DNA from: Peptococcaceae bacterium BICA1-8
GTDB lineage: Bacteria; Bacillota; Peptococcia; Peptococcales; BICA1-8
Direction: 5' to 3'
Length of the DNA: 64,000 nt
NCBI GenBank assembly: GCA_000802045.1
Contig: JUEF01000030.1
Coordinates: 11,767-75,766 of the forward strand
Under the pieces are notes generated by a model that had not been told where the DNA came from, did no database searches, and saw only the letters and a program-made list of their open reading frames with translations. The translations under genes were made by a program, and so were the position numbers. The number at the start of each line of letters is the position of its first letter. Positions within the stretch are counted from its first letter, which is position 1. Positions 1 to 64,000 of this stretch are shown piece after piece.

Positions 1-83
1 TATAACTGCTCTGATAGCTGTTATGTCTGATAACGTCCCGAGAATTCTCGATGCGTCCCGACCACATGCATTGTAGTAGTCTA

Positions 84-227
84 ATCCCTATCCTTTAGGG
101 CATAACCATGGGTTTGTCCTCAAACGGTTTGAATGGTTCCGTTCCAGCTCCTTCGTAGTCTGCTTTGTTGCTATCGTCTACCTTAAAATAGAGAACATCA
201 TCAGCAATTATTCCAAAAATTAAACCA
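84..227 (-). pseudogene. TfoX N-terminal-domain protein fragment (no start codon)
   Basis: Minus-strand frame reads IYYDGLIFGIIADDVLYFKVDDSNKADYEGAGTEPFKPFEDKPMVMP*, resembling the TfoX_N core. It opens directly after a TGA and has no initiator. Confidence 0.4.
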
Positions 228-365
228 TCATAATAAATTCAGATTTCGAACCTTGCATAATACTACACCAATATCATCAACCAGTTTCTCAGCTTCCTCA
301 TTTGATAAATGGGGTAGGCAGAAAGATGCTATGACTGCATCATACTCGTTACCTTTGAAATTCAT
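228..365 (-). pseudogene. class I SAM-dependent methyltransferase remnant (45 aa)
   Basis: MNFKGNEYDAVIASFCLPHLSNEEAEKLVDDIGVVL... is only the middle segment of a SAM-MTase fold. It ends at a TGA in the same frame as the TfoX fragment. Confidence 0.4.
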
Positions 366-510
366 GTCTCTCTTCGTTTTGTCCAAATTGAGTCATCCCT
401 TTCTTTTTCGTTTCTGCGATGGCGTCTAACTTTCGAGCGTATTACCGACGCGTCATTTTAGCTTTCATCTTGGACAAAGTGTTGGGAATACACTCTATCT
501 ACTGTTACGC

Positions 511-1329
511 TCATTCACTTACTGCTTCCAAAGTTATTAGTACAATTTCAGGGCGATTATAAAATCTAACAGGTAAGATGCTTTCTCCTAGACCACCATT
601 TATCACCATGGTTGTGGAGTTTGACGAAAATAGTCCATAATCTAACTTTGGAAAAAGGCCTTGCCCTGGAACAACAATTGCTCCTATAATTGGTATTCGC
701 ACCTGCCCACCATGAGTATGACCTGCCAATACTAAGTCAATTTTAGATTGAATTGCTAATGGATAAATATTTGGCGCATGCGCTAACAATAATCTTGGCG
801 AAGAATCATCGGTTCCTTCCAAAGCCAAATCTAAATTATCCTTTCCTAGGTATGGATCATCTACACCGATAATCCATATGTGTTTATCGCCCTTAGTATA
901 CTTTTGGCTTGTGTTCTCTAATATTTGTACCCCTTCTGATAAAAGTGGCTCTTTAATTTTATAGTCTGTCCACCAATCATGATTTCCGGGAACAAAAAAT
1001 GCCGGTTTTTTTTGCATCCCTTTTATTAAGCTAATAGCCGGATTAATGTTCGGATTATCTTTATCTACTAGGTCGCCAGTAATTGCCACCATGTCAAACT
1101 CATATCGATTTATTAAGTTAATCAAACGTTTCTGGTTACTACCATACTCCTTGCTATGAAGATCAGTTAAATGTAATATAGTAAAACCGTTAAATGAGGA
1201 AGGTAAATTCCTTACAGGGACAACATATTTTTTTACAGCAATAGATTTCACTTCGAAAAACACATAAGATATAAATGTCAGTCCGCCGCCAATAAGAAAA
1301 GTACGCCGTGAAACCTTTCCTATCCTCAA
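511..1329 (-). CDS. membrane-anchored metallophosphoesterase (calcineurin-like, YkuE-type)
   Basis: 272-aa ORF with GDLVD, GNHD and GHTHGGQ metallophosphatase motifs and an N-terminal hydrophobic anchor. Confidence 0.85.
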   Translation of the reverse strand: MRIGKVSRRTFLIGGGLTFISYVFFEVKSIAVKKYVVPVRNLPSSFNGFTILHLTDLHSKEYGSNQKRLINLINRYEFDMVAITGDLVDKDNPNINPAISLIKGMQKKPAFFVPGNHDWWTDYKIKEPLLSEGVQILENTSQKYTKGDKHIWIIGVDDPYLGKDNLDLALEGTDDSSPRLLLAHAPNIYPLAIQSKIDLVLAGHTHGGQVRIPIIGAIVVPGQGLFPKLDYGLFSSNSTTMVINGGLGESILPVRFYNRPEIVLITLEAVSE

Positions 1330-1383
1330 ATAAAAAACCTCCCTTTTATAAATGCTCCGATACGTAATTGCAGAAACATCATC

Positions 1384-2109
1384 TCATATATTATTTTCTT
1401 TTAAAATAATGGCCTCAACAGGACAAGATGTTACACAAAGTCCACAGCCATAACATAATTCCGGGTCATATAATAATTGTTCGCTTATTTTTTCCCGAGC
1501 CCCGAACACACACCGCTCCACACAATTAAAACATTTAATACATTTTTCATGGTCATCGAAAGCAACTACACTTGCTTTCCGAACCCAATTCGAACGTCCG
1601 TATTTAAGTAAAGCTTGTAAATCGTGACAACAACAACTGCAACAAGAACAAAGGGCATAATCTGGTTGACCGGGAGAAGAGATAGCCAAATGAACTAACC
1701 CCTCTCTGTCCGCAATAGTTAATATCTCCTGGCCTTCTTCTATCGTTATTTGTTTACCTACTCCTCGCTCCAATAACTCTTGAGCAGAATCATTAAGGTT
1801 AATGCATGTATTAATCGGTTTTTGGCAATTTTGAAAGGTTAAGCGGCAAGAGCATGAAACCAATACACGGTTATTAGCCCTGCTTAAAATATCAAATGCC
1901 TCATCTTTAGTAACTATGAAAGTTTCACCTGCAGCATGTAACTGTTCATGATGCTTAAGAGCTTCACCTATAGTCATTACTTTTGAAGATGGCTTTAAAA
2001 GCCTTTCATCTATATATCTGTCATATATCTGGAGCCTAGACTGCATGTAAAACTCTATGATTTTAGCTCGGTCTCCCTGAGATAATTCCCTTAACTTTCC
2101 TTCTCCCAA
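1384..2109 (-). CDS. 4Fe-4S dicluster domain protein, probably the 3' part of a frameshifted gene
   Basis: Two ferredoxin motifs (CIKCFNCVERC, CYGCGLCVTSCP) plus a CSCCSCCC stretch. The frame stays open upstream of the listed start (ANCNRLFRDGIVSRNKECFKTRSFYGIVNTLL...). Confidence 0.65.
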   Translation of the reverse strand: MGEGKLRELSQGDRAKIIEFYMQSRLQIYDRYIDERLLKPSSKVMTIGEALKHHEQLHAAGETFIVTKDEAFDILSRANNRVLVSCSCRLTFQNCQKPINTCINLNDSAQELLERGVGKQITIEEGQEILTIADREGLVHLAISSPGQPDYALCSCCSCCCHDLQALLKYGRSNWVRKASVVAFDDHEKCIKCFNCVERCVFGAREKISEQLLYDPELCYGCGLCVTSCPVEAIILKENNI

Positions 2110-2168
2110 AAGGGTATTAACAATCCCGTAGAAACTTCTCGTTTTGAAGCATTCTTTATTACGAGATA

Positions 2169-2384
2169 CTATTCCATCCCTAAAGAGTCTATTACAGTTT
2201 GCTTAACCTCTTCTACGGTCATCTCGAGTTTTTCCGCTATATCTTTTGGTTCGGCCCAATTATTAAAACTCAATAATATTGGTAGCATATCACCGGGAAT
2301 AATAGTTTTTAAAATATCAAGAAAATCCGGCGGGCATTTTATCTTTATTGCTAAACTTTCATATAAATCTAACATAAAAAACAA
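2169..2384 (-). CDS. small protein, probably the detached N-terminal part of the downstream Fe-S gene
   Basis: 71-aa ORF whose 3' end overlaps, in another frame, the upstream extension of ORF 1384..2109. Confidence 0.4.
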   Translation of the reverse strand: MFFMLDLYESLAIKIKCPPDFLDILKTIIPGDMLPILLSFNNWAEPKDIAEKLEMTVEEVKQTVIDSLGME

Positions 2385-2509
2385 TCCCTCCTTTTACTTA
2401 TATTAAAGAGAATTATAGGTCAGTATTTGGGCGTTATGTGATGTCCACACTCTTTTGGTTGTAAAACCCAAGAATTGTTCTAGTCATTCTTGGGTAAAAT
2501 TAGCCTGAG

Positions 2510-2767
2510 GTGAATAATATGTTAATGAACCAGCTAATGAATATGATGGAAAATTTAGTTCAGGAACTAAAAGAAGCTGACCCGGATAAGAGAGATCATT
2601 TCTTAAAAACTACGGTTACCCTTTTTGATATTGCTACTGAAGCTATGGAAAGAAGTCAAGAATTCCGGCAAGGGTTTGCAAAAGTTCATTCAGAATTTCT
2701 TAAATATCCGGAATGTAGAGAAACAGTTGACCTGAGCATAAAAGCTTACGAAAAGTTTGTTGAATAG
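2510..2767 (+). CDS. hypothetical protein
   Basis: 85-aa ORF, helical and acidic composition, no recognisable motif. Confidence 0.3.
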   Translation: MNNMLMNQLMNMMENLVQELKEADPDKRDHFLKTTVTLFDIATEAMERSQEFRQGFAKVHSEFLKYPECRETVDLSIKAYEKFVE

Positions 2768-2819
2768 AAATCAGGTTTGCCTTACCATTAGAAATAATAT
2801 ATGCGCTCCCAAGTTGTTT

Positions 2820-3464
2820 TCATCTTGAAGCTATACACTTCTCTTGGGTAGGGTAAAATGGAAGGAACCCGCCATACATATTTCTAAAAGTTCCACCACC
2901 TGTTCCACCATCTGCGCTAATCATAAAATAGTTCGTAATTCCTGCTAATTTTACTTTAAAGCTCTCAAATTTACTCCATTTTAATACTTCTTCAGAGAAT
3001 TTGTTAATCCCATTAACACCCAATAATTTCGCAGGAGGGTTTAACATAGTATCACAAGTTTCTTTAACAGCCTCAATTATTATTTGGGCAGTTACAGGTT
3101 GAGAACTGTTGAAATCAAACTCAAGCCATTTATTATTCGCAGGAAAAGGTCTGTAATTACTACTTCTAGCCTTTTCCATTTGTTGATAATCAACTAAATG
3201 AAAATCCTCAGATATTAAACCTTTTGGGGTTCTTATTGGATAATCAGAGTTATCCCTATCAGATACATGGAATTTTCGTTTTTCATCCTCAAATCCAAAT
3301 AAAACAATTGCATGACCACCAAAATGATTATCTTCACCTAAATTTAGATATTGAAGATACGGCATATCTACATAGACTAAAACAGGCTGTCCTTTTCTTA
3401 TAAGCAGCTTATTTTTTTCGAAAGCTTTATCATATCGCTTTGTGCTTTTACATTGTATTTTCAC
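2820..3464 (-). CDS. BtrH-like / DUF4872 family protein, probably N-terminally truncated
   Basis: GGHAIVLFGFED and following segments resemble the end of a BtrH_N peptidase-like domain plus DUF4872. About 100 aa of the expected N-terminus are absent. Confidence 0.45.
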   Translation of the reverse strand: MKIQCKSTKRYDKAFEKNKLLIRKGQPVLVYVDMPYLQYLNLGEDNHFGGHAIVLFGFEDEKRKFHVSDRDNSDYPIRTPKGLISEDFHLVDYQQMEKARSSNYRPFPANNKWLEFDFNSSQPVTAQIIIEAVKETCDTMLNPPAKLLGVNGINKFSEEVLKWSKFESFKVKLAGITNYFMISADGGTGGGTFRNMYGGFLPFYPTQEKCIASR

Positions 3465-3559
3465 ATTTAATCTTTTAGATATTTTCCTCTCATCTATTCA
3501 CACAGCACAAAATAAAACAATTCGGCTTACATTATGTTAGTTTTACTTAGTAGTTTTTG

Positions 3560-4018
3560 TTAGTCATTCAATCTAGTACTGTGATATTTTTCGCTTGAAC
3601 CTTCTAAAATGGAAGTTATTTTCTCTACGGTAATCCAATCATCCATATTACTCTGACGATTAAGTTTGAGAGTTTCAATAGTTTCAACATCTTTTATTTC
3701 TATTAGGCAAAGAATTTTTTTACCTGCCCAACGTTTTATTTGAGTATCAGTTAGGTTTAGTTTATTTTGATTTTCAGCAACTACCGCTTTTGATTCATCT
3801 TCTGTCATTTTTTCAGAATTAAATACGCTTTTAACAGTGGCTTTCGCATTAATTAATCCATTACCATTATTTTCAATAAAGTAAAGTGTTTCTCCTTCAA
3901 ATACTCTGCCATGAGGTAACTTTCTACCAGCTGCACCTCTAATAATCATTGTTTTTGTTCCATTTAAAATTTTTTCTAAAACCTTTGCTTTTGCATCGCA
4001 ATAAACTAAATGTTCCAT
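3560..4018 (-). CDS. ASCH/PUA-like domain protein
   Basis: 152-aa ORF. The N-terminal beta-rich segment (TMIIRGAAGRKLPHGRV..GETLYF) is typical of ASCH-fold proteins. This is a tentative call. Confidence 0.4.
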   Translation of the reverse strand: MEHLVYCDAKAKVLEKILNGTKTMIIRGAAGRKLPHGRVFEGETLYFIENNGNGLINAKATVKSVFNSEKMTEDESKAVVAENQNKLNLTDTQIKRWAGKKILCLIEIKDVETIETLKLNRQSNMDDWITVEKITSILEGSSEKYHSTRLND

Positions 4019-4440
4019 CTAAAGTACCCTCCCCATTTTTATTAGTTTATTAACACTATCATGACTCAACCTTTATCAAAACGAGAAATTCTATTTACCA
4101 TTGGAAATAACATTTTCTTCTATTCTTCATCTATTCATCTCTTAAACAAAGACAGGCAAAAATTGAACTCCCATATGTATGTGCCTTCTGCAGACGGTTC
4201 AGTACAACACAAGATTCATGAAGTTCTATATTCTTTTGTGCCATTTCAAAGGTCTCTCAGCTATTATGCTCCGAGGTCTTTTTTACTTTATTCATGGAAC
4301 ATCATAAATCTCTAATTTGTTATCTGACGGTTCGCCCTCATAGACTACCAAAAAGTTATTATTTGGGTGAAATCAGGAGCTTAGGTTTTGCTTGCAAATC
4401 TTAACCCCTAGCGAGCTGGCGTAGTCCATCAAAGGTGGAT

Positions 4441-5358
4441 TTAACGCTCTATTCCGAACAAATCACTTACCGATTTGTGCTTACGATGTAACAGCCAGGC
4501 TACGATCATGCCAAAAATAAATGTGGAAGAAGCTGTCTCTATCATGTGACTAAAGCGTACGCTTGCAATCGGTATAAGCGGATTTTCCAAAATGTGACCA
4601 ATGTTCTGCGGGATACTAAAGAGCAGACCTACAAGGATAGCCGTCCACCAGGCATTGATCTTTGAGCAACGAATAACCGGAAGAGCGCACAATGTCCAAA
4701 GCATGGCACGAAGAATCTGGAAGGAAAATAACCCAGGATCTGTACGCAAGGTATTGGATGTATGCGTCCAAAAAGGCAGAATTTCTCCCGGGCTTCCATA
4801 AAAAGCTCGTAACTCTGGGTTTTGCCAGGCAATGAAATATCCAGCACTCCAATACAGGACAAGATAGGCCATAACGATAACGACCAACTTCAATGCCCAC
4901 TGTTTCACGGGCATGACAAGTGCTGGATTAGACACTGAATCAGCCTTTCCACGACCTTTACCCAAAACCAACACCCCCAGTGGGACAAAGAAGAACGCGA
5001 TCGGAAAACCCATCACAAACAAACGTGGTAAAAGTTGTGCTCCAACCGTAATATTAGAAAGGAAATACCATGTCTCGATTTGCATAATGAATGTTACTGC
5101 ACCGTAATAGGCAAAAGATAATCCCAAGGCTAGTTTCCAGCCGCTCCAACGTGAGCTCAGAACCAGCCCCATCACCAACAGCGTATTGACAATACTAATA
5201 ATTAACATGCCAGTTTCCGCCGATACAAGCCCTGGCTCTGATTTGATATTCGGTATCAGCCCCAAAACAGCCTGCGCTCCACCGATGAAGAAGACGTTGA
5301 ACAACACGACAAGTACAATAAAACGTAAAATCCAACCTAGAACAGAAAAAGCCTTCAT
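4441..5358 (-). CDS. polytopic integral membrane protein, unknown family
   Basis: 305-aa ORF with about 8 hydrophobic segments. It is visibly more GC-rich than its neighbours. The nested ORFs on either strand are artefacts. Confidence 0.6.
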   Translation of the reverse strand: MKAFSVLGWILRFIVLVVLFNVFFIGGAQAVLGLIPNIKSEPGLVSAETGMLIISIVNTLLVMGLVLSSRWSGWKLALGLSFAYYGAVTFIMQIETWYFLSNITVGAQLLPRLFVMGFPIAFFFVPLGVLVLGKGRGKADSVSNPALVMPVKQWALKLVVIVMAYLVLYWSAGYFIAWQNPELRAFYGSPGEILPFWTHTSNTLRTDPGLFSFQILRAMLWTLCALPVIRCSKINAWWTAILVGLLFSIPQNIGHILENPLIPIASVRFSHMIETASSTFIFGMIVAWLLHRKHKSVSDLFGIER

Positions 5359-5547
5359 AATTTACTCTCCTAACTCAATTATTTAGAGCATGTAAAACCT
5401 TGACTAAGTTTTATGCAGCAGTATCTAGCATTTCATTCTTTTATAACCGAGTATTTCACCTAATGACCCTGAGCTTTGCGACGTCGGGGCTTAATAATAA
5501 CCTTCTGATGGTTGATATATTCACATGGAAATTACCTCATAATATCC

Positions 5548-6156
5548 TCATACCTTTTTGAGAATCATTCTAACACTGAAATATATCAATAAAAAACCAA
5601 CAGTAACATTCAAGATTTGTATTACATTATCCGCGAAAAACGTCTTAGCAAAGCTTCCGATTAAAGCAATTAACGTTAAAAAGAACATCGTCGATAATAA
5701 TGCTCCAAATCCAAATAAGTAAATGTCTTTTCTTTTCATGTCTTCTTCTGCGATTTTGGCTGAAAATACACCTGCCCAGAAAATTATTGTAAGGGGATTT
5801 GAAGCAGTGAGGATGATTGCAGTAGAAAATAAATTATTTGAATAATAAATATTCTGTATACTTAAGCTCGGCAAGAAACTAATATTAAATTGACTTAGAA
5901 CTGTGCTAAATCCAAAAATAAACAAGATGGCAGAGCCAAATATTTTTAAACTAAATTTTATATTTTTTTTCTCAATTATCGAAGCTATACCAAGAATAGC
6001 AGTAAGAATAAAAAAACCATCAATTAAAACAACACCTAATACCCCTGTTTCTGCAAAATAAAATCCTCTTAATGACGCCATTTGGAAAATAAAAATACAA
6101 ACAGGGCCTATTGCAAATTGTAATACCATTCCAAAATTGAAACCTTTAAAAATCAT
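5548..6156 (-). CDS. LysE family amino-acid exporter
   Basis: 202-aa, 6-TM protein with LysE-type organisation. It overlaps the upstream Lrp/AsnC gene by 4 nt. Confidence 0.75.
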   Translation of the reverse strand: MIFKGFNFGMVLQFAIGPVCIFIFQMASLRGFYFAETGVLGVVLIDGFFILTAILGIASIIEKKNIKFSLKIFGSAILFIFGFSTVLSQFNISFLPSLSIQNIYYSNNLFSTAIILTASNPLTIIFWAGVFSAKIAEEDMKRKDIYLFGFGALLSTMFFLTLIALIGSFAKTFFADNVIQILNVTVGFLLIYFSVRMILKKV

Positions 6157-6617
6157 TTTGCATAACTCTCAATATTAATATTTTCTTTTAAAGAGGAAAG
6201 AGCAATTATTGTATTTGATTTAAGTACACCTTTAATTTTCTTTAGAATATTTGATAAAAAATTTTCCAGGGATTTGGTATCTTCTACAAGTATTTTTAAT
6301 AAATAATCATATTCACCGACAACATGGTGGCACTCTAATACAGAATTACATTGAACAATAGATTTTCTAAAATCTTCTATATTCTCTGTTTTATCAATAT
6401 TGACAAAAACAAAGGCCAAAAGCTTGTAGTTGATTTTCTCTCTATTAATTTTTATTGTGTATTTTTCAATTATCTTTGCTTCCTCCATTTTTCTTATTCT
6501 TTCTGCTACCGCAGGAATGGAGAGGCTTACTTTTTTGCTTATTTCCGAAGTAGTTGCCCTGCTATTTTCTTTCAAGACATTAATAATTTTCAAATCAATT
6601 GTGTCCATAATAATCAC
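6153..6617 (-). CDS. Lrp/AsnC family transcriptional regulator
   Basis: LDxxDxKIL-type start (IDLKIINVLKENSRATTSEISKKVSLSIPAVAERIRKME), an HTH_AsnC plus RAM domain layout. Confidence 0.9.
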   Translation of the reverse strand: MIIMDTIDLKIINVLKENSRATTSEISKKVSLSIPAVAERIRKMEEAKIIEKYTIKINREKINYKLLAFVFVNIDKTENIEDFRKSIVQCNSVLECHHVVGEYDYLLKILVEDTKSLENFLSNILKKIKGVLKSNTIIALSSLKENINIESYAK

Positions 6618-7025
6618 CTCGTTTCTTAAATTAATGCTATTCTACACATTAGTTTAAATAAAGTAAATCTTTTCTTAAAATACATTAATATCTTAGGAAA
6701 TTCATGTTTTTACTTTCAATATTTAAACTTCATAGCATAAAATTTAGCATTAAACTTAAAAAACAGAAAGTGGCATTATATATTAGATATATCATATATA
6801 AAACCATAAGAAACTCTCAGAGGCAGACTCAGGTTGGGGTTGATGAGATAACAACCAACCAACTCTTCTAGACACAAGCCAAAATATAAAGGTAGTCTTA
6901 TCATTAGAACCATACAGTAAATGTGCTGTCTCAACCGTTCGTATAGAACTACTACAAATACACTTTGGCCAATGGCACCAAAGTAGCCCAAGTGCTACTT
7001 TTTTTTCGTAGTCTGCCGACTTTAA

Positions 7026-7245
7026 GATAACGTCCAAGCACTCACGACGCCGAGAGCCTTTGCTAGCTTACCCGGTATTGGAATAGGCTGTGGAAAGATT
7101 ACCGTACACCAGCTGGTCTGGCATTTTTTGGCCATGACTACTACGGCTTTCGCTTCCGGCATAATGTCCGCAGGATTGAAACCCGGCGGTGCTCAAGTAA
7201 AACGCTCCAAGGAAGCCACGCCCACTAGATCAGCCTGAAATTCTT
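7026..7245 (-). pseudogene. N-terminal fragment of an Fe-S oxidoreductase-like gene with an in-frame stop
   Basis: Frame reads FQADLVGVASLERFT*APPGFNPADIMPEAKAVVVMAKK. The ADLVG(V/I)A..ERF..AP.G..P.D..P.AK.V(V/I)V pattern is typical of N-termini in the epoxyqueuosine-reductase/reductive-dehalogenase-like Fe-S family. TGA at 7193-7195. No start codon. Confidence 0.4.
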
Positions 7246-7262
7246 TCTATCATGGATAATGT

Positions 7263-7952
7263 TCATAATCTTAAACACAAGGTTTTACTCTCACACTTTA
7301 TTTTTTTAACAAATTTCAAGTTAGATAATTCTATCGAACCTTCTAATTTGTTTTCACTAAATGGCCTAATTACAAAGCAGATTTCTCTAAACCCATTACT
7401 AGAATTAAATAAGTCTTTTAGCTTACAAAAAAAGATTGTTTCTGTAGGAGCTACAGGGATATTAATTTTATTTTCTAAATTTCCAAACTTCGCTTCAAGT
7501 ACAAAAGTTTTAATGTCTGTTGATTTACATTTAAAGCTCAAGTAGTATCCCTTATCATAATACTCTTCTAAATCATCGATACCTGTAATTACATAACTTA
7601 CCCAATTGTCTGAATTATCAGTGATATGATGATACTTTAATGCCAGTATGTTATTATTTGCGTATGCTTCAATTGTTCCTGGCAACTCATAACTAGTATA
7701 AATACCTCTTTTTTTGCCTAACCCATTTTCTATGTTAACTAACTTAGCTAATTCTAACGAAGTAAATTGAAAATCATCAAGTTCTCTTTCTTTTAAATTT
7801 TTAAATATTTCTCTTATACCACTTAAACTATTTAATATTTTTTTCTGAAATCTTTTAGAAAAAAAGAATACTACAGCCAGAATCATACTTAGAATCCCTA
7901 TCATATTAAGAAAAATACTACTTATATCACTAAATGATTTTAAAAAATGCAT
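7263..7952 (-). CDS. orphan membrane-anchored protein (N-terminal TM plus beta-rich domain)
   Basis: 229-aa AT-rich ORF with RBS AGGGGG upstream. No recognisable family. Confidence 0.5.
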   Translation of the reverse strand: MHFLKSFSDISSIFLNMIGILSMILAVVFFFSKRFQKKILNSLSGIREIFKNLKERELDDFQFTSLELAKLVNIENGLGKKRGIYTSYELPGTIEAYANNNILALKYHHITDNSDNWVSYVITGIDDLEEYYDKGYYLSFKCKSTDIKTFVLEAKFGNLENKINIPVAPTETIFFCKLKDLFNSSNGFREICFVIRPFSENKLEGSIELSNLKFVKKIKCESKTLCLRL

Positions 7953-7999
7953 TTTCTTTTCCCCCTATTTGTTATTAATTTTATTTATGACCCATAAGG

Positions 8000-8215
8000 A
8001 ATACCCTAGACGACTATTTCACATAACGATTGTGTTTTGCCGACGTCCTTGAGCCTTCAGGTGACCGCTCATGCCGGGGACCCTTTGGGTAAGCTAACAC
8101 GGGCACCGACTCGGTTGGTGAAAGGATGTGGCGCGCATGCCCCAAATCCCAGCTCAACGCGCCTTTACGGCAAAACTGGGTTATCGGATGGATGAGGCCG
8201 CAGCAAGAGCCGCAT
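8000..8215. other. GC-rich ORF-free structured segment (right-hand half of the split element)
   Basis: 9-bp long-range inverted repeat GTTTTGCCG (8034-8042) / CGGCAAAAC (8168-8176). Local hairpin GCCGC-ATGGAC-GCGGC. No credible reading frame. Confidence 0.4.
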
Positions 8216-8230
8216 GGACGCGGCGACCTT
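8216..8230. repeat. 15-bp direct repeat, copy 1 (GGACGCGGCGACCTT)
   Basis: 14/15 identical to 9030-9044. The two copies bracket the AT-rich two-ORF block. Confidence 0.8.
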
Positions 8231-8239
8231 TAATAGCAT

Positions 8240-8779
8240 TTATAAATCCAGTGTATTAAAAAATGCCTGTAGTTCCTCATTGCTTTTTTCATGCTTTATT
8301 CTATACTCATTAAATTCTTGTATAGGTAGGACAATCTTATATTTTTCTTGCTTAAAAATATTATTATTTCTTGTCGACACTATGAGCTTAAATTCAAAAT
8401 CGTTGATCCAATTAATTGTATTAAGATAATCCTCACGATTCGCACCTGATACTTCAAGATATATAATTAAAATCTTATTCACAGTTTTTTTTGGTTCCAA
8501 GACTATAGGGTATTTAACTTGCGTTTTGTGTTTCATAAATTCTAAAGGTGTAAAAATCTCTTCTTCAGACACAAAGTATTCCGTGAATTTGACATTAACC
8601 TTACTTAATAAAAATTCATCTTTAATTTTACTGAATTTTACTAATTCAACAATAATGTCTTCAATAATCCCAACATTATTACCAAAGTTATTAATAAACA
8701 AATTATAATTTACCATTAAATCAATATAGTTTTCTCCACAATCCTTAGCTTTAAAATGATATTGACGCAACGGAGACAC
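8240..8779 (-). CDS. orphan soluble protein
   Basis: 179-aa AT-rich ORF immediately downstream of the 66-aa membrane ORF. No recognisable motif. Confidence 0.45.
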   Translation of the reverse strand: MSPLRQYHFKAKDCGENYIDLMVNYNLFINNFGNNVGIIEDIIVELVKFSKIKDEFLLSKVNVKFTEYFVSEEEIFTPLEFMKHKTQVKYPIVLEPKKTVNKILIIYLEVSGANREDYLNTINWINDFEFKLIVSTRNNNIFKQEKYKIVLPIQEFNEYRIKHEKSNEELQAFFNTLDL

Positions 8780-8787
8780 ACTGACAT

Positions 8788-8988
8788 TTATTTCTGAGAA
8801 TTTTCAAGATATATTCTATAATTTGCAACAATAAATCCTATTAATAGAATTGCAGTAAATAAATATGATGGCAACTCAATATTTCCATAATATGTTATTA
8901 GCATTCCAATGACATCTAACCCTAGACATATAAGCAAAACACTATTTTTAATAATAAGTGACAAATAGGTAACTAATTTATTCATCAA
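8788..8988 (-). CDS. small two-TM membrane protein
   Basis: 66-aa ORF with two hydrophobic helices and RBS AAAGGAG upstream. Confidence 0.45.
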   Translation of the reverse strand: MMNKLVTYLSLIIKNSVLLICLGLDVIGMLITYYGNIELPSYLFTAILLIGFIVANYRIYLENSQK

Positions 8989-9029
8989 AAACTCCTTTTC
9001 TGTACTTTATTTAATAAACAGCCGTTACA

Positions 9030-9044
9030 GGACGCGGCGGCCTT
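9030..9044. repeat. 15-bp direct repeat, copy 2 (GGACGCGGCGGCCTT)
   Basis: See 8216-8230. Confidence 0.8.
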
Positions 9045-9890
9045 GCCTCATCTTTCCGAGTCATGGTAGACGCATCGGTTACCCGACGCACCGGGCTCCT
9101 CGAGAATACTCCCTTCCGTAATCGGCTATCATTAATAGCCTCTTGGTATTTTTCGCAGTGAGGTTGGCACCATTTATCCAGCCCTGCATGTCCGGTAGGT
9201 GTTTCCTTTGCAAATTGCGTATTCCCGTTAATCCCTTCCCCATGTAGCCGGCTCTCTCGACCTCATAGTAATATGGATTAATCCGACTTCCTATAGGTCT
9301 TCGGTCAGCCTCTTTGTCGATTGCACATTCCTACCAATAATATTTATATAACTGGAACCTATAGGATCTCCCAAGTTCCGGATACTTCTCTCCATACATG
9401 CCACGTTCTAGGACCCCGACAGACCCTCCAAAATCTCACCAATAGCGATTTTTTTGTATTACTTCCGTGACATTAAACACGTCGTCATCTGCATTTTCCT
9501 CTGTTTCCAGAGTCCACGGTTAACGGGGCTCAATTGTGCTTCAGGGATTACGGTCTCCCTTATGGCCTATATGGTTCTCTAGGTAAAGAATCTAAGCGAT
9601 TCACACAAAAACTAAAAAAAGGTTTTTGGTTCTCTGCTTATGTGTACATTCACCTAGCAGTTACCAGTTTCGGCGCAACACTCGATATGGGTGGCTGGTT
9701 AGGCCTTGCCCAACAGGGACTTTCACCCTGCAAGAAGTACCAAACTTCGCTTGGCGTACTAACGTTCCCGGCATTCCCGACGCTCACCAACCTTAACGCC
9801 TTACCCAATAGGGTGAGTGTGGTCCGGCATGCTACTTGATTAAACTATACCGGACCCGTAAGTGGGAATGGACGTGTTAGCCGGGGTAGC
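9045..9890 (-). ncRNA. GC-rich ORF-free structured segment, family unassigned (degenerate group-II-intron-like or other large ncRNA, or decayed DNA)
   Basis: About 0.85 kb with no credible ORF in six frames and many local hairpins. On the minus strand, GAGCCCGGU-GCGUCGG-GUAA-CCGAUGC (9058-9098) resembles a domain-5-like GNRA hairpin with an AGC base. GGGUGAAAGUCCC lies near 9717-9729. Confidence 0.3.
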
Positions 9891-9895
9891 ATCTT

Positions 9896-10684
9896 TTAAA
9901 AAGGTATATCCTCTTTTCGTATCAAAAGTGAATCTACAAGATAAGTAATATAGGCAGCAACTAAATTTAAAATCAGTTCCGCCTCAGTTTCTGTAACTTT
10001 GGATCCTTCAGGAGATGAATGTGCAACGCCCTGACTTTCACCCCGAAAAGCATATATTTTAATAATACTTTCAGTAATAGTGGGGGGAATATTGATTAAA
10101 TCCGATTTTTGGAGTTCCCGAATTGCCTTGGTAAAATTTACTGACGCCTTCTTACCCGTAATGATTTCTATACAAGACTCTAATGCACACATAGATTCCT
10201 TTACACAATTAGTTAAATCCGGAATAGGCTTTTCCCCGAAAAACTTAAGTGCCTTATTATAATGTTGCCTCACTAAATATAATTCGCTGTTGGAGAGGAT
10301 TGCCCCCATTCTCTTAATACTCTTCTGTGTATGTAGTCTTCCTTCTCTCTCAAACTGTCCATTGTTAAATCTATAATCTAAATTTTCTTCACATAACAAA
10401 TTATTAATTTCATGTGTAAAATACTCTTTTACTTCTTCAATAGATACTAATATCTGCATTAATTGGTTATCACGGACATCAGTTAAAAGTATTGCATATA
10501 TTCGTTCACAAAGTGAATATATCTTGTACCATTCTACACTTTGAAGCAACCAATTAAACTCATCTAGGTAAGTTTGAAAATTGTTATAGCCTTTTTCTAC
10601 CCGTCCAAGTCGATATAACTCATTAAGAACAGTTCCCCATGCCGAGGAGTTATTGTTTTCTGCAATATAACGCCGATGTACCAT
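9896..10684 (-). CDS. AbiJ-N-terminal-domain / HEPN-like (Abi_C-like) protein, possibly 5'-truncated
   Basis: 262 aa. The C-terminal FRGESQGVAHSS resembles the R-x(n)-H HEPN/Abi_C motif. The frame is open upstream (LFEKPISDDFPNTVRIGLSFIIED) but has no start codon there. Confidence 0.45.
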   Translation of the reverse strand: MVHRRYIAENNNSSAWGTVLNELYRLGRVEKGYNNFQTYLDEFNWLLQSVEWYKIYSLCERIYAILLTDVRDNQLMQILVSIEEVKEYFTHEINNLLCEENLDYRFNNGQFEREGRLHTQKSIKRMGAILSNSELYLVRQHYNKALKFFGEKPIPDLTNCVKESMCALESCIEIITGKKASVNFTKAIRELQKSDLINIPPTITESIIKIYAFRGESQGVAHSSPEGSKVTETEAELILNLVAAYITYLVDSLLIRKEDIPF

Positions 10685-11085
10685 ATCTTCAATGATGAAA
10701 CTTAAGCCAATACGGACAGTATTTGGAAAATCATCAGATATTGGTTTTTCAAATAATACTTGCTACAATCACCATTTTCCTAATTATTAGCTATTCTTCT
10801 TAATATTTCTATTTCCTTTAACAAATTTCCCCGTAATATCGACAATAATAAGTCACCAAAGGCTTTTTCACAATATTAGCATTTTAGAAAATAAATAACC
10901 TGAGTCCCCTATATTAAGTAAACTCAATAACTTTAGCTTATTAATTTTCAATAAAATATAGGGTTTCGCCCTTATATACTCTACTCTAATCTCTGAGGAC
11001 TTGATATATCCCAAAGTCAGTGATGTGGAAAATGTGCTAGTAAAAAGGGTGGATGGAGGTATTTAAATCTACTGAATTCTTATTC

Positions 11086-12594
11086 CTATTGACAAGACAA
11101 GTATGTAAAATAAACATCATCCATTGGATTATTTACAACAAACTCAATAACCCATTGACGTGAAGGTTCTAATATTGAATCTGGGTTATTCCAGACGAGG
11201 CGATCCCTTGCCTGCCAATGGTTTAATCCTTTATAATCTTCCTTTTTCATTTCCTCCCATACTGCCTGGGCATTTTTAGATTGATTGGAAACAGGTTCAT
11301 CAGGAGAACCATCCATCTCATTGAAGTAATAACCAGTAATGGCTGCTTTCCATTTATTTTTGCCATCTTGTGTTTTATCTTTTTCCAAGGAAGTCAATTC
11401 ATAAATATATCCTCCATGATCACTCCACCCTATCGGAATATACCTGCCATCCTCCAAGGTTAAATAATGAGAGGACTTGTGGGTATAGTTAATATTCCCA
11501 AAATATTTTTTAACCAGATTATCAAACTGCTCCTCGGTAATTCCCGTTTCATAAGAAACATTGGTAGCTTTTTCATAAATATATTTGCTAAGTTCATCCC
11601 AGTTGGGAACTTGCCCTAGAGAATAAGCTGGCAGAGATCTGATTTCTGACGGATTATTACTAAAGTAATCGTTAAAAAAGATGATGGTACATAAGGAAAT
11701 ATTTATTTCTCCATTTTGTATTTGACGTAAATAAAAATCATACTGATATTCATACTTCCAATTATTAAATGAAATCTTAGCTTCTTCAAAGGGTTGTACA
11801 TCCCAATCAACTTCTGCTGCCTTACCTTCTTGGACCCTGATGCCACCCCATCTTCCATCTTCTTTTACAAAAATTATATCCTCCGGTACGTTAAGCACAT
11901 CCATGAAAGCAGCATCCCATTTAATATCAACAAGGGGTTTCCCTTTCCGGGTTAAATATCCATATTTCTCCCTTTGTTTAACCTTAATAAAGGGTTCTAC
12001 TTCTTCGTAATAATTAAGCTCAATAAATTCATACTCTGGCTTTATTATCATAGTGCCACTTTGATCGACAGCACCCCATAAACCCTCCGCCTTTACTCCT
12101 ACAAGACCATTAGCCTTGAACCCATCAGGCATTTCAGCATTTTGTATTTCATCAAAGACATGATCGATTATTTGTATGCCGGTCTTATCATAAAGGCCCC
12201 ATTTACCATCTTTTTTCGCAAAAACAAGGTTTAACATAAGGTCATAGTCCTCAAAGCCAGTGAGGATAATATCGCCCCCATCATAGGCAAGGACTTTTTT
12301 GCCATCCTTTAAGGTTGAGATAATATAATCTGTTGTTTTTTCTCCAGCCTCACCAAGCCAGTAGCTTATAGTAAACTTTTCAGATTCCAGTGGTTTTTCC
12401 GAGCTAGCATCTTCCGTTTTTTTCTCCCCACTTGTTATATCTTTTTCCTTATTAACTTCTTGGATAGGCTCATTTATTATTGGCTTTTGTTCAAGTACTT
12501 CATTCTCTATAGGGGATTTACCCTGACAGCCAATTAGGATGCTGAAGATAATAATAATTATGGCTGTAAATATTATTAAACTACCTTTATTCAT
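11086..12594 (-). CDS. lipoprotein with WG/KWG-type repeats
   Basis: Lipobox LIGC after a signal peptide when started at MNKGSLII (RBS GGGGGA). Repeated KWGLYDKTG / LWGAVDQSG / KYGYLTRKG / RWGGIRV motifs. Confidence 0.7.
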   Translation of the reverse strand: MNKGSLIIFTAIIIIIFSILIGCQGKSPIENEVLEQKPIINEPIQEVNKEKDITSGEKKTEDASSEKPLESEKFTISYWLGEAGEKTTDYIISTLKDGKKVLAYDGGDIILTGFEDYDLMLNLVFAKKDGKWGLYDKTGIQIIDHVFDEIQNAEMPDGFKANGLVGVKAEGLWGAVDQSGTMIIKPEYEFIELNYYEEVEPFIKVKQREKYGYLTRKGKPLVDIKWDAAFMDVLNVPEDIIFVKEDGRWGGIRVQEGKAAEVDWDVQPFEEAKISFNNWKYEYQYDFYLRQIQNGEINISLCTIIFFNDYFSNNPSEIRSLPAYSLGQVPNWDELSKYIYEKATNVSYETGITEEQFDNLVKKYFGNINYTHKSSHYLTLEDGRYIPIGWSDHGGYIYELTSLEKDKTQDGKNKWKAAITGYYFNEMDGSPDEPVSNQSKNAQAVWEEMKKEDYKGLNHWQARDRLVWNNPDSILEPSRQWVIEFVVNNPMDDVYFTYLSCQ

Positions 12595-12632
12595 AAAATA
12601 TCCCCCACAGTTTTTATACATTAATCGTAAGA

Positions 12633-14348
12633 TTACCCCTCCCTATAGATATTACCACCTACACACACTATTTCATCCTTCTCAAGATAAATAGGCTTCA
12701 GGGAGTTATCAATCTCAATCTTCCCAATACTGTCATTTAGCAAATCCCATGTTAATAAATACTTATGGGTTTCTCCCTCTGGATTGTTTTTATGGGTCAT
12801 TGTTAGAATACTATTCCCTGCATTATCCCATTTAATTAAACTGTTATCGAAATAATCCAATTCCACATCCTTAATAGACAGGGAATGGGTTGTCTCTCCA
12901 TTTATGCTTAACACTTTAATATTCTGTTGCCCAAAATGTATCCCCTCATCTGTTACTTCCATAATAGCTATCTTTTTACCATCAGGCGATACTGTTGGCC
13001 TAATATAATTAGGTAAGTTTAAACTGATTGCACCACTATTAATGTCCAGAATCTGAATTGAGGGCTTATCTGTCTCCTGATTCCATGTTTCTATGACTAC
13101 TTTTTCTCCATCTAACCATTGAAAATGAATAGGTAAAACAGTTTGCAAATTACTGCTATACCGTGGAAACAGTGAAGTAGGCAAGTTGATTAAGACTTGA
13201 CCCTCTAGATCCAGTATCAGCAAACTTAGCGGTATCCCATCCCTATCACCGTGGTCCCTTAGTTGGCAGGCAAACACAGCTATCTTTTCTCCACTAGGGG
13301 CGGGACTCCCACCTAAAAGCAATAAATCCTCTGGGAGCTGGAATTTATTTAACTTTCCAGTACCAACCTCATACACAGATGTCTCATCAAGTAGTATTTT
13401 AGCTGAATCTGCAAACCATTTTGCATCCCAAAACCAAGTATAAAATTCCTCGTCCAATTCTTTAATTTCACCGGTATTAGTATTATAAAACACTGGCATG
13501 CCTCCCTGGGCTTCCCCCCCATCAAAGGTAATCCTGACCATGGACAGCCAATTTCTATCGGGAGACGGATTAAAATAATAATACTGAAGGTCTTTAATTG
13601 TCCCTAATGACTTCTTTTTCCCCGTTTTACTATCTAAAGACCATAAATAATGGGCATATTCAGTAGAGAGATCAGCCAGTACCTCGTTGTCCTTATTTGA
13701 TAGCTGTTTATACTTAATAATCCCGTCCTGCCCCCATCCCTCTACTGTGTAAAAATACTCCTTAGTACCCATAGCTATAGGGACAAAATATAAATCATTA
13801 TTGAAGTTCTTAATCAGTAGGTCGGTAGACTTTACATAATCCCCTCCGCCGGACCAGACTTCTCTTCTTTGGGTAAAGCAGATCTTATCTCCATCCGGTG
13901 ACCAAAAAGGCCCGGTTTCATAATCAATATTTACTCCAGAATATTCCTCTTGAGTGTTAACAACCATTGCCCTTTTCAAATCCGGCCAATCTAGAAGAAT
14001 ATATTTAGAATTGGATGACCAGCTTAAGTCTGAAAAATTATCAGCCTTAACTTTCATTTCCTTAGCATTCTGGAAATCTTGTCCAATACTAATAAACAGC
14101 CTCCGATCCCATGATTTGCCCACAAGATAAGCGGTGTATTTTTTATCCGGCGATACCACTTCTGCAACAATTTCAACATTTTTTTCCTCAATCGGGGATT
14201 TATTAGGGCTATTAGAAACCGTTTCTTCCTTTTGTTTTGCTTGTTCTGTATTCTTTTCTAAAGGTTCGGGGTATTTCTCCTGATTTACAGAACAGGCAGT
14301 AAGAAACAATATTAAGGTAACAATTATACATAAGCTCTTTTTAACCAA
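12633..14348 (-). CDS. lipoprotein with TolB-like beta-propeller repeats
   Basis: Signal peptide with LTAC lipobox. Recurrent SPDG(K/D)K..(I/F) motifs typical of WD40-like beta-propeller (PD40) repeats. Confidence 0.6.
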   Translation of the reverse strand: MVKKSLCIIVTLILFLTACSVNQEKYPEPLEKNTEQAKQKEETVSNSPNKSPIEEKNVEIVAEVVSPDKKYTAYLVGKSWDRRLFISIGQDFQNAKEMKVKADNFSDLSWSSNSKYILLDWPDLKRAMVVNTQEEYSGVNIDYETGPFWSPDGDKICFTQRREVWSGGGDYVKSTDLLIKNFNNDLYFVPIAMGTKEYFYTVEGWGQDGIIKYKQLSNKDNEVLADLSTEYAHYLWSLDSKTGKKKSLGTIKDLQYYYFNPSPDRNWLSMVRITFDGGEAQGGMPVFYNTNTGEIKELDEEFYTWFWDAKWFADSAKILLDETSVYEVGTGKLNKFQLPEDLLLLGGSPAPSGEKIAVFACQLRDHGDRDGIPLSLLILDLEGQVLINLPTSLFPRYSSNLQTVLPIHFQWLDGEKVVIETWNQETDKPSIQILDINSGAISLNLPNYIRPTVSPDGKKIAIMEVTDEGIHFGQQNIKVLSINGETTHSLSIKDVELDYFDNSLIKWDNAGNSILTMTHKNNPEGETHKYLLTWDLLNDSIGKIEIDNSLKPIYLEKDEIVCVGGNIYREG

Positions 14349-14503
14349 TTTTATATCGCCCTTTCTCTAGTTCGCAAACTGATAAGCAAAGTTCCATTTT
14401 TTTAATACTATTTTTTTCTTTTAAGGAGAACAACCACAATAATTATTCCAATAATAAGAAGGATTACTGCACCCCCCAAATGCCTTATCCGGTGTCTAAA
14501 TTA

Positions 14504-15142
14504 TTACTTATTATCTGAACCGGTAAACGCTGTAGCTACTCCTAAAGCTATGTAAATACTTCCTGTTATATATCGTTGAGCTTTTAAGTATGATGTTTTT
14601 CTCTTGAGCCATTTGCCTATACTTCCAGCTAGCAATGCAAATGATGTGTCTGTTAAAATTGCCAACATAATAAAGACTAGTCCAAGAAACATTATTTGTG
14701 CACTGGTACTTCCTTTTGACACATCGATAAATTGTGGTAAAAATGCTAAAAAAAACAAAGCAGTTTTTGGATTAAGGAGGTTTACTAGTATAGCTTTGTA
14801 AAAAACTACTGAGAGTTTGTTGTTCTTAATTTCATTATCATTACCCTCTAGCATCTCTTGTTTAATTAATTTACAAATACCTAAATATATTAGATAACCA
14901 GCACCAATAAATTTTATAATATTGAATGCGGTAGCTGATGCCATTAATAGTGCCGATATGCCAAAGGTTGCAGCTATTACATGGATAAAGCTCCCTAATT
15001 CTATACCTAATACAGCAATAATACCTGCTGATCGTCCTTGCTCTATACTCTGTGTCATAATGTAAATAATTGATGGTCCAGGAGTAATTAATAAAATCAA
15101 TGATGCTCCTGCAAACAATATAAGTGTAGTAATATCCGGCAT
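14504..15142 (-). CDS. LysE/RhtB family exporter
   Basis: 212 aa, 6 TM, N-terminal LTPGPS motif typical of RhtB/LysE translocators. Confidence 0.85.
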   Translation of the reverse strand: MPDITTLILFAGASLILLITPGPSIIYIMTQSIEQGRSAGIIAVLGIELGSFIHVIAATFGISALLMASATAFNIIKFIGAGYLIYLGICKLIKQEMLEGNDNEIKNNKLSVVFYKAILVNLLNPKTALFFLAFLPQFIDVSKGSTSAQIMFLGLVFIMLAILTDTSFALLAGSIGKWLKRKTSYLKAQRYITGSIYIALGVATAFTGSDNK

Positions 15143-15187
15143 TTTGCTTTCCTCCTAATTAAAAGTCCCACTAGAATTAGTTTTGCA

Positions 15188-15592
15188 TTACTCAATTACA
15201 AACGAAATCCTCATTGTACCTTTTGTACCCTCTTCTGTTTCAGCAGTAAAGGCACATTGGTAACGACCTTTATCTAATTTTGTTAGCAGAACGCTATTTG
15301 TATATTCATCTCCGTTGTTAAGAACTATATCCTTCCCACCATCTTCACTGGTATATTTTCTATTCGTGGTTGTATTTCTTACCTCATATTGCTCAATATT
15401 ACCATATAGAAATGTTGCCGTTATGTCTGATTTATTTGTTACGTTCCATTTTAATTTACAATAGTCTGTGCCCTTCTCAGCAACTCTGACGCTAACCTCA
15501 ATTATAGGTAAATCTTTGTTTTCCGTGCAGGCAGAAAGCACTAAGGTTGCTAAAATTAGAACAACTACCAATACTACTTTTGTAAAACGCAA
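15188..15592 (-). CDS. small lipoprotein (possibly BsuPI-like fold)
   Basis: Signal peptide plus LSAC lipobox, with a beta-rich mature part. Confidence 0.5.
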   Translation of the reverse strand: MRFTKVVLVVVLILATLVLSACTENKDLPIIEVSVRVAEKGTDYCKLKWNVTNKSDITATFLYGNIEQYEVRNTTTNRKYTSEDGGKDIVLNNGDEYTNSVLLTKLDKGRYQCAFTAETEEGTKGTMRISFVIE

Positions 15593-15900
15593 ATTCTACA
15601 ACTCCTTCTATGTAACTTATTTCAGTTTTTCATTAAAAAGTTCATCTGATGAATTTGTTATGTTTAGATTGTTTGTACTTACATGGGTATAAATTTCTGT
15701 AGTTTTTAAAATATTAATTCATCTTATCACCAAATTTTTACATAATAATTAAGTATTCCGTTCTTCTTCTCACTTTCCTTCCCCAAAATTCCCCTTAATT
15801 TCGACAAAATTAAGGCTCCATTTAAAGAAAATGCTTAGTCTAAACCAAGTTATCTATTTAATGGTATGATATAGAAGATCTACAAATTTCTTATCTGGCG

Positions 15901-16986
15901 GTGATTTATTTGCGAATAGGAGTTTTAACAGGTGGTGGTGATTGTCCTGGTTTAAATGCAGTAATTAGGGCAGTGACCAGAACGGCTATCTCCCACGGTG
16001 ATACAGTTTTTGGCTTTAAGGATGGCTTTAAAGGGCTAATTGAAAATCGTTACATTTCTTTAAATCATGATAGTGTTTCGGGGATATTAATCCGGGGAGG
16101 GACTATTTTAGGTACGACAAATAGGGACAACCCTATGAGATATGGACAGATAGTAAATGGAGAAAAGGTCTATAGTGATATGTCGGGGGTAATCAAAGAG
16201 AATTATCAGGCATTAGGCCTGGACGCCTTAGTTGTTATCGGCGGTGACGGTACCATGCGTATGGCCAATGAGATAGCGGAAAAAACCAATATCAAGGTGG
16301 TCGGTGTTCCGAAAACCATTGACAATGACATTGTTGGTACAGATCTGACCTTCGGTTTTTCCAGTGCTGTTGATATTGCCACAGAGGCTTTAGATAGGCT
16401 CCATTCTACAGCGGAATCCCACCACAGAGTTATGATTTTAGAGGTTATGGGAAGGGATGCTGGCTGGATTGCCCTTCATGCAGGGGTAGCAGGTGGAGCA
16501 GATATTATTTTGATCCCCGAAATTTCCTATAATATTGAAGGAATCCTTAATACCATAAATAACCGAATCAAAAGAGGTAAGCATTTTAGCCTTATTGTTG
16601 TAGCAGAAGGAGTGAAAACTCCCGAAGGGGATAGTATCTTTAAAGATATCATAAAATCAGATATCGATTTGGTTAAACTTGGCGGTATAAGTAACTGGCT
16701 AGTTAAAGCTATCGAAGCAGCAAGTAGTATCGAATGCCGGGCTACAATTTTGGGTCATTTACAACGGGGAGGCTCCCCTAACAGCTTTGACCGTGTTTAC
16801 TGTACCCAACTAGGAGCAAAGGCTGTAGAGTTGATTTACCAGGGTAAATTCCAGGAGATGGTCGCACTTATAAATAGCAATATTACCAGTGTACCTTTAT
16901 CGGGAGTGAAAGGTATTAAACTAGTAGATCCAGATGGGCAATTGGTTAATACGGCAAAGCAAATAGGCATATCATTCGGACAATAA
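15901..16986 (+). CDS. pfkA: ATP-dependent 6-phosphofructokinase
   Basis: GVLTGGGDCPGLNAVIR, IGGDGT, PKTIDNDI and MGRDAGWIA motifs. The real start may be the in-frame TTG at 15910. Confidence 0.9.
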   Translation: MIYLRIGVLTGGGDCPGLNAVIRAVTRTAISHGDTVFGFKDGFKGLIENRYISLNHDSVSGILIRGGTILGTTNRDNPMRYGQIVNGEKVYSDMSGVIKENYQALGLDALVVIGGDGTMRMANEIAEKTNIKVVGVPKTIDNDIVGTDLTFGFSSAVDIATEALDRLHSTAESHHRVMILEVMGRDAGWIALHAGVAGGADIILIPEISYNIEGILNTINNRIKRGKHFSLIVVAEGVKTPEGDSIFKDIIKSDIDLVKLGGISNWLVKAIEAASSIECRATILGHLQRGGSPNSFDRVYCTQLGAKAVELIYQGKFQEMVALINSNITSVPLSGVKGIKLVDPDGQLVNTAKQIGISFGQ

Positions 16987-17034
16987 CAAAAGGGCGACTA
17001 TAAACTATTGACCATAGACCATAGACTATTATAA

Positions 17035-17075
17035 GTCACCAGTCACTAGTGACTAGTCACTAGTCACTAGTCACT
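17035..17075. repeat. ACTAGT-containing heptamer tandem array (CACTAGT/GACTAGT)
   Basis: gtcaccagtcactagtgactagtcactagtcactagtcact, preceded by accatagaccatagactatt (17011-17030). Confidence 0.85.
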
Positions 17076-17158
17076 TATTTACCCACTTCTCTTCATTCAC
17101 CTTTCCTCAAAATTATGCATATTCTATAGTGATAATTTTGAGGAAGGGTGATTTTTTT

Positions 17159-17746
17159 ATGAGTTGTAATGTGAGGATTCTAAATGCTTGTCCCGGTCCA
17201 AGATGTTTAGACATTTATACAAATGACCTGCTTTTAAAAGACAATTGTTCATATAAGTATTTATCCGATTATACCTATGTTGATCCCGGTGACCACAATA
17301 TTAAAGTTTATAAATCCGGTAATAAACACTATCCAATTTTAAAGGCTTATACAAACCTTGTCGATACATCTTGTCATACTATTATCGCTTCAGGCCAAAA
17401 TTCTGATATGAGCCTATTTCTGGTCCCCGACGCCCATGTACCAGTAGCTACAGGTAAAGCATTTCTGAGATTTGTAAATTTGGCTGATTCACCCGATTTA
17501 GATTTCACCTTTACTGATGGAGCCTTTATTATGGTAAATGATATTGAATACAAAGAAGCAACTCAGTATTATCCGGTAACCCCAGGCACTTATACGGTAA
17601 AGGTTTTTATCTCCGGAACCAAACAACTCCTAATGGAAGTGCCTAATTTTACCCTAAGGCGGGGAAGATCTTATACACTTTATATTCTCGGTTTAATGAG
17701 TGATTGGAATATGATGGGACATATAGTCTGTTCGGATGGGGAATGA
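17159..17746 (+). CDS. DUF4397-like protein
   Basis: Start at MSCNVRILNA with RBS GAGGAAGGG. Two repeats of the V(R/K).(L/V)N..P....D(I/F)... beta pattern seen in DUF4397. Confidence 0.55.
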   Translation: MSCNVRILNACPGPRCLDIYTNDLLLKDNCSYKYLSDYTYVDPGDHNIKVYKSGNKHYPILKAYTNLVDTSCHTIIASGQNSDMSLFLVPDAHVPVATGKAFLRFVNLADSPDLDFTFTDGAFIMVNDIEYKEATQYYPVTPGTYTVKVFISGTKQLLMEVPNFTLRRGRSYTLYILGLMSDWNMMGHIVCSDGE

Positions 17747-17750
17747 GGAA

Positions 17751-17778
17751 TGGGGGCACACCTGTCCCCATCTTTTTT
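17751..17778 (+). terminator. rho-independent terminator
   Basis: tgggggcacacctgtcccca hairpin followed by tcttttttc. Confidence 0.55.
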
Positions 17779-17853
17779 CATTTTTTCCACTTTGTTTCAT
17801 ATCGAAAATATGTTAATATTTTTTATAGATCTGTTATAGAAGGAGATGAAAAA

Positions 17854-18354
17854 ATGAACACAAGGAAATTAACCTTTTCCGCCTTACTTATTGCTCTTGG
17901 TACTTTACTTGGCCATGTTATCTACATACCGGTAGGAGTAGCTAAATGCTTTCCGATTCAACACACTATTAATGTTTTATCAGCGGTCCTATTAGGCCCT
18001 GGTTACGCCCTTTCAAATGCCTTTTTAATTTCCCTTCTTAGAAATATTTTAGGGACAGGCTCGCCGCTAGCCTTTCCGGGAAGTATGCTAGGTGCTATTT
18101 TAGCAGCTTACCTTTTCCAAAGAACAAAAAAGTATTCCTATACAGTAGCGGGAGAAATATTTGGCACAGGTGTTTTAGGGGGATTGGCCTCCTACCCCAT
18201 TGCAAAGTATGTTTTAGGAAAGGAAATAGCCGTAATGTTTTTTGTAATACCCTTTTTAATTAGTACAATCGGCGGCAGCTTAATTGGCTTGGCAATTCTT
18301 AAGCTCTTAGAACGAAATGCATGGTTAGAAAAACAGGGCTTCCTAAGGAGATAA
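17854..18354 (+). CDS. thiW: energy-coupling-factor S component ThiW (thiazole precursor uptake)
   Basis: MNTRKLTFSALLIALGTLLGHVIYIPVGVAKCFPIQHTINVLSAVLLGP is ThiW-like. RBS AAGGAG lies 8 nt upstream. The longer listed ORF start is an upstream extension. Confidence 0.7.
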   Translation: MNTRKLTFSALLIALGTLLGHVIYIPVGVAKCFPIQHTINVLSAVLLGPGYALSNAFLISLLRNILGTGSPLAFPGSMLGAILAAYLFQRTKKYSYTVAGEIFGTGVLGGLASYPIAKYVLGKEIAVMFFVIPFLISTIGGSLIGLAILKLLERNAWLEKQGFLRR

Positions 18355-18358
18355 TCTC

Positions 18359-19291
18359 TTGAAAAATGATAAATTAATTTTCCTATTAATGGTCTTAGCT
18401 ACTTTTTTTTGGGCAGGAGCCTTTATTGCGGGAAAATACGGGGTTCAAGAATTTTCTCCTCTATCTCTAACTTTCTTTAGGTTCTTATTAGCCTCTGTAA
18501 TCATTTTTATTATTATGGTTAAGTATGAACAAAAGGACTGGCATCTAAAAAAAGAAGATTGGAAGGTAGTATTATTTTTAGGAACTGTAGGAATGATTGG
18601 TTATCATATTCTTTTTTTTGCAGCCTTAAAATATACTACGTCAATAAATGCCTCGATTATTGCCGCAACCAACCCCATGATAACCTCGGTTTTAGCAGTC
18701 TCTTTCGCCGGAGAAAGATTAAATATTAAAAGGGTTGGGGCAATATTTATTGCCCTAATGGGGGTAATTCTGACTATTACGAATTGGGACTTAAACTTTC
18801 TAACTCATTTTACTTTTAATAAAGGTGATATTTTAATGCTGTTTGCCGTTGTCTGTTGGGCTAGTTATTCCGTTATCTCCAAAAGGGTAATGCCTAAATA
18901 TTCACCTTTGATTCTTTCTACCTATAGCTTTATTGTTTGTACTGTGCTTTTATTTCCCTTTGTTGTATGGGAACAGATCCAAACTAGCTTTTTAAGCTCC
19001 ACAACCTGGTCCGGCTGGACTTCAGTAATTTATATGGCAATATTCCCAACTGTGATCGGCTACCTTATCCAACAAATGTCTTTTAAAGCCCTTGGAGCCA
19101 GTAGGACTAATATTTTCATCAACCTTGTGCCTATTTTTTCCATTATTTTAGCTACCCTTATCTTGCACGAACAATTCTCCGGTTTAAAACTGATCAGTGC
19201 CGGAATAATCATTGGCGGAGTTTATCTTAACTCTGTTATCACTGAAAACCCTCGCCAAGAAAGTAATAAAAGTGGAGACACGTCAATTTAA
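18359..19291 (+). CDS. EamA/DMT family transporter
   Basis: 310 aa, 10 TM, two EamA repeats. TTG start after RBS TAAGGAG. Confidence 0.85.
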   Translation: MKNDKLIFLLMVLATFFWAGAFIAGKYGVQEFSPLSLTFFRFLLASVIIFIIMVKYEQKDWHLKKEDWKVVLFLGTVGMIGYHILFFAALKYTTSINASIIAATNPMITSVLAVSFAGERLNIKRVGAIFIALMGVILTITNWDLNFLTHFTFNKGDILMLFAVVCWASYSVISKRVMPKYSPLILSTYSFIVCTVLLFPFVVWEQIQTSFLSSTTWSGWTSVIYMAIFPTVIGYLIQQMSFKALGASRTNIFINLVPIFSIILATLILHEQFSGLKLISAGIIIGGVYLNSVITENPRQESNKSGDTSI

Positions 19292-19355
19292 AGGAATGGG
19301 GACACACCTCTATTTTGATAGGTCTGCGTGCTGAGGAATGTCCCCAAATATAAAA

Positions 19356-19381
19356 ATCGCCCCAAACGAGGGCGATTTTTT
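19356..19381. terminator. bidirectional rho-independent terminator
   Basis: aaaaATCGCCCcaaacgaGGGCGATttttt lies between convergent genes (EamA on plus, cupin on minus). Confidence 0.75.
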
Positions 19382-19406
19382 GATTGCTACTTATGAATCC
19401 GACAAA

Positions 19407-19440
19407 ACCACTAGTCACCAGTCACTAGTCACTAGCCACT
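19407..19440. repeat. ACTAGT-containing heptamer array
   Basis: accactagtcaccagtcactagtcactagccact. Confidence 0.8.
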
Positions 19441-19443
19441 TTT

Positions 19444-19764
19444 TTACAGATAGTCTTCCCGTACGGGTGAAAATACTTCAACTACTACAGAATCCTCTAA
19501 TACATCAACACTATGTACTGCCCCTCCAGGTATTGCCCAACTATCCCCTGGCTTTGCGCTAAATTCATTCCCATCAATTTTAAAAACCATACTGCCAGAA
19601 ATCATATAGCCCGTTTGCTCGTGGGGATGGCTATGCTCAGGAATTATACTCCCCTTATCTAAAAATACTTCAATTAGTAACGTTTTTTCCCCATGAGCCA
19701 AAGTCTTTCTTTTTACCCCCTCAACCATAGGAATAAAGCCTCTTTTTTCATTTTTAACGAACAT
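19444..19764 (-). CDS. cupin domain protein
   Basis: 106 aa with the cupin_2 motifs HSHPHEQTGY and GDSWAIPGGAVH. Confidence 0.8.
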   Translation of the reverse strand: MFVKNEKRGFIPMVEGVKRKTLAHGEKTLLIEVFLDKGSIIPEHSHPHEQTGYMISGSMVFKIDGNEFSAKPGDSWAIPGGAVHSVDVLEDSVVVEVFSPVREDYL

Positions 19765-19845
19765 AAATATCCCTCCTATATATAATCTAAGATATTATTT
19801 CGGTATCCCAACTTCACTCTCCTTTAAAAACAAATACCAATATTT

Positions 19846-19888
19846 AACCACAGATCCTCCGAGGCATACGGTTAAAGAATAAAATAAA
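19846..19888. repeat. degenerate copy of the AACCACGG...CACGGT element
   Basis: aaccacagatcctccgaggcatacggttaaagaataaaataaa aligns with 48853-48900 and 51837-51884. Confidence 0.5.
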
Positions 19889-20035
19889 GACTAGAAATTA
19901 CGCTTCGCTAGATTTAACTTGAAAAAATACTAACGAAATGAAATGTAGTGAAATCTTAATCTAACGAAGTGAAATCTGAGTCTTTTATTATTTAACCTTA
20001 ACCTAGCGAAACGAAGTGGAGCGAAACCTTAACCT

Positions 20036-20062
20036 AAAAAGCCAGCCCGCGGGCTGGCTTTT
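20036..20062 (-). terminator. rho-independent terminator of the trpP-like gene (bidirectional shape)
   Basis: aaaaaGCCAGCCCgcGGGCTGGCtttt directly after the stop at 20067. Confidence 0.7.
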
Positions 20063-20066
20063 GAAA

Positions 20067-20600
20067 TTACTTAGTTATTTCCTGGGGTCTTCCCCTCTCT
20101 ATCACCTGTTTACTAAAGGTAACAAGAGGATAAAGTACTACTACCCCTATAGTATTTGCAATTGTTGCAGGTAAGACAACTGTTGCATAAAGGATTTCAA
20201 AGGGTGCGGGAATGCCTACTAAGGCTAAAGCTGAAAGCAAGAATACAGCTCCACTAAACAAGGTACCTAAAGCACCGATAATTCCTGCAGTTACAAGAAC
20301 AGGCACTCTACTTTTTGCAAGAATTTTAATCAGCATATATACAAACAAACTTGTTAAAGGTTTATCAATTAGGTTAGGAATTTGCCCCGCAGGAAAAGTT
20401 GTAGTTAGAGCACAGATAATTCCCGCTACACTACCTGCCAAAAGGGTTGATCTCAAATCCTTTTTTAATAGGATAATCACAAACAACATTGCTAAAAGTA
20501 AATCCGGCTTCATTCCAGCTCCATAACCAGGAGTAATTAAACGCAAAATAAAACCAATCGCCAGTAATAAACTGATTTGGGCCATTTCTCTAATATTCAT
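20067..20600 (-). CDS. trpP: TrpP-like tryptophan transporter (ECF-S-like membrane protein)
   Basis: 177 aa. GMKPDLLLAMLF and FPAGQIPNLIDKP segments as I recall them from B. subtilis TrpP/YhaG. Supported by the (G/U)AG triplet array in its leader. Confidence 0.65.
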   Translation of the reverse strand: MNIREMAQISLLLAIGFILRLITPGYGAGMKPDLLLAMLFVIILLKKDLRSTLLAGSVAGIICALTTTFPAGQIPNLIDKPLTSLFVYMLIKILAKSRVPVLVTAGIIGALGTLFSGAVFLLSALALVGIPAPFEILYATVVLPATIANTIGVVVLYPLVTFSKQVIERGRPQEITK

Positions 20601-20610
20601 TTTAACTTTT

Positions 20611-20714
20611 CTCCTCTCATCTCTTCTAGACTCAACTTACTAAACTAGCTAATTTACATATCAAACTTCTCATCTAACTTACTATTCTCATCTCAACTCA
20701 ACTTTTCTCGTCTA
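20611..20714 (-). promoter_or_regulatory. (G/U)AG triplet-repeat array: candidate TRAP (MtrB) binding site overlapping the SD
   Basis: The leader RNA has 16 GAG/UAG triplets. One run is GAG-uc-UAG-aa-GAG-au-GAG-ag-GAG, ending inside the AGGAG SD 10 nt before the ATG. Another is GAG-uu-GAG-au-GAG-aa-UAG. Confidence 0.55.
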
Positions 20715-20734
20715 GCATCACTCCTGTTTATTTT

Positions 20735-20767
20735 AGTTACTTGTGACTAGTTACTAGTGACTGGTGG
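20735..20767. repeat. ACTAGT-containing heptamer array
   Basis: agttacttgtgactagttactagtgactggtg, with related cagtgtccagtgaccag at 20808-20824. Confidence 0.75.
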
Positions 20768-20892
20768 GTTATTGAGGGTAAAATCTTAGGGTATCGTGCC
20801 CAGTTCTCAGTGTCCAGTGACCAGAAATAAATAACTTATTTAATAATATAACTCTAAATGGTTGTTTTTGCAATACATAATTTATAACAATC

Positions 20893-20919
20893 GGGCAGGC
20901 ATGGAAACCTGCCCCTACA
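20893..20919. repeat. GC hairpin ending CCCCTACA (CATGGAAAC-loop variant)
   Basis: gggcaggcatggaaacctgcccctaca. Same family as 56808-56834. Confidence 0.8.
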
Positions 20920-20965
20920 ATTAATATAAATCCTTCAACCTAACATCCTTACCCAAAAAAATAAC

Positions 20966-20989
20966 GGACGCGCAATGCGCGCCCCTACA
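20966..20989. repeat. GC hairpin ending CCCCTACA (CAATG variant)
   Basis: ggacgcgcaatgcgcgcccctaca. Same family as 44954-44977 and, inverted, 58767-58788. Confidence 0.8.
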
Positions 20990-20992
20990 TGT

Positions 20993-21334
20993 TTACATTT
21001 GTGGATACCACAGCTCTACTGCTTCGGAAATTATTTTTTGGATATCACCCAAAACCCTGCCCAGATGGTATTCGGCCTCTAAAAAGTCTTTTATAGCAGG
21101 ATTTAAATTCAAAACTTCAGAGGCCTTTTCCAATTCTGCCATTTTTTCTGGTGGTACTTCCTTGCCCATCATTTGCAGTGCCTGAATTTCCATCTGTTTT
21201 TTCCGCAAGTCTGTTAAAATCTTTTCTTTATCTTTACTCCCTTTTATTTTACTTAATGCCTCTTGATAGTTCTTGTATTCCGCGGAACTATTAAGTCCCC
21301 TTGAAAGATTATGGGCTAAGTCATGGACATTCAT
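20993..21334 (-). CDS. YlbF/YmcA family protein
   Basis: Start at MNVHDLAH (RBS GGAGGG 9 nt upstream). Helical 113-aa protein matching the YlbF/YmcA (UPF0342) pattern. Confidence 0.65.
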   Translation of the reverse strand: MNVHDLAHNLSRGLNSSAEYKNYQEALSKIKGSKDKEKILTDLRKKQMEIQALQMMGKEVPPEKMAELEKASEVLNLNPAIKDFLEAEYHLGRVLGDIQKIISEAVELWYPQM

Positions 21335-21520
21335 GTATAAAACCCTCCCCAATTATTAACTAGTTTTAATATATGTATTACTTAAAAATTGGTTCAACAC
21401 TCTTTTCGAAAATCCTCTTTTTAAGTAGCTATTAGGTAAATAGAACATCCTTATTTAAAAATAAAAGAAAATAAGTTGATATAATAATATAAAGAGTTAA
21501 AATAGTTTATATGTACCTAT

Positions 21521-22477
21521 ATGCGTCTTTTTGAGGAGTTTAAAAACATGAATATTTCACCCAATATTTTATTAGTTCTGGCTCCCCTCTTTTGGAGTCT
21601 TAATTTTTTAATCGGCAAAGCTATTGCTGGAGTAATACCTCCCGGTGCCATGACTTTATTTCGTTGGCTTATCACAATTATTATTATATTGCCCTTCTAC
21701 CGGAAACAATTAGTTCTAGATAAAAAGGTCTTTTTAACCCACTGGCCTTTAATCCTGATTTTTGGCCTTACAGGATATTTTATTAATAGTGCTGGGGCAT
21801 TTCTGGCCGTAACCTACACAACGGCAATTAATGCTGCATTCATTGCCGCCCTTAATCCAATTGCCTTTGCAGTTATCTCTTTTATTTTTTTCAAGGAGAG
21901 AATATCAAATATGCAGGTAATAGGGATAATTATTTCTTTGGTAGGAGTAATGTGGATACTCTTTAAGGGTGATATTCTTAACATCTTATCTTTGAAAATA
22001 AACATAGGTGATGGTTTTATGCTAATTTCAGTCTTAAGCTGGGCCGTTTATTCCACTGTTTTAAAGAAGAAAGGTACTATCTTCCCTTTGAATACCCTCT
22101 TTCCCGCTATGGTCTTAGGTGGCATATTAGTTAGCCTGCCCTACTTTATTGGAGAAGCCATTTTTACTGGTGTAGACTGGTTGAAAAACCTTGATCCTAA
22201 GCATTACCTAAGTATCTTAGCTGTGGGTATATTTCCCTCTTTTTTAGCCCTTTACAGTTGGAATACAGCTTTACAGACTGTTTCCTCCAACCATGCAGCT
22301 ATTTTTCTTAATTTAATTCCTGTTTTTACAACTATCTTATCCATACTTATTCTAGGAGAGCAGTTTGTTTTCTACCATGTTATTGGCGGACTATTAATAT
22401 TTTCAGGTGTAGTTATGGTCACAAATGACCAATTTTTTAGAAATAAATTAAAAGAAAGGTTTGCCACAAATGAGTGA
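21521..22477 (+). CDS. EamA/DMT family transporter
   Basis: 318 aa, 10 TM, duplicated EamA domains. The start may be the internal MNISPN. Confidence 0.85.
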   Translation: MRLFEEFKNMNISPNILLVLAPLFWSLNFLIGKAIAGVIPPGAMTLFRWLITIIIILPFYRKQLVLDKKVFLTHWPLILIFGLTGYFINSAGAFLAVTYTTAINAAFIAALNPIAFAVISFIFFKERISNMQVIGIIISLVGVMWILFKGDILNILSLKINIGDGFMLISVLSWAVYSTVLKKKGTIFPLNTLFPAMVLGGILVSLPYFIGEAIFTGVDWLKNLDPKHYLSILAVGIFPSFLALYSWNTALQTVSSNHAAIFLNLIPVFTTILSILILGEQFVFYHVIGGLLIFSGVVMVTNDQFFRNKLKERFATNE

Positions 22478-22494
22478 ATTATTTGTAAAGTAGG

Positions 22495-22525
22495 GACTAT
22501 AGACAATAGACTATAGACTATTGTC
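22495..22525. repeat. CTATAGA-type repeat / hairpin between convergent genes
   Basis: GACAATAGactatagaCTATTGTC stem-loop. It overlaps the last codons of ORF 22511..23539. Confidence 0.7.
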
Positions 22526-23539
22526 GGTAGCGGATATGATATCTTGAAATAGACCAGCTCCGCCTTCTTCTACCACGTTATAAACATTAACGGAAACCTT
22601 ACTGGCGATTTCCTGATAAAGCTTCTCCTTATTAACATAGGATGCTTCATAATCATCACTATTAAACCGGTATTTAGGATAGTAGGGATTAATGGTAAGA
22701 GCTATAATCTTGATATGTTTTCTTACTCCTATTTCTATTCCCTTTTGCTTAAGTTGAGCAAAAACATTATGTATTTTGTTTATATCACCAATAACCATAA
22801 GTTTTATGGGGTCAGGGAAAATTAATTTTTTCCCCGAAAGTTTCTCTGCTTTCTCTACCAAATACATTAAGCTCTTCTCACCTATTACCCCTTTAATATA
22901 AACAGTACTGACCTTCTCTAATTGGCTAAGTAATTCATCTACTTCATCACTGCTTAATATTGAATTTAAGCTGACAGTATTATGCTCAATATCTAAAACA
23001 GGATAACTAAAAACCTCTACCATACAATGGGTTTCAAAAGCGAGGTCACTTATTTTACTTTTCCGAGCAGCCCCAGTTGTCAGTATTAATCCCTCAACCT
23101 CAACCATAGGTGCAATCCTATTAAGAGCACCGTCAACTATAATCAAATTTAGATTATGTTGGCGTAGCTTATTTAATACCTGTCTTAGTTCACTGCTTTT
23201 ATTAGGTCCGGCAACGACCAGTCTACCCCCCTTAGTTACCTTGCCCAAGATAATCTTCCCTAATGGAGTAGCAAATTTCGTTACCTCCAAGACCTCTACT
23301 TCTGCAGTGCTAACCTTCAAGCATTTTTCAGCTACGGCCACCAAAACCCCGGGCCAAACTTCGATTTTTGGTTTAGGAAGACCAGTAACATTATCTATGT
23401 CTTCACCATCATAACCGATACTAGTCAGACCCAAGTTTAGCTTCTCATTTTTTTTAACCTCTGCCATTATGAAGGAGGTTGTTGTTGTTTTTCCTGTATT
23501 TTTAGCTGTCCCAGCTATTCCAATAATAATTGTCTGCAT
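22511..23539 (-). CDS. P-loop NTPase of unknown function
   Basis: N-terminal Walker A GIAGTAKNTGKTT. 342 aa. Start lies 3 nt after the stop of the upstream mutase-like gene. Confidence 0.5.
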   Translation of the reverse strand: MQTIIIGIAGTAKNTGKTTTTSFIMAEVKKNEKLNLGLTSIGYDGEDIDNVTGLPKPKIEVWPGVLVAVAEKCLKVSTAEVEVLEVTKFATPLGKIILGKVTKGGRLVVAGPNKSSELRQVLNKLRQHNLNLIIVDGALNRIAPMVEVEGLILTTGAARKSKISDLAFETHCMVEVFSYPVLDIEHNTVSLNSILSSDEVDELLSQLEKVSTVYIKGVIGEKSLMYLVEKAEKLSGKKLIFPDPIKLMVIGDINKIHNVFAQLKQKGIEIGVRKHIKIIALTINPYYPKYRFNSDDYEASYVNKEKLYQEIASKVSVNVYNVVEEGGAGLFQDIISATDNSL

Positions 23540-23541
23540 AG

Positions 23542-25359
23542 TTAACTTTCCTGTACTGTATTACGCCCTGCTCTACCAGGATATGCACCCTCTTCTCTGG
23601 TTCCCAATAAACCATCATAAAGGGCTTGTACAAAATCTCCCTTGGCTAGAACCTGTTTTAAGACCTCCTCAATACCTTTAACTATCTCATTTTGCCATTG
23701 TTCTGCTTTAGAAGTTGGCTTAATTCCTGCATTTCCTAAAAATCTAAAGCTTTCCTCGACCCCTCTTAGGGTATCAATTTTAGAGGGAACACTTATAGGG
23801 CCACCGGAGTAGGCCTCGTCAGCAGAGGCAATAGAAATAGCATCCACTCCTAAGGCTGTTGCCAGTAAAGCATGTAAGGAAGTAGCCATACTTGATTGTA
23901 CTCTATCTTCAGTCTGAGTTAAAAATCCAATGGGTGCTCCAGGCCAGATAGGTGCATCTATGATACTTCTTAGGGCATAGATTTTGGCTGCATTAAAATC
24001 GATATAGTTGTCCTCCATCTGCCCACCAATCATCATTTCCGGTGAATAAGCAAATAAAGGCTGTAAAATTGGTCTTGATCCTAGCTTTATGGCTAAATCA
24101 GCCATAATCAGCATCCCGGCAAAGGCTTTATAAGCAGGAACTCCAGTTAGTTCCTCATTAGTAACAATATCAAACGGCATTTTATATTTGGTTGCATATT
24201 TAATAGCACTGAACCCGTCTACGGTAAGCCGTGCAGGATCGGTGCCTGCAGCTAATGAACCATAGCAAACATTGATTTTTGTGAAATCAGCACCAATTTT
24301 TCCTGCTAAAACTACTGTCTCCGGTGTATTAAGACCTCGATGGGCACGCACCTGCCACAGGGTTGATTTTTCTAAAGACTGATAAATTCTAGCTAAATTA
24401 TTGGGTGTAATTACTGTACCATCCTCCTGATGTGTCAAATCCCCGCCTAAAAAACCCTCCGTCCTAGCACCCCAGGAGGGATCAAAATGGACAACTCCAT
24501 CAGCACCCCAAGACTCACTGACTTTAATATGGCCAATATCCATAAAGGGACATCCTGTTCCATATTGATTCCATACCACTGGTAATTTTCTCGTATGCTG
24601 AAGTTTTTTAACCTTCATTTTCTCTTTTATTTCAGTAATAAACTTCTGATAATTTTCCAGCTCTTCTTTCGTCAACTCTCTGGTTTTAGGATGAATTTTC
24701 CCTTGCAAGTAATATTCCTTAGGTACCTGATCGCAAAGCTCCGGATATTTTTTTAGGAACTCTTGGCTTTCCTGCATTTTGAGAAAAGACTGGTAATCCC
24801 ACAATTCTTCCCTGAGTTTAGCACGTTCCACTCCTGGTGAGGTTTTATTACTAGCCCAGGAAATAATTTGCTGGGAAATCTTATCTAAGAGGTTTCCTAT
24901 AGTTTGATTTACATATGTATATTTGTACGGCGCTGTAAAATCTGTTTTTTCTTTTTTGATTATAGTTTCCTCGGGATTATATTCTCTACCCTCAACAAAG
25001 GCCACTGCCTCTTCAACAGTAGTACCCGGCCCAAAACCGGCATCAAAGCCTAACTCTGCAGCCAATTCTTGACGAATAGCCATACCCCCTATACCAATTT
25101 TAACCTTTTCTCTTAAACCAGCTGCATCAGCTAAATCCACAAATCGGGCTAATAGCTCAGCAACTCCATATCCTAAGGTCCTACTTAATAATAAAGTATT
25201 ATAGTTTTCATCTAAGGCAATGCGAATAATTTCCTCGGGGGGAGTATCAGGTGGTAAAAGCCGAGTTTCTAAGCCTGATTCTTCCAAACCTCTTTTAATC
25301 ATTTTTAACCCAATATCATGAACAGGATCTAACGGTGCTAAAAGTACCTTTCTTTCCAT
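23542..25359 (-). CDS. B12-binding-like domain fused to an aminomutase/mutase-type TIM-barrel domain (putative cobalamin-dependent mutase)
   Basis: The N-terminal ~130 aa have the Rossmann layout of B12-binding domains but DPVHDIG instead of DxHxxG. The C-terminal part has RTEGFLGG... reminiscent of the lysine/ornithine aminomutase large subunit. Confidence 0.4.
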   Translation of the reverse strand: MERKVLLAPLDPVHDIGLKMIKRGLEESGLETRLLPPDTPPEEIIRIALDENYNTLLLSRTLGYGVAELLARFVDLADAAGLREKVKIGIGGMAIRQELAAELGFDAGFGPGTTVEEAVAFVEGREYNPEETIIKKEKTDFTAPYKYTYVNQTIGNLLDKISQQIISWASNKTSPGVERAKLREELWDYQSFLKMQESQEFLKKYPELCDQVPKEYYLQGKIHPKTRELTKEELENYQKFITEIKEKMKVKKLQHTRKLPVVWNQYGTGCPFMDIGHIKVSESWGADGVVHFDPSWGARTEGFLGGDLTHQEDGTVITPNNLARIYQSLEKSTLWQVRAHRGLNTPETVVLAGKIGADFTKINVCYGSLAAGTDPARLTVDGFSAIKYATKYKMPFDIVTNEELTGVPAYKAFAGMLIMADLAIKLGSRPILQPLFAYSPEMMIGGQMEDNYIDFNAAKIYALRSIIDAPIWPGAPIGFLTQTEDRVQSSMATSLHALLATALGVDAISIASADEAYSGGPISVPSKIDTLRGVEESFRFLGNAGIKPTSKAEQWQNEIVKGIEEVLKQVLAKGDFVQALYDGLLGTREEGAYPGRAGRNTVQES

Positions 25360-25599
25360 CTATTTTCCCTCCCCGCTAGTGAACAGCCAACCGTATTTAT
25401 CTCCCGACCTATGAAGGTATGCTCTAGCTCTAATCCTAGCGCCAGGTCCGATAAATTCAATAAATACTAGGTCTACATCGTCAAAGCCTAAATTCTTCAT
25501 CATCTCTAGAGCTATTCCTTTGCCTTGATCCTCACTGTCACAAACTATAAAGGTTTCTACATCCAGCGCATCCATAACCTTTTCCATAAGCTTAGCCAA
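25360..25599 (-). CDS. small protein of unknown function, first gene of the mutase-like operon
   Basis: Probable TTG start with RBS AAGGGGGA. The longer listed ORF would abut the divergent ORF at 25741 with no room for a promoter. Confidence 0.35.
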   Translation of the reverse strand: MAKLMEKVMDALDVETFIVCDSEDQGKGIALEMMKNLGFDDVDLVFIEFIGPGARIRARAYLHRSGDKYGWLFTSGEGK

Positions 25600-25740
25600 A
25601 ACCGAATCCCCCTTTTTTGAATGGCTTTGCCATTGACATTTTGTATAGCCTATTAGAATAAATATTTTTCTTTGTAAAGTTTTCCCCTTAATTGGAATAA
25701 ACATGTGGCAAGTAATGAAAAAATGAGGTGAAGACATGGG

Positions 25741-26381
25741 GTGAAAACCAATGAGTTTATTATTTTAGAGAAGATTCCGCTAGACGAGATAATCAACATT
25801 ACCTGCCAAATGGCTCACAAAGTTGATGATATTGCAGAATATAGTGTTTTGCAGTTAAAACCCAAATCTATTCAAGAATTGCCAAACTTCTGGGGAATAG
25901 TAGTAAAGACAAAAAAAGATATGGGCCTTTTTACAATTGTTCTCAAAAATGCCGGACTAAAAGAACCTTTAATGCTAGAACCTTTATTAGAAAAAAATTT
26001 AGTTATTGAATATCAAAAACTAGGTAGAGTTTTACCACCTCTGGTAACAAAAAGTATGCAGAAAATTATGATTATAGTGGACGGCTTTTGGATATGTTTA
26101 GAGCATATTTAATCTCCACTTTAAAAGAAGCTGGTTGTGAGGTAAGTATTTCCGGACCCTTTTCTATAAAATGGTTGGATAATCTAAGCTTAACGCAGGC
26201 TGATAAAATAATACCCATAGATACCTTTACTTCCTTAAGCAAAGAAATAATAAGCTCTGATGCCGATACATTAATCAGCCTAAACACACCCCTCTGGCAA
26301 AGAAAAATTACATCTCTGATGTGGTCTCAGAAAATAAATAAGTATCTTATAACAGTGAATAATCAATGGCTGGATAGCTAA
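25741..26381 (+). pseudogene. hypothetical gene split by a frameshift at a T-run
   Basis: ORFs 25741..26112 and 26088..26381 overlap. Reading ...KIMIIVDGF then shifting at ggcTTTTgg continues as LDMFRAYLISTLKEAGCEV.... Confidence 0.35.
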
Positions 26382-26455
26382 TGGGCAGACATCGGGGGTC
26401 GGTGACCAGGGACCGGTGCCCGGTGTTCAGGGGACAGTTACTTTGGGGGCATATT

Positions 26456-26817
26456 ATTGCGTCTGATAGTTGCTATTTGGTTAATTTGTTGCGTCTGACA
26501 TTACTTCTTCGTTAAATTGTTGCGTCTGATTTACTTTGGGGCCATTCTCTTGCTTCTGACAAGTATTGTCATTGCGAAGGCGTTAACCTGTGGCAATCTC
26601 TGGGTCGGAGATCGCCACGCTACGCTCGCGATGACAGGATCACTAATGCGAACTAGGAAAGGAGATATACCTGCAAAAGCGCAGGAATATCCCCTTTATT
26701 GTGCGGTTAATTTGGGGGCAAAACTTTGCGTCTGACTAATACTGATTGGTTATTTGTTACGTCTAATCGGTTATCTAATTGGTCTAATAGTACTTCTAAG
26801 TGAGCATTTGCGTCTAA
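26456..26817. repeat. phased array of TTGCGTCTGA-type motifs (31-32-bp period)
   Basis: Copies start at 26456, 26488, 26519 and 26550, then 26725, 26756 and 26806. GTCATTGCGA...TCGCGATGAC inverted segment at 26568-26634. Confidence 0.7.
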
Positions 26818-26942
26818 TAAATTTTAATATTACAAAAAGATAAATACAGCATACAAAAAAGCTTGATTTAACACCGTTTTCATATATAAATCGTTGTAAC
26901 ATATTCGAAATATCATAGTATTTTTATATTACGGAGTAATAT

Positions 26943-27069
26943 GTAGGCTGTTAAAAAATATTAGATAGCTAGGCGCAAAAAGGGGGCAAAACCGGAGGCG
27001 TACTAAAGTACGTTGAGGATTTTGACCCCTTTTGGGTACGACGCTAGATGATGTTTTTTAGCAGCCTAC
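26943..27069. repeat. ~125-nt long-hairpin element, copy A
   Basis: Three-stem hairpin with conserved boxes AGCTAGGCG, CCGGAGGCGTA, TACGTTGAGGAT and ACGACGCTAG. It ends 3 nt from the stop codon at 27073. Confidence 0.75.
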
Positions 27070-27072
27070 TTT

Positions 27073-28461
27073 TTACATGAGGAATATTGCCATGACAGTA
27101 GCTCCCAACAATCCTAACATAACGGGGATAAAGTTTCTCCGTGCTAATTCCATCGGGTCAACACCACAAATAGCAGCAACTGGAATTAATCCCCAAGGTA
27201 CTACTGTTCCGCCACCTATCCAGACAGAAGACAATTGTCCTAAGGCTGCTAAGGTTCCTTTGTCAACAGCAATAGCACTGCCAAAGGTTTGGGCCAATGA
27301 GCCTACTAAAGGTAGCCCTGAGAATCCCGAACCATCCAAACCGGTAATTCCACCAATTATTACTTGAATAAAAGCTACCGGTATCCTACTTAAAGGAACA
27401 TTATTAGCTAACGCATAACCCAAATCGGTCAAAAGACCAGTTGCTTGTTCACCTAGGATAACTTTAGCTGTTCCCTCTGAACCCAAGAAGAAGAAACCTC
27501 CGATTACAATTACAGGAGCAAAGATTTTAATTCCGAACATAAAGCCATCCCGGATGTAATCAGTAATTTTCTCCAGAGAATCAGTGCCAAATTGGAGAAT
27601 AGCTGCCAAGCACATAATAGCTGCTGCCGTACCTCCAATTAAAGCAGTAGCATCTCCACCCCGTATTTCGTATAAATACATGAATAGTACATCCAAACCG
27701 AAGGCTACTGGAATCAAAATTGCAATAAAGTAAGACACCCAGGTAAATTTCTGATTAGCCTTGGCTTCCTGATCTTTGGCCATTTGTTTTTGTTCAACTT
27801 TTATTGCCTCCTGATTTTTATTTATGTCTTTTTTGAGCATGATAAATGCTGTCACACTAGCAATAATTGAACAAGTTAACCATAAAGGAATACTTGGTCC
27901 GATTACTCCTGTTGCATCGGCAAACCCTGCTGATTTAGCAGTAATAGCCGGAGCACCTTGAATAAAGTAATCTGATGATAAAGCAATACCATGACCAAAT
28001 ATATTCATAGAAATTGCTGCACCAATAACCGGAAGTCCTGCTCTAACAGCTACTGGAAGAACAATGGCACCAATTAATGCTACAGCTGGTGATGGCCAAA
28101 CAAACCAGGATACTAGAAGCATAGCAATACCTAAAACCCAAAAAGCTATATTTGCGTTAACCATTGCCCGTGAGGCTGGCTGCATTACAATATAATCAGC
28201 ACCGACATCAGCTAAAGCTTTAGACATAGCTACAACCAGGGATATAATGGCAATAATTCCCCAGAACTCATTACCGGCAGCAATTAAAGCATTATATACT
28301 ACCTGTAGCCCTCCGATAAGACTGCCTTTTGCTGATAATCCAATAACAAATAAGCCTATAAAACAAGGCAATACCGTATCCCTGCGCAAAATCATGGTAA
28401 CCAAAACTATTAATACCATGAAAACATATATCCAATGTAATGAGGTTAATTGTACTTCCAC
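27073..28461 (-). CDS. polytopic permease (ion-transporter superfamily-like; substrate unknown)
   Basis: 462 aa, more than 10 TM, with a central hydrophilic loop. Resembles DcuC/YfcC/NhaC-type carriers. Confidence 0.6.
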   Translation of the reverse strand: MEVQLTSLHWIYVFMVLIVLVTMILRRDTVLPCFIGLFVIGLSAKGSLIGGLQVVYNALIAAGNEFWGIIAIISLVVAMSKALADVGADYIVMQPASRAMVNANIAFWVLGIAMLLVSWFVWPSPAVALIGAIVLPVAVRAGLPVIGAAISMNIFGHGIALSSDYFIQGAPAITAKSAGFADATGVIGPSIPLWLTCSIIASVTAFIMLKKDINKNQEAIKVEQKQMAKDQEAKANQKFTWVSYFIAILIPVAFGLDVLFMYLYEIRGGDATALIGGTAAAIMCLAAILQFGTDSLEKITDYIRDGFMFGIKIFAPVIVIGGFFFLGSEGTAKVILGEQATGLLTDLGYALANNVPLSRIPVAFIQVIIGGITGLDGSGFSGLPLVGSLAQTFGSAIAVDKGTLAALGQLSSVWIGGGTVVPWGLIPVAAICGVDPMELARRNFIPVMLGLLGATVMAIFLM

Positions 28462-28482
28462 TTTTTTCCCCCCTAATATGCC

Positions 28483-29763
28483 TTATACTACTGATTGATT
28501 ATAGAAGTTTGTCATTCCCGCTTCTTCTACTTTTTTCTTAATTTCGTTAAGATCGGTAGTATAGAAATTCAATTCTTTCATCCGTTGAAAATATACAGAA
28601 CCGGAGAAGGTATATTTTTTGGTTAGACCTTCTTCTGTAGCCATTTGTTCATTAACATATGCTATAGCATCACCGATTACTAGGCTAGTAGGAATCTGTT
28701 TTAAGTCTTTTTTAGCGGCATAACGAACTGCATTATTGCCTGCTAGGCTGCCAGTTACAATAGCCTCGGTATGACCTACTAACAAACCGGCTTTTTCGCC
28801 TCCGCAAAACAGATTATCTACACCCTTAGTTTTTAAGTAATTATCTCTTGGCGAAAGTGCAAGATAACGCATGGAGTTTCCAATCCCTCCGGAATACGGA
28901 TCTTCAAAACGTGCATTTTCAAAACCTGGAATCTGTCTTAAAGTATCCAAATGATAATAAGGTGTCATTAATTTGGCATGCCCTGTATCTAAGAGAATAA
29001 CGTTTTCCTTAAATTCCTGAAGTGCATATTGCTGACAGGCCTTCGACTCTAACGCCCCTTCTTTCTGGAGTTTCTGGGGAATAGGTATAACTGCAACCCC
29101 TTTAGAATTTAATTCTTTAACGATACTTTCTGCCAATGATTCCTTATGTAATTTACAAGAACCACTCATTGCTCCAACAGAGCCATCAGCCTTTTTACCT
29201 TTAAATTCTGTAACACCACATTTTGTTGCTAATTCAATTCTAGGTCCAAAGGTTGGGCAACGATAAATACACATAGCACAGCCATTACCGTATTTTAGGC
29301 AATTTCCCTGCGGCCCAGCCGTACCACTGGTTTCGACAAAAACGTCACCTGTATATTCGTTACCATCTTGGTCAACAACAGCGACAATTTTTTTTCCGTC
29401 CATTTTTACATCTTTAACTCGACACTGCAATTTATATTTTACCCCTGCTTCATCGAGCTTTCTCCGCACTGCCGGCTCTATAGCAGCTACATCATATAGT
29501 GATGCATGCTTATGTCCAGGAAACTCCATGTTTTTATGACGGGCGGTTTCATCAGTTGCATTAAAAAGTTCATTTCCACCCATCGCAATTGACTCTTCAG
29601 TTGCGACAAAACGGCCGTTATTTCGCATTATTCCACCGACTAAACCAGTACCTAAGAACATGTCTGTTCTTTCTAAGACAAGAACGTCAGCTCCTGCCTT
29701 TTTAGCAGTCAAACCAGCAGCACAGCCAGCCCAACCACCTCCAACAACAACAACTTTAACCAT
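28483..29763 (-). CDS. FAD-dependent oxidoreductase
   Basis: N-terminal VVVVGGGWAGCAAG dinucleotide-binding motif. 426 aa. CAMCIYRCP cysteine cluster. Confidence 0.7.
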   Translation of the reverse strand: MVKVVVVGGGWAGCAAGLTAKKAGADVLVLERTDMFLGTGLVGGIMRNNGRFVATEESIAMGGNELFNATDETARHKNMEFPGHKHASLYDVAAIEPAVRRKLDEAGVKYKLQCRVKDVKMDGKKIVAVVDQDGNEYTGDVFVETSGTAGPQGNCLKYGNGCAMCIYRCPTFGPRIELATKCGVTEFKGKKADGSVGAMSGSCKLHKESLAESIVKELNSKGVAVIPIPQKLQKEGALESKACQQYALQEFKENVILLDTGHAKLMTPYYHLDTLRQIPGFENARFEDPYSGGIGNSMRYLALSPRDNYLKTKGVDNLFCGGEKAGLLVGHTEAIVTGSLAGNNAVRYAAKKDLKQIPTSLVIGDAIAYVNEQMATEEGLTKKYTFSGSVYFQRMKELNFYTTDLNEIKKKVEEAGMTNFYNQSVV

Positions 29764-29806
29764 TCAGAAATCTCCTTTCATTTGTCCTTTGGACAGGCTA
29801 ACGTAA

Positions 29807-29861
29807 GGCTAAGGTTGAGGTTGAGTAAAAGATGCGAAACGAAGTGAGTGAAACCTTAGCC
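29807..29861. repeat. hairpin repeat (GGCTAAGGTT...AACCTTAGCC) with a GCGAAACGAAGTGAGTGAAACC core
   Basis: 10-bp stem. Core shared with 19985-20035, 59673-59708 (inverted) and 63459-63524. Confidence 0.65.
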
Positions 29862-29867
29862 TAGTTT

Positions 29868-31328
29868 TTATAGTAATCCTGCGTGTTTACATACAATTTC
29901 AATCAGTTTAACTTGGGCTTTTACGGCATAGCGCATTTTATCTGGAATTAGATTGCCATGGTCATCGGTTGTACCTAGACCAGTAGAAATGTAAATATTT
30001 CCGTCATAAGCAATAGTTGGGATAACACCAAACTTAGTCATTCCTGTTTGGAAGAGATTTGTGCCTGAATACATATCTTCAATTGGGAAGATAGGTATAC
30101 CCATTTGACCATCCTTCCAGGTACCTTCATAGTTAACCTCAACTGCAGTCGAATTGTATACCTTTGTGATTTTAATACCATCTCTAAACTTAGCTGGGAT
30201 ATTTTTAAACTCTTCAACAACAATGTCGTACATGTCATCTACTGGCTTTGTCAGCACTTCGGGGTTATCTCTTAGAACTTTCAGAGCCTGAATTTGACTT
30301 AATAAGGCTTCTTTACCAGGGTCAAAGGTTACATATGCTGCTTTTCCATAAGAAGAAGGAGTTCCCCAACGATCACCGTGCATACCCATTGACCGGCGAA
30401 TTTGAACCATTACATCCTCTTTACCGATGATAAGACCACTGGTTGCTGCTCCAGTTGCTTTATCCATACTATAGATCATTACATCACAATCAATTTTAGT
30501 TGGATCTATGCCAACAAAGGGAAGACCCCAAGCATTGTCAATTACATAAGGCACATTATAGGAATGGGCTAAATCGGCCATATATTTACATAATAGAGGA
30601 GTTCCGTCCTCATCCTGTACGCCATAACCATAACCTGGTGATGGATAGCCTAATGAGGTAATTCCAGTTAAGAAGTTTTCATGGATTTCTGCATGTAAAG
30701 CCAGCTTTTCAATAGATGCTTCAGGATCAACTTCTGATAACAAGATTGCTGGCCATTGCTTAATACCATGAACCGGATATTTTGCTCCTTCCAATGGAAC
30801 AAAGACAACATCAGTGTTATTTTGCCGCTTACCATAAAAGCCTAATTCACCAGCAGTTGAACCTCTATCAGCAACGATATCCTTGTATTTTGGTGGGAAG
30901 GGACGCCCATATCCGCCTTGGTGATGGATGTGTTTTTCATAGGGTGCTAGATAACGAGCACGGTAATTGTCACCACGACCTAAGTTCGGTGGAGTAAACA
31001 AGGTATCAAAAGTACACCAAAGTCCTGCTTCACAGGTACTTGTTGCTGCTGCTTCCCATTCATCACCATATACATCCTTAACCAATTCTCTGATTTGATC
31101 CATAAGTACTGCTAAGGGAATAACTTCCTTCGCACCTTTTTCGCTGTATTCCATAATATCGTGTCTTAAAGGTGCCGGACATCCAGAGATCGCTCCAGTC
31201 AGACCGAATTTTCCCCTGATCTCAGGGGGAATACCAATTTCATCTGCTGCCTTTGCAGCATCTGCATAAATATCTGCCACTTTAGCATGCAATTGCTTGT
31301 ACATTTGGTATTTATATTTTGCTACCAT
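29868..31328 (-). CDS. fold-type-I PLP-dependent enzyme, SelA/DgaE-like
   Basis: 486 aa. YSMDKATGAATSG resembles the S-x-D-K PLP-lysine motif of the SelA family. Confidence 0.5.
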   Translation of the reverse strand: MVAKYKYQMYKQLHAKVADIYADAAKAADEIGIPPEIRGKFGLTGAISGCPAPLRHDIMEYSEKGAKEVIPLAVLMDQIRELVKDVYGDEWEAAATSTCEAGLWCTFDTLFTPPNLGRGDNYRARYLAPYEKHIHHQGGYGRPFPPKYKDIVADRGSTAGELGFYGKRQNNTDVVFVPLEGAKYPVHGIKQWPAILLSEVDPEASIEKLALHAEIHENFLTGITSLGYPSPGYGYGVQDEDGTPLLCKYMADLAHSYNVPYVIDNAWGLPFVGIDPTKIDCDVMIYSMDKATGAATSGLIIGKEDVMVQIRRSMGMHGDRWGTPSSYGKAAYVTFDPGKEALLSQIQALKVLRDNPEVLTKPVDDMYDIVVEEFKNIPAKFRDGIKITKVYNSTAVEVNYEGTWKDGQMGIPIFPIEDMYSGTNLFQTGMTKFGVIPTIAYDGNIYISTGLGTTDDHGNLIPDKMRYAVKAQVKLIEIVCKHAGLL

Positions 31329-31355
31329 CTTAAAATAAAACCTCCTTTTATTAAT

Positions 31356-31377
31356 GGCTAGTGGCTAGTCACTAGTC
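31356..31377. repeat. ACTAGT-containing heptamer array inside an operon spacer
   Basis: ggctagtggctagtcactagtc, between the RidA gene and the PLP-enzyme gene. Confidence 0.75.
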
Positions 31378-31415
31378 TTTATAATTCTCAATTTTTAAAT
31401 CTCAATTCTCAGTTG

Positions 31416-31877
31416 TTACTTAACCTTTACTATCATTTCAACTTCACAAGTGGAATTTAGGGGAAGTTCATTAACCCCCACTGCGGCCCGGGCGTGTTGC
31501 CCTTTTTCTCCAAAAATTTCACCGATTAGCTCACTAGCTCCATTAATGACTTTAGGCTGCATATCAAAACCGTCACTAGAAGCAACAAAACCAGTTACTT
31601 TAACAATCTGCTCAATTTTATCAAGGTCACCGACTACACCCTTAATTACACTCAGACAGTTTAATGCACATAATTTGGCTGCCTGATATGCATCCTCTTC
31701 TTTTACATCTTTACCTACCTTTCCTTTATATTTCAATTCACCATTTAGAAAAGGTATTTGCCCTGAGGTATACACATAGTTGTCTACTTTAACTGCAGGG
31801 ACATAAGCTGCGACAGGTTTAGGTGCTTCCGGGATTTCTAAACCCATGCTTTTAATTTTTTCTTCGACTTTGGACAA
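31416..31877 (-). CDS. RidA/YjgF family reactive-intermediate deaminase
   Basis: 153 aa. YjgF/chorismate-mutase-like pattern (YVYTSGQIP...ARAAVGVNELPLNSTCEVE). Confidence 0.85.
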   Translation of the reverse strand: MSKVEEKIKSMGLEIPEAPKPVAAYVPAVKVDNYVYTSGQIPFLNGELKYKGKVGKDVKEEDAYQAAKLCALNCLSVIKGVVGDLDKIEQIVKVTGFVASSDGFDMQPKVINGASELIGEIFGEKGQHARAAVGVNELPLNSTCEVEMIVKVK

Positions 31878-31947
31878 TTTACTAACCTCCTTTCAAAATT
31901 TCTATAAATAAACATTTCCCTAATAGTTTTCTTAAGGAATCAAACAT

Positions 31948-32391
31948 TTATTCTCGTGATTTTTTACAAATAATTTCCATTCCCACCTCCGCATCAAGTT
32001 CCACTCCTGTTTTCCTTTCATCTGCCTTAATAACAATATTTAAATGATTAGGCATATGTGTTTCATCAAAACCTGCAATCTGACCAACTAATTTACCATC
32101 CAGATAAATTTCATCACCATTTATCATGACACTTCCCTGCTGAACCTCAAAAAAACCTAAATACGAAATACTGTCTACATTTTTCCCTGGCCCTGCTTCT
32201 TTTTCATCAGTAAAGATTAACTCGTGAATTTCATTTTTATTTAAAGCTCGAGATATTGGAGTAATTAGCTTTAAATTTCGGCCTTCTAGCTTACCATCTA
32301 AAACGACAACTAGTCTCCCTTTAATATCCTGTTTCTTTGCATAAGGATTGTTTTTAAAAAGACCCGCCTTATAAGGATCTATAACAGTCAA
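31948..32391 (-). CDS. small beta-rich protein, first gene of the operon (glucitol-IIA-like fold?)
   Basis: 147 aa with a TTG start. No firm family. Weak resemblance to PTS-IIA-glucitol-type barrels. Confidence 0.3.
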   Translation of the reverse strand: MTVIDPYKAGLFKNNPYAKKQDIKGRLVVVLDGKLEGRNLKLITPISRALNKNEIHELIFTDEKEAGPGKNVDSISYLGFFEVQQGSVMINGDEIYLDGKLVGQIAGFDETHMPNHLNIVIKADERKTGVELDAEVGMEIICKKSRE

Positions 32392-32459
32392 AAAATAAAC
32401 ACCTCCTTCTTTTTACTTTTAGATCAATTTTTTGGTCAGTATTTAACAAAAAAGTTATA

Positions 32460-32474
32460 TACTGAATGTCAGTA
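32460..32474. promoter_or_regulatory. palindromic operator candidate TACTGA-ATG-TCAGTA
   Basis: Perfect 6-bp arms lying 69-83 nt upstream of the TTG start at 32391. An extra TCAGTA half-site lies at 32446-32451. Confidence 0.4.
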
Positions 32475-32612
32475 TGGCGGCTCACACTACACTTAAACAC
32501 TCACATTAGTGTTATTATCTACTTTAAGAAGGTTTTTATGTAAAAATAGGTTTATAGTTTTATTCCTATCGATGTTTATCAATAATTAAATAAAGTTTAG
32601 CTAAAAAACGAC

Positions 32613-32637
32613 AAAAAAAAGCCGAGCTTAGCTCGAC
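32613..32637 (-). terminator. rho-independent terminator
   Basis: Minus strand reads GUCGAGCuaaGCUCGGC followed by U8, right after the stop at 32647. Confidence 0.8.
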
Positions 32638-32646
32638 TTTTAATGC

Positions 32647-33408
32647 TTAAACACTTATATAATTTACTTTACCATTCCCAAAGGTAGCTATCTTTGTATA
32701 TCCTGCTTTCTTGGCTATGGCTAAAGCCTTATCCACATCTCTTCCTACCTGTTCTGCCTGATGAGCATCAGATGATAATGTAATTGGAAGATTGGCTTGA
32801 AAACATAGTTCAACTAATTCTGGTGCCGGGTACAACTCATTAATTGGCTTGTACCAGCCGTTAGTATTTAATTCTATAACTACTCCTGTTTTCTCCAAGT
32901 CCCTAAGATAAGGGCTGAAGGTTTCTACAATACTTTTTTTAGGTCTGTGCCCAAATATCTTTAAAAGATCCAAATGTCCAATCAAAGGGAATAAACCGGT
33001 ATTTGCTGCTTCAACAACTAAAGTAAGATATCTGGTGTAGAGCTCGTCTATATCCCACTCCTCAAACCTTTTTTTCCCTTTATCAGCATCAAACATCCAT
33101 TCATCTATATAGTGAACAGAGCCTATTACATAGTCAAAAGGATGGCTGGTTCGAATTTTTGTGATCTCTTCTAGCTTTCCGGGGTAATAATCTATTTCTA
33201 ATCCTACCCTAATATTTATCTGGGGATACAATTCCTGTAGTTCCCGGTATAAAGTAAAATTTAAACTTCCTAGGTAGCGGTCGTGATCAGCAAAACCAAT
33301 TTCCTGGAGATTTTTCTTTAGGGCTACATCTAAAAATGGTATTAACTCCTCTAAAGAATGTTCACGATCAGCATGGCCTAAAGCATGGACATGATAATCT
33401 ACTAACAT
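32647..33408 (-). CDS. PHP-family histidinol-phosphatase-like hydrolase
   Basis: Starts MLVDYHVHALGHADREH (RBS AAGGAAGTGG). PHP metal-binding His/Asp pattern throughout. Confidence 0.8.
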   Translation of the reverse strand: MLVDYHVHALGHADREHSLEELIPFLDVALKKNLQEIGFADHDRYLGSLNFTLYRELQELYPQINIRVGLEIDYYPGKLEEITKIRTSHPFDYVIGSVHYIDEWMFDADKGKKRFEEWDIDELYTRYLTLVVEAANTGLFPLIGHLDLLKIFGHRPKKSIVETFSPYLRDLEKTGVVIELNTNGWYKPINELYPAPELVELCFQANLPITLSSDAHQAEQVGRDVDKALAIAKKAGYTKIATFGNGKVNYISV

Positions 33409-33522
33409 ATTTACCACTTCCTTTATTGTAATTGTTATTGTAAATATTATTATTTCCACTAAAATCAAAGTTCCTATGTCGATGTCTTCATTTTTTCACC
33501 ATTTCACTCTTTCACCCTTACA

Positions 33523-34365
33523 CTATTTCACTTTCTCATTACTTTCCTTGCCATAAGGTATTGGTATGTATTGTACCGATGGTCTCCGATTATTAGTCTG
33601 GGGATACAAGTCCATTAACTTGTATACTTCATAGGGCATATCTGTACTTACAAAAAGCTCTAATTCCCGCAACTCTTCAAATCTTATTGGATAATCATGG
33701 GTCCAGCGACCTTCGCTAAAAATTTTAGCAAGCTCACAAGCCCTTTCCTGGGAGAAATGCTCGGCCAGAATAAAGCACAAGGTATTCTCCACTTGTTTAA
33801 TCGCTTTTTTTGCTATATCAGCGAAAATTAGAGTTTCATCATCTATTTCATTGATATCCTTTTCCTTAACAACATTTAGTATAGAGACTGCAGGATATTG
33901 GCCTAGTTGTGGATCTACAGGACCTAAAACTGCGTTTTCATCCATTACTATTTTGTCGGCTGCCAAGGCAATCATTGTTCCGCCAGACATTGCATAATGA
34001 GGAACAAAAACTGTCACATCTGCTTTGTGTTTTTTTAAAGCATAGGCTATCTGTTCGGAAGCCAAAACTAATCCACCAGGGGTATGTAAAATAATATCTA
34101 TTGGCATATCAGCTGGAGTGAATCGAATTGCCCGCAGTATCTGCTCCGAATCCTCGATGTTTATATATTTTCGTAAGGCTAAGCCAAAAAAGCTCATTGA
34201 TTCCTGTCGGTGAATAAGGGTAATAACCCTCGAATTCCTCTTTTTCTCAAAATCCTGCATAATCTTAATTCTACTGGTTTCTATGCCTCTTTGCTTTATT
34301 AAAGGTAACAGCATAGATACCAAAAATAAAAGCAAAAAAAACTGCCAAAATCCATCGCCTTTCAC
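33523..34365 (-). CDS. SDH-family ClpP-fold serine protease
   Basis: N-terminal TM, then TPGGLVLASEQIA and YAMSGGTMIALAAD typical of the serine dehydrogenase proteinase family. The start codon is uncertain. Confidence 0.7.
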   Translation of the reverse strand: MKGDGFWQFFLLLFLVSMLLPLIKQRGIETSRIKIMQDFEKKRNSRVITLIHRQESMSFFGLALRKYINIEDSEQILRAIRFTPADMPIDIILHTPGGLVLASEQIAYALKKHKADVTVFVPHYAMSGGTMIALAADKIVMDENAVLGPVDPQLGQYPAVSILNVVKEKDINEIDDETLIFADIAKKAIKQVENTLCFILAEHFSQERACELAKIFSEGRWTHDYPIRFEELRELELFVSTDMPYEVYKLMDLYPQTNNRRPSVQYIPIPYGKESNEKVK

Positions 34366-34446
34366 CTCCTAGTTTATGTTATGTATATACCCAAATAATT
34401 ACTAGAAAAAACCGCAGAGGGTTTGCCCATAATTAATTACAATCTT

Positions 34447-36075
34447 TTATTGCTCATCATCCTTTTTTAAAATCATCTCACAAAATTGTTCTAAGATTAT
34501 AGGGTCATAATGGGTTACAGTATATTTAGCTAATTCCTCAACTGCTTGTTCCTTGGACATTGCTTCTTTATAAGGCCGATTTGTTGTAATAGCATCATAG
34601 CTATCAACAATCCTTAGTATTCTTGCACCTATAGGAATATCCTTACCTTTTAAACCTTTCGGATAACCTGTCCCATCATAATTTTCATGATGGTATAAAA
34701 TTATCTCCAAAGAATTCTGAAGAGTTTTTATAGGTCTGATAATATCTGCTCCCCATTGAGGATGTTGTTTAAACATTTCCCACTCAGACTGATTAAGTTT
34801 TTTTGGTTTATTCAAAACCTCTCTAGAAATTTCTATTTTACCGATATCATGTAAGAGTGAACCATAAATAAGATTTTTTGTTAGGAAATCATTGAATTTT
34901 GAACTTATAGAAAATTTTCTGCATAGTTCCATAGTTCTTTCCGAATGTCCATAAGTATAGCGGTCTTTAGCATTAATAACCATAGTTAGAGTTCTGATTG
35001 AATTTAAAAGTTCTTGTTCCTCATCCTTTAAAACAAGGCTCAATTCGTCAAAAACTGAATAATAGACTTCTACTTTATTCTTACTGACAAATTTAGCTTT
35101 ATATAAAGCTTCATCAGCTTTTTGAATAAGCTTTTCCTTAGTATCAGCCATTAAAGGCAACTGAGCTATTCCAATTGAAACAGTTAAGTTGCCCTTTGGC
35201 AGCACCTGCATGCCTATAAATTCAGTTTTTTCTATCTCTTCTCGAATCTTCTCAGCTAATATCCTAGCATCCCGGATCCCTGCCTCAGGCAATATTATTA
35301 CAAACTCTTCCCCACCATACCTAGCACAGTAGCCTTTTCCTTGAGTATTATTCTTCATGATATCAGCAACGGCTTTTAATACAATGTCACCCTTCTGATG
35401 ACCTAGGGAATCATTATACACCTTAAAATAATCTATATCTAATAAAAGCAAAGAAAGTGAAGACTTATTTCCTTTGGCTTCAGTTATTTTCTCATCTAGT
35501 ATGGTCTGAAAGCTCCTATGGTTTAATAAATCAGTCAATCCATCATGGGTTGCAAGTCTTTCTAATTCCTCTCTTATCTTTGCCTCTGTTTCCGTCATGT
35601 TGCCTAAAAGCCAGGCTAACAAAAATAAGACTCCACTAAGCATGATATCTGCATCAATATAGATAAAATTACTTAAAAAACCCATACCTAATAAAATAAG
35701 TGTTATTAAACCGACAAATATATACGAGTATATTTTTTTATATTTTAATGATGTGATAACTATTGGCATTAAATAAAGTATTTTAAAAATTTCTTGTTCT
35801 TCTTTCAATAAAAGAAAGGAAGCAATTAAAATAAAGAATATATTTATAAATGTGTCAAGCAATATGGTATGTTTATAGTCTACAAGTCGTATTAGTGGTA
35901 TCAGTGAAATAATAACTATAAAAACATAGCTAGAACCTACCGAGTAAAGAGTTGATGCTTCATTTTTAAAATCAAAAACTCTCATTACTAATATGGCTAA
36001 AAGTAAAAAAAAGAAAGTTTGTGTGACAAGAATATAAATCTCTTTATTTTTAAAATTTTTATCTATTTCTAACAT
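34447..36075 (-). CDS. polytopic membrane GGDEF plus HD-GYP protein (c-di-GMP synthesis/hydrolysis)
   Basis: About 6 N-terminal TM segments. GGDEF domain with RYGGEEF. HD-GYP domain with HSERT...LLHDIGK...HHENYDGTGYP. Start taken at MLEIDKNF. Confidence 0.85.
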   Translation of the reverse strand: MLEIDKNFKNKEIYILVTQTFFFLLLAILVMRVFDFKNEASTLYSVGSSYVFIVIISLIPLIRLVDYKHTILLDTFINIFFILIASFLLLKEEQEIFKILYLMPIVITSLKYKKIYSYIFVGLITLILLGMGFLSNFIYIDADIMLSGVLFLLAWLLGNMTETEAKIREELERLATHDGLTDLLNHRSFQTILDEKITEAKGNKSSLSLLLLDIDYFKVYNDSLGHQKGDIVLKAVADIMKNNTQGKGYCARYGGEEFVIILPEAGIRDARILAEKIREEIEKTEFIGMQVLPKGNLTVSIGIAQLPLMADTKEKLIQKADEALYKAKFVSKNKVEVYYSVFDELSLVLKDEEQELLNSIRTLTMVINAKDRYTYGHSERTMELCRKFSISSKFNDFLTKNLIYGSLLHDIGKIEISREVLNKPKKLNQSEWEMFKQHPQWGADIIRPIKTLQNSLEIILYHHENYDGTGYPKGLKGKDIPIGARILRIVDSYDAITTNRPYKEAMSKEQAVEELAKYTVTHYDPIILEQFCEMILKKDDEQ

Positions 36076-36095
36076 AGTTATAAACCTCACTGAAT

Positions 36096-36124
36096 TTAAA
36101 TTGAGGTGGAAAACCACCTCAATT
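36096..36124 (-). other. strong stem-loop between agrD and the GGDEF/HD-GYP gene
   Basis: AAATTGAGGTGGttttCCACCTCAATTT, a 12-bp perfect stem with no U-run after it. Confidence 0.6.
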
Positions 36125-36128
36125 TAAA

Positions 36129-36251
36129 CTATTTTTGTAAAGACTTAGGAGCTTTAGGTTGATATGTCCACCAACCACAGGCAAAAACTGAGCTGACACT
36201 GGCCAAAAGCATTAAAGTTGTAGCAAGTGCTGTAAAAATCGCCTTTTTCAT
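36129..36251 (-). CDS. agrD: AgrD-type autoinducing-peptide precursor (40 aa, absent from the ORF track)
   Basis: MKKAIFTALATTLMLLASVSSVFACGWWTYQPKAPKSLQK. RBS GGGAGGTG. The CGWWT-YQP..PKSL tail parallels clostridial AgrD (e.g. CLWFT-HQPEEPKSL). Lies 5 nt after agrB. Confidence 0.75.
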   Translation of the reverse strand: MKKAIFTALATTLMLLASVSSVFACGWWTYQPKAPKSLQK

Positions 36252-36256
36252 TTAAA

Positions 36257-36829
36257 TCACCTCCCTTTATTAAAAATTGGTAGTAAAGTTAGTGACTGAT
36301 ATAAAATGCCTAACATTGCACTAATATTTATCAGCAAATTGTCATTTAAAATTGTAAATATTAAAATAAAAATAATAAACAGAACAGAGGAAAGTCTCAG
36401 CTTATTCCGTAAGGTTTGGGAATGAATAGGTTTGGCTTCGGAGTCAACGGGTGCAAATAAAAATACAATAATCAAACATAGCAAAATGAAAATCATATTA
36501 ATCCAGTTAGTAGATCCAACCTGCAATAAATAATTAGCTAGGACTCCAATTAAACTGTAGATAATTGCACCCAAACCTAGGCATTTTAAGGGTGTATCAA
36601 AGTGAGCGCCTCCGGAAACTCTACGTAAAACACCGCCTGATATAGCTGCTATGGCTGCAGGCAAAAGAGCGTTAAAGACAAAACCTAATAATAAAATAGC
36701 CAGAAAACCAACTACACCAAGCAAGAACATCTCAATGGCATAAGAAACAATTTCATTTTTTTCTTCATCATAGTTTAAATCCTTAGTAATAAAACCCGCT
36801 AAGGATTTACTAAAATTAGAAAGCATCAC
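36257..36829 (-). CDS. agrB: AgrB family AIP-processing membrane peptidase
   Basis: 190 aa, 4-6 TM, conserved RR.SGG.H segment (LRRVSGGAHF). Confidence 0.85.
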   Translation of the reverse strand: MMLSNFSKSLAGFITKDLNYDEEKNEIVSYAIEMFLLGVVGFLAILLLGFVFNALLPAAIAAISGGVLRRVSGGAHFDTPLKCLGLGAIIYSLIGVLANYLLQVGSTNWINMIFILLCLIIVFLFAPVDSEAKPIHSQTLRNKLRLSSVLFIIFILIFTILNDNLLINISAMLGILYQSLTLLPIFNKGR

Positions 36830-37283
36830 TAGACTCCTTTATATCTAATCTCTTTTTTTTAATAAATAAGGCTACAAAAAAGATAATTAATACATGGGGT
36901 AAAGTAATTAAAATTCTTATAAAATCATTAGTTAATAATTCCTCACGAGAAATCGCAAATAGATTCATAATGGTAGGAACTATTAAGGACTCTGAAACAA
37001 TTAAAACTAAAAAACTCAATAAGCTAGATAAAATTGCACTACTTAAATCTACTTTTTTAATGAAACTTAGATAAGCAAATAAAAGACCAATTAATACTAC
37101 GGTATGCACGCCAAAAGTAATAGGTAGTAACCTAACCATAAAGGCAGTTATTGCTAGAATAATTCCTACAAAAATTACCTCTCGCCATTTAAAAGGTTGT
37201 CTTGCAATTGAAAGAGCTAAAATAACAACCGCAATTTGTTCAGGAATTCCTTGTAATAATACTACAGAAAAAGAAATATTCAT
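36816..37283 (-). CDS. 5-TM membrane protein of unknown function, overlapping agrB by 14 nt
   Basis: 155 aa, RBS GGAGGA, no soluble domain. Confidence 0.5.
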   Translation of the reverse strand: MNISFSVVLLQGIPEQIAVVILALSIARQPFKWREVIFVGIILAITAFMVRLLPITFGVHTVVLIGLLFAYLSFIKKVDLSSAILSSLLSFLVLIVSESLIVPTIMNLFAISREELLTNDFIRILITLPHVLIIFFVALFIKKKRLDIKESSDAF

Positions 37284-37483
37284 TCTGCATCCTCCATTTC
37301 AACTAATTTCCACAAATAATAATTTTCCCCTTTTTAAAAAAACAAATATTTCTATATTTTTTTCTCATATATTTAGAAAATCTACCTTTCTGCTGTTATA
37401 ATTTTTCACAATATTATTTATTCGCCAAACATTTACAAATTCCTACTAATTTTATCCACTTTGTATAAAATTTTTATGCATAG

Positions 37484-37510
37484 AAAAAACCGGGCCAACG
37501 AACGCCCGGT
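37484..37510 (-). terminator. rho-independent terminator after flxA
   Basis: Minus strand reads ACCGGGCguucguugGCCCGGU followed by UUUUUU. Confidence 0.75.
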
Positions 37511-37556
37511 TTCCCCCCCTCCTCATACGGTTTTACAATATCATTGTTATAACGAC

Positions 37557-38396
37557 TTAATATTCAGGTGGTAGATCCTTCAACTGCTCCATGGTGAAAA
37601 CAGGACCATCAAGACAAACATAACATGAACCAATGTTACAACGGCCACATTTACCAATACCGCATTTCATCCGCATTTCTAAGGTAGTAATAATATCTTG
37701 ATCACTAAAGTTCATTTTTTGCAGACTTGGCAGTGTGAATTTAATCATAATAGGAGGTCCGCACAAAACAGTGACCTGAGGCTTAGGAGCCAGTTCTTCT
37801 ACATAGGCGGGGACAAAACCTACATGACCGTCCCACCCTTCTTCTGCTCGGTCAATAGTAACAAAGACATCCATATTTGGGACCTTAGTCCAGTTTTCAA
37901 ATAAATCTTCCTGAAAACAGAGGTCTGACTTAGACCTAGCACCATAAACTACGGTCAGCTTACCAAAGTCATCTCTATTTTTAATACAGTGCATAATCAG
38001 ACTGCGGACAGGGGCCAAACCGATACCCCCACCAATAATGAGCAGATCTTTACCCTTACAGTAATCAATAGGGAAACCATTGCCGTAAGGCCCCCGAATC
38101 CCAACTTCCTGCCCTACTTCTATTTCATGCAAGGCTTTTGTCAGCTGACCTACTTCTTTAAGAGCCATTTCAATATGGTTTTCCCCTTTGTTGGTAATGG
38201 AAAACATACCCTCACCAACTAGAGGTAGAGACAGCATTCCTAATTGACCAGGCATGGGGTCAAAGGGCTTTTGATCATCCATAGTGCTTATATGAAAGGT
38301 TCTAACATCCGGAGTTTCCTGGACAATTTTTGTTACCTTGGCCTTTATGGGAACTAATGGGTTGATTTTTTTTACATCCTCTACAGTTATCGCCAC
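37557..38396 (-). CDS. flxA: FAD/NAD(P)-binding plus 2Fe-2S oxidoreductase, FlxA/AsrB/HydG-like
   Basis: 279 aa. GGGIGLAP NAD-binding motif and C-terminal CGIGKCGRCNIG 2Fe-2S motif. Confidence 0.75.
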   Translation of the reverse strand: MAITVEDVKKINPLVPIKAKVTKIVQETPDVRTFHISTMDDQKPFDPMPGQLGMLSLPLVGEGMFSITNKGENHIEMALKEVGQLTKALHEIEVGQEVGIRGPYGNGFPIDYCKGKDLLIIGGGIGLAPVRSLIMHCIKNRDDFGKLTVVYGARSKSDLCFQEDLFENWTKVPNMDVFVTIDRAEEGWDGHVGFVPAYVEELAPKPQVTVLCGPPIMIKFTLPSLQKMNFSDQDIITTLEMRMKCGIGKCGRCNIGSCYVCLDGPVFTMEQLKDLPPEY

Positions 38397-38448
38397 CTTA
38401 TTCCCTCCTTCACTTAAGATTAGTTACTCTACCTAGGATGTACTTCAT

Positions 38449-38823
38449 GTCATTCTGAGCGTAGCGAAGAATCTTAATCCATAAGATTCTCTGATAAATC
38501 CTTCCACCCTGGGTTTGCGTTTTCTATCAAATCATTTTTTTTAGACCTAATCCAGCCTTTAATCTGTTTCTCTCTGGAAATTGCACTTCTTACATCTGTC
38601 GTACTTTCAAAATAAACTAATTTATCAACATTATATTTCTTTGTAAACCCTTTAACCATCTTGTTTTTATGTTCATATAAGCGACGTTCGAGATCATTAG
38701 TAACACCTGTATATAGAACATTGTTTGACCAGTTTGTCAGTATATAAACATAATACATAAAGTTCACCTACTGATAAGATTCTTCACTTCGTTCCCGTCA
38801 TTCTGAGCGTAGCGAAGAATCTT
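38449..38823 (-). mobile_element. GIY-YIG mini-cassette bounded by perfect 27-bp direct repeats
   Basis: GTCATTCTGAGCGTAGCGAAGAATCTT at 38449-38475 and 38797-38823. It encloses only the GIY-YIG ORF. Confidence 0.65.
38474..38758 (-). CDS. GIY-YIG nuclease superfamily protein (UPF0213/YhbQ-like)
   Basis: MYYVYILTNWSNNVLYTGVTNDLERRLYEHK... carries the GIY-YIG core motifs. RBS AGGTGA 5 nt upstream of this ATG. Confidence 0.85.
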   Translation of the reverse strand: MYYVYILTNWSNNVLYTGVTNDLERRLYEHKNKMVKGFTKKYNVDKLVYFESTTDVRSAISREKQIKGWIRSKKNDLIENANPGWKDLSENLMD

Positions 38824-38919
38824 GCCTAGTAAGAAGACTAAGATCCTTCGGTCGTACCTCCCTCAGGATGACACAGCAACAATCTGTAGCTTTCAAAGCT
38901 ATGACAAATACAATTTTAG

Positions 38920-39909
38920 TTACGCTTCTTGTAGCTTCTTTATAACATTCGTTATATCAAGATTTACTGGACACTTCACTACACAGCGGCCACAGCCGGT
39001 ACAGAGGAGCATATTGTACCTTTCCGGGAAGTAGCGCAGCTTGTGTAAGAAACGGTTTCTGACCCGTTCCTTTTTACCGGGTCTGGGCTGATGACCACCA
39101 GCCATAACAGTGTATTCATCAACCATACAGCAGTCCCAGCAGCGGATTTTGGTACCATCTTCTCCTCTGACCTCACTTGCGATATCAAAGCAGTGACAGG
39201 TCGGACAGACATAGGCACAAGTGCTGCAGTTTAAGCATTTCCGGGAAATATCATCCCAAATAGGGTGGTCAAACATATCCTTTAATTTTTCCGGCAAGCC
39301 TTCTACATCAGCGGTAAGATTAAACTCTCCTATAGAAGGAATAGCTGCATCTTCCTCTGCAAACATACCCGAAACCTTACTTAATACCTCTTGTCCTCTT
39401 TCAGTGATTCCTTCAAAGCCCAATTTTTCCCCTAAATCATAGGCTTGAATATCTGCGCCCTGACCTTTTTGGGGGTCGATACCCATTGAAGTACAGAAAC
39501 AGGACTCCATAGGTTTTACACAGCTTAAAGCAATCAAAATACTTTTATCCCGCTTGTCTTGATAAAAGGGATCAACAAAGCCTTTGGTTAGAAAAACCTG
39601 ATCTAAGCAGTCAATACTTTTCATATCACAGGAACGGACACCAAAAATAACCTGCAATTTTTCGTCCTGAGGTATTTCTTCAATTTCCAAAGATTGATCC
39701 TTGGATTTGAATTTATACATTTCCTCAGTCTGAGGAAAGAAAATATCCTTGGGAGGCATAGTCACATTTTCCTCTAGAGCCAATTCCAAATTCTCACGGT
39801 AGGCAGCAAATCTAGAAACCCCTTCTAATTTTGCCGGGACTAATACTTTATATTCTTTTGCAAGTTGTTCCAACAACTCAGGCAGCTTTGCTTTAAGAAT
39901 AGTCTTCAT
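38920..39909 (-). CDS. flxB: 4Fe-4S protein, FlxB/AsrA-like
   Basis: 329 aa. CLNCSTCAYVCPTCHC and CTGCGRCVVKCP cluster motifs. N-terminus like anaerobic sulfite reductase subunit A. Confidence 0.7.
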   Translation of the reverse strand: MKTILKAKLPELLEQLAKEYKVLVPAKLEGVSRFAAYRENLELALEENVTMPPKDIFFPQTEEMYKFKSKDQSLEIEEIPQDEKLQVIFGVRSCDMKSIDCLDQVFLTKGFVDPFYQDKRDKSILIALSCVKPMESCFCTSMGIDPQKGQGADIQAYDLGEKLGFEGITERGQEVLSKVSGMFAEEDAAIPSIGEFNLTADVEGLPEKLKDMFDHPIWDDISRKCLNCSTCAYVCPTCHCFDIASEVRGEDGTKIRCWDCCMVDEYTVMAGGHQPRPGKKERVRNRFLHKLRYFPERYNMLLCTGCGRCVVKCPVNLDITNVIKKLQEA

Positions 39910-39921
39910 CGTTGCACCTCC

Positions 39922-40821
39922 CTACATGAACTCTTCTGGGTCATTTTTATCAAAATGGCCTAGAGGTAGTTTTCCTTCTATATCAACACCGGCATCATAC
40001 TCACCAAATAATTCATTGATATCCTTAACCAGCTTTTTGTTTAAAAGCATGATGGGAATATCCATAGGACAAGCCCGCTCACATTCACCACATTCGATAC
40101 AGCGGCCAGCCACATGCATAGCTCTAGTCAGAGCAAAAAATTGATTTTCTGAGGAGTTGTTAGCTTTACCGATCCAACCTACCCGAGTCTGGTCAAAAAC
40201 ACACTCCCGACAGCTGCAGGCAGGGCAGACATTCCGGCAGGCATAGCAACGAATACAGCGATCATATTGCCTTGTCCAGAAATCATATCTTTCATCAGGG
40301 CTCATGGCTTCAATTGCTGCCACATCACTGTAATCAGCTGCTTCTTTTGTTGCCGCTACTTCATTTAAAGCCTCTTTATCACCTAGGTAATAATCATAAA
40401 CCAAGGGATTAGGATACTGACACTCCAAGCATTTTTGAGCCTTGGGAAGTTCAGAGTTTTTCCCTAATTCTTTAGCTTTATCCTGGTCTAGAAGACCGGG
40501 GCAGGGAATACCAATCAAAATAACCTTTTCTCTATCTATTTGTTTATCCTGTAATAGCCGATTAAAGGCCCGAGAATCACAGCCTTTAACAAAAACAGCT
40601 GTTTTCCCTTCATGGTTTTTTAAGTCCACTAGATATTTACTGAGGTTGTTGTGACAAAAATCATCCCAAACTAACCTTTGTACATCTTCTGGTTTATCGA
40701 TAAAAGCTGGGGGTGACAGGTACCAGAAAGTACCCTTTTCCCAACCGATAACAACCTGAGCTTCACCCTTTTCTAAAATTTCCCGGGCAATTTCCTGCAT
40801 TTTTTTAGTCATTTCACTCAT
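39922..40821 (-). CDS. flxC: 4Fe-4S protein, FlxC-like
   Basis: 299 aa. CIRCYACRNVCPACSC and CIECGECERACP motifs. Overlaps flxD by 4 nt. Confidence 0.7.
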   Translation of the reverse strand: MSEMTKKMQEIAREILEKGEAQVVIGWEKGTFWYLSPPAFIDKPEDVQRLVWDDFCHNNLSKYLVDLKNHEGKTAVFVKGCDSRAFNRLLQDKQIDREKVILIGIPCPGLLDQDKAKELGKNSELPKAQKCLECQYPNPLVYDYYLGDKEALNEVAATKEAADYSDVAAIEAMSPDERYDFWTRQYDRCIRCYACRNVCPACSCRECVFDQTRVGWIGKANNSSENQFFALTRAMHVAGRCIECGECERACPMDIPIMLLNKKLVKDINELFGEYDAGVDIEGKLPLGHFDKNDPEEFM

Positions 40822-41255
40822 TGGGCATCCCTCAACTTCCTGTTAGGCCCCATAGCCCTAATTTCTTCAGTTATTTGGGTAACAACCTGTTGAAATTTCG
40901 GACCCTCGGAACCAGATATCCATCTGGCCTGGAATCGTTCAGGGTCAATACCTACATATTGTAAAAGTCTTTGCATCAACAAATACCTTCTGCGGGTGAA
41001 ATAATTGCCGCTTACATAATGACAGTCACCAGGATGGCAGCCTGCCACTAAGACCCCATCAATTCCCCGTTGAAAAGCCCTAATTACAAATTGGGGATTA
41101 ACCCGACCAGAACAAGGCACTCTTAGAATTCTAATATTAGGCGGGTACTGTAGGCGGCTTAATCCTGCCAGGTCAGCCCCGGCATAGGTACACCAGTTAC
41201 AGGCAAAAACCAGGATTTTAGGTTCCCAATTTTGTGGCATCTCCGTTATAGACAT
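40818..41255 (-). CDS. flxD: MvhD-type (methyl-viologen-reducing hydrogenase delta) protein, FlxD
   Basis: ILVFACNWCTYAGADLAG...RVPCSGRV...VAGCHPGDCHY is the canonical MvhD pattern. Confidence 0.85.
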   Translation of the reverse strand: MSITEMPQNWEPKILVFACNWCTYAGADLAGLSRLQYPPNIRILRVPCSGRVNPQFVIRAFQRGIDGVLVAGCHPGDCHYVSGNYFTRRRYLLMQRLLQYVGIDPERFQARWISGSEGPKFQQVVTQITEEIRAMGPNRKLRDAQ

Positions 41256-43228
41256 AAGGCATCCACCTCCGCCAAGATTTGTTCATTAGTAAAGTGCTTC
41301 AAGTTTAAGGCTGCAGAACGGCAGGCTACTGTACAAGCACCACAGCCCTGGCACAAACCGCTATTAACATTCGCAACCTTACGGCTAACTGTTTTGCCGT
41401 GAATTCTTTCTTGAATAACCTTAAGGTCAATTGCTGTATAAGGGCAAACTGGTACACACATACCACAACCAGAGCATATTGCCTCATTGACAGCAGAAAT
41501 AATCGGTTCTGTCGGCATTTCTTCCTTAGACAAGAGACCGCAGACCTTAACAGCGGCCGCACTAGCCTGAGCAACAGATTCAGGTATATCTTTCGGTCCC
41601 TGACACGCCCCTGCTAAGAAAACACCAGCAGTATGAGTTTCAACTGGAGCCAGCTTGGGATGAGCTTCAGTATAAAAATGGTTCTGGTCATAGGAGAAAC
41701 CAACCATTTGAGCAAGTTTTGCAGCATCAGCTTTGGCAACCATAGCTGTAGCTAAGACTACCATATCTGCTTCGATTTCCACAGGTCGTCCTAAAAGGGT
41801 ATCTTCACCCCAGACAATAAGCTTATCACCCTTTTCATAAATCTTAGATACCCTACCCCTAATATACTTGGCTCCATATTGATCAGTTGTCCGGGTGTAA
41901 AATTCATCATAACCCTTGCCAGGTGTCCGGACATCCATATAAAAGACATAAGCATTTGAATCTTTAATCTTTTCTCGCACCAGTGTTGCATGTTTTGCTG
42001 TATACATACAGCAGGTTTTAGAGCAATAAGCTTTACCTTTAGCTTCATCTCGGGAACCTACACATTTAATAAACACTACGTTTTGTGGTATTTTACCGTC
42101 AGAAGGCCGTTTGATTTTTCCCATGGTAGGACCGGAGGCATTTAACAATCTTTCAAAATGCAATCCGGTAATAACATCCTTATATTTGCCATAGCCATAT
42201 TCACCATAGACACTTTCATCAAAGAGGTCAAAACCAGTAGCGACTACGATGGCACCATAACGTTCTGTAACTAGTTCATCTTCTTGGGTAAAGTCTACCG
42301 CATTTGTTGGGCACACCTTTTGACAGACCCCGCACTTCCCGGATTTAAAGTATCGGCAGTTTTCTCTGTCGATTACCGGCTTATTGGGGATTGCCTGCGG
42401 AAATGGGGTATAAATAGCCTTTCGATCCATCATTTCCATTTCAAACTCACTAGGCACCTTTGTTGGGCACTTTTGGATACAGGTACCACAACCTGTACAG
42501 GCTTTGAGATCAACGGAACGGGCTTTTTTCCTGATAGTCACATCAAAATTGCCCACATAACCTTCTACTTTCTCTATCTCCGAATAGGTAATTAAATTAA
42601 CATTGGGATGATTGGCCACATCTACCATCTTAGGTGTTAAAATACAAGCTGAACAATCCAAAGTGGGGAAGGTCTTATCAACCTGAGCCATCCGACCACC
42701 GATAGAGGGTTCTTTTTCAACAACATCGACTATATGACCGGTGTTAGCAATATCAAGAGCTGCTTGTATTCCGGCAATCCCACCACCAATAACTAGTGCC
42801 CTCTTAGTGATAGGTATGGTCGACCTGACCAAGGCTTCATTTTGCATGACTTTGGCCACAGCCATCTTGACTAGATCTGTTGCTTTAATAGTGGCCCTTT
42901 CTTTATCATCAGGGTGAACCCAGGAGCAATGCTCTCTGATATTTGCCATTTCCAATAAGTAAGCATTTAAGCCGCCGCTTTCGATACAACGGCGAAAGGT
43001 TGGCTCATGCATCCGAGGTGAACAGGATGCCACCACGATTCTGTCTAGCTTTTGTTCCTTTATGGCTTTCTTTATTAATTCTTGTCCCGGTTCTGCACAC
43101 ATATACTTATAATCAGTACTATAGGCTACACCGGGAAAGCTTTTGGCATTTTCCGCCACTTTCTCACAATCCACTGCCGCTGAAATATTAGTACCACAGT
43201 GACAGATAAATACACCTACACGCTTCAT
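41246..43228 (-). CDS. hdrA: heterodisulfide reductase subunit A
   Basis: 660 aa. VGVFICHCGTNI start, GGGIAGIQAA FAD motif, multiple CxxCxxCxxxCP clusters. Confidence 0.9.
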   Translation of the reverse strand: MKRVGVFICHCGTNISAAVDCEKVAENAKSFPGVAYSTDYKYMCAEPGQELIKKAIKEQKLDRIVVASCSPRMHEPTFRRCIESGGLNAYLLEMANIREHCSWVHPDDKERATIKATDLVKMAVAKVMQNEALVRSTIPITKRALVIGGGIAGIQAALDIANTGHIVDVVEKEPSIGGRMAQVDKTFPTLDCSACILTPKMVDVANHPNVNLITYSEIEKVEGYVGNFDVTIRKKARSVDLKACTGCGTCIQKCPTKVPSEFEMEMMDRKAIYTPFPQAIPNKPVIDRENCRYFKSGKCGVCQKVCPTNAVDFTQEDELVTERYGAIVVATGFDLFDESVYGEYGYGKYKDVITGLHFERLLNASGPTMGKIKRPSDGKIPQNVVFIKCVGSRDEAKGKAYCSKTCCMYTAKHATLVREKIKDSNAYVFYMDVRTPGKGYDEFYTRTTDQYGAKYIRGRVSKIYEKGDKLIVWGEDTLLGRPVEIEADMVVLATAMVAKADAAKLAQMVGFSYDQNHFYTEAHPKLAPVETHTAGVFLAGACQGPKDIPESVAQASAAAVKVCGLLSKEEMPTEPIISAVNEAICSGCGMCVPVCPYTAIDLKVIQERIHGKTVSRKVANVNSGLCQGCGACTVACRSAALNLKHFTNEQILAEVDALCL

Positions 43229-44112
43229 GCAGTATCCCTCCTGCCTGCAGCTTCATTAAGCTTCTTCACTATGCCTGAAACATCAACAAAATGCTTACTG
43301 ATACCTAATTCTTGTGGATTTATCCCTAAGGCTATTCCCATTAACTCCGTAAAATAAAAGACTGGCAAGCTGTAGTTTTGTCCATATTTTGCTCCAACTT
43401 GAGTCTGACGCATATCCAGATTGCTCATACATAAAGGACAGGCAGTTGCTATACAATCGGCTCCCGTTTCCTTGGCTGCCGTCAATATTTTCTCAATCAT
43501 GGGAAAGCCTACCTCAGATTTGGTTGTGGCATGGGCAGCACCACAGCATTCAGTTTTAAAGGCCCAATCTACAGGGGTGCCCCCTAGAGCCTCTATCAAT
43601 TTATCCATGCTTTGGGGATCTTCCGCATCATCAAAACCCAATTTTGGGGGACGCACCAATAAGCAGCCATAATAGCTGACCACTTTTAAATCTTTTAAAG
43701 GTTTATTGACTAAAGTGTTGATAGACTCTAATCCCAAGTCATTAACAAAAACATCTAATAAAGCTCTAGCTTGGGATTTTCCTGTATACTGCCGTTCAAT
43801 CACTGCGCTTATAGTTTCTTGCATCTCCTTAGAATTCCTTACTTCAACCTCGGTTGCTTTACAGCGAGCATAGCAGGCTGCACAAGGGATAGCCACATCT
43901 AAGCCTTTTTCTTCAGCTATAGCTAAATTGCGAGCTGGTAGGGCTAAAGCTAACAAATGATCAGTTAAGTGGGCACTAGAAGCCCCACAGCAGTTCCACT
44001 CAGGGATTTCCCATAGCTCAATTCCTAAGGATTTAGCCACTTTTTTTGTAGATATATCATACTCTACACCGGTAGAACTTAACGAACAACCGGGATAATA
44101 GGCATACTTCAT
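43225..44112 (-). CDS. hdrB: heterodisulfide reductase subunit B
   Basis: Two CCG domains (NCCGASS, ECCGAAH). 295 aa. Confidence 0.9.
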   Translation of the reverse strand: MKYAYYPGCSLSSTGVEYDISTKKVAKSLGIELWEIPEWNCCGASSAHLTDHLLALALPARNLAIAEEKGLDVAIPCAACYARCKATEVEVRNSKEMQETISAVIERQYTGKSQARALLDVFVNDLGLESINTLVNKPLKDLKVVSYYGCLLVRPPKLGFDDAEDPQSMDKLIEALGGTPVDWAFKTECCGAAHATTKSEVGFPMIEKILTAAKETGADCIATACPLCMSNLDMRQTQVGAKYGQNYSLPVFYFTELMGIALGINPQELGISKHFVDVSGIVKKLNEAAGRRDTA

Positions 44113-44678
44113 AATTTACCACCCCGCTTCCGGACATTAGCGAATATTTTCTTCACTTCCCCATTATCTTTAATGGTATGGGGTAATGGGGATAATTTGC
44201 CTTTTAATAACATGCTAGGACCAAAATGGGCATCTTTTAAAGGCTGCATTCCATAGATATTGAAGCCCAGAATTAAACCCAACTCATGGACCCGACCATT
44301 ATTCTCTACGGATTTCAAAAATAGATCATGAAACAGGTCCATTTTCTTTTCCGCTACTGAGCCTTTTCTTTTAGCAATTATTCGTAAGGTCTCCATCACT
44401 CGGGCTATATCCACTTCGCGGGGGCAGCGGGTTGAACAGGTATCACAGCTTGCACACAACCAGATAGTATGGGATTGTAATGCTTCATCCATTAATCCCA
44501 GCTGGACTAACCGCATAATTTCCCGGGGAGTCTTATCCATAGCAAAGGCAACTGGGCACCCAGCTGAACATTTGCCACATTGGTAGCATTTTGAAGCTCG
44601 AACTCCGCTTTCTTTTGTAACCTCAGCCAAAACCTCTTGACCTTTAGCCCAGGCCGCAGTCAGTTCAATCCTTTCCAT
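44109..44678 (-). CDS. hdrC: heterodisulfide reductase subunit C
   Basis: CYQCGKCSAGCP and CASCDTCSTRCP motifs. Start set at MERIELT (RBS GGAAGGAGG), which leaves the Rex-like box outside the CDS. Confidence 0.85.
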   Translation of the reverse strand: MERIELTAAWAKGQEVLAEVTKESGVRASKCYQCGKCSAGCPVAFAMDKTPREIMRLVQLGLMDEALQSHTIWLCASCDTCSTRCPREVDIARVMETLRIIAKRKGSVAEKKMDLFHDLFLKSVENNGRVHELGLILGFNIYGMQPLKDAHFGPSMLLKGKLSPLPHTIKDNGEVKKIFANVRKRGGKL

Positions 44679-44705
44679 ACTGTTCCTCCTTCCATTTGCA
44701 TCAAC

Positions 44706-44723
44706 TTGTGATTTTGTACACAA
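44706..44723. promoter_or_regulatory. Rex-like operator candidate
   Basis: TTGTGAttttgtACACAA (minus strand TTGTGTacaaaaTCACAA) versus the Rex consensus TTGTGAA-n4-TTCACAA. It lies 28-45 nt upstream of hdrC. Confidence 0.35.
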
Positions 44724-44953
44724 TTTCACTAATGGCACATAAGTTTTGTTATTCTAGATTACCAGACAAAAATCCTTCACTGAAAATTAAAAGTATTCTT
44801 ATGATTCCTATAACCTTTGTCAATCACCTATCCATTATATCTAAAAATTCTTCCATAGTAAAAGAAAAATTCTGAATAATTTATCTACTGTTCTTCTAAC
44901 AATTGTCAATTAGTAATATACATTAGGGCAGGTAGTGACTAAATCACAACCGC

Positions 44954-44977
44954 GGACGTGCAATGCACGCCCCTACC
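44954..44977. repeat. GC hairpin ending CCCCTACC
   Basis: ggacgtgcaatgcacgcccctacc. Confidence 0.8.
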
Positions 44978-44980
44978 TTC

Positions 44981-45025
44981 CACTAGTGACTAGTCACTAG
45001 TCACTAGTCACTAGTCACTAGTAAC
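44981..45025. repeat. ACTAGT-containing heptamer array (longest copy)
   Basis: cactagtgactagtcactagtcactagtcactagtcactagtaac. Confidence 0.9.
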
Positions 45026-45049
45026 AAATACAGAGGTGTTGAAATAATT

Positions 45050-45967
45050 ATGCTAAGTGCACTATTTTTTCTTCTAGGTTTAGCTCTTTTTTTACTTGGA
45101 TTATTTATCTTAAAGGCGGGATTAGAAAGAATAGCAAGCTTTAATCTAAAAAAAATAATACAACGCTTTACTGCTACTCCTAGCTTAGGATGTTTAACAG
45201 GAACCTTTTTAACCATGCTTTTACAATCTAGCAGTGCTGTTACAGTAATTTCCATTGGTTTAGTAGATACTGGATTGATGTCATTTGCTCAGGCTTTGGG
45301 TATTGTCTTAGGAACAAATATTGGTACCACTATTACCGGTCAAATGTTGGCCTTTCCTTTGGAAGCTTTAGGCATACCATTAGTTTTCTTGGGTCTTGTC
45401 CTAATGATTTTCGGTAATACTCTACGATCCGTAGGTTTAAACATCTGTGGTTTAGGCTTTATTTTTTGGGGGATGGATTTTATGGGGAGTGCTTTTTCCT
45501 ATATAATGCATAATCCTTTAATCCAACACTTGCTGCTTTTAACAACCCGGAGCCACCTGCTTGCAGTACTTTTTGGAATAATTTTCACCGCCATTATTCA
45601 ATCAAGTAGTGCTATGACAGGCATAGTTCTGGTTTTAGCCAAAAGTGGCCATTTAGACCTTGTTACCTCAACTGCTATCATACTAGGCAGCAATATGGGC
45701 ACCTGTATAACTGCTGTTTTAGCCAGTATTGGATCAACTACCGCAGGAAAAAGAGTAGCTATAGCCCATGTTATCTTAAATTTTTTAGGTATTGTTATTT
45801 TCTATCCAATTCTCGAGCAGTTTACAGCTCTAATGGCTCTCAGCAGCTCAGACCTGCCTAGGCAAATTGCCCACACCCATACTTTTTTTAACGTTATTAG
45901 TTCACTAGCTGTACTACTCTTTGCTGGAGTTTTTACGAAATTCATCTATTGGCTTGTTCCGGAATAA
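45050..45967 (+). CDS. Na/Pi cotransporter family protein (short form, no PhoU domain)
   Basis: Duplicated Na_Pi_cotrans motif (LLQSSSAVTVI, IIQSSSAMTGI). 305 aa. RBS GAGGTG. Confidence 0.8.
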   Translation: MLSALFFLLGLALFLLGLFILKAGLERIASFNLKKIIQRFTATPSLGCLTGTFLTMLLQSSSAVTVISIGLVDTGLMSFAQALGIVLGTNIGTTITGQMLAFPLEALGIPLVFLGLVLMIFGNTLRSVGLNICGLGFIFWGMDFMGSAFSYIMHNPLIQHLLLLTTRSHLLAVLFGIIFTAIIQSSSAMTGIVLVLAKSGHLDLVTSTAIILGSNMGTCITAVLASIGSTTAGKRVAIAHVILNFLGIVIFYPILEQFTALMALSSSDLPRQIAHTHTFFNVISSLAVLLFAGVFTKFIYWLVPE

Positions 45968-46028
45968 AAATTCGCTTATTCGTGAGCGCGTGAGCGAGTG
46001 GGCGCGCTAATACTTTAGGGAGAATATG

Positions 46029-46214
46029 CTAGGTCTGGACAATTGCTAATAAGGAAGATTTCGGGTTGGACAATTACTATGAGGGCAAATTATTGCGTCT
46101 GACAAAAATCAAAAAAAATAGGCTTATGCCTATTTTATAAACAATTTTTTTTAATATCAAAGCTTGTGTCAGACGTAAGAGCAAAACCTATGAATAACTG
46201 TCAAACGCACTAGC
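46029..46214. repeat. second phased GTCTGACA-type array, with inverted copies beyond a hairpin
   Basis: ggtctggaca (46032), gggttggaca (46063) and gcgtctgaca (46095), at 31-32-bp spacing. Inverted gtcagacg (46169) and gtcaaacg (46200). Confidence 0.6.
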
Positions 46215-46495
46215 TAGACCCATGAGTAATTGTCTGTGTCAACATTTACTAAAGGCTCAAAGTCTTTTACTATAACTATTAGAGTATTGTAATCACAAAG
46301 CATTTTTTTAGTTATGATTGTATCTGCACCTTCAGGAAGTTTACTTCCTCCATTTATTTTTACAGTTTCACATAGTTTTATGCTAGCACTATTTTCTAGA
46401 ATAATACGTAAAGCAACATAGCCTTCTTCAAAGATAATTTTTTTAACTTCACTTGTTACTGCATAGCCATTAATAGCTGCTCTATACCCATTCAT
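46214..46495 (-). CDS. hypothetical protein
   Basis: 93-aa ORF, no motif recognised. Confidence 0.3.
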   Translation of the reverse strand: MNGYRAAINGYAVTSEVKKIIFEEGYVALRIILENSASIKLCETVKINGGSKLPEGADTIITKKMLCDYNTLIVIVKDFEPLVNVDTDNYSWV

Positions 46496-46645
46496 AAATA
46501 ACCTCCAGCACTATTTTACAGTCATTTAATAAATTGTATTTTTAATTTCTCTAAAAGTTCCTTCTTTCCTGCTGAATATTTCAAAAAGAATTCTGGAATA
46601 ATAAAGCTGAAAAATTAAAAATCTTTTAAAATTAGGAGGTCACTT

Positions 46646-47128
46646 ATGACAAAAAAAATTGTTGGTATTTTTTCCTCAAAAGGACAAGCAGAAGGTGCTG
46701 CTGAACAATTAAGACAAGCAGGATTTGATAAGGAAATATCTATTGTTTCCAAGGGCGAAGAAAAAAAACAAGGTAATAAGGAAGGCATGAACATGGGTAC
46801 TAGCGATTCTGTTACTGATGGAGCAGCAACAGGTGCCACTTGGGGAGCACTAGGCGGTCTTGCATTAGGCGCAGGTGCTCTTGCAATACCAGGCTTCGGA
46901 CCATTATTAGCAGCTGGACCTATTGCTGCAGCTCTTTCAGGAGCAGCAGCTGGTGGTTTAGGTGGAGCACTAGTAGATATGGGAATCCCTGAAACAGAAA
47001 GTAAAAATTATGAAAAAGACGTAAAAATGGGCAAAACCTTAATTGCTATAGAATGCAGTGATGACAAAGCAGCAAAAGCTCAAGAAATCTTAAAACAAAG
47101 CGGTGCCGAAAACGTAAAACAACATTAA
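46646..47128 (+). CDS. general-stress-type protein (YflT-like N-domain plus glycine-zipper segment)
   Basis: IVGIFSSKGQAEGAAEQLRQAGF start, GALGGLALGAGALAIPGFG glycine zipper, RBS AGGAGG. Confidence 0.55.
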   Translation: MTKKIVGIFSSKGQAEGAAEQLRQAGFDKEISIVSKGEEKKQGNKEGMNMGTSDSVTDGAATGATWGALGGLALGAGALAIPGFGPLLAAGPIAAALSGAAAGGLGGALVDMGIPETESKNYEKDVKMGKTLIAIECSDDKAAKAQEILKQSGAENVKQH

Positions 47129-47147
47129 CTGAATGGCTTTGCCATTC

Positions 47148-47180
47148 GTGCTACAGTGCTACAGTTCTACAGTGCTACAG
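47148..47180. repeat. GCTACAGT octamer tandem repeat
   Basis: gtgctacagtgctacagttctacagtgctacag. Confidence 0.85.
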
Positions 47181-47197
47181 AAAAACCTTAAAACAAA

Positions 47198-47224
47198 GTA
47201 AAGACCGGCAATACCGGTCTTTAC
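47198..47224. terminator. bidirectional terminator between convergent genes
   Basis: GTAAAGACCGGcaataCCGGTCTTTAC, 11-bp stem. Confidence 0.65.
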
Positions 47225-47231
47225 TTATATT

Positions 47232-48080
47232 TTAGGTAAAAAATTCGTCGGCATGGTAAGAGCTTCTTACAAGGGGTCCGGAGGCAACATACTTAAAACC
47301 TAATTCATAACCAATTTCTTTATATTTTTCGAAAATTACAGGCTCAATATATTCTATCACTGGATGATGATTTTTGGATGGCGCAAGATACTGGCCTATG
47401 GTTAAAACGTCACAACCAATATTTCGCAGGTCTTTCATAACATTAACTACCTCTTCTTCTTTTTCGCCAAGCCCCAACATAATACCAGATTTGGTATAAA
47501 TAGCATCATCAATTTGTTTAGCATTTTCTAAAAGCTTTAAGGAACGCAGGTAATTAGCTTGGGGTCTTACCGAGGAGTATAATCTAGGTACCGTCTCAAT
47601 ATTATGATTTAGGATATCAGGTCGCCCCTTAATTACCTTAAGTAGCGCATCACCATCACCTTGGAAATCAGGTATTAGTACTTCTATGGTAACCTTATTC
47701 TCTAATTCCCTAATTTTTTCGATAACCCTTACAAAATGATCAGCCCCACCATCAGACAAATCATCTCTGGTCACTGAGGTTATGACAACATGCTTAAGAT
47801 TAAGTTCTTGCACAGCACTGGCAACACGGTAAGGCTCTTCAAAATCAACTTCTTCTACCTCGCCCTTTCCTACATTACAAAAAGTACAGTTTCGGGTACA
47901 TATCCTACCTAAAATCATAAATGTTGCAGTCTTTCTTCCAAAACATTCAATAACATTTGGACAGTTAGCTTCCTCACATACGGTGTGTAAAGACAGTCGG
48001 TCCAACATTTTTTTTACCTCAATTAATTTTGAAGCATCCTTTAATTTAATCTTCAGCCAACTAGGTTTTCTTGCGTTCAT
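47232..48080 (-). CDS. lipA: lipoyl synthase
   Basis: CEEANCPN and CTRNCTFC radical-SAM/auxiliary cluster motifs. 282 aa. Confidence 0.95.
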
Positions 48081-48081
48081 T

Positions 48082-48768
48082 TTACTCTCTCCCCATCATT
48101 GCAAGCAGTTCTTGCTTATCAATTATCTCAGGCTCTAAGTTAAATTCCTTAGAAAAATATTCAATAATATAATTATTCACTACATTTAAATCTATTGTTG
48201 AACCAAGAACTTTTTCCAGAGAGGTTACCCCTTTGTCCTTGAAACCACAAGGGTTTATCCAATTAAAATGCTCTAATTTGGTATTAACATTAAAAGCAAA
48301 GCCATGCATACTAACCCACTTTTTAAAAGCAACACCGATAGCTGTAATTTTTTCATTATTAATCCACACTCCTGGGCATTTGGGTATAGTACAAGCTGTT
48401 ATTCCAAATTCATATTTTAATAGCTTTATAAAGGTTTCTTCGATCTTATGAAAGAAAACACTAATATCCCGGCCATGATAATTAAGATTTATGATAGGAT
48501 ACCCTACTATTTGACCCGGACCATGATAAGTAATATCCCCTCCTCTATTTACTTTATAGATATTTACACCCTGATTCTTCAATAGTTCCTGAGGGGTAAG
48601 TATATTATGATAATTTGTTCTTACGCCTAAAGTTAAGATAGGCGGATGCTCTAAAAGCAGCATTGTATCCTTTATCTTATTTTCTTGCCGCAGCTTTAAT
48701 AGTTCCTCCTGGATATTTAAAGCTTCCTGATAATCTATCATCCCAAGTTTGGAAATCAGTAATTTCAT
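48082..48768 (-). CDS. lipB: octanoyltransferase
   Basis: Start at MKLLISKLG (RBS AGGAG). [12 protein letters not shown] and KITAIGV motifs. Confidence 0.9.
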
Positions 48769-48852
48769 AGTGGCTCCTGTCAATATTATTCCAATTTTTA
48801 TTAATATTTTAACATATATATAAGCGGTATCCAAACACAAAATCTATTATTA

Positions 48853-48900
48853 AACCACGGACCCCTCCGGGGCACACAGATAAACACGGTAAAAATAAAT
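48853..48900. repeat. AACCACGG...CACGGT element
   Basis: aaccacggacccctccggggcacacagataaacacggtaaaaataaat. Near-identical architecture at 51837-51884. Confidence 0.8.
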
Positions 48901-48943
48901 ACTATATTTTGGTGTCACCAATTGGGTATTTATAAATTTACTA

Positions 48944-49003
48944 GGCCGTTCAAAAAGGCGTAGAACAAGGCCAAAAAGGGGTCAAAACCGGAGGCGTAAA
49001 TAC
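48944..49003. repeat. left half-copy of the ~125-nt hairpin element
   Basis: ggccgttcaaaaag...aaaaaggggtcaaaaccggaggcgtaaatac matches the 5' arm of copy A but has no 3' arm. Confidence 0.6.
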
Positions 49004-49024
49004 AGGGGTCTGATTCGTTGGGTT

Positions 49025-49144
49025 GGGTGCTCAAAAGTGGTAGATAGCTAGGCATATTTTAAGCCCAAGACCGCAGGCGTATATTAATACGTTGAGGATC
49101 TTGGGCTTAAAATTAACGACGCTAGGTGCCGCTTTTCAGCACCC
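49025..49144. repeat. ~125-nt long-hairpin element, copy B
   Basis: Same conserved boxes as copy A with different but self-complementary stems. It ends 2 nt from the copZ stop codon. Confidence 0.75.
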
Positions 49145-49146
49145 TA

Positions 49147-49380
49147 TTACACTGTGTAGCCTTCTTCAGTAATAACAGCTTTAACAGCCTCTAAGGTAAC
49201 CATATTAGCATCATATTCAACTTTAACTTCTTTTGCAGCTAAATCTACTTCCACACTTTCTACACCATTTAAAGCACCAACTGCTTTTAAAACTGCATTT
49301 TTACAATGATCACAGGTCATTCCTTCTACTTTTAGTACTTCAGCATGTACATGGCGATGACCACCACAGCATTCACACAT
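49147..49380 (-). CDS. copZ: copper chaperone CopZ (HMA domain) with a Cys/His-rich N-terminal tag
   Basis: GMTCDHC metal-binding motif. N-terminus MCECCGGHRHVH. Confidence 0.85.
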   Translation of the reverse strand: MCECCGGHRHVHAEVLKVEGMTCDHCKNAVLKAVGALNGVESVEVDLAAKEVKVEYDANMVTLEAVKAVITEEGYTV

Positions 49381-49416
49381 AGCTAAAACCTCCTCTGTCT
49401 TTTAATTATATTTTAA

Positions 49417-49431
49417 ACCACCTAGGGGTAT
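49417..49431. promoter_or_regulatory. weak CsoR-like pseudo-palindrome upstream of copZ
   Basis: ACCACCTAGGGGTAT, 37-51 nt upstream of the copZ start. It only partly matches the GC-rich CsoR operator pattern. Confidence 0.25.
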
Positions 49432-49492
49432 GGGTCAATTTGTTTTTTTTCCTGGGAAGGACTAAAGGCTGTTTTGTGGAAATAAGTATGAA

Positions 49493-49543
49493 GTAATTAT
49501 GTTTAATAATATTTTAACATAATATATGATTAAACATAATTAC
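49493..49543. promoter_or_regulatory. perfect 15-bp inverted repeat in the copZ / phosphodiesterase divergent region
   Basis: GTAATTATGTTTAAT (49493-49507) and ATTAAACATAATTAC (49529-49543), 21-bp spacer. Confidence 0.45.
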
Positions 49544-49586
49544 CTATTGTTAAACAGCTTAAAAATATTTATGGGAGTGAAGCCTA

Positions 49587-50291
49587 ATGCTGGTAATTGG
49601 ACATAGAGGGGCAGGTGCTTATGCTCCCCATAATTCACGGCAAGCCTTTGTCCAGGCTATTGCTATGGGTGCAGATATGATTGAAACCGATATCAGAGTA
49701 ACCTATGATAATGTTCCAGTTATTTTCCATGATAAAGATACCCGCTGGGGTCCAATCGCTGTTTTGACTTGGGATGAGCTGTGCCGTTATCCTTTAGGTA
49801 ATGGCGAATATATACTCTCTTTAGAGGAAATGCTCCTGCTTTTCGGTTCTAAAATTAGATTTAATTTGGAAATCAAACCAATTCCCTTAGAAAAACTAGA
49901 GCCTGTTTTAAATATATTAAAAAAATTCACCTTAGTGTCCTGCCTTATATCATCTTTCTCTATTCCTATTCTCGAGGAATTATCTCGCCTTACGAATTAT
50001 CAAAAAGCCTTATTAATTAATAAGGAAATGCCTCCTGAAAAGCTTCTAGGTCTTATGGAACAATGTCAGGTCTCCATACTTAATTTATACTATCCACTTT
50101 TAGATTCCCATGTCGCTGAGCTAATGTATGGTTATGATTATCAAATCATTGCTTGGACTGATTTTCACTCGGAAATCTGGAACCCCATTGTTTTATACAA
50201 AAAAGCCCTCGAACTAAATTGTCTAGGCTTCATTACCGGAAAACCTAATCTTCTCAAAGAATATTTGAAGTTTTTAAATCTACGTTTTTAG
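49587..50291 (+). CDS. glycerophosphodiester phosphodiesterase family protein
   Basis: IGHRGAG..APHNS...ETDIRVT.D..PV.FHD GDPD motifs. Confidence 0.85.
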   Translation: MLVIGHRGAGAYAPHNSRQAFVQAIAMGADMIETDIRVTYDNVPVIFHDKDTRWGPIAVLTWDELCRYPLGNGEYILSLEEMLLLFGSKIRFNLEIKPIPLEKLEPVLNILKKFTLVSCLISSFSIPILEELSRLTNYQKALLINKEMPPEKLLGLMEQCQVSILNLYYPLLDSHVAELMYGYDYQIIAWTDFHSEIWNPIVLYKKALELNCLGFITGKPNLLKEYLKFLNLRF

Positions 50292-50326
50292 GGTATATTA
50301 ATTTACGACTTAAGGGGGTCGTAACC

Positions 50327-51805
50327 TTGGACGCATTACAACTAAGTTCTTTATTCCCAGTAAACCAGATCACAGAAATTATCACCTCTACTTTTACATT
50401 AACCATCCTTTTTATAGCAATTGTTATTTTTTTTGAAAATGACGACCCATCTAAAACTCTGGCTTGGTTGCTAATTTTAGTTTTTTTGCCCGTTTTAGGT
50501 TTTTTTCTATATATGCTCGTAGGAAGGAAGTTTAGAAAAATTAAGCGGTATAGGAAAAAAGGAATTACCAGTCTAAGCGAACTTTCTAAAATGGTTCAAG
50601 ATGAATGCATGCTTGTTGTAAAGGGACAGGAATATGTAGAAAAAAATATACCTCATAAAAAAAAGTTAATTAGCCTTATTGTTAACTCAGCAAGTTCCCC
50701 ATTTACTATTAACAATAAATCTCAGATACTAAATAATGGCTTTGATACATATCAGAGCTTCTTTCAAGCTATTGAACTGGCTCAGCATCATATACATCTA
50801 GAATTTTATATAATTAGAGATGACCAAATTGGTACACAATTGCAAGAACTGTTGATTAAAAAAGCCCACGAGGGTGTGAAAATTCGCTTAATTTATGATG
50901 GTTACGGCAGCCTTAAGTTAGATCAAAAATTCTTGGAAAATTTTGAAAAAAACGGTATTCAAACAGCTTGTTTTTCGCCGGTTATCCTCCCAATCATAAA
51001 CAACAGAATAAACTACCGCAACCACAGAAAAATCTTGGTTGTTGACGGGAAAATCGGTTTTGTAGGTGGGATAAATATAGGTGATGAATACTTAGGGAAA
51101 AGCAAGGATTTTTTGGATTGGCGAGACACCCACTTACGCATCGAGGGTGATGCTGTAAAATTTTTGCAGCATATTTTTATCCAGGACTGGCTCTTTACTG
51201 CGAAAGAAAAAATCACTGGCTCCATGTATTATCCTCCCTGCTCTCCTAATACCAGTGAGGAATTAATTCAGATTGCTTCTAGTGGCCCTGATTCACCATG
51301 GGAGTCTATCATGCAAATGTATTTTTCTATGATAGCAACTGCAGAAAAATCTATGTACCTAACAACCCCCTACTTTATTCCTAATGAGAGCATTCTGATG
51401 GCTATCAAAAATGCTGCCTTAAGTGGTTTGGATGTGAGAATTATTATTCCCGGCAAACCAGATAGTAGATTTGTACTTTGGGCCTCCATGTCCTATCTAA
51501 AAGAACTTTTAGAAGCAGGAGTGCGGGTGTATCAATACCAAAAGGGTTTTATTCATTCTAAGACTTTAGTTGTTGACGGTTTAGTTTCCTCAATTGGAAC
51601 CGCAAATATGGACTTGAGAAGCTTTAAACTTAACTTTGAAGTAAATGCCTTTATTTATAATCAAGAAGCAAGTCAAAAACTTGAAGAGGATTTCTTTAAT
51701 GATTTAAAAAATAGTAAGGAAATCAGCTACTATGACTATCAAAAACGTTCTCTGTTCCTAAGGATTATGGAATCCCTAGCGCGGCTTTTTTCTCCTTTAC
51801 TTTAA
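50327..51805 (+). CDS. cls: cardiolipin synthase
   Basis: Two PLD HKD motifs (HRKILVVDG, HSKTLVVDG) and N-terminal TM helices. Confidence 0.9.
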   Translation: MDALQLSSLFPVNQITEIITSTFTLTILFIAIVIFFENDDPSKTLAWLLILVFLPVLGFFLYMLVGRKFRKIKRYRKKGITSLSELSKMVQDECMLVVKGQEYVEKNIPHKKKLISLIVNSASSPFTINNKSQILNNGFDTYQSFFQAIELAQHHIHLEFYIIRDDQIGTQLQELLIKKAHEGVKIRLIYDGYGSLKLDQKFLENFEKNGIQTACFSPVILPIINNRINYRNHRKILVVDGKIGFVGGINIGDEYLGKSKDFLDWRDTHLRIEGDAVKFLQHIFIQDWLFTAKEKITGSMYYPPCSPNTSEELIQIASSGPDSPWESIMQMYFSMIATAEKSMYLTTPYFIPNESILMAIKNAALSGLDVRIIIPGKPDSRFVLWASMSYLKELLEAGVRVYQYQKGFIHSKTLVVDGLVSSIGTANMDLRSFKLNFEVNAFIYNQEASQKLEEDFFNDLKNSKEISYYDYQKRSLFLRIMESLARLFSPLL

Positions 51806-51836
51806 GAATAACCTATAAGTAACAAATCTACTATTT

Positions 51837-51884
51837 AACCACGGGCCCCTTTGGGGCACACGGAGAAACACGGTAATAATAAAT
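51837..51884. repeat. AACCACGG...CACGGT element
   Basis: aaccacgggcccctttggggcacacggagaaacacggtaataataaat. Confidence 0.8.
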
Positions 51885-52018
51885 AATATTATAATTAACA
51901 TTTTCAGATGCAGAAAAAGGATATTTGCTTATTTATATAGAAAATAACTTAATATACTTTTATATGTTTTCTAACTTCGAACATCTAACGTCTAATTTCT
52001 AGAACGGGGGTCATACAA

Positions 52019-52174
52019 ATGGGTATTAATGTTCTTGGATGGTTCGGTCTAATTATTTTGGGTGGTTTAATTTTTTATCAAATATTTGGTCTTGATAATT
52101 CCTTTGACCCAATGTTAGCTGAAAATGTTGATTTCAACATGAAAAAACCTGAAAACGCACCAGCACATCATTAA
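52019..52174 (+). CDS. small membrane protein (51 aa, absent from the ORF track)
   Basis: MGINVLGWFGLIILGGLIFYQIFGL.... RBS GGGGG. A strong terminator follows immediately. Confidence 0.45.
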   Translation: MGINVLGWFGLIILGGLIFYQIFGLDNSFDPMLAENVDFNMKKPENAPAHH

Positions 52175-52177
52175 AAA

Positions 52178-52200
52178 ATCGCCCATCGGGCGATTTTTTT
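52178..52200 (+). terminator. rho-independent terminator
   Basis: ATCGCCCatcGGGCGAT followed by TTTTTTT. Confidence 0.8.
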
Positions 52201-52424
52201 AGGTTTAAGGCTCAAGTTAAGCTTCACCCTTATTAAATATAAAAAGCCCTTATTTCTGCTCCACTTATAATTAAGTGCATGAGTTGAATTAAAATGAAAC
52301 TCCAAAAATTCATTCTCCTTCCTTTTCCTTGGCCATTTATAAAACTATTGCAAGTCATGAATTTTGATCTTTATTTCTTCAATATAAACAGAAATATAAT
52401 TGTTGACAACAAACTATGATTTAT

Positions 52425-52456
52425 GTAAAGTTAACTTAACGTAAAGTTAACTTTAC
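52425..52456. promoter_or_regulatory. operator of the XRE regulator (palindrome GTAAAGTTAACTTTAC plus an upstream half-site)
   Basis: 16-bp perfect palindrome at 52441-52456 and GTAAAGTTAAC at 52425-52435, overlapping a TTGACA(-35)/TAAAGT(-10)-like promoter. Confidence 0.5.
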
Positions 52457-52474
52457 ATAGAAAGGGATGAGTAG

Positions 52475-52693
52475 TTGAAAAACAAAATTAGAGAGTTAAG
52501 AGAAAAACATGATTTAACTCAGGAACAGCTAGCGAAAAAATTGGAGGTATCCAGGCAGACAATTATCTCTATAGAGGTAGGCCGCTACAATCCCTCATTA
52601 ATCCTTGCCTACAAACTTGCTCAAAGCTTTGGGTGCAGCATCGAAGACATTTTTAATTTTTCAGACCTGGAAGGAGAGATGAATGATGAATAG
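52475..52693 (+). CDS. XRE-family HTH transcriptional regulator
   Basis: LTQEQLAKKLEVSRQTIISIEVGRYNPSL is a canonical HTH_3 domain. 72 aa. Confidence 0.85.
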   Translation: MKNKIRELREKHDLTQEQLAKKLEVSRQTIISIEVGRYNPSLILAYKLAQSFGCSIEDIFNFSDLEGEMNDE

Positions 52694-53075
52694 ATCCTTT
52701 GTTAAAGAATTGGTTTTAACTAACTACTTTTTAATTGGTTCCTTTGCTTTGATAATTATTCTGGGAAACTTATTTTATGGCGGAACAGTAGAGAGTTGGA
52801 CCAAATCATTTACTTTGTTAATCACATTGGCTTTAGCTTTTTTATTTAAGATCAAACGAATTAAATCCAAAGGCAAGTTACTAGATGAACGTCTTCAGCT
52901 CATTACGTACCGCGCAATAACCATTGGCTTCTACTTTATGTTAAGTTCGATATTCTGGTTTTTTACGAAAGAAATGGTGGTTGAAGGACAGGTTTCTGTA
53001 CGGACAATTGTAGAATTGATTGCAGGTGTTATAGGTTATATTGGAAGCTTTCTAATATTAGCTAAAAAATATTAG
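52683..53075 (+). CDS. 4-TM membrane protein co-transcribed with the XRE regulator
   Basis: Overlaps the regulator by 11 nt. 130 aa. Confidence 0.55.
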   Translation: MMNRSFVKELVLTNYFLIGSFALIIILGNLFYGGTVESWTKSFTLLITLALAFLFKIKRIKSKGKLLDERLQLITYRAITIGFYFMLSSIFWFFTKEMVVEGQVSVRTIVELIAGVIGYIGSFLILAKKY

Positions 53076-53405
53076 CAGCACCTACTTGAAATAAATCACT
53101 GTACCGCCTGTTGGCGATACTTTCACTTGACATGAACAAAATAGGCACTTATTAAAAGATCAATATAACCATGTTGTTCTTACACAGCTCAATCTATAAA
53201 GTATAAAAAGAGCCAATTAAGGTACATTTCATACCTTAATCGGCATTAGTTGGCGAAACACACTTTCTCTATTCTCAGCAAGCATTTCCACAGCTTGCTT
53301 TTTTAAAGAACAATAAAAGCCCTTGAGTACACTTAGTAATTCTCAAAGGCTTTTATATGTGAAATAACCCATAAGTTCAAACTGCAAAACGACTCAAGCC
53401 GTTTT

Positions 53406-54059
53406 TTAGTAGAGCATTTTCCCTAATGGGCCATTTTCATCAATAATATCTTGGATTTCATAAACCGAAATTGGGAAGTAAGGGAAACCATAGACATAAG
53501 GAGTAAGGTCATAAAGCTGAAAATAAATTACTAAAGCTTTATCTGCGATGTAATAATCCTGTTCAGGGTTAATCGATTGAAATTCATTAATCAAGGGTAA
53601 ATCACGTTCTACTATTTGTCTTCTAATAATTTCAGATAGCCTGCCAATGTAATCGCTTCCCCTAATAAATAGATCTGATAACCTATATGTTCTTCCAGTA
53701 ACAACATCAAAGGTTAATGATTTAATATAAGTCATACCGTGGGCTCCACCGGCAAAAGCATAATTAATTATCGAAAGACTCAATATACCCCTCTGATTAT
53801 TTTTTAGTTCATAGGTGCCTGTTACAGTAGTAAGAGGATTTTCATAATAACCTTGTTTTCTAAGAAGAAAATAAACCATATTCAAAATATCACTATTAAT
53901 CTTTTGCAAAATCCAATAATTAATATTTCCGCTCACCACAGGGTACACCACATCTAATCTATGCCCGACTAATCGTTGGGTAGTAACAATTACTGGTAAA
54001 TCTTGCATGTTCATATCTAACCACACCTTTCTAAATACTCCATATATGTTATGCAGCAA
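53406..54059 (-). CDS. DUF3298/DUF4163 (RsiV/PdaC-like) domain protein
   Basis: FAGGAHGM motif and following beta-rich domain typical of DUF3298. Confidence 0.6.
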   Translation of the reverse strand: MLHNIYGVFRKVWLDMNMQDLPVIVTTQRLVGHRLDVVYPVVSGNINYWILQKINSDILNMVYFLLRKQGYYENPLTTVTGTYELKNNQRGILSLSIINYAFAGGAHGMTYIKSLTFDVVTGRTYRLSDLFIRGSDYIGRLSEIIRRQIVERDLPLINEFQSINPEQDYYIADKALVIYFQLYDLTPYVYGFPYFPISVYEIQDIIDENGPLGKMLY

Positions 54060-54091
54060 TAAACGGTATGGTTATAATTTTGAAGCAGAAT

Positions 54092-55387
54092 CTACATTCT
54101 ACAAGTTTTGATTTTTGAAATTCGTTTTTCATCAACCTCTTCTACTTTAAATAAAATCTCATCTAATTCAATAACAGGGTTTTCCCCCTCAACAGGGAAT
54201 TTTCCTAATTGGCCTATGAGATAACCGCTTAAGGTTTCATATTCCTCGGTAGGTAATTTAACCCCAATAATTTTTTCAGCTTTATCTAGACTAATTGTCC
54301 CATCAAATAAATAGGTATTTTCATCTATTTTCTCAAACTCTTTTTCTTCTTCATAATCATGTTCATCAAAAATATTCCCAACTATCTCCTCAAGCAAGTC
54401 TTCTATGGTTACAATGCCAGCAGTACCACCATACTCATCTATTACTACAGCCATATGAACTTTACTTTCTTGTAATTCTTTTAATAAGTGATTGGTCTTT
54501 TTTGATTCTGGTACAAAATGGGGTTGCCTAATTATCTTTTTTAAATCAAATTGGTTATCACAGACATTAACAAATTTAATCAAATCTTTAACATGAAGAA
54601 TTCCAATTATATTATCAATTGAAGTTTCATAAACAGGAATCCTTGTGAATTGTTTTCTACTTATAACATTAATTATTTCCGCCAAACCTAAATCTATCGA
54701 AATACTAACTATATCTGTTCTATGGGTCATAATGTCTGAAGCCACTTTATCATCAAAATCAAAAATGTTATTAATCATTTCTTTTTCAGTTTCCTGAATT
54801 GTTCCTTTTTCTTCGCCTACATCAATCATTAGAAGTATTTCTTCTTCAGTAACATACTCTTCATTAGCATTAGGATCTCCGCCCAGGGCACTAATAAAGA
54901 AATTTGTCGAAAGTGTCAATAATTTTACAAATGGTGCTGTTACATACCCTAATAAGGTTAGTGGACCAACAGAAAATCTGGATATTACCTCTGGCTTTTG
55001 CATTGCAAGCCTTTTAGGAACAAGTTCACCTAAAACCAGGGTAAAATAAGCTAGAATAAGAGTTATAAATATAACTGCAAAGGGTTTAATTACCGCGGAA
55101 GACACAGATACACCATTTATTTGAATAAAAGCTACCAGTCTGTCTGCAAAGCTTTCAGATGCAAGTGCACTGGCTAGAAATCCTGCTAAGGTGATTCCGA
55201 TCTGGATAGTTGCCAGGAACTTACTTGGTTCATTTAAAAGGTTTTTAAGAAGTTGGGCTTTTTTATCCCCCTCCTCAGCCATCACTTTTATTTTATTATC
55301 ATTTAGTGAAATCATGGCAATTTCTGAGGCAGCAAAAAAAGCGTTAAGTAAAATCAGAACCGCCAGAATAAGTAATTCAATAAGCAA
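54092..55387 (-). CDS. hemolysin-family / CNNM-type protein (DUF21 + CBS pair + CorC_HlyC)
   Basis: 431 aa. N-terminal 4-TM DUF21, two CBS motifs, C-terminal transporter-associated domain. TTG start with RBS GGAGG. Confidence 0.9.
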
Positions 55388-55740
55388 ATATATTCAACCT
55401 CCACACAGTAGATTTCAGCAAAATAAAAAGACAAAAAACCTCCATCAATCAGAAAAACTTAAAGGTTCATTGTCATATTATAAACATCTGATTTTTCTGT
55501 TTATTGCCCAATTACAAGGGTTATCGTCCATGATTAGCAAAACCACTCCAAAAAAAACATATTTTTATAAATTATATCAATAGACTGTGTAGGTGTAAAT
55601 ATACAATCGTTCAGGCTTTGAGCGGTTCAAATGTTAACCACATAAAATTTATATAAATTTATAAAACTAAGAACAACTAATATAAATAATAACTATTGCG
55701 GGCTTTCTCAATTTTAATGAAAAGATAGGGTGAGTTATAA

Positions 55741-56262
55741 ATGAAAATAACAAAGATAGTTGAACAAATCGGAAATATAGGAAAAAGGGATGACCAAAAG
55801 GAAAAGCTTATTACTATTAGTGAAGCCCATGCCATTTGGGAAACTCTTACTGCTAAGTATGATGCAATGCACTTAACAAATATTCTACTTGTTTTTACTA
55901 AAGATGATGATTTGAAGATCATACTGAAAGATGGTATCGAAGCCATTAAAAAACAAATAATTATCATGGAAAAGTTAATGAACGCCTATAATATACCACT
56001 TACCAATAAACCACCTGATAATATTAATTGCAGTAATGTTGATATTAACTTAATGACCGATGAAATGATTTTTAGAACAATCGATACAGGGATGCAAGGT
56101 CAATTGGTACTTTTAATAGATAATTTCAGACACTCTATTTCCTCCATTATCAGAGAAGCCTTTAGAACAGCAGTTACTATTGAAATGGATCTATATGATG
56201 CATTTACTGAGTATGGGAAATTAAAGGGTTATTTATTAAGAGAGCCCTCCTTTAGACCATGA
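55741..56262 (+). CDS. DUF3231-like (ferritin-like helical) protein
   Basis: 173 aa. ISEAHAIWETLTAKYD... pattern is as in DUF3231 and spore-coat-related proteins. This is a tentative call. Confidence 0.45.
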   Translation: MKITKIVEQIGNIGKRDDQKEKLITISEAHAIWETLTAKYDAMHLTNILLVFTKDDDLKIILKDGIEAIKKQIIIMEKLMNAYNIPLTNKPPDNINCSNVDINLMTDEMIFRTIDTGMQGQLVLLIDNFRHSISSIIREAFRTAVTIEMDLYDAFTEYGKLKGYLLREPSFRP

Positions 56263-56793
56263 AAAACAAAGCATCGTTTCTTTTCGCCATTGTCCTTGAC
56301 TGATAATTCTTTCCATTATAAAGACACATAGTGTTGTAATAATATTGACCGAAACTATAGTGTATAATAAGTTTCTAGTATTTTTTGCATACTTTTTTAG
56401 AAAATAATAAACAATCGGAATTTCAAAAACTAAAGTGAGGAGTAAGTAACCCAGCATAATCATATAATATGGTCCACTATCAAAAGCACTTTTCCAAGCC
56501 CAAATAAATTCTCCCGCTGTCGCCCTATGACGCAGTGCTCTTTCAAAATAAGGGAATATAAAAGACATCATATTTGCCAGGGTAACTACCGCCAATGTTT
56601 TTGACCAATTATTAATCTTGCCTAATGTCTTTATCCCAACTGTTTCAATTAAAAGGGTTATTATTACTGCATATGGCAGAATTTTTTTTGGGCTATATGT
56701 TACCCAATGCCAGGATGAGTTTGCATAGGCTACTATTGGATACGTTAAGGTAAATATGAACATAACAATGTAAATTGCTTTCCACATTCTCAT
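56236..56793 (-). CDS. membrane protein, unknown family
   Basis: 185 aa, about 5 TM. Confidence 0.45.
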   Translation of the reverse strand: MRMWKAIYIVMFIFTLTYPIVAYANSSWHWVTYSPKKILPYAVIITLLIETVGIKTLGKINNWSKTLAVVTLANMMSFIFPYFERALRHRATAGEFIWAWKSAFDSGPYYMIMLGYLLLTLVFEIPIVYYFLKKYAKNTRNLLYTIVSVNIITTLCVFIMERIISQGQWRKETMLCFSWSKGGLS

Positions 56794-56807
56794 ATTATTA
56801 GACCCCC

Positions 56808-56834
56808 AGACATAATCGGGCGGACATGGAAACC
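56808..56834. repeat. GC hairpin ending CCCCTACA (CATGGAAAC variant)
   Basis: gggcggacatggaaacccgcccctaca. Confidence 0.8.
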
Positions 56835-56906
56835 CGCCCCTACACGATTAAATCAACTAAATTTTATTGTATGAAACACGAACACATCATCCGAGGTATG
56901 CTGAAT

Positions 56907-57083
56907 TTAGTTGCCTTTCGGAAACCGAAAATGACCAATCATAGGAGAACTCCATTTTAATAAATAGTCTTCCTCACGGGGAGTTGGCCCGGCATTATGA
57001 ATAATATGAGGCACACCGTCTGCTCTGCGCTTTTCAGAAACTACAGCAATATGCCAAAGTGGTACTCCATAAATGACAATACA
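56907..57083 (-). pseudogene. C-terminal fragment of a DUF1287-like gene
   Basis: Frame reads ...YGVPLWHIAVVSEKRRADGVPHIIHNAGPTPREEDYLLKWSSPMIGHFRFPKGN* with stops just upstream and no start codon. Confidence 0.45.
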
Positions 57084-57116
57084 GAACTACTTTTTTCATA
57101 AAGCACCTCATAAATG

Positions 57117-57473
57117 TTAGATATTTCCTACTACCCACTTTATTAGTTCAATTAAAAATTGAATAATTACTCCTGCGAAAAAAACAAAAGTAAGCCTACG
57201 ATACCAGTACAGCCACTTAATGACTTCTCTCTCATTCTCTGCCCACTGAGGGGTTTTGAATAACCATTTTATAGCTAAACTGTTTCGGGCATATGAACCA
57301 TAAAGTACACTTGCCTTATCGGGAACCCAAAGGATACCTATAGGTTTTTTGTCTTCCTCCCAAATCTCTCTATGATTTTCATATTCAAAACGCAAGATTT
57401 TATCAAATATAATAAAACCTATCAATAATAATAAAATTAGGACTGCAAAATATATTGCAAACAAGTCAATCAC
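57117..57473 (-). CDS. small membrane protein
   Basis: 118 aa, 2-3 TM. Confidence 0.4.
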   Translation of the reverse strand: MIDLFAIYFAVLILLLLIGFIIFDKILRFEYENHREIWEEDKKPIGILWVPDKASVLYGSYARNSLAIKWLFKTPQWAENEREVIKWLYWYRRLTFVFFAGVIIQFLIELIKWVVGNI

Positions 57474-57679
57474 CTCTTTTTCATATTTTCTCTTTTTATA
57501 ATAATGTCCTATACCAATCCGCTATAGAAGTAGCTAGTATTAATTTTCGTGCAAAATTAAGTAATTTCCTTTATTAATCTATACCAAAATGCAAATTTCA
57601 TAAAACAACCCCATAGGGTAGACTTTTTTATATTGTCTACTCTATAGGGTATTTTAACACCTTCTGGGGTTTTAATAAC

Positions 57680-58747
57680 CTAATTATAAATGATTAATTC
57701 TTTGTTATCCTTAATAATCAAACCCTCATCTAGCTTGTCCTTCTCACTTTCCGGTATACTTATTGTACTGGGATCACCATCACTAATATATCTTTTTTCC
57801 GGGTTATTATCAAAGTAGTTCAACCACTTATCAAACTCTTCCTGGAAAACTTGAATCCTCGGTAGCTTAGTGGGGTCATAGCCTTTAGCAGCAGGTGATT
57901 TAATAGGACCAGAACCTACTAATAGAATAGCTTTATTGTGGTATTTTGTTCCATCATACTCTCCGCTAACAGCCCAGTTAACCTCTTTAGGGTTAATCCC
58001 ATGGGGTAAAGCAAGGGTATCTAGTTCGTAGCCTGGAACAACCTCTTGAACCATTTTTACCATTCTAGCCAGTTCTTCTGCTACCTTTTCTTGAGAAAGG
58101 GTGCTAAGCTTTTCATGGTTTACCGTATGGTTACCCAGATCCATGCCTAAAGCAACCACTTCCTTTAGCTTATCCTGCCAGGAATCCTTTTGCCGAAAAG
58201 GTGTGTAATAGTTGATATAAAAGGTCGCTTCTAAACCAAAATCCGGATGTTCCTCAGCAAAAGCTTTTAATACTCCGACTGCAGAATTTGGATCAATGAT
58301 TCTTTTGCCATCCTGCTCTATGTACCTAAAATGTCCTTCTGTACCATCATCGAAGGTTAGAACAACAGGGGTATAGCCTGCTTCTACCTGAATATTATTT
58401 GTAACCACATCCCTGAGACTCACTAACCTGTAACCCTTTTCATATAGTACTTCTAAATCTTTACGAAAATTGGTATAGGTTCGGGCCCACCGACCTTCTT
58501 GTTCACCAATGGTATGCCACTCTAAAATCATAATCTGTCCTGCTTCATTAGCTTTGACTAAAACTGGGTCTATCTTCGTTTCCTCAGGTTCAGGTTCTAT
58601 TACGGGTGCTGGGTTCGGCTCTTCCTTTATTGAGATATTTGGTTCTTTTTCACCAGGATTTTGAACCTGCTTAGTACTGCAGCCTGTAAGAATGAGGGCA
58701 AAAACTAGAATTACTACTAAAATTATGTACCGCGTTTTTAACTTCAA
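57680..58747 (-). CDS. polysaccharide deacetylase family lipoprotein
   Basis: TFDDG and NHTVNH NodB motifs. LTGC lipobox. Start reset to TTG (MKLKTRY, RBS AAGGAGG), because the listed MRAPT N-terminus is encoded by a repeat. Confidence 0.8.
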   Translation of the reverse strand: MKLKTRYIILVVILVFALILTGCSTKQVQNPGEKEPNISIKEEPNPAPVIEPEPEETKIDPVLVKANEAGQIMILEWHTIGEQEGRWARTYTNFRKDLEVLYEKGYRLVSLRDVVTNNIQVEAGYTPVVLTFDDGTEGHFRYIEQDGKRIIDPNSAVGVLKAFAEEHPDFGLEATFYINYYTPFRQKDSWQDKLKEVVALGMDLGNHTVNHEKLSTLSQEKVAEELARMVKMVQEVVPGYELDTLALPHGINPKEVNWAVSGEYDGTKYHNKAILLVGSGPIKSPAAKGYDPTKLPRIQVFQEEFDKWLNYFDNNPEKRYISDGDPSTISIPESEKDKLDEGLIIKDNKELIIYN

Positions 58748-58766
58748 CTGTTTGTCCTCCTTTATT

Positions 58767-58788
58767 GTAGGGGCGCGCAATGCGCGTC
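58767..58788. repeat. GC hairpin family, inverted orientation
   Basis: tgtaggggcgcgcaatgcgcgtc. Confidence 0.8.
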
Positions 58789-58994
58789 TTTACTATATGT
58801 ATTCTATCACCTTGAACTGACACTCTTCTACATATTTATATTGTTAGTTATTTACAAATAAATTTCTTATCTGTACGTAAGACACTGTATGTTCGTGACA
58901 TCATGTCAACCGTTCGCCGAAAAGCCAATAAAAATTAAAACTACGAGTTTTAATTTCTTACTTCCGACCTCCGATCTCCAACCTCTAACCTCTA

Positions 58995-59555
58995 TTAGTA
59001 TCCTACTCTCCGCTTATCTAAGGTGGCTACTATGGCCGAAATAACTCGATATAGCTCTTCCTTTTCTTGAACGACAGATTGTAGATTCTTTCTGCATTCT
59101 CTACCAATTATTTCCCCATGGGCAATGGAAAGATTAACACTAGTTACCCCTTGCAAACAGTCAAGGACAGTATCGTCGTAAAAAGTTACTTGGGCCTTGG
59201 TATTATCTCCTGGGATACAATTTTTTATCTTATTATGGACTATATAACCGTTAGCACCCTCATCCTTGGCAAAAGGCTCCCTAATTTTTATGGACAGAAG
59301 TATTAATTCAGGATGAAAGGCTAAGGGTGCAGCAACTTTCTTACCAATTAAAACGCCATATTTGCGTTTTAATTGGGCTATGTCAACAGCAAAAACTTTA
59401 GCTAAATTTTTCAAAACCGTTTTAGTTTTATAAGGTATTACTATTTTTTCTCCACCAACTAACCAAACCTCAGTACTATTTCCGCCCAGTTGCTCGTAAA
59501 TAGGTATTAAACAATTTATGTCTTGCCATTTCAACTCAAAGTTAAAATTAGCCAT
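58995..59555 (-). CDS. ComK-like protein (tentative)
   Basis: Start at MANFNF (RBS GAGGAGG). Its layout (K..AAPLAF.PELILL..K.R.P......GYI....I) parallels the ComK family. Weak call. Confidence 0.4.
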   Translation of the reverse strand: MANFNFELKWQDINCLIPIYEQLGGNSTEVWLVGGEKIVIPYKTKTVLKNLAKVFAVDIAQLKRKYGVLIGKKVAAPLAFHPELILLSIKIREPFAKDEGANGYIVHNKIKNCIPGDNTKAQVTFYDDTVLDCLQGVTSVNLSIAHGEIIGRECRKNLQSVVQEKEELYRVISAIVATLDKRRVGY

Positions 59556-59619
59556 TAACAGACCTCCTCTCATAAGAAGAAAAATTATAACCTTTGGCGA
59601 AGGCTTAGTGTAATTTTAT

Positions 59620-59633
59620 CGAACGTACGTTCG
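59620..59633. promoter_or_regulatory. LexA (Cheo) box CGAACGTACGTTCG
   Basis: Perfect match to the Firmicute SOS-box consensus CGAAC-N4-GTTCG. It sits just upstream of a TTACAC-18-TATAAT promoter for the ComK-like gene. Confidence 0.55.
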
Positions 59634-59645
59634 GTTGTCAACTGA

Positions 59646-59670
59646 CAAAAAACCTGCGCTGCAGGTTTTT
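59646..59670 (-). terminator. rho-independent terminator after the amidase gene (bidirectional shape)
   Basis: aaaaaACCTGCgctGCAGGTtttt. Confidence 0.65.
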
Positions 59671-59730
59671 GAGGTTAAGGTTTCGCTACGCTAGGTTAAG
59701 GTTAAGAAAAAACTGCTTTTTATGGAGTGA

Positions 59731-60180
59731 TTATCCTGAATTTAATAGTTTTAAGAATACTTCTTTAGGAAAGAAGCGGCCAGGACATAAGGTGCTACTT
59801 CCTGGGACCTGATTATGAAGCTCTATTTTTCCTGTTTGAATATTATATTCTTGTCTTAGCTTCTTAACTAGCTTTACTGCCGCAGATAACTGTTCCGGTG
59901 ATGTAGTATCGTATTGAAAATTACCTACTAAACAGATGCCGATAGCGGTAAAATTCCTTCGCCCTGCCTGAGCATAGGCTCCTATTTTATCTAAGGGGCG
60001 TCCTAGCTCAATGCTACCGTCTGCTAAAACCAGATAGTGGTAACCGATATCACTCCAACCCCGTTCTTGAACATGCCATCTTCTTACAACTTCTGAATCA
60101 ATTGGCTGCCACTTATCCCCCTGCCAAAAGCCCCTCGGGCTAGCAGAATGATGAATCACAATACCCTGCCACTTAACCAT
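59731..60180 (-). CDS. N-acetylmuramoyl-L-alanine amidase (Amidase_2/PGRP type)
   Basis: GIVIHHSA...IGYHYLV...CPG pattern. 149 aa. Confidence 0.85.
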   Translation of the reverse strand: MVKWQGIVIHHSASPRGFWQGDKWQPIDSEVVRRWHVQERGWSDIGYHYLVLADGSIELGRPLDKIGAYAQAGRRNFTAIGICLVGNFQYDTTSPEQLSAAVKLVKKLRQEYNIQTGKIELHNQVPGSSTLCPGRFFPKEVFLKLLNSG

Positions 60181-60334
60181 TATATCGAGCCTCCTTTAAA
60201 CCTTCTATTACTTTAGCCAATTCCGTAATAGAATAGGCTAAGCTGTCCAACTTATTCTCAACCCTAACCAATAGATAGATGCTTATAACCATAGGAAACC
60301 CATAATTACTCACTTGCTGAAGTAGATTATCCAT
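60173..60334 (-). CDS. YvrJ family small membrane protein (53 aa, absent from the ORF track)
   Basis: MDNLLQQVSNYGFPMVISIYLLVRVENKLDSLAYSITELAKVIEG matches the YvrJ pattern. Its ATG overlaps the upstream stop (TAATG), and its stop overlaps the amidase start. Confidence 0.6.
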   Translation of the reverse strand: MDNLLQQVSNYGFPMVISIYLLVRVENKLDSLAYSITELAKVIEGLKEARYNG

Positions 60335-60555
60335 TACTCCTCACCCCCTTTAAAATTCCATTCCTCGATAACCCGCTGCTCACCCTCAATTATTCTTAAG
60401 ATTGCCTCCAGACAAGGGCTGCAAAGTAATAAATCACCCACTACCTGACTTTGCTGCCAGATTACTAACCGTTTTTCCACCTTTTCTAAGCGATCACATA
60501 AATTGCATTTATACCGTTTGGCAATATTATAGGGCTGTATTTCTACTTTGTTCAT
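60334..60555 (-). CDS. small zinc-ribbon-like protein
   Basis: 73 aa with CNLC ... CSPC cysteine pairs. Confidence 0.4.
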   Translation of the reverse strand: MNKVEIQPYNIAKRYKCNLCDRLEKVEKRLVIWQQSQVVGDLLLCSPCLEAILRIIEGEQRVIEEWNFKGGEE

Positions 60556-60656
60556 TTATAAAAAACTCCTCTAACGCTTATTTTGCTTATTCTTGGGCGA
60601 GTGAGTGGTGCTGGTAAAGAGTCTATAGTCTATCGCCCATTCTTATTTTTTTTTGT

Positions 60657-60780
60657 AAGGCAGTTCAAAAACGAGTATAGCTAGGCGTATTTAATGACCG
60701 AAACCGGAGTCGTATATGTAATACGTCGAGGATTTCGGTCATTAAAACAACGACGCTAGACGAAGTTTTTCAACTGCCTT
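60657..60780. repeat. ~125-nt long-hairpin element, copy C
   Basis: Same boxes as copies A and B, with unique self-complementary stems. It ends 9 nt from the stop codon at 60790. Confidence 0.75.
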
Positions 60781-60789
60781 ATTCTACAT

Positions 60790-61011
60790 CTAGCTAACTA
60801 GTTCGGTAACCTGTCTTGCTACAATTCTAGCCCCAATGACCGAGACAAGATCACCGCCGGTCGAATTGATAATATTTGCAGTGATAATGTCGTTCATAGC
60901 TGTTCCAACATCTACAGCAGTTAGATCCTCTCTAGGGTCTAGAATACTTATGGTCACACGACCGTTGGCTGCATTAGCAAATATCATCTGCAGGGTTTTA
61001 GTTTCTTCCAT
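60790..61011 (-). CDS. DUF2922 family protein
   Basis: 73 aa. The pattern TLQMIFANAANGRVTISILDPREDLT is typical of DUF2922, and it is adjacent to DUF1659. Confidence 0.6.
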   Translation of the reverse strand: MEETKTLQMIFANAANGRVTISILDPREDLTAVDVGTAMNDIITANIINSTGGDLVSVIGARIVARQVTELVS

Positions 61012-61049
61012 TATTAAATCACACCTCCTCTCCTGCTATTTTTCATAAC

Positions 61050-61283
61050 CTACATATCTTCTAAACTTACTTCATTGACCCTATTTACTTCAAACAGTGG
61101 ATGCTGCTGCAAGCCTGCAAGAGTAACAGAAAACTGGTAAACATTTTCATCAGACGCACTGGCTTTAACCCTATTATAACTACGGGTTTTTAAAACCGGA
61201 TTGCCCTGACCATCAACACCTGTTTGCACAATAACTTGCAGCCTAGAGCCTAAAGCGGTAGAGACTATTGCCATTTTTTTCAC
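61050..61283 (-). CDS. DUF1659 family protein
   Basis: 77 aa. The pattern GSRLQVIVQTGVDGQGNPVLKTRSYNRVK is typical of DUF1659. Confidence 0.6.
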   Translation of the reverse strand: MKKMAIVSTALGSRLQVIVQTGVDGQGNPVLKTRSYNRVKASASDENVYQFSVTLAGLQQHPLFEVNRVNEVSLEDM

Positions 61284-61508
61284 CTCCTCTATTCTTGACT
61301 TGTTTTAATTCTAATTGAGAAAGATAAAACAATACAAAGTCGTATTGACTACAAAACCTGTATGATTTACAACAAATCTTGCAAATTTTTAGTTTAAATA
61401 CTTAAAAAAAAGTGATAAAATATAGAAATATTAAATAAAACCTATAATCTACAGGGGAAATTGTTTTAATAGAGAATCTTTAATGAAATTCTTAATGGAG
61501 GGATATAT

Positions 61509-61934
61509 ATGGAGGCAAAAGTAATATGGAAAGATAAGGTATGCTTTGAAGCAAATGTGGGATCAGGCCATCAAGTTATCATGGATGGTTCAGCTGATAT
61601 TGGTGGTGAGAATAAAGGAGCAAGACCCACCGAGCTTTTACTTAGTGGCGTTGGTGGTTGCTCAGGTATAGATATGGTAAACATCTTAAATAAAATGCGC
61701 CAAGAAATAACCAATCTGACAATTCATGTCAACGGAAAAAGAGCAGAAGATTATCCGAGAAGATTTACCAATATTAACATTCATTTTGAGCTAGAAGGGG
61801 CAAATCTTGACCCTGAAAAAGTAAAAAGAGCCGCACAAATGTCTATGGAGAAATACTGCTCAGTATCCCTCTCTCTAAATGCAGAAATTACCTATACATG
61901 TGAAGTGAATGGAATATTTATCTCTACTCAATAG
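61509..61934 (+). CDS. OsmC family peroxiredoxin-like protein
   Basis: 141 aa. GARPTELLL..VGGCSGIDM and EKYCSVS motifs. Confidence 0.85.
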   Translation: MEAKVIWKDKVCFEANVGSGHQVIMDGSADIGGENKGARPTELLLSGVGGCSGIDMVNILNKMRQEITNLTIHVNGKRAEDYPRRFTNINIHFELEGANLDPEKVKRAAQMSMEKYCSVSLSLNAEITYTCEVNGIFISTQ

Positions 61935-61995
61935 TAATATGCTTTATTTTTCAGAAAACTTGTATGACACAAAAAAAATCAGGAGGCATGTTGAA

Positions 61996-62856
61996 ATGGA
62001 AGGTTTGGGTTTAGTAGACGGTAAATTTGTTGGTTTGGATGAATATGTTGTACCCATCGAAGATAGAGGTCACCTGTTTGGTGATGGGGTTTATGAAGCG
62101 GTAGTTGTCTGGGGTAGCAAACCTTTTATGGTAGTGGAACATATGGAAAGAATGTTTAATAGTGCTGCTTTAATTAGAATGGACCTTCCATATACTTTAG
62201 AAGAACTGATTAAATTTCACCTGCAATTGATTGAAAAAACGGGTTTTGAAGAAGCCTTAATATATTCCCAATTTACTAGAGGAGTTGCTCCCCGCAAGCA
62301 TCCCTTTCCTTTAGAAGTTAAGCCCCGTTTGTCTATGACTATCCGCCCTTGGGTTAGATTAGACTCTAATTTAAAAATTAACGGAGCCAAAGCCGTTCTT
62401 TTACCTGATGAGCGTTGGTTAAAATGCAATATTAAATCTCTTAATTTATTAGGAAATGTGCTAGCTAAACAGACGGCCACTGAAAATGGCTGTTTTGAAG
62501 CAATTTTGCATAGGGACGGATACGTCACTGAAGGTTCTAGTTCCAATGTCTTTGTGGTGAAGGATAGTGTAATCTATACAGCACCAACTAGTAACAAAAT
62601 TTTAGCGGGAATTACAAGAGGTGTCATTCTCAAACTTGCACAAGAGAATAATCTTATTTTGAAGGAAGAAACCTTTTCTCCTGACTTTCTGTTAGCTGCT
62701 GATGAGGTGTTTTTGACTGGCACTACTACAGAAATCATGCCTATAGTCTCCGTAAATAACCAAGCTATAGGTGATGGCAGAGTAGGCACTATTTCTAAGA
62801 TCCTGCATGAAGTTTATATGAATATAATAGCTAGAGAATGCCATTTATTACCGTAG
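61996..62856 (+). CDS. dat: D-amino-acid (class IV) aminotransferase
   Basis: Start at MEGLGLV (RBS AGGAGG). EDRGHLFGDGVYE, IKSLNLLGNVLAKQ and ITEGSSSNVF motifs of fold-type IV. Confidence 0.8.
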   Translation: MEGLGLVDGKFVGLDEYVVPIEDRGHLFGDGVYEAVVVWGSKPFMVVEHMERMFNSAALIRMDLPYTLEELIKFHLQLIEKTGFEEALIYSQFTRGVAPRKHPFPLEVKPRLSMTIRPWVRLDSNLKINGAKAVLLPDERWLKCNIKSLNLLGNVLAKQTATENGCFEAILHRDGYVTEGSSSNVFVVKDSVIYTAPTSNKILAGITRGVILKLAQENNLILKEETFSPDFLLAADEVFLTGTTTEIMPIVSVNNQAIGDGRVGTISKILHEVYMNIIARECHLLP

Positions 62857-62910
62857 GATTATTACAATGTAAGTTATGCTACTATGACTTCCAGCTGCTT
62901 AAAACAAAAA

Positions 62911-62939
62911 ACTGAACACTTTGAAGTGCTCAGTTTTTT
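62911..62939. terminator. bidirectional terminator
   Basis: aaaaaACTGAaCACTTtgAAGTGcTCAGTtttttt between convergent genes. Confidence 0.65.
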
Positions 62940-63354
62940 ACTTTTCAGCTCTAGTATATTTATAGATAGCTACAGCCAGCATCACAAAAGTAATCCCATA
63001 GGCCAAAATTAGCCCCTCAATATAATTGAAAATATTAATAACTATAAGAATATAAGCAAAACTCCTGCCTAAATTGGATAATAGGTCATATCTGGCAGTA
63101 TCGACACCTAGGCTTTTAAATTCTGCCCTAACCATTTTCCCCATATTGCTGGTCTCTAATGGAATGGAGCCTGCACTTAGAAAAAGTAAAAATCCAAATG
63201 ACCAAGCATAGGACAGATTGCCCAATTGATAGTTTTTCACTGCCATAACTAATTCCAAAGCTGCAGCAAGCATATAGCTAAATAGTAGCAATTTAGATAC
63301 TCCCCTTTTATCTCTCTGTTGACAATTATCTATATTAAATTCGGTAAAAAACAA
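62938..63354 (-). CDS. 4-TM membrane protein
   Basis: 138 aa, hydrophobic. Confidence 0.45.
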   Translation of the reverse strand: MFFTEFNIDNCQQRDKRGVSKLLLFSYMLAAALELVMAVKNYQLGNLSYAWSFGFLLFLSAGSIPLETSNMGKMVRAEFKSLGVDTARYDLLSNLGRSFAYILIVINIFNYIEGLILAYGITFVMLAVAIYKYTRAEK

Positions 63355-63458
63355 CTATTTCCTGCTTTCTAAAGGAAAATGCCTGACGGCGAGTTTTCGC
63401 GTTCTCTTTTGGGTCAATTATAAATGTCTAGTGGGTGAGAAAATAATAATTGAGGCTG

Positions 63459-63524
63459 AGGTTGAGGCTAAGAAAAAACTTAACCTTAACCTAGTGAGCC
63501 GTAAGGGAAACGAAACCTCAACCT
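63459..63524. repeat. hairpin repeat (AGGTTGAGG...CCTCAACCT) of the AACCTTAACC family
   Basis: 9-bp stem enclosing cttaaccttaacctagtgagccgtaagggaaacgaaa. Confidence 0.6.
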
Positions 63525-63540
63525 AATTTCACTAGCCACT

Positions 63541-63564
63541 CAAAACGGGCCTAAGCCCGTTTTG
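63541..63564 (-). terminator. probable terminator
   Basis: AAACGGGCctaaGCCCGTTT with short T/A runs, directly after the stop at 63565. Confidence 0.5.
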
Positions 63565-63792
63565 TCATTCTTTGCCAGTATCAGTCTCCTGCCATTCTAT
63601 CATCTCATCATCAATTGTAGTAACCTCATCCTTAAGGTCAATTAGCTTGGCATCCTCCAGCTCGTTTACAACCTGATGCATAGACTGTCTTTTCACTCCA
63701 GGCATTTTCTTAACAAACTCATTTATTTCTTTAGCACTTGCTTTCTGTTCAAATTTAATTCCGCCATATTTTATGAATTTATCCTCTGGCAT
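63565..63792 (-). CDS. hypothetical acidic protein
   Basis: 75-aa ORF, no motif. Confidence 0.35.
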   Translation of the reverse strand: MPEDKFIKYGGIKFEQKASAKEINEFVKKMPGVKRQSMHQVVNELEDAKLIDLKDEVTTIDDEMIEWQETDTGKE

Positions 63793-63924
63793 CTTTTATA
63801 CCTCCTAAACATTAATATTTCTAATGTGCTCTAAATTACCGCTATTATTCCTCTGTTATAATTGTAAAAACAGGGTTGTTTTGGTATACTAAACAATGAT
63901 TTTTAATTTAGGAGGTAAATACAA

Positions 63925-64000
63925 ATGAAAATTACTAAGGATTTGAGTATTGTTGAAGTTGTTCAAAAATACCCTCAAACAGCCGAAGTTTTTATGCAAT
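63925..64000 (+). CDS. DUF1858-like protein, 5' end only (runs off the window)
   Basis: MKITKDLSIVEVVQKYPQTAEVFMQ matches the DUF1858 / hybrid-cluster-associated disulfide-domain N-terminus. RBS AGGAGG. Confidence 0.5.
   Translation, partial: MKITKDLSIVEVVQKYPQTAEVFMQ

What the first reader, a model, noticed from the sequence alone, without database searches (positions are those of the whole stretch)
22511..25599. Three-gene operon: small protein, B12-domain/aminomutase-like fusion, P-loop NTPase
The 605-aa protein begins with a B12-binding-type Rossmann domain whose signature reads DPVHDIG, one residue longer than the canonical DxHxxG. It continues into a large domain with segments (RTEGFLGG..., AGTDPARLTVDG...) that recall the TIM-barrel subunits of lysine/ornithine aminomutases. 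It is preceded by a 79-aa protein. A 342-aa Walker-A protein follows 3 nt later and could play a chaperone or reactivase role, as MeaB- or MutL-type partners do for other B12 enzymes. I cannot assign it to glutamate mutase, Kam, Ora or acyl-CoA mutase families from the sequence alone. It may be an uncharacterised cobalamin-dependent isomerase system.
Basis: partly seen in the sequence, partly recalled or inferred. Interest (0 to 1): 0.55.

Follow-up and report, generated by a model that had tools for sequence, protein, structure and literature searches.

The report
Rearranged B12 mutase with unknown substrate
These three genes encode a previously undescribed vitamin-B12-dependent radical isomerase, built from the same parts as lysine 5,6-aminomutase but joined differently and apparently lacking its vitamin-B6 site; it sits in a gene cluster conserved across many anaerobes, which points to an unknown breakdown pathway.

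Summary
On the minus strand, three abutting genes encode a 79-aa protein, a 605-aa protein and a 342-aa protein.

- **605-aa protein:** a KamE-type cobalamin (Rossmann) domain fused in front of a KamD-type accessory region and TIM barrel. No Pfam, NCBIfam or PDB sequence search recognises the barrel. Foldseek (KamD, E~1e-14), hhalign (68%, E 5e-5) and BLASTP to divergent members (E 3e-8) do.
- **79-aa protein:** a free-standing copy of the KamE N-terminal "dimerisation" domain. This rests on several weak but concordant lines of evidence.
- **342-aa protein:** a full-length KamB homologue.

It is not lysine 5,6-aminomutase:
- KamA, Kdd and KamC are absent from all 84 related loci.
- The PLP-binding lysine lies in an insertion that this family lacks.
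- Four of five aligned PLP-contacting side chains are replaced.

The trio is embedded in a conserved cluster: a GntR/FCD-like regulator, DUF6917, RidA, a SelA/DgaE-like PLP enzyme, a flavoprotein with a cysteine motif, and an unclassifiable membrane protein.

Best reading: an uncharacterised AdoCbl-dependent isomerase with its own chaperone, feeding a deaminating catabolic route. The substrate is unknown. It is a new variant of a known kind, of moderate to high interest.

The parts
25360..25599 (-). 79-aa small subunit: probably a free-standing homologue of the KamE N-terminal / OraE 'dimerisation' (OAM_dimer) domain
   Evidence: The TTG start follows a Shine-Dalgarno sequence. The gene was found in at least 50 of 84 loci, an undercount. 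The AF2 model has pLDDT 86 with a beta-alpha-beta-beta core. The top Foldseek PDB hits are KamE 9q1a_B, OraE 3kp1_A, KamE 8t0v_C and 1xrs_B; Foldseek probability is 0.97-1.0 but E is only 0.07-0.3. hhalign to KamE residues 35-78 gives 65%, E 6e-5. Pfam OAM_dimer gives E 0.13. A profile search of PDB sequences did not find KamE.
24985..25359 (-). aa 1-125 of the 605-aa protein: cobalamin-binding Rossmann domain of the KamE/OraE type
   Evidence: PF02310 scores 51.2 bits. The best NCBIfam partial hits are Lys_5_6_beta and OraE. hhalign to the KamE family gives 99.3%, E 5e-20, 35% identity. Foldseek matches 8t0v_D at 33% identity, rmsd 2.3.
25309..25329 (-). DPVHDIG (aa 11-17): variant cobalt-ligand motif. 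His14 is the predicted lower axial ligand. Asp lies at His-3 and Pro at the canonical Asp position
   Evidence: D11, P12, V13, H14, D15 and G17 are invariant in A1. The motif occurs in 74 of 84 members and none has DxHxxG.
23545..24984 (-). aa 126-605 of the 605-aa protein: linker, KamD-like N-terminal helical accessory region, (beta/alpha)8 barrel and C-terminal helices. This is the predicted substrate and radical chamber
   Evidence: No Pfam, NCBIfam or PDB sequence hit. Only 62 hits among 1.84 billion representatives, all from the same tight family. The AF2 model has pLDDT 80 and pTM 0.78. Foldseek finds KamD 1xrs_A/8t0v_A/9q1a_C at E 7e-15 to 1e-13, then GlmE, OraE, IcmF and MCM. hhalign to KamD gives 55-68%, E 1e-4 to 5e-5, with colinear motifs. 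BLASTP of KamD against members L147/L148 gives 23% identity over 380 aa, E 3e-8.
22511..23539 (-). 342-aa P-loop NTPase: a full-length homologue of KamB, which NCBI names the lysine 5,6-aminomutase reactivase subunit. Predicted cofactor chaperone or reactivase
   Evidence: NF052386 scores 223.8 bits against a cut-off of 210; a true KamB scores 433.8. hhalign of the family against KamB gives 100%, E 6e-68, over residues 3-323. Identity to KamB in kam loci is 29-33% over most of the length. The gene is present in 67 of 84 loci.
23486..23512 (-). Walker A motif GTAKNTGKT (aa 10-18 of the 342-aa protein), of the G-x5-GK[ST] type
   Evidence: 61 of 67 family members carry GTAKNTGKT. KamB proteins carry GMxKNxGKT.
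25741..26381 (+). Two overlapping ORFs (123 aa and 97 aa) that together resemble one Cys-rich protein of about 271-277 aa, which recurs beside the operon in relatives. In the window it is probably a frameshifted, N-terminally truncated pseudogene
   Evidence: Family 'F277' lies within 10 kb in 5 of 24 well-flanked loci. The window region is syntenic with L085 at 83% identity. The frameshift was judged by eye from the sequences.
26978..27033 (-). 27-nt inverted repeat just downstream of the membrane-protein gene. It looks like a terminator and would separate the upstream five-gene unit from the mutase operon
   Evidence: The 430 bp at 26638-27070 are absent from the close relative L085.
27073..28461 (-). 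462-aa polytopic membrane protein, a candidate substrate transporter with no known family
   Evidence: No Pfam, NCBIfam or PDB match, even with a profile. It is 59% identical to the gene next to the Sporomusa mutase. It lies in 9 of 24 well-flanked loci.
28483..29763 (-). 426-aa FAD-dependent oxidoreductase (GIDA/MnmG-like fold) with a C-x6-C-x2-C-x3-CP motif that could bind an Fe-S cluster
   Evidence: PF01134 scores 120.8 bits. The motif was read in the sequence. The gene lies in 16 of 24 well-flanked loci.
29868..31328 (-). 486-aa divergent fold-type-I PLP enzyme (SelA/DgaE/Cys-Met-metabolism-like). Asp264 (DNAWG) and Lys290 (SMDK) are invariant
   Evidence: Aminotran_5 scores 23.3 bits. 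TIGR01437 (DgaE family) gives E 8e-6. A profile search of the PDB finds O-acetylhomoserine sulfhydrylase at 2.5e-6 and D-glucosaminate-6-P ammonia-lyase 7lc0 at 1e-4. The gene lies in 19 of 24 well-flanked loci.
31416..31877 (-). 153-aa RidA/YjgF-family protein, an enamine/imine deaminase
   Evidence: PF14588 scores 100 bits and PF01042 66 bits. The gene lies in 15 of 24 well-flanked loci.
31948..32391 (-). 147-aa DUF6917 protein, the first gene of the upstream unit. Function unknown
   Evidence: PF21891 scores 166 bits. No PDB sequence match. The gene lies in 17 of 24 well-flanked loci. A terminator-like site for the preceding gene lies at 32641-32617.

Best explanation
The three genes encode an uncharacterised adenosylcobalamin-dependent radical isomerase that is homologous to lysine 5,6-aminomutase, with the parts distributed differently among the polypeptides.

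**How the parts map onto Kam.** In Kam, the alpha chain KamD carries the accessory region and TIM barrel. The beta chain KamE carries a dimerisation domain followed by the Rossmann B12 domain. Here the dimerisation domain is a separate 79-aa protein, and the Rossmann domain is fused to the N-terminus of the KamD-like chain. The third gene is a KamB-type P-loop NTPase.

**Proposed mechanism (inferred, not shown).**
- The Rossmann domain holds the cobamide base-off/His-on through His14.
- Substrate binding in the barrel brings the cofactor over the barrel mouth.
- Co-C homolysis gives a 5'-deoxyadenosyl radical, which abstracts a substrate hydrogen and starts a 1,2-rearrangement.
- The 79-aa protein holds the oligomer together.
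- The NTPase loads or exchanges damaged cofactor after suicide inactivation.

**Likely physiological role.** The enzyme is the committing step of a conserved catabolic gene set: a GntR/FCD-like regulator, a membrane carrier, a SelA/DgaE-like PLP enzyme, RidA, a flavoprotein and DUF6917. The rearranged amino-acid-like carboxylate would then be deaminated to a 2-oxo acid.

**PLP.** The Kam/Ora PLP-anchoring residues are gone. The chemistry is therefore more likely PLP-independent (a carbon-skeleton or eliminase-type shift), or uses PLP bound in a different way, than a classical Kam-type amino shift.
For: **Shown here**
- The B12 domain is homologous to KamE.
- The barrel is homologous to KamD by three independent routes. 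Matching motifs include GADGVVHFD...WGARTEGF against GADIIAVIR...YGATTEGF, and YG.L...R..VD.
- In the same hhalign setting, other cluster families tested as controls (DUF6917, RidA, FAD, PLP486, F277) score at most 7.5% against the Kam families.
- Out of 350,542 PDB chains, the small protein's best structural matches are the KamE and OraE dimerisation domains.
- The NTPase is homologous to KamB over its full length.
- The genes abut (0 nt and 2 nt apart). The B12 gene and the NTPase lie together in 22 of 24 well-flanked loci.
- The conserved neighbours are documented.
- The family is under strong constraint: mean column identity is 75%, with more than 200 invariant residues across Clostridia, Negativicutes and heliobacteria.
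- The cluster also occurs in a Treponema genome.

**From the literature**
[quoted passage not shown] That gives a reason for a reactivating partner.
Against: - There is no biochemical evidence at all.
- The type of cofactor (Ado- or methyl-cobamide) cannot be read from sequence.
- The canonical Asp of DxHxxG is replaced by Pro.
- The barrel-to-KamD relationship is remote (15-23% identity, hhalign probability only 55-68%), so residue-level statements about the lost PLP site depend on a weak alignment.
- Tyr366, the equivalent of the PLP-stacking Tyr263, is retained. That could mean PLP is still used.
- The MutS-like KamC ATPase, which accompanies every KamB in true kam loci, is absent. The 'reactivase' role is therefore transferred from a name, not demonstrated.
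- The small protein's structural matches have non-significant E-values (0.07-0.3).
- The catabolic reading rests only on gene neighbourhood.
Confidence: 0.72

Rival explanations
1. It is simply lysine (or beta-lysine) 5,6-aminomutase with fused and split subunits plus its KamB reactivase subunit. This is what automatic annotation suggests: Sporomusa ovata carries 'L-beta-lysine 5,6-aminomutase beta subunit', and UniRef names the Zhaonella partner 'lysine 5,6-aminomutase reactivase subunit'.
For: The closest relatives of all three proteins are KamE, KamD and KamB. The 342-aa protein passes the NF052386 cut-off. The source names are listed.
Against: - The 605-aa protein has no hit to NF052384 and scores only 49.5 bits on NF052385, whose cut-off is 280. 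True KamD and KamE score 950 and 410 bits.
- KamA, Kdd and KamC are absent from the window and from all 84 family loci.
- The PLP lysine, present in 78 of 78 KamE sequences at His+11, falls in an 8-residue insertion missing here.
- Arg184, Ser238, Arg268 and the Gly187-Ser189 phosphate loop are not conserved.
- The neighbourhood (DUF6917, SelA-like PLP enzyme, RidA, flavoprotein) differs from the lysine-fermentation cluster.
Confidence: 0.05
2. It is a Kam/Ora-type PLP- and AdoCbl-dependent aminomutase acting on a different amino or diamino acid. PLP would be bound through a relocated lysine, for example the invariant Lys361 at the end of a barrel strand five residues before Tyr366. The product would carry a beta-leaving amino group, which the SelA/DgaE-like lyase and RidA then remove.
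For: The nearest homologues are the two PLP-dependent aminomutases. The stacking Tyr is conserved as Tyr366. Lys361, Lys411 and Lys459 are invariant in the barrel region. The RidA and PLP-lyase neighbours fit a deamination route.
Against: The phosphate-binding loop is deleted and both phosphate arginines are replaced: Arg184 aligns with Asp293 and Arg268 with Ala371. The pyridine-N ligand Ser238 aligns with Arg341. No known B12 aminomutase carries the PLP lysine on the barrel. I could not inspect model coordinates to see whether Lys361 faces the cavity.
Confidence: 0.2
3. It is not a radical enzyme. It would be a corrinoid-dependent methyltransferase or corrinoid shuttle, with a B12 domain plus a substrate-activating barrel and an ATP-dependent activase, as acetogens use for methylated substrates.
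For: - Weaker hits of the B12 domain to MtgC, MtbC and MtaC corrinoid proteins (PDB 1y80, 4jgi, 3ezx).
- The hosts include acetogens (Sporomusa, Ca. Formimonas).
- Methyltransferase MT1 subunits are also barrels; this last point is from my own knowledge.
Against: - The best matches of the B12 domain are KamE and OraE.
- The barrel's top structural matches are the catalytic subunits of AdoCbl isomerases (KamD, GlmE, OraE, IcmF, MCM), with motif-level identity to KamD.
- There is no B12-binding_2 cap domain hit.
- The partner is KamB-like, not RamA-like.
- There is no methyl-acceptor methyltransferase in the cluster.
Confidence: 0.05

Closest known systems
Lysine 5,6-aminomutase KamDE with its KamB/KamC reactivase (kdd-kamA-kamB-kamC-kamD-kamE clusters, e.g. 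locus L019 of Tepidibacter formicigenes; PDB 1xrs, 8t0v, 9q1a)
   Same: All three proteins have their nearest relative here.
- Rossmann domain: 35-38% identical to KamE.
- Barrel and accessory region: colinear with KamD.
- Small protein: resembles the KamE N-terminal domain.
- NTPase: resembles KamB over its full length, with the same G-x-x-K-N-x-GKT loop.
- Expected in common: base-off/His-on cobamide and a barrel radical chamber.
   Different: - The domain partition differs: [dimerisation domain] + [Rossmann-accessory-barrel] instead of [accessory-barrel] + [dimerisation-Rossmann].
- The Asp of DxHxxG is shifted by one position.
- The PLP-lysine insertion is absent and four of five aligned PLP-contacting side chains are replaced.
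- There is no KamC, KamA or Kdd.
- The pathway neighbours are different.
- Scores lie far below the NCBIfam cut-offs.
D-ornithine 4,5-aminomutase OraSE (PDB 3kow, 3kp1)
   Same: The Rossmann domain aligns at E 2e-11. Foldseek matches the barrel at E 5e-10, rmsd 5.3 over about 370 columns. The small protein superposes on the OraE internal dimerisation domain with rmsd 1.2 over 52 columns. A C-terminal motif is shared: GDFVxALYxGxLG against GGYFNAVEQGFF.
   Different: OraE is barrel-dimerisation-Rossmann in one chain, the reverse order. The PLP Lys629 lies in a 4-residue insertion (IDIK) that is missing here. NF040743 scores 37 bits against a cut-off of 800. I found no ornithine-pathway genes such as ord or ortAB among the recurrent neighbours.
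Glutamate mutase GlmES (PDB 1ccw, 1cb7, 6h9e), a PLP-independent carbon-skeleton mutase
   Same: It is the second-best structural match of the barrel (E 1e-10). It is PLP-independent, as this enzyme may be. The barrel rim here carries several invariant arginines (R299, R338, R341, R377). From my own knowledge, GlmE uses such residues to hold carboxylates.
   Different: There is no sequence-level match to GlmE. The B12 domain scores well below the MutS/GlmS cut-offs (19.9 bits against 110). There is no methylaspartate ammonia-lyase or GlmL/MutL-type chaperone in the cluster.
IcmF (fused isobutyryl-CoA mutase; PDB 4xc6)
   Same: It sets a precedent for an N-terminal B12 domain preceding the substrate barrel in one chain, and for a dedicated P-loop chaperone (Foldseek hits).
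   Different: In IcmF the chaperone is a G3E GTPase fused between the domains, and the substrate is an acyl-CoA. Here the NTPase is a separate KamB-type protein and nothing suggests a CoA ester. NF045497 scores only 9.7 bits.

Membership tests
Lysine 5,6-aminomutase (KamD/KamE) | The alpha subunit reaches the NCBIfam NF052384 equivalog cut-off (600 bits) | tested here: not met
   NF052384 is not among the hits at E<=1 for the 605-aa protein. A true KamD scores 950 bits.
Lysine 5,6-aminomutase (KamD/KamE) | The beta subunit reaches the NF052385 cut-off (280 bits) | tested here: not met
   It scores 49.5 bits, over aa 38-122 only. A true KamE scores 410 bits.
Lysine 5,6-aminomutase (KamD/KamE) | PLP-binding lysine on the Rossmann domain, 11 residues after the cobalt-ligating His (Lys144-beta) | tested here: not met
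   D.H..G.{7}K occurs in 78 of 78 KamE sequences. The lysine lies in an 8-residue insertion absent from this family. The same holds against OraE Lys629.
Lysine 5,6-aminomutase (KamD/KamE) | PLP contacts in the barrel: Arg184, Gly187-Ser189 loop, Ser238, Tyr263, Arg268 (listed in PMC3958899) | tested here: not met
   In the hhalign alignment, Arg184 aligns with Asp293, the loop is deleted (9 residues), Ser238 aligns with Arg341 and Arg268 with Ala371. Only Tyr263 is kept, as Tyr366. Caveat: the alignment probability is 55-68%, although per-column confidence is high across the strand 1-3 region.
Lysine 5,6-aminomutase (KamD/KamE) | Lysine-fermentation gene context (kamA, kdd, kamC) | tested here: not met
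   BLASTP and tblastn with KamA, Kdd and KamC from L019 gave 0 hits in the window and in 84 family loci.
D-ornithine 4,5-aminomutase (OraS/OraE) | The NF040743 cut-off (800 bits) and a barrel-dimerisation-Rossmann order in one chain | tested here: not met
   It scores 37.3 bits, on the Rossmann domain only. The domain order is reversed.
Glutamate mutase (GlmS/GlmE) | A sigma subunit or domain reaching NF002612/TIGR01501, and an epsilon subunit recognisable by sequence | tested here: not met
   The scores are 19.9 and 16.1 bits against cut-offs of 110 and 135.8. GlmE is matched only by fold, at E 1e-10.
AdoCbl-dependent isomerases (Rossmann B12 domain plus substrate barrel) | A cobalamin-binding Rossmann domain with a His ligand | tested here: met
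   PF02310 scores 51.2 bits against 32.1. His14 is invariant and aligns with the KamE His. The motif is a variant: Asp at His-3 and Pro at His-2.
AdoCbl-dependent isomerases (Rossmann B12 domain plus substrate barrel) | A substrate barrel homologous to those of known mutases | tested here: met
   The top 14 Foldseek hits are chains of KamD, GlmE, OraE or IcmF. hhalign and BLASTP link the barrel to KamD.
AdoCbl-dependent isomerases (Rossmann B12 domain plus substrate barrel) | Use of adenosyl-cobamide and radical catalysis | not testable with these tools
   This needs spectroscopy or an activity assay.
KamB (NF052386, 'lysine 5,6-aminomutase reactivase subunit') | Reaches the curated cut-off and aligns over the full length | tested here: met
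   It scores 223.8 bits against 210, in two stretches. hhalign gives 100%, E 6e-68, over residues 3-323 against 11-335. It is an outlier, because a true KamB scores 433.8 bits.
KamB (NF052386, 'lysine 5,6-aminomutase reactivase subunit') | Encoded next to its partner ATPase KamC (MutS-like) and to kamDE | tested here: not met
   KamC gave 0 hits in the window and in 84 loci. In kam loci the order is kamB-kamC-kamD-kamE.
KamB (NF052386, 'lysine 5,6-aminomutase reactivase subunit') | NTP-dependent reactivation of the inactivated mutase | not testable with these tools
   I found no structure and no open paper on KamB.
Corrinoid proteins of methyltransferase systems | An N-terminal helical cap (B12-binding_2) and the family cut-offs (e.g. 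TIGR02370, NF047996) | tested here: not met
   There is no B12-binding_2 hit. The scores are 22-31 bits against cut-offs of 215-370.

The most novel reading that the evidence does not exclude
This family founds a new class of cobamide-dependent radical isomerases. It descends from the Kam/Ora aminomutases but has discarded their PLP site, and it catalyses a rearrangement with no characterised counterpart. That rearrangement would be the entry step of an unrecognised fermentation or assimilation route for an amino-acid-like carboxylate, conserved from Clostridia and Negativicutes to a Treponema genome. Its KamB-type NTPase would work without the MutS-like KamC, revealing a minimal form of this little-studied reactivase. 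It could conceivably account for an 'orphan' B12-dependent activity reported biochemically but never assigned to a gene, such as the disputed leucine 2,3-aminomutase. That particular assignment is a long shot, about 3%.
Probability: 0.35. Interest if true: 0.8.

Novelty: new variant of a known kind. Interest (0 to 1): 0.62.

Why it matters
Only about a dozen reaction types are known for adenosylcobalamin-dependent isomerases, and each new one has taught new radical chemistry (this count is from my own knowledge).

- **A distinct, unrecognised family.** It is conserved at 52-95% identity across the fetched loci and has no curated profile for its catalytic domain. It is annotated only as 'cobalamin B12-binding domain-containing protein', or mislabelled as a lysine aminomutase subunit or a KamB reactivase subunit.
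- **A ready experimental handle.** The conserved regulator, carrier and downstream PLP, RidA and flavoprotein genes can be used to look for the substrate.
- **A natural experiment on Kam.** Comparison with KamDE asks what happens to the 'PLP lock' that controls radical generation when the PLP lysine is removed and the Rossmann domain is tethered covalently to the barrel.
- **A practical warning.** The NF052386 KamB cut-off currently captures this paralogous family.

Tried and rejected
- **Sequence searches of the C-terminal 480 aa.** Pfam, NCBIfam and PDB searches, single-sequence and profile, found nothing.
- **Exhaustive phmmer over 1.84 billion representatives.** It found only the family itself.
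- **hhalign with -glob.** It produced a meaningless 6-column alignment and was discarded.
- **PDB profile searches.** The small protein returned no Kam/Ora chain and nothing below E 0.065. DUF6917 matched only a designed repeat protein, which is spurious. The membrane protein gave no hits.
- **NCBIfam on 19 membrane-protein homologues.** Nothing meaningful.
- **Rfam over the whole window.** No cobalamin or other riboswitch; the only hit is a group II intron fragment far away.
- **Small ORFs of 40-43 aa upstream of DUF6917** in the window, L001 and L002. They are not conserved and were dismissed.
- **Weak HMMER similarity** between the barrel segment GAGTDPARLTVDG and the KamE TGTDAHTVGIDA loop (scores -1.2 to 0.5). 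I treated it as chance.
- **Literature searches** for KamB/reactivase, DUF6917, aminomutase + Sporomusa, and RidA + aminomutase. None found a paper on this family. One search was wasted on 'kamC' matching 'Kamchatka'.
- **Limits of the tools.** I could not inspect model coordinates, so I could not examine active-site geometry, for example whether Lys361 or Arg341 faces the cavity. I could not predict the small + large complex. No GlmE, Mgm or EutB sequences were on hand for profile comparison or a phylogeny.

Full report
**1. The observation**

Three co-directional genes lie on the minus strand.
- A 79-aa ORF at 25599..25360. It starts at TTG, 7 nt after AAGGGGGA. The start matches MAKLMEKV in a 95%-identical relative.
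- A 605-aa ORF at 25359..23542. Its ATG directly follows the preceding TAG.
- A 342-aa ORF at 23539..22511, two bases further on.

The genes are not chance ORFs. I fetched 84 loci from genomes and metagenomes that carry the 605-aa gene at 52-95% identity. Among them, 67 have the 342-aa gene and at least 50 have the small gene. The small-gene count is an undercount, because my ORF caller prunes overlapping short ORFs.

**2. The 605-aa protein, N-terminal part**

- Pfam finds only a B12-binding domain, at aa 11-119 (51.2 bits against a cut-off of 32.1).
- Its best partial matches are the lysine 5,6-aminomutase beta subunit and OraE, in NCBIfam and in PDB sequences.
- A profile-profile alignment to 78 KamE sequences taken from genuine kam loci gives 99.3% probability, E 5e-20 and 35% identity.
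- His14 aligns with the cobalt-ligating His of KamE.
The sequence is D-P-V-H-D-[IV]-G, with Pro at the canonical Asp position and Asp one residue earlier. It occurs in 74 of 84 members, and none has DxHxxG.

**3. The 605-aa protein, C-terminal 480 residues**

Sequence methods are blind to this region.
- There is no Pfam, NCBIfam or PDB match, even with a family profile.
- An exhaustive phmmer search of 1.84 billion representative proteins returns only 62 hits. All are fragments or one full-length member of the same tight family.

An AlphaFold2 model (pLDDT 80, pTM 0.78) shows a helical region followed by a (beta/alpha)8 barrel and C-terminal helices. Foldseek against the PDB gives this order of hits:
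- the KamD alpha subunit of lysine 5,6-aminomutase first (1xrs_A, 8t0v_A, 9q1a_C; E 7e-15 to 1e-13; TM about 0.6 normalised on the target);
- then glutamate mutase GlmE;
- then OraE;
- then IcmF and methylmalonyl-CoA mutase.

To test homology at the sequence level, I fetched real kam clusters using a KamE fragment. NCBIfam confirmed the order kdd-kamA-kamB-kamC-kamD-kamE. I then built family alignments.
- hhalign of the C-terminal region against KamD gives 55% probability (22 sequences) and 68% (79 sequences), with E 1e-4 to 5e-5. The alignment is colinear over more than 400 columns.
- Conspicuous shared motifs are TSPGVERA against TTVAVERT, GADGVVHFD...WGARTEGF against GADIIAVIR...YGATTEGF, GLNTPE against GLCMPE, and YGSL...R..VD against YGIL...R..ID.
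- In the same setting, other cluster families tested as controls (DUF6917, RidA, FAD, PLP486, F277) score 0.1-7.5% against the Kam families.
- Plain BLASTP of KamD against the most divergent family members (L147, L148) gives 23% identity over 380 residues, E 3e-8.

I conclude that the domain is a true but remote homologue of the KamD accessory region and barrel.

**4. The 79-aa protein**

It is conserved, with twelve invariant residues across 38 sequences. Sequence evidence for its identity is weak but consistent:
- Pfam OAM_dimer, E 0.13;
- hhalign to residues 35-78 of KamE, its N-terminal domain, at 65% probability and E 6e-5;
- a profile search of PDB sequences that did not recover KamE.

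Its AlphaFold2 model is confident (pLDDT 86). The best Foldseek matches among 350,542 PDB chains are KamE (9q1a_B), the internal dimerisation domain of OraE (3kp1_A; rmsd 1.2 over 52 columns), and the isolated N-terminal domain of KamE (8t0v_C, 1xrs_B). The E-values are only 0.07-0.3, as is usual for so small a domain.

Three independent weak signals point to the same rare domain. That makes it likely, about 75%, that the small protein is the detached N-terminal domain of a KamE-like ancestor. The system would then be KamE and KamD cut at a different place: [dimerisation domain] + [Rossmann-accessory-barrel].

**5. The 342-aa protein**

- It exceeds the curated cut-off of NF052386, 'lysine 5,6-aminomutase reactivase subunit KamB' (223.8 bits against 210).
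- The family aligns with genuine KamB over the full length (100%, E 6e-68). Identity is 29-33% over most of the length.
- The P-loop is the same unusual type: GTAKNTGKT against GMxKNxGKT.
- It is still an outlier, since a true KamB scores 434 bits.
- Its normal partner, the MutS-like ATPase KamC, is absent from the window and from all 84 loci.

**6. Why it is not lysine 5,6-aminomutase**

- KamA, Kdd and KamC are absent everywhere.
- The scores lie far below the equivalog cut-offs.
- The PLP-binding lysine is present at His+11 in 78 of 78 KamE sequences. It lies in an 8-residue insertion that this family lacks. The same is seen against OraE Lys629.

I mapped the published PLP contacts of KamD (PMC3958899) through the hhalign alignment. 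The numbering offset was verified on the R-T-T-G-Q-S motif.

| KamD residue | Role | Aligned position here |
|---|---|---|
| Arg184 | phosphate | Asp293 (invariant) |
| Gly187-Ser189 loop | phosphate | inside a 9-residue deletion |
| Ser238 | pyridine N | Arg341 (invariant) |
| Arg268 | phosphate | Ala371 |
| Tyr263 | ring stacking | Tyr366 (retained) |

They depend on a remote alignment, although the strand 1-3 region has high per-column confidence. I read this as loss or relocation of the PLP site. The invariant Lys361, five residues before Tyr366, is a candidate for relocation.

**7. Surroundings**

In Sporomusa ovata the genes are contiguous: DUF6917, RidA, a 486-aa protein, a GIDA-like flavoprotein, the NTPase, the small protein, the B12 protein and a 459-aa membrane protein.

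The same genes lie in the window at 27073-32391. They are separated from the mutase operon by a terminator-like inverted repeat, a repeat-rich stretch of about 430 bp that is absent from a close relative, and a probable pseudogene.

Counts within 10 kb of the B12 gene, in the 24 loci with at least 8 kb on both sides:

| Neighbour | Loci out of 24 |
|---|---|
| NTPase | 22 |
| Small protein | at least 19 |
| 486-aa protein | 19 |
| DUF6917 | 17 |
| GntR/FCD-like regulator (judged by eye from its sequence; not in this window) | 16 |
| Flavoprotein | 16 |
| RidA | 15 |
| Membrane protein | 9 |

A Treponema genome has the minimal set: DUF6917, the 486-aa protein, the small protein, the B12 protein and the NTPase.

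The 486-aa protein is a divergent fold-type-I PLP enzyme. Asp264 and Lys290 (S-M-D-K) are invariant. Its nearest relatives are O-acetylhomoserine sulfhydrylase and the SelA-like D-glucosaminate-6-phosphate ammonia-lyase. The flavoprotein carries a C-x6-C-x2-C-x3-CP motif, read in the sequence.

A dedicated regulator, a carrier, a PLP enzyme of the lyase type and an enamine/imine deaminase together suggest catabolism of an amino-acid-like carboxylate. The mutase would make the substrate amenable to deamination. This is inference from context only.

**8. Mechanism proposed (inferred)**

- The cobamide is bound base-off/His-on by His14.
- Substrate sits in the barrel, whose rim carries invariant Arg299, Arg338, Arg341, Arg377, His277, His291, His340, Asp293 and Tyr366.
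- Co-C homolysis and hydrogen abstraction start a 1,2-shift.
- The small subunit mediates assembly.
- The KamB-type NTPase exchanges cofactor after suicide inactivation, a known property of 5,6-LAM (PMC12429584).

The Rossmann domain is covalently tethered and has no PLP lysine. The 'PLP lock' that keeps Kam and Ora open in the resting state therefore cannot operate in the same way.

**9. Comparison, novelty and verdict**

The system works like, and descends from, the Kam/Ora/Glm group of B12 isomerases. It fails every membership test for lysine 5,6-aminomutase, ornithine 4,5-aminomutase and glutamate mutase. Its partner passes the KamB score test but not the context test.

I found no paper on it. 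Public annotation is generic or wrong.

I classify it as a new variant of a known kind. My confidence is 0.72 that it is a cobamide-dependent radical isomerase system with its chaperone. I put 0.35 on the more novel reading: a new, PLP-independent reaction type heading an unknown pathway. Interest: 0.62.

Noticed in passing
window 26438-26825: Five to seven degenerate direct repeats of about 30-32 nt, each ending in TTGCGTCTGA (or TTGCTTCTGA / TTGCGTCTAA). They lie in an intergenic stretch, part of which (26638-27070) is missing from a close relative that is 83-92% identical across the surrounding segments (L085). They could be regulator or iteron sites, or a decayed element.
   Followed up: partly
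window 25741-26381 (+): Two overlapping ORFs (123 aa and 97 aa) together match one Cys-rich protein of about 271-277 aa with no Pfam domain. That protein recurs on the opposite strand beside the mutase operon in several relatives (L004, L085, L086, L093, L097, L103). In this window it looks frameshifted and N-terminally truncated, so it is probably a pseudogene.
   Followed up: partly
window 25360-25362 / 25357-25359: The small gene's TAG stop is followed directly, in the same frame, by the ATG of the 605-aa gene. In L001 and L002 the two genes instead overlap by 4 nt.
   Followed up: no
window 28483-29763 (-): The GIDA/MnmG-like flavoprotein of the cluster carries GNCLKYGNGCAMCIYRCP (C-x6-C-x2-C-x3-CP), a possible Fe-S site. 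Some loci (L105, L111, L116) have a second paralogue a few kb downstream.
   Followed up: no
window 27073-28461 (-): A 462-aa polytopic membrane protein, conserved next to the cluster, has no match in Pfam, NCBIfam or PDB even with a 19-sequence profile. It may be an undescribed transporter family.
   Followed up: partly
NCBIfam NF052386 (KamB) versus window 22511-23539: The curated KamB cut-off (210 bits) admits this paralogous family (224 bits), whose loci lack kamC, kamD and kamE. UniRef already names the Zhaonella homologue (P0252) 'lysine 5,6-aminomutase reactivase subunit', which is probably an over-annotation.
   Followed up: yes
window 9404-9723 (-): The only Rfam hit in the window is a group II intron D1-D4 domain (RF02005, 83 bits).
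   Followed up: no
window 38920-44738 (-): A run of six genes with Fe-S domains (Fer4 families, a CCG Cys-rich domain), an FAD/NAD-binding plus Fe-S protein, and an FlpD (MvhD-like) protein. It looks like a heterodisulfide-reductase/Mvh-type electron-transfer module, consistent with an anaerobic Firmicute host.
   Followed up: no
window 36257-36829 (-): An AgrB-family protein (quorum-sensing peptide maturation) lies next to a 155-aa ORF with no Pfam match.
   Followed up: no
P0303 and P0317: P0317 is named by NCBI as coming from Clostridiaceae bacterium BRH_c20a and is 76% identical to the window's small protein. P0303 (94% identical) has a longest contig of the same length as those carrying that organism's B12 protein P0001 and NTPase P0183. 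That organism may therefore carry two copies of the system.
   Followed up: no

Follow-up and report, generated by a model that had tools for sequence, protein, structure and literature searches.

A 31-bp phased repeat family in intergenic DNA of uncultured subsurface Clostridia

Two intergenic loci in a 64,000-nt stretch of the Peptococcaceae bacterium BICA1-8 genome (here called the window; contig JUEF01000030.1) carry short motifs that recur in phase, one near 26.4 kb and the other near 46.0 kb. The question is whether these are sites with a role special to two places, as the comparison with iterons, partition sites and cooperative operators in the initial annotation would have it, or members of something more widespread.

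The two arrays in the window

By reading the sequence and by exact search, we found exact matches to TTGCGTCTGA at 26457, 26489, 26520, 26726 and 46093 of the window. Both loci also contain a common long word (GGGCATATTATTGCGTCTGA at 26447 and GGGCAAATTATTGCGTCTGA at 46083). It turned out that the phased motifs and the shared word reported by the initial annotation are real, with coordinates right within 1-2 bases. With at most one mismatch, 13 cores of the TTGCGTCTGA type exist in the window, while 1.9 ± 1.3 are expected from 100 dinucleotide-preserving shuffles, none of which (0 of 100) reached 13. Tandem Repeats Finder detects a period of 31 bp over 26453-26535. We also scanned with a position weight matrix trained solely on units of the related genome Clostridiaceae bacterium BRH_c20a, with none from the window. 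It gave 8 window sites of 22.6-37 bits, every one inside the two loci, against a background of about 0.05-0.15 sites at ≥10-14 bits in shuffled sequence.

The 26.4-kb array lies on the plus strand. Its outer end is abutted by a heptamer-repeat tract of the GGTGACC / AGGGACC / GGTGCCC type (26396..26436, read directly), and comparable tracts precede most single arms of BRH_c20a as well as the orthologous array there (L176). The tract is followed by an arm of four head-to-tail units (26438..26561; units 26438-26468, 26470-26500, 26501-26531 and 26531-26561), which score 34.2, 34.9, 22.7 and 28.8 bits at spacings of 32, 31 and 30 bp. Their cores read TTGCGTCTGA(T/C)A, except the fourth, which reads TTGCTTCTGACA (motif variant TTGCTTCTGA at 26550). 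Inside the array there is a separate insertion, a 68-bp mini-element (26568..26635, plus strand) with terminal inverted repeats GTCATTGCGAAGGCG ... CGCTCGCGATGAC, which is also present in the orthologous arrays L110 and L176; its right half has 18 matches in the window and the fetched loci, some of which are duplicate assemblies of one place. A degenerate extension of the arm follows on the same strand (26707..26819), including one scoring unit (26707-26737, TTGCGTCTGACT, 23.4 bits) and decayed copies whose cores were found by exact search at 26757 (TTACGTCTAA) and 26808 (TTGCGTCTAA); in the corresponding place L110 has three units after the mini-element. The phasing initially described holds for the first four sites (30-32 bp); the last three (26726, 26757 and 26808) are degenerate and only partly in phase (spacings 31 and 51 bp).

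The 46.0-kb locus is a two-armed element. At its outer edge is an octamer-repeat tract (45981..46006, plus strand; CGTGAGCG x3, period 8, 3.2 copies), and next comes a three-unit plus arm (46011..46104), in which the outer two units, with cores GGTCTGGACA at 46032 and GGGTTGGACA at 46063, are degenerate and the inner one is intact (46074-46104, TTGCGTCTGACA, 37.0 bits), ending with the type B terminal module GTCTGACAAAAATC. The A/T-rich centre (46105..46166) contains a terminator-like hairpin (46115-46136, ATAGGCTTATGCCTAT, with A and T runs on its flanks), seen by terminator scan and folding, and both centre and hairpin are conserved in the BRH_c20a orthologue. The minus arm (46167..46262) includes units 46167-46197 (core TTACGTCTGACA, 22.6 bits), preceded by a type A module, GCTTGTG, and 46199-46229 (core GTGCGTTTGACA, 32.3 bits), as well as a third, degenerate unit (core 46231-46242). 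The corresponding inverted motifs are GTCAGACG at 46168, GTCAAACG at 46200 and, degenerate, TGTCTGTGTCAA at 46231. Inverted copies beyond a small hairpin, which had been singled out at first, are thus present; they simply form the second arm of the standard converging layout described below.

The flanking genes at 26.4 kb are an orphan pseudogene with an FNR fold and a membrane transporter, and those at 46 kb are a Na/Pi cotransporter and a small ORF; the minus arm overlaps the 3' end of a 93-aa ORF (46214-46495, minus strand). The orphan ORF was considered as an array-binding protein and ruled out, since its structure model is a confident ferredoxin-NADP-reductase fold (pLDDT 87) with 6 homologues only; it more likely serves the adjacent B12-mutase-like operon than the arrays. 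Promoter function was rejected at both loci, where sigma-70-like matches are no commoner (26.4 kb) or just slightly commoner (46 kb) than in shuffles. Rfam 15 gave no match at gathering score in the window; with the cut-off relaxed to E ≤ 1, nothing was found in 26300-27100, and 45900-46350 yielded a single match at chance level (E = 0.54).

Units, arms and orthologues in related genomes

A pattern scan of 185,579 species genomes gave 41-42-nt matches that cluster in one genome, BRH_c20a, a sister genome with about 93% identity to the window in the syntenic part. Other pattern matches (Amycolatopsis, Okeania/Dapis, coding repeats) are unrelated repeats, those of Okeania and Dapis being a different hairpin repeat. 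A 33-bp array was seen in Prevotella (GGGGCAAAATTGCGTCTGACACC). From BRH_c20a and metagenome assemblies of that organism we collected 54 non-redundant arrays with about 330 units; the BRH_c20a DNA that was fetched holds at least 50 non-redundant arrays, a count of loci retrieved by the motif itself, in which unit detection leans on the core. The carriers are uncultured anaerobic subsurface Clostridia, including BRH_c20a, the window genome and a few related MAGs. A literature search found nothing on the motif or on repeats of BRH_c20a, and the family is apparently undescribed so far.

The building block is about 31 bp long (TACTTnnGGGTnAAnnTnTTGCGTCTGACA) and is conserved in discrete blocks, a 12-bp core and two more upstream of it, with almost free positions in between. 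Information content is 1.1-2 bits at T-20, C-18, T-17, G-12, G-11, T-4 and the core and about 0.1-0.5 bit between them. Judged by reading unit variants, the consensus lacks self-complementarity apart from one near-palindrome, the 7-bp GTCTGAC. Across the 54 arrays, most same-strand neighbours (239 of 251) are spaced 29-33 bp apart with a mean of 31.25 and an sd of 0.83, equal to 3 x 10.4 bp or three helical turns. The initial annotation had allowed that genome-wide copies might show no preferred spacing; such a preference is evident, and the period of 31-32 bp and the conserved core hold robustly across the family. Double-length gaps are rare (7 of 251), indicating that the core is seldom lost from units inside arrays. 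Cooperative protein binding on the same face of the DNA at three-turn steps, as first suggested, may reasonably be supposed from this spacing and is possible. Selection for cumulative helical register was rejected, given a weak and non-significant anticorrelation of successive spacings (r = -0.12, p = 0.08).

Units are joined head to tail into arms of 2-13 units following a fixed grammar. An arm typically starts with a heptamer-repeat tract (nnCAGKG type) and ends with one of two terminal modules, type A (...GTCTGACACAAGCATTGCATG) or type B (...GTCTGATAAAATCGTG, after which heptamers usually come); both the end modules and the heptamer tracts follow a stereotyped pattern from array to array. 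In 25 of the 54 arrays two arms converge, an A-ended arm facing a B-ended arm over a short centre, 29 are single arms and none (0 of 54) diverge. Single arms typically have exactly three sites, with the end-proximal ones slightly better conserved, and the outer units of arrays decay. At variable positions, units of the same arm are more alike (0.43-0.50) than units of different arrays (0.38), and peaks of likeness at lags 3 and 6 point to 95-bp higher-order repeats and local duplication. Mirror units on opposite arms (0.37, against 0.38 for unrelated arrays) are no more alike than random pairs, so that an origin by nested insertion and selection for a hairpin were both rejected.

Each of the two window arrays is matched by orthologues at the corresponding locus, and these differ from it by clean whole-unit indels. 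The 46-kb element is the orthologue of L112 of BRH_c20a, with which its centre and inner units align; the unit numbers are 13+6 in L112 and 3+3 in the window, and in the minus arm four extra BRH_c20a units make up one clean gap of about 124 bp. The 26.4-kb array, orthologous to L110 and to L176 of BRH_c20a, shows 31-bp indels. It is absent from two relatives (L107 and L109) with no visible replacement, and L177 is without units at this locus and too diverged for comparison. The elements are inherited at orthologous positions, and most change consists of whole units, or blocks of them, being gained or lost. Among the compared loci we saw neither a target-site duplication nor a clean pair of filled and empty sites, and the outer boundaries of arrays are blurred by decayed units and heptamer tracts. 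Between the window and BRH_c20a, orthologous units diverge about as much as adjacent non-coding DNA, and thus present-day purifying selection on single sites is unsupported. In one orthologue comparison 3 of 24 core positions differ against 11 of 41 outside, which is not significant.

Neighbouring genes and competing explanations

The arrays are flanked by housekeeping genes, such as those for ETF, P-type ATPase, DapF, TsaD, DnaG/RpoD and ClpX/ClpP and his genes. For the 35 arrays with both flanks in hand, the flanking genes are mostly in tandem (25), with 6 convergent and 4 divergent pairs. The median share of the spacer filled by the array is 58%, and in tandem-gene spacers many arrays stop just 15-40 bp short of the gene on either side. 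Arms are oriented without bias relative to the flanking genes, and replication-linked polarity was rejected, given a ratio of 13:12 against GC skew. Other small repeats share these spacers (the 68-bp element with terminal inverted repeats, heptamer and octamer tracts), which fits a repeat-tolerant intergenic landscape. No recurrent or mobility genes were found in about 330 kb around the arrays or in the window, and no rep, par or transposase genes near arrays in the window or the related loci examined. Clustering of the ORFs around arrays gave solely ParA/MinD, response-regulator, ABC and MNT/HEPN paralogues; the ParA/MinD-like genes near some BRH_c20a arrays are ordinary paralogues, some with receiver or PilZ domains, and are not consistently linked to arrays. 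An autonomous partner enclosed by a minus arm and the plus arm that follows was rejected too, as the enclosed DNA encodes ETF-beta, a PHP phosphatase and a P-type ATPase, and comparing all loci with one another by blastn revealed no multi-kb repeat attached to arrays. Plasmid, phage and viral collections gave no match, which speaks against such an origin; the pattern matches in viral sequences are off in period and do not pass the weight matrix.

With slightly better than even confidence, we read both window loci from this analysis as copies of a lineage-specific, non-autonomous interspersed mosaic repeat that resembles BIME, BOX and NIME. Each unit would probably serve as the site recognised in trans by a sequence-specific protein whose gene lies elsewhere; this may be an enzyme of the transposase or nuclease type to which the element would owe its spread, or a DNA-binding protein of the host. 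The three-turn period would put every core on one face of the DNA. Slippage at the identical 12-bp cores, or unequal exchange between them, may lengthen and shorten the arrays. The elements would be largely selfish or neutral, as BIME, BOX and NIME; side effects on transcripts are conceivable, from a long imperfect hairpin at converging arms or the terminator in the 46-kb centre. Copy number and dispersal suggest that the family spread by mobility. That hundreds of units are conserved block by block speaks for a specific protein partner, and over many loci such conservation could fit a host function equally well. Neither the genes examined around the arrays (about 330 kb) nor those in the window yielded a cognate protein.

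A host function would mean that a nucleoid-associated, insulator or roadblock protein binds the cores cooperatively and coats or wraps intergenic DNA at many loci. The period with its small variance, the discrete blocks with free positions between them, the retention of arrays at orthologous loci across species and the strict orientation grammar (0 of 54 diverging) would all suit it. We nevertheless hold it to be rather unlikely, because arm orientation is unbiased (13 vs 12 for GC skew), successive spacings show no significant compensation, orthologues differ widely in unit number (19 vs about 6), outer units decay, the 26.4-kb array is missing in two relatives and no candidate protein was found. 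Also unlikely, and more so, is a genome-wide platform on which a putative protein binds one helix face every three turns and polymerises inward from both sides of the spacer, or a 31-bp unit that is itself a tiny mobile element homing beside its own copies. If the platform did exist, it would represent a new type of chromatin, insulator or roadblock system in bacteria, confined to one lineage of Clostridia, and the flanking heptamer tracts would belong to the same machinery. That the arrays are relics or miniatures of multi-site DDE transposon ends (Tn7, Mu or IS21 kind), with the unit as transposase site and TGTCAGACG... as terminus, appears improbable. The core does read TGT...ACA at the arm end, the typical three-site single arm with its better end-proximal sites would be in keeping, and arrays lie at contig ends and break assemblies like multicopy elements. 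However, the putative termini face the centre rather than outward, arms of up to 13 units go far above known transposon ends, none of about 79 arms is attached to an rve or other transposase gene or a multi-kb repeat, housekeeping genes occupy the DNA from minus arm to next plus arm, and plasmids, phages and viral contigs give no match. Ends of cyanobacterial Tn7/CAST-type transposons in particular were rejected because of the anaerobic Firmicute gene content, the lack of a transposase and the inward-facing cores.

An element acting at the RNA level, in which converging arms of transcribed arrays fold into a long hairpin for termination, stabilisation or small RNAs, is more doubtful still. Single arms, for which this hairpin is impossible, make up over half of the arrays, the likeness of mirror arms gives nothing pointing to selection for pairing, inspection by eye showed no hairpin shared by the unit variants, Rfam offers nothing beyond its chance-level match, and array orientation is not fixed relative to transcription. 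Against this stand the tightly filled tandem spacers, which make co-transcription probable, and the 46-kb element, which folds better than shuffles (z = -2.6) around its conserved terminator-like hairpin. The initial suggestion of iterons, partition sites or cooperative operators specific to the two window loci is largely refuted: direct repeats at integral helical turns in two inverted sets do resemble iteron and centromere arrays, but the sister genome has at least 50 copies in arbitrary intergenic contexts with housekeeping neighbours. Near the window loci there are no rep, par or dnaA-type genes, GC skew is negative in 32 of 32 segments with no sustained switch, and the plasmid and phage collections are silent. 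On our reading, neither origins nor iterons nor centromere-like sites are present here. A tandem duplication that decayed locally and lacks a conserved core, which the degenerate outer copies in the window might have implied, is refuted by the same unit, blocks and period at dozens of unlinked loci in several genomes.

Interspersed mosaic repeats (REP/BIME, BOX, NIME, STRR) are known from few well-studied bacteria. Taken as such a mosaic repeat, the family adds a clearly structured case from uncultured subsurface Clostridia, combining a strict three-turn period, a 12-bp core with two upstream blocks and an arm-and-end grammar with heptamer tracts like those of cyanobacteria. It would offer a tractable handle on the putative protein, on how the repeat spreads and on its effects on neighbouring genes. 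In practice, arrays break short-read assemblies, and gene callers can read them as ORFs.

Comparison with known systems

A CRISPR array was rejected, since the entire period is 31 bp, the segment between cores has conserved blocks and recurring subtypes (e.g. GGGTCTAGCT and GGGTGAACAT), and no cas genes were found among the genes examined. Ends of the Tn7, Mu or IS21 type differ as well, as the cores here face the centre and housekeeping genes lie outside the arms. A closer case is the minisatellite-bearing MITE of Porphyromonas gingivalis, which is reported to be non-autonomous and intergenic, to have a tandem short-repeat body and to carry at its boundaries the terminal inverted repeats of a known type of IS (PMC4596501). 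For our family no IS partner was found, and the arrays themselves form inverted arms. Converging elements are long imperfect inverted repeats, whereas the 29 single arms of 54 arrays have no terminal inverted repeats at all, and no autonomous element with a transposase was found in about 330 kb around arrays or in plasmids, phages and viral contigs.

The likenesses to iterons and centromeres, STRR/SDR, BOX and BIME were drawn from general descriptions of these systems. Iterons and centromere-like arrays (parC of R1, parS of pSM19035) occur once per replicon beside rep or par, and their repeats are bound cooperatively by one protein. The family shares with them short direct repeats at integral helical turns, a trait that many other systems have too, sometimes in two opposed sets, while it is spread over dozens of chromosomal intergenic sites with no rep or par beside them. 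None of the 36 window ORFs scanned has a Rep domain, and no parA/parB-type operon adjoins either window locus. Heterocystous cyanobacteria have STRR heptamer tracts and small dispersed repeats (SDR), reportedly described by Mazel et al. in 1990 and Elhai et al. in 2008. In both cases tandem intergenic heptamers with CAGT or CAGG adjoin tiny dispersed modules, and elements nest and adjoin; the phylum is different (Clostridia here), and SDRs are single 21-27-nt elements, in contrast to phased 31-bp arrays.

BOX of Streptococcus pneumoniae, with the structure boxA-(boxB)n-boxC, is a single array with a boxB of 45 bp, and we know of no enzyme that mobilises it. Like BOX, the family is modular and intergenic, with tandem inner subunits that vary in number between distinct terminal modules, but its unit is 31-32 bp, two arrays are opposed, it has A and B ends and heptamer tracts, and its sequence is unrelated. 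REP units of enterobacterial BIMEs are imperfect palindromes of 20-40 bp in alternating orientation that are mobilised by RAYT transposases. The unit of our family, in contrast, is about 31 bp, non-palindromic and arranged head to tail, with orientation switching once, at the centre; among the genes examined around arrays, which were not individually annotated, no RAYT-like (Y1 transposase) gene stood out. As in BIMEs, the repeats are extragenic, high-copy mosaics of few modules with a fixed grammar, a variable module number and no coding capacity, placed between operon genes and between convergent genes and probably co-transcribed.

Units, period and array grammar

The window holds two arrays of a ~31-bp unit that belong to a high-copy, non-coding, modular element with a fixed grammar. 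In the 26.4-kb array, direct reading found the core TTGCGTCTGA at 26457, 26489 and 26520, its variant TTGCTTCTGA at 26550, and more copies at 26726 (TTGCGTCTGA), 26757 (TTACGTCTAA) and 26808 (TTGCGTCTAA). At 46.0 kb, GGTCTGGACA, GGGTTGGACA and TTGCGTCTGACA start at 46032, 46063 and 46093, with inverted copies at 46168 and 46200 plus a degenerate one at 46231. The motif positions of the initial annotation were right to within 1-2 bases at both loci. With one mismatch or none allowed, the window contains 13 occurrences of the 10-mer; 1.9 were expected, and none of 100 shuffles reached 13. Tandem Repeats Finder called a period of 31 bp, and a repeat finder returned 32/31-bp families and a 36-nt inverted pair at 46 kb.

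A scan of one genome for each species, asking for two perfect cores spaced 30-33 bp, gave 105 stretches; roughly 26 of these, which matched over 41-42 nt, all came from the MAG Clostridiaceae bacterium BRH_c20a. Between 38 and 46 kb the window shows synteny with contig LADT01000047 of that MAG (~93% identity), and the window genome is a close relative of BRH_c20a, distinct from it. A metagenome scan added contigs 100% identical to BRH_c20a that span breaks in its assembly. The non-redundant total is 54 arrays with 330 units (arrays: BRH_c20a 50, window 2, and one each in the related loci L110 and L024), made up of 25 converging arrays, 29 single arms (units head to tail) and no diverging array; these counts rest on loci fetched through the motif, so that genome-wide density and the single-arm share are not readable from them, and unit calling hinges on the core. 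Clear family members also exist in further Clostridia MAGs (L024, L025, L046/L065). Matches in Amycolatopsis and Okeania/Dapis were rejected as unrelated hairpin or peptide repeats containing the 10-mer by chance, as were several matches inside coding repeats on the same ground. Okeania and Dapis (L052, L070, L099, L106) and Amycolatopsis (many loci, such as L007) have their own dispersed TTGCGTCTGACGC hairpin repeats with 30-32-bp spacing, in which the rest of the unit is unlike the Clostridial family. The literature yielded nothing on the motif or on repeats in BRH_c20a.

Same-strand neighbours lie 29-33 bp apart in 95% of cases (239 of 251; mean 31.25 bp, sd 0.83), with 41 spacings of 30 bp, 93 of 31 bp, 94 of 32 bp and 7 of 33 bp, and 7 more of the 251 are double spacings. 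The consensus of 157 units aligned on the core is TACTTnnGGGTnAAnnTnTTGCGTCTGACA. Information is high (1.1-2 bits) at T-20, C-18, T-17, G-12, G-11, T-4 and positions -1 to +9, and about 0.1-0.5 bit at most positions between these blocks; in the less constrained segment, several subtypes recur (GGGTCTAGCT, GGGTGAACAT, GGGGCAATTT, GGGTTGAGAT, GGGTAAGTTT). The units are conserved block-wise, with a period of three turns. Arrays with both orientations always show plus units, then minus units. Single arms have a stereotyped layout, in which an nnCAGKG-type heptamer tract is followed by 2-4 units (3 being commonest) and a type A end, GCGTCTGACAC(A/G)(A/G)(T/G)CATTGCATG. Converging elements usually carry a type A end on one arm and a type B end (GCGTCTGATAAAATCGTG, often with heptamers next) on the opposite arm.

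The 46-kb copy matches the converging grammar exactly: its plus arm has a B-type end, its A/T-rich centre holds a terminator-like hairpin, and its minus arm has an A-type end (GCTTGTGTCAGACG). At 26.4 kb, a single arm stands behind a heptamer tract (26396-26436) and is interrupted by a 68-bp mini-element (26568-26635) with terminal inverted repeats GTCATTGCGAAGGCG ... GATCGCCACGCTACGCTCGCGATGAC. The right half of this mini-element has 18 matches among the window and the fetched loci, some of which are duplicate assemblies of one place, and they often lie directly past a type A array end.

Besides, tandem 7-8-bp repeats (AGTCACT, CACTAGT, TAGTGAC, GACTATA, GGTGACC-type, CGTGAGCG, GTGCTACA) dot the intergenic DNA of the window, at 17034-17075, 19409-19440, 20734-20766, 22495-22521, 26396-26436, 44981-45022, 45981-46006, 47148-47180 and 51969-52001. 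Two of these tracts adjoin outer ends of the window arrays, and the array grammar of BRH_c20a includes the same heptamers (nnCAGKG) and an octamer, CTGTAGCA. The tracts look like the STRR heptamers known from heterocystous cyanobacteria, a likeness that one would not expect in a Clostridial genome.

Orthologous loci and genomic setting

The BRH_c20a orthologue of the 46-kb array (L112 528-1174) contains 13+6 units versus 3+3 in the window. The centre with its hairpin aligns at ~85-88%, as do the two inner units of one arm, and four extra, mutually similar units in BRH_c20a form one clean gap of ~124 bp; on the other side, the arrays share their start past the Na/Pi gene and then diverged. The 26.4-kb array, with its heptamer tract and mini-element insertion, is also present in L110 (a JGI contig, 91% protein identity) and in L176 of BRH_c20a. 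Indels of 31 bp distinguish the three copies: unit 3 is missing in BRH_c20a, and L110 is without unit 4 and has one more outer unit. The relatives L107 and L109 are without both the array and the adjoining orphan ORF. Identity at variable positions is 0.43-0.50 within an arm versus 0.38 between different arrays, and pooled identity within arms peaks at lags 3 and 6, a reflection of the 95-bp higher-order repeats that L049, L143 and L062 contain. The arrays are therefore old, vertically inherited, and remodelled by whole-unit duplication and loss. In one orthologous comparison, cores changed at 3 of 24 positions versus 11 of 41 in the rest of the unit, a difference not significant at these small numbers.

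In BRH_c20a, the genes between or beside arrays are ordinary (ETF-beta, PHP phosphatase, TsaD, P-type ATPase, DapF, RecO-like, DnaG/RpoD, ClpX/ClpP/Tig, his genes). Both flanks were available for 35 arrays, and the flanking genes are mostly tandem (25 of 35), with 6 convergent and 4 divergent cases. Arrays occupy a median of 58% of the spacer and often come within 15-40 bp of both genes. The orientation of single arms shows no link to GC skew (13 vs 12) and no strict relation to flanking-gene direction, and no multi-kb repeat attached to arrays was found. With the ORFs of related loci called mechanically, the sole recurrent families nearby are ParA/MinD-like ATPases, response regulators, ABC ATPases and MNT/HEPN pairs, which are generic paralogues. 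The spacers that hold arrays also contain repeated copies of another small inverted-repeat element, GTCATCCTGAGGGAGG...CCTTCGG...CTCAGGATGAC (L110 6400-6460 and 7720-7800, L176 5620-5710), which gene callers read as short ORFs, such as a 122-aa call at L110 6055-6423.

The window itself is Firmicute-like (~37% G+C) and codes for Hdr/Mvh-type proteins, YlbF, TrpP, lipoate synthesis enzymes and a B12-mutase-like operon with a KamB-type reactivase. It contains no tRNA gene, and GC skew is negative in 32 of 32 windows with no sustained change of sign. Its sole Rfam match is a group II intron fragment far from the arrays (D1-D4, RF02005, 83 bits, 9404-9723, minus strand), beside which Pfam found no reverse-transcriptase domain in the scanned ORFs.

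Convergent genes flank both window arrays. At 46 kb these are a Na/Pi cotransporter (45050-45967, plus), matched only in a short Logan contig, and a 93-aa ORF (46214-46495, minus). At 26.4 kb they are a frameshifted orphan gene (25741-26381, plus; two overlapping ORFs of 123 and 97 aa) and the gene of a 462-aa membrane protein (27073-28461, minus). A long imperfect hairpin (26978-27033) followed by a minus-strand T run, together at 26943-27069, is probably the terminator of the latter; it is kept in orthologues L107, L109 and L176, and the 128-bp stretch around it has an 87% match to an unrelated BRH_c20a locus (L038 366-492). The orphan protein, intact in L110 and BRH_c20a (213-220 aa), always adjoins the B12-binding mutase-like operon with the KamB-type reactivase. 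It was rejected as a partner protein of the array, having only 6 homologues among 5.8 billion proteins and a ferredoxin-NADP-reductase-like fold in a confident AlphaFold model (pLDDT 87).

Possible origin and role of the arrays

The initial annotation compared the phased sites with iterons or cooperative operators. Iterons or partition sites do not agree with the ordinary flanking genes, with the lack of rep, par, integrase or transposase domains in 36 window ORFs scanned by Pfam or NCBIfam, or with the absence of matches in 72,556 plasmids, 50,697 phages and IMG/VR. A CRISPR was rejected on the whole period of 31 bp and the block-wise conservation of the inter-core segment itself, and a known RNA on the lack of Rfam matches at E <= 1, except one at chance level. 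An RNA selected for its hairpin is contradicted by mirror units on opposite arms, no more alike than random pairs (0.37 vs 0.38 identity), and by most arrays being single arms. Tn7/Mu-like transposon ends, suggested by the TGT...ACA core and by arms of three sites, were rejected in that the termini face inward and housekeeping genes lie outside the arms.

We infer that the conserved blocks are putative contacts of a sequence-specific protein acting in trans, that identical 12-bp cores 31 bp apart would drive slippage or unequal exchange and so change unit number, and that the family may have reached many spacers through a putative mobilising activity. It would now be largely neutral and may incidentally affect transcripts. 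A host function is the chief alternative and is also possible: a putative nucleoid or insulator protein would bind cooperatively on the same face of the DNA. This reading and that of a mobilised, neutral family differ mainly in who benefits.

A possible relative and known systems

Prevotella MAGs contain an array of three 33-bp units, GGGGCAAAATTGCGTCTGACACCAAAATCTTTA (L058 1469-1567, L060 3400-3498), upstream of a 490-aa ORF that looks ATPase-like from its sequence. Their unit and the Clostridial one are alike over ~24 nt, a stretch that takes in the GGGGCAAA block, the core and a CAC extension and goes beyond what the search pattern required; the two may share descent or be bound by related proteins.

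Among known systems, BIMEs, BOX elements, NIMEs and the STRR/SDR repeats of cyanobacteria presumably come closest. To our knowledge, none of them has a 31-bp unit repeated head to tail, a single switch of orientation, or A/B end modules.

Follow-up and report, generated by a model that had tools for sequence, protein, structure and literature searches.

Three copies of a hairpin element in the genome of Peptococcaceae bacterium BICA1-8 are members of a family that crosses phyla, being present in Nitrospirota and in Peptococcaceae/Thermincola-like Bacillota, with subfamilies at different loci. The family, apparently undescribed, keeps its internal loops nearly constant while the stems around them vary and stay paired, and one end of the hairpin is docked on or beside the stop codon of a gene read from the opposite strand. 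Our preferred reading, to which we give an even chance, is that the three copies are a non-autonomous hairpin repeat of the REP/REPIN-MITE kind, handled in single-stranded form and recognised by a factor encoded elsewhere; on this reading the DNA of the family is, or once was, mobile. The features of the window, by which we mean the whole 64,000-nucleotide stretch analysed, are as follows (P3 is the variable helix inward of the first internal loop).

26943-27069, plus strand: copy A, full element of the A-type subfamily with GTAG...CTAC feet; ΔG -63.9 kcal/mol, z -10.6; covariance model score 93.7 bits
26967-26975, 26992-27002, 27009-27020 and 27038-27047, plus strand: the boxes of copy A
27073-27075, minus strand: TAA stop of a 462-residue membrane/transporter-like gene (27073-28461), 3 nt from copy A
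about 48944-49003, plus strand: left half copy, comprising the outer 5′ arm, a box 1-like GAACAAGGCC, the P3 arm GGGGTCAAAA and then CCGGAGGCGTA
49025-49144, plus strand: copy B, full element of the same subfamily as L006 (Bacillota MAG005); z -9.4; covariance model score 96.2 bits
49147-49149, minus strand: TAA stop of a copZ-like HMA gene (49147-49380), 2 nt from copy B
60657-60780, plus strand: copy C, full element; z -8.5; covariance model score 97 bits
60790-60792, minus strand: TAG stop of a DUF2922 gene (60790-61011), 9 nt from copy C
Box 1, AGCTAGGCR: starts at 26967 (A), 49046 (B) and 60679 (C)
Box 2, CCGSAGKCGTA: starts at 26992 (A), 49071 (B) and 60704 (C)
Box 3, TACGTYGAGGAT: starts at 27009 (A), 49088 (B) and 60722 (C)
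Box 4, ACGACGCTAG: starts at 27038 (A), 49116 (B) and 60750 (C)

An earlier note on this DNA had described three copies with four boxes in constant order and a left half copy, and all are found where it placed them. The half copy runs from the outer 5′ arm through GGCGTAA and is broken in the apical hairpin. Exact matches in the window to the three longer boxes are confined to element copies, the fourth CCGSAGKCGTA site (48988) falling within the half copy; with one mismatch allowed, 0.6-0.9 sites are expected by chance for the two boxes so scanned. On the plus strand the three full copies fold at -51 to -64 kcal/mol with z-scores of -8.5 to -10.6, and no shuffled sequence folds equally well; the minus strand also folds strongly (z -7.8 to -9.0). 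Each copy is one long, unbranched hairpin interrupted by internal loops, the fold that had been drawn from the letters, with z-scores far beyond the shuffles. The spacing of 3, 2 and 9 nt from minus-strand stop codons likewise holds, the reading frames ending at 27073, 49147 and 60790. In gene direction the TAA of the copZ-like gene is followed by an in-frame TAG, the G being supplied by copy B as its first base, and copy C sits between two minus-strand genes of the same gene cluster. The gene identities proposed in the note fared unevenly: Pfam bears out the HMA/CopZ protein beside copy B and the DUF2922 protein beside copy C, whereas a Pfam search with the 462-residue protein beside copy A, which had been called a permease, gave no match, one homologue carrying the source name ‘Transporter’.

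The consensus shows an inner module of about 85 nt, conserved in sequence, which consists of two internal loops and an apical stem. Internal loop 1 is formed by box 1 (AGCWAGGC) opposite box 4 (GAACGANGCT), and internal loop 2, GGA/GA, by boxes 2 and 3. The module is wrapped by an outer stem of about 12 pairs (GGCTGYTCAAAA.../...TTTTCARCAGCC) with a conserved C·C mismatch inside TCAAAA/TTTTCA that is a T-A pair in copy A. Reading inward, the outer stem is followed by a short AGC/GCT helix, the box 1/box 4 loop, the variable P3, two C-G pairs, the GGA/GA loop and the apical stem. This last stem starts with two G·U pairs, each all but invariant (122 and 123 of 131 copies), and carries a variable apical loop.

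These 131 copies were collected with a covariance model (R1) built from 28 diverse copies and run on 672 kb of fetched DNA, and their stems covary. Standard pairs occupy 93.4% of cells, compared with 72.8% in column shuffles, none of 500 of which reached the observed value, and 30-46% of cells are paired when the partner is slid along. Double-sided changes occur in 34 of the 39 pairs, so the copies do not lack the compensatory changes whose absence would have spoken against a selected fold. Compensation can also be followed at a single orthologous Nitrospira locus, where P3 reads CAAACA/TGTTTG in L002 and TGAAAA/TTTTCA in L007, with a mixed, partly mismatched intermediate in L009. Since many copies are related, part of the covariation is inherited subfamily difference. 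The proposal of covarying stems around fixed loops is upheld for the family. Copies A, B and C differ in their stems and yet keep them complementary, part of this covariation being inherited difference between subfamilies and not evolution in place. Pairing is all that the stems require, and they differ accordingly from one subfamily to another.

When a genome collection was scanned with boxes 3 and 4, matches were obtained in Clostridiaceae bacterium BRH_c20a, Bacillota MAG005 (two copies), Thermincola ferriacetica and six Nitrospira/Nitrospiraceae MAGs, and across these genomes the loop boxes are near-identical while the stems differ yet remain complementary. A metagenome scan with the apical core recovered at least 120 contigs from soil, sediment and groundwater, the commonest form among the matches listed being 127 nt long (GCAGGATGCTCAAAAAGGCCGTCCAGCAAGGCCGCAGGCGAGTCGAAACCGGAGGCGTACCC...GGGTACGTTGAGGATTTCGATGAGCCGAGAACGAAGCTGGCGGACTTTTTCAGCATCCTGC). 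After subtraction of the copies by which each contig had been recruited, density is about 45-55 copies per Mb, and the window, with 3.5 copies in 64 kb, equals the family in this respect. By the source names of its closest protein homologues, the window belongs to a Clostridia/Peptococcaceae-like subsurface bacterium. Variants occupy a 16S-23S spacer, a site downstream of a 5S gene and a gap between tRNAs, and both orientations are represented. Of ten loci in viral contigs one, L022, contains real variant copies, and the other nine are chance or coding matches. The eleventh match of the genome-collection scan, in a Thermoplasmata MAG (L003), proved to be a chance match within a coding repeat, so occurrence of the element in archaea is unsupported.

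The earlier note matched the element to no named repeat or RNA family, and Rfam 15 supplied none in strict or permissive scans. At the gathering threshold the whole window matched only a group II intron; at E<=10 copy B gave noise only; and at E<=0.1 eleven loci with Nitrospira-type and variant copies returned rRNA, tRNA and Flavo-1 elsewhere, the element itself being unmatched. Neither a window copy nor the Nitrospira consensus had a BLAST match among 72,556 plasmids, and full-text literature searches with core and arm strings gave only unrelated primer matches. The two internal loops had suggested the hairpin, twister-sister and other self-cleaving ribozymes; no ribozyme model appeared in the permissive Rfam scans, and the loop sequences presumably do not fit these ribozymes.

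The position of the element relative to stop codons, which the earlier note had seen for three copies, is a property of the family. It was measured from the model's own edges on the 95 copies with at least 150 nt on each side. A long opposite-strand ORF ends between -6 and +25 nt from the 3′ edge in 62 of the 95, a same-strand ORF ends at the 5′ edge in 12, and both edges are so occupied in 8, the background rate of gene ends at random positions in the same contigs being 7.7% (exact binomial on the one-sided cases, 3′ versus 5′ edge, p = 3e-12). The stop codon shares bases with the outer end of the stem in 36 copies, an overlap seen in none of the 12 opposite (5′ edge) cases, and 25 of these 36 share one exact offset, in which the stop is TA plus the element's first base on the gene strand. 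TAG is the most frequent overlapping stop, TAA is second and TGA is found in few. Five genes extend four codons into the element and end at a TGA made by the conserved mismatch. Nine of 11 Firmicute-type copies obey the same placement. In Nitrospira-type copies the gene-side flank is TA in about 70% and the opposite flank is TCYY. A comparable contribution is known from REP termini tagged with GTAG, a frequent source of the TAG stop for flanking ORFs (PMC3733652).

By an eye count, orientations are mixed in about 10 of some 25 multi-copy loci, which indicates that orientation is set by the gene and not by the replication fork. Restoration of the stop alone is insufficient to account for it, since the palindrome has G as its first base at either end. 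A fixed orientation calls for strand-specific insertion or else for an orientation-dependent function.

The two strands of the hairpin are not equivalent. In 52 of 55 copies the better fold, by a mean of 8 kcal/mol, belongs to the plus strand, the one antisense to the abutting gene, and the mismatches of this strand are those that a folding strand tolerates: among 73 copies de-replicated below 85% identity, and with the two invariant G·U pairs left out, the stems contain 145 G·T against 36 A·C and 135 purine·purine against 50 pyrimidine·pyrimidine mismatches, the lean by column being 28 one way and 2 the other. In the window the GC skew of the plus strand is -0.07 to -0.17 and 41 long ORFs lie on the minus strand against 13 on the plus strand; the minus strand is the leading and main coding strand here, and the foldable strand is the leading-strand template. 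Mutation bias was considered as the origin of the G·T excess in the window and rejected, as C-to-T pressure on the minus strand should give A·C instead. The strand signature points to single-stranded DNA or antisense RNA.

The simplest reading of hairpins at gene ends, a cis-acting 3′ UTR RNA element that stabilises mRNA against 3′ exonucleases, ends transcription, or tunes translation termination and ribosome rescue, is weakened by this signature since the foldable strand is absent from the neighbouring mRNA. In its favour, the element keeps one position and one orientation with respect to the upstream gene, and because the hairpin begins at the stop codon a terminating ribosome must open its base; an influence on termination and on ribosome rescue is reported for E. 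coli REPs that lie no more than 15 nt from a stop codon. Several copies are internal to operons and precede the next start codon by 9-35 nt, so that the gene-sense strand is certainly transcribed there, this strand has the strong fold given above, and copy A has been kept after the same gene in four species. We nevertheless consider a 3′ UTR role unlikely. The mismatch spectrum favours the other strand (G·T to A·C about 4:1, purine·purine to pyrimidine·pyrimidine about 2.7:1), the mRNA has A·C mismatches in place of both invariant G·U pairs, and the gene strand has neither a U-tract after the hairpin nor a terminator-like site. Moreover the variants beside rRNA and tRNA genes have both orientations, and the sibling forms behave as ordinary intergenic MITEs.

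The same asymmetry would suit a structured RNA made from the plus strand, antisense to the 3′ end of the gene, whose purine-rich loops (GGAGG, UGAGGA) might serve as binding sites for a protein or for the ribosome, in the manner of a CsrA-type GGA decoy, a K-turn-like tandem G·A motif or an anti-SD sponge. The two invariant G·U pairs, the excess of G·U and G·A, the loops themselves and the better plus-strand folds (the 52 of 55 copies) are in keeping with such an RNA, and the plus form is on the transcribed strand in L088 (16S-23S spacer) and L044 (between tRNAs). However, a conserved promoter upstream and a terminator downstream are both absent in scans of the window: promoter and terminator consensus scans around the three copies gave nothing consistent, and the only T-run, a feature expected of a Rho-independent terminator, follows copy A on the plus strand. 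Copies B and C are flanked on both sides by minus-strand genes, so plus-strand transcription there would be antisense to an operon; Rfam has no matching family; and the subfamilies, half copies and presence/absence differences are those of a repeat, unlike a single-copy RNA gene. We regard a plus-strand RNA as rather improbable. Two small plus-strand reading frames were also discarded: one of 14-16 codons, which stops at the boundary TAG, is uninterrupted in only 16 of 55 copies and missing from those of Firmicutes, and one of 23 codons in the 5′ arm shows no conservation in Firmicute copies.

Very improbable, finally, is an attC-like single-strand recombination site whose folded bottom strand after an ORF marks gene-plus-hairpin units for a site-specific recombinase, for although the element is an imperfect hairpin of about 125 nt with conserved unpaired bases, its folded strand antisense to an ORF whose stop codon it abuts or overlaps, and although some contigs (e.g. 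L024, L081 and L099) have serial units of short ORF and element and the 5′ arm GCTCAAA matches RYYYAAC at six of seven positions, the arms are AAA/TTT and lack the AAC/GTT triplets of R boxes, the window copies are 11-22 kb apart beside syntenic housekeeping genes (copZ-lipB, a transporter cluster), the clusters of flanking ORFs contain no integrase, and attC sites conserve structure and not long internal boxes.

A mobile, or once mobile, hairpin repeat is consistent with the turnover of copies. P3 of copy A (GGGGNCAAAA/TTTTGACCCC) recurs at unrelated loci in L005 and L010, and that of copy B in L006. The earlier note had asked whether the set of copies differs between strains, as mobility would imply, and filled and empty orthologous sites are found between related genomes of the family. 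A 173-nt sibling that begins directly after TA is present in L002 and absent from the orthologous sites of L007 and L009. For the 127-nt type an empty site (L118) reads gene 1, CAC-TAA, 11 nt, ATG of gene 2, and the filled site (L113) reads CAC-TAG, 127-nt hairpin, 24-nt tail, the same ATG; the last sense codon is kept, a stop is formed anew at the junction, and the filled site in L113 lacks flanking direct repeats. This is the sole clean filled/empty pair for the 127-nt type, and simple insertion fails to explain its 24-nt tail. Siblings with the same core form subfamilies with their own ends, one having GGGYCYG termini and TAA/TTA (TWA) flanks and a second GAGCCTGTCCG or GAGCCTGTCCGACATTG termini and CTAG flanks, and both are classically MITE-like.

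In the lineage of the window the copies appear settled. The locus of copy A has a copy in four species with 88-91% protein identity, and in L143, L145 and L146 the orthologous copy comes after the same gene; that of L145 is degenerate, and those of L143 and L146 contain other small hairpins as interruptions. A close relative (L147, 93% LipB identity) has only the first 11 nt or so of copy B and lacks the half copy. Copy C is identical in three other samples, which is uninformative on strain polymorphism. With strong differences among the window copies, and copy A present at one locus in four species, these copies lend no support to recent movement of the element in this genome.

The half copies of the window, L004, L109 and L146 are all broken in the apical hairpin, and at least 10 copies have some 45-85 nt of extra DNA exactly in the apical loop, one such insert being common to L009, L051 and L102. 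Breaks at the centre and insertions at the apex are the fate of extruded hairpins when palindromes are processed by SbcCD, and the two observations suggest that the hairpin is extruded in vivo. Logan contig L001 stops about 100 nt beyond the gene, inside copy A.

A search for a transposase or recombinase beside the copies, by clustering of 1,745 flanking ORFs, found only housekeeping families. Over more than 600 kb of flanks of copies from outside the window and L143-L149, a scan for HUH/Y1 motifs picked out two Y1-like ORFs (L064 and L086), each 4-5 kb from a copy and not flanked by copies, and none of the collected loci has a split copy enclosing a gene.

Assembled from these observations, the reading of the element as a single-stranded hairpin repeat would run as follows. 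The single-stranded hairpin would be the form that is handled, its conserved loops serving as the recognition surface for a trans-acting enzyme encoded elsewhere. Entry would be at TA, and copies entering the TA of a stop codon would survive best because the first base of the element, G or A, restores TAG or TAA and leaves the protein unchanged; the stop-codon TA would thus be a tolerated site and possibly a targeted one. The window copies would be old residents, vertically inherited and co-transcribed with the upstream gene, and if they acted on the mRNA at all, as a hairpin barrier at its 3′ end or by slowing termination, this would be a by-product. Several observations count against this reading. 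No mobilising protein was found among the flanking ORFs, and the window type has no target-site duplication and varies at its termini while conserving its interior, where an ordinary MITE does the opposite. The divergence of the window copies, a foldable strand that is contrary to the IS200/IS605 rule, the mixed orientations within loci and the single filled/empty pair with its extra tail weigh on the same side. The loops are also more conserved between phyla than is expected of a purely selfish repeat, and could instead reflect a host function. A bolder proposal, which we think doubtful, is that the element is a structure-specific mobile or recombining module, its 85-nt core docking a dedicated protein and the element inserting strand-specifically into the stop-codon TA, where its own first base rebuilds the stop, or else that the core is a widespread antisense or structured RNA with a conserved protein partner. 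If the insertion module were real, the gene end would be a safe harbour for insertion at the stop codon.

The element would add, for nitrite-oxidising Nitrospira and for Firmicutes of the subsurface, a widespread repeat family of about 50 copies per Mb that neither Rfam nor the literature searched contains. Its nearly invariant loops, free stems and stop-locked end point to a specific partner. It opens to experiment the ways in which small repeats select gene ends and persist there, and the question whether their action is that of single-stranded DNA or of RNA. Short-read assemblies break at the element, as in L001, and it could mislead the calling of gene 3′ ends and small ORFs.

In behaviour the family is most like the REP/BIME/REPIN elements mobilised by RAYT (TnpA-REP). 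These too are extragenic, high-copy hairpins at gene 3′ ends, without target duplication and with compensatory changes that maintain the hairpin, and their termini often supply the neighbour's stop codon, as the element does. Their transposase is encoded once, elsewhere in the genome, which we count as a likeness on the premise that an enzyme of the kind inferred here would be placed in the same way. The GTAG...CTAC ‘double feet’ of A-type copies resemble those of some long REPs (PMC6006769). The REP tag, GTAG or GTGG placed 0-2 nt 5′ of the hairpin foot, is present as GTAG in copy A, L005 and L010 (copy C has GTAA). Copy B, L006 and L011 lack it, as do the 55 Nitrospira-type copies, where the 5′ flank is TCYY and the 3′ flank TA(R). 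The differences are that the element is a continuous hairpin of about 125 nt with no arm predicted to fold on itself, where REPs are palindromes of 20-65 nt or inverted pairs of these; that its interior and not its foot is conserved, near-identically in two phyla, where REP families are lineage-specific; and that no RAYT flanked by copies was found.

Bacterial MITEs such as Correia/NEMIS, ERIC, RUP and bcr1 of Bacillus cereus resemble it as intergenic, imperfect palindromes of 100-170 nt that are co-transcribed with their neighbours, have subfamilies and differ in presence between genomes, and the siblings with the same core, with their terminal inverted repeats (TIRs) and TA/TWA/CTAG duplications, strengthen the likeness. 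In contrast, the window and 127-nt types have no flanking direct repeat, their termini vary and co-vary, conservation is concentrated in the internal loops, and orientation to the upstream stop codon is strict. Those four MITE families are moreover each restricted to a genus or group, whereas the element spans phyla.

With IS200/IS605 elements and PATEs it shares the absence of target duplication, asymmetric flanks (TA in about 70% on the gene-sense side, and TCYY, in the Nitrospira type) and dependence on a hairpin of one strand, but it has one long hairpin and not two small subterminal ones, and TA/TCYY signals in place of a fixed 4-5-nt target. Its orientation follows the gene and not the fork, and the strand that folds is, in the window, the template of the leading strand, where the IS200/IS605 rule ties orientation to the lagging-strand template. 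Integron attC sites likewise lie at the stop codon of an ORF with a folded strand antisense to it, unpaired bases that are conserved and an apex that varies; the element differs in having no RYYYAAC/GTTRRRY boxes (its arms are GCTCAAA/TTTTCAGC), no arrays, no integrase and syntenic housekeeping genes as neighbours. No named family is assigned, because the architecture is not that of REPs and the definitions of MITEs (for the window type), of IS200/IS605 and of attC all fail. What sets this family apart from each of these systems is the near-identity of its loops between Nitrospirota and Bacillota, the strand-specific signature of its fold and a docking on the stop codon that is precise to the base.

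At least 10 of the 131 copies matched by the covariance model in 672 kb of fetched DNA carry some 45-85 extra nt, and in these the extra DNA is confined to the apical loop. One insert of about 45 nt (GCATTCTCACCCGCCC...CCGAGCT...AGCTCTTTCCCGGGTGGG) recurs and marks out a 'long form':

L009, ~2590-2660: apical-loop insert
L102, ~2320-2370: apical-loop insert
L051, ~7860-7930: apical-loop insert

A subset of Nitrospira-type copies (L067, L089, L065, L092, L139 and L042) has a conserved extra module, CAGGATGCTGAAAAA...TCCGCACGTGTGGCACAACAGGAGAACACTCCC, in the roughly 80 nt on the element's 5' side, and its start is a direct repeat of the element terminus. The two tandem copies of Thermincola (L011) have a 20-nt flank in common.

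Variant copies also lie at stable-RNA genes, in mixed orientation relative to the stable-RNA transcript:

L088, 531-651: one copy in the 16S-23S rRNA spacer, immediately before the 23S 5' end
L028, 155-267 and 281-401: two copies downstream of a 5S gene
L044, 1522-1582 and 1734-1859: two copies between tRNA genes

Two further variant copies are found in a 41-kb IMG/VR viral contig (L022), where the element end and the following gene's ribosome-binding site overlap. A Flavo-1 RNA lies some 125 nt away from one of these two copies:

L022, 2941-3078, minus strand: Flavo-1 RNA (RF01705, 46 bits, which exceeds the gathering score)

At copy A, which abuts the gene for a 462-aa transporter-like protein in the window, a short-read contig carrying the same gene (L001, Logan SRR1539101) ends within the element, as would be expected of a repeat that disrupts assembly. 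Another type of small palindrome, with the forms GGGGACAYTCCTC...GAGGAATGTCCCC and GGGGAYATTCCTGCGCTTTTGCAGG...CCCC, sits inside or adjoins decayed copy A orthologues; its exact 16-mer has a single occurrence each in the window and in L146. Short tandem repeats follow the orthologue in L143, and words resembling them are also present at 3170-3230 of L147, a close relative at the copy B locus.

L143, 11445-11520: second small palindrome
L146, 6075-6250: second small palindrome
Window, ~26660-26700: second small palindrome
L143, 11560-11640: tandem CTATTGACCATCAA-type units, intergenic, after the copy A orthologue

IS200-like Y1/HUH genes and a group II intron match lie at these positions:

L064, ~3924-4680: IS200-like Y1/HUH protein, motif NHYH...YVVLNP
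L086, ~58-508: IS200-like Y1/HUH protein, same motif
Window, 9404-9723, minus strand: group II intron domains D1-D4 (Rfam RF02005, 83 bits, E = 1e-21)

Both Y1/HUH genes are 4-5 kb from element copies, which neither adjoin nor flank them; in about 130 loci, a count of two is not clearly in excess of chance. The RF02005 match indicates that a mobile retroelement, the group II intron, shares the window with the hairpin copies.
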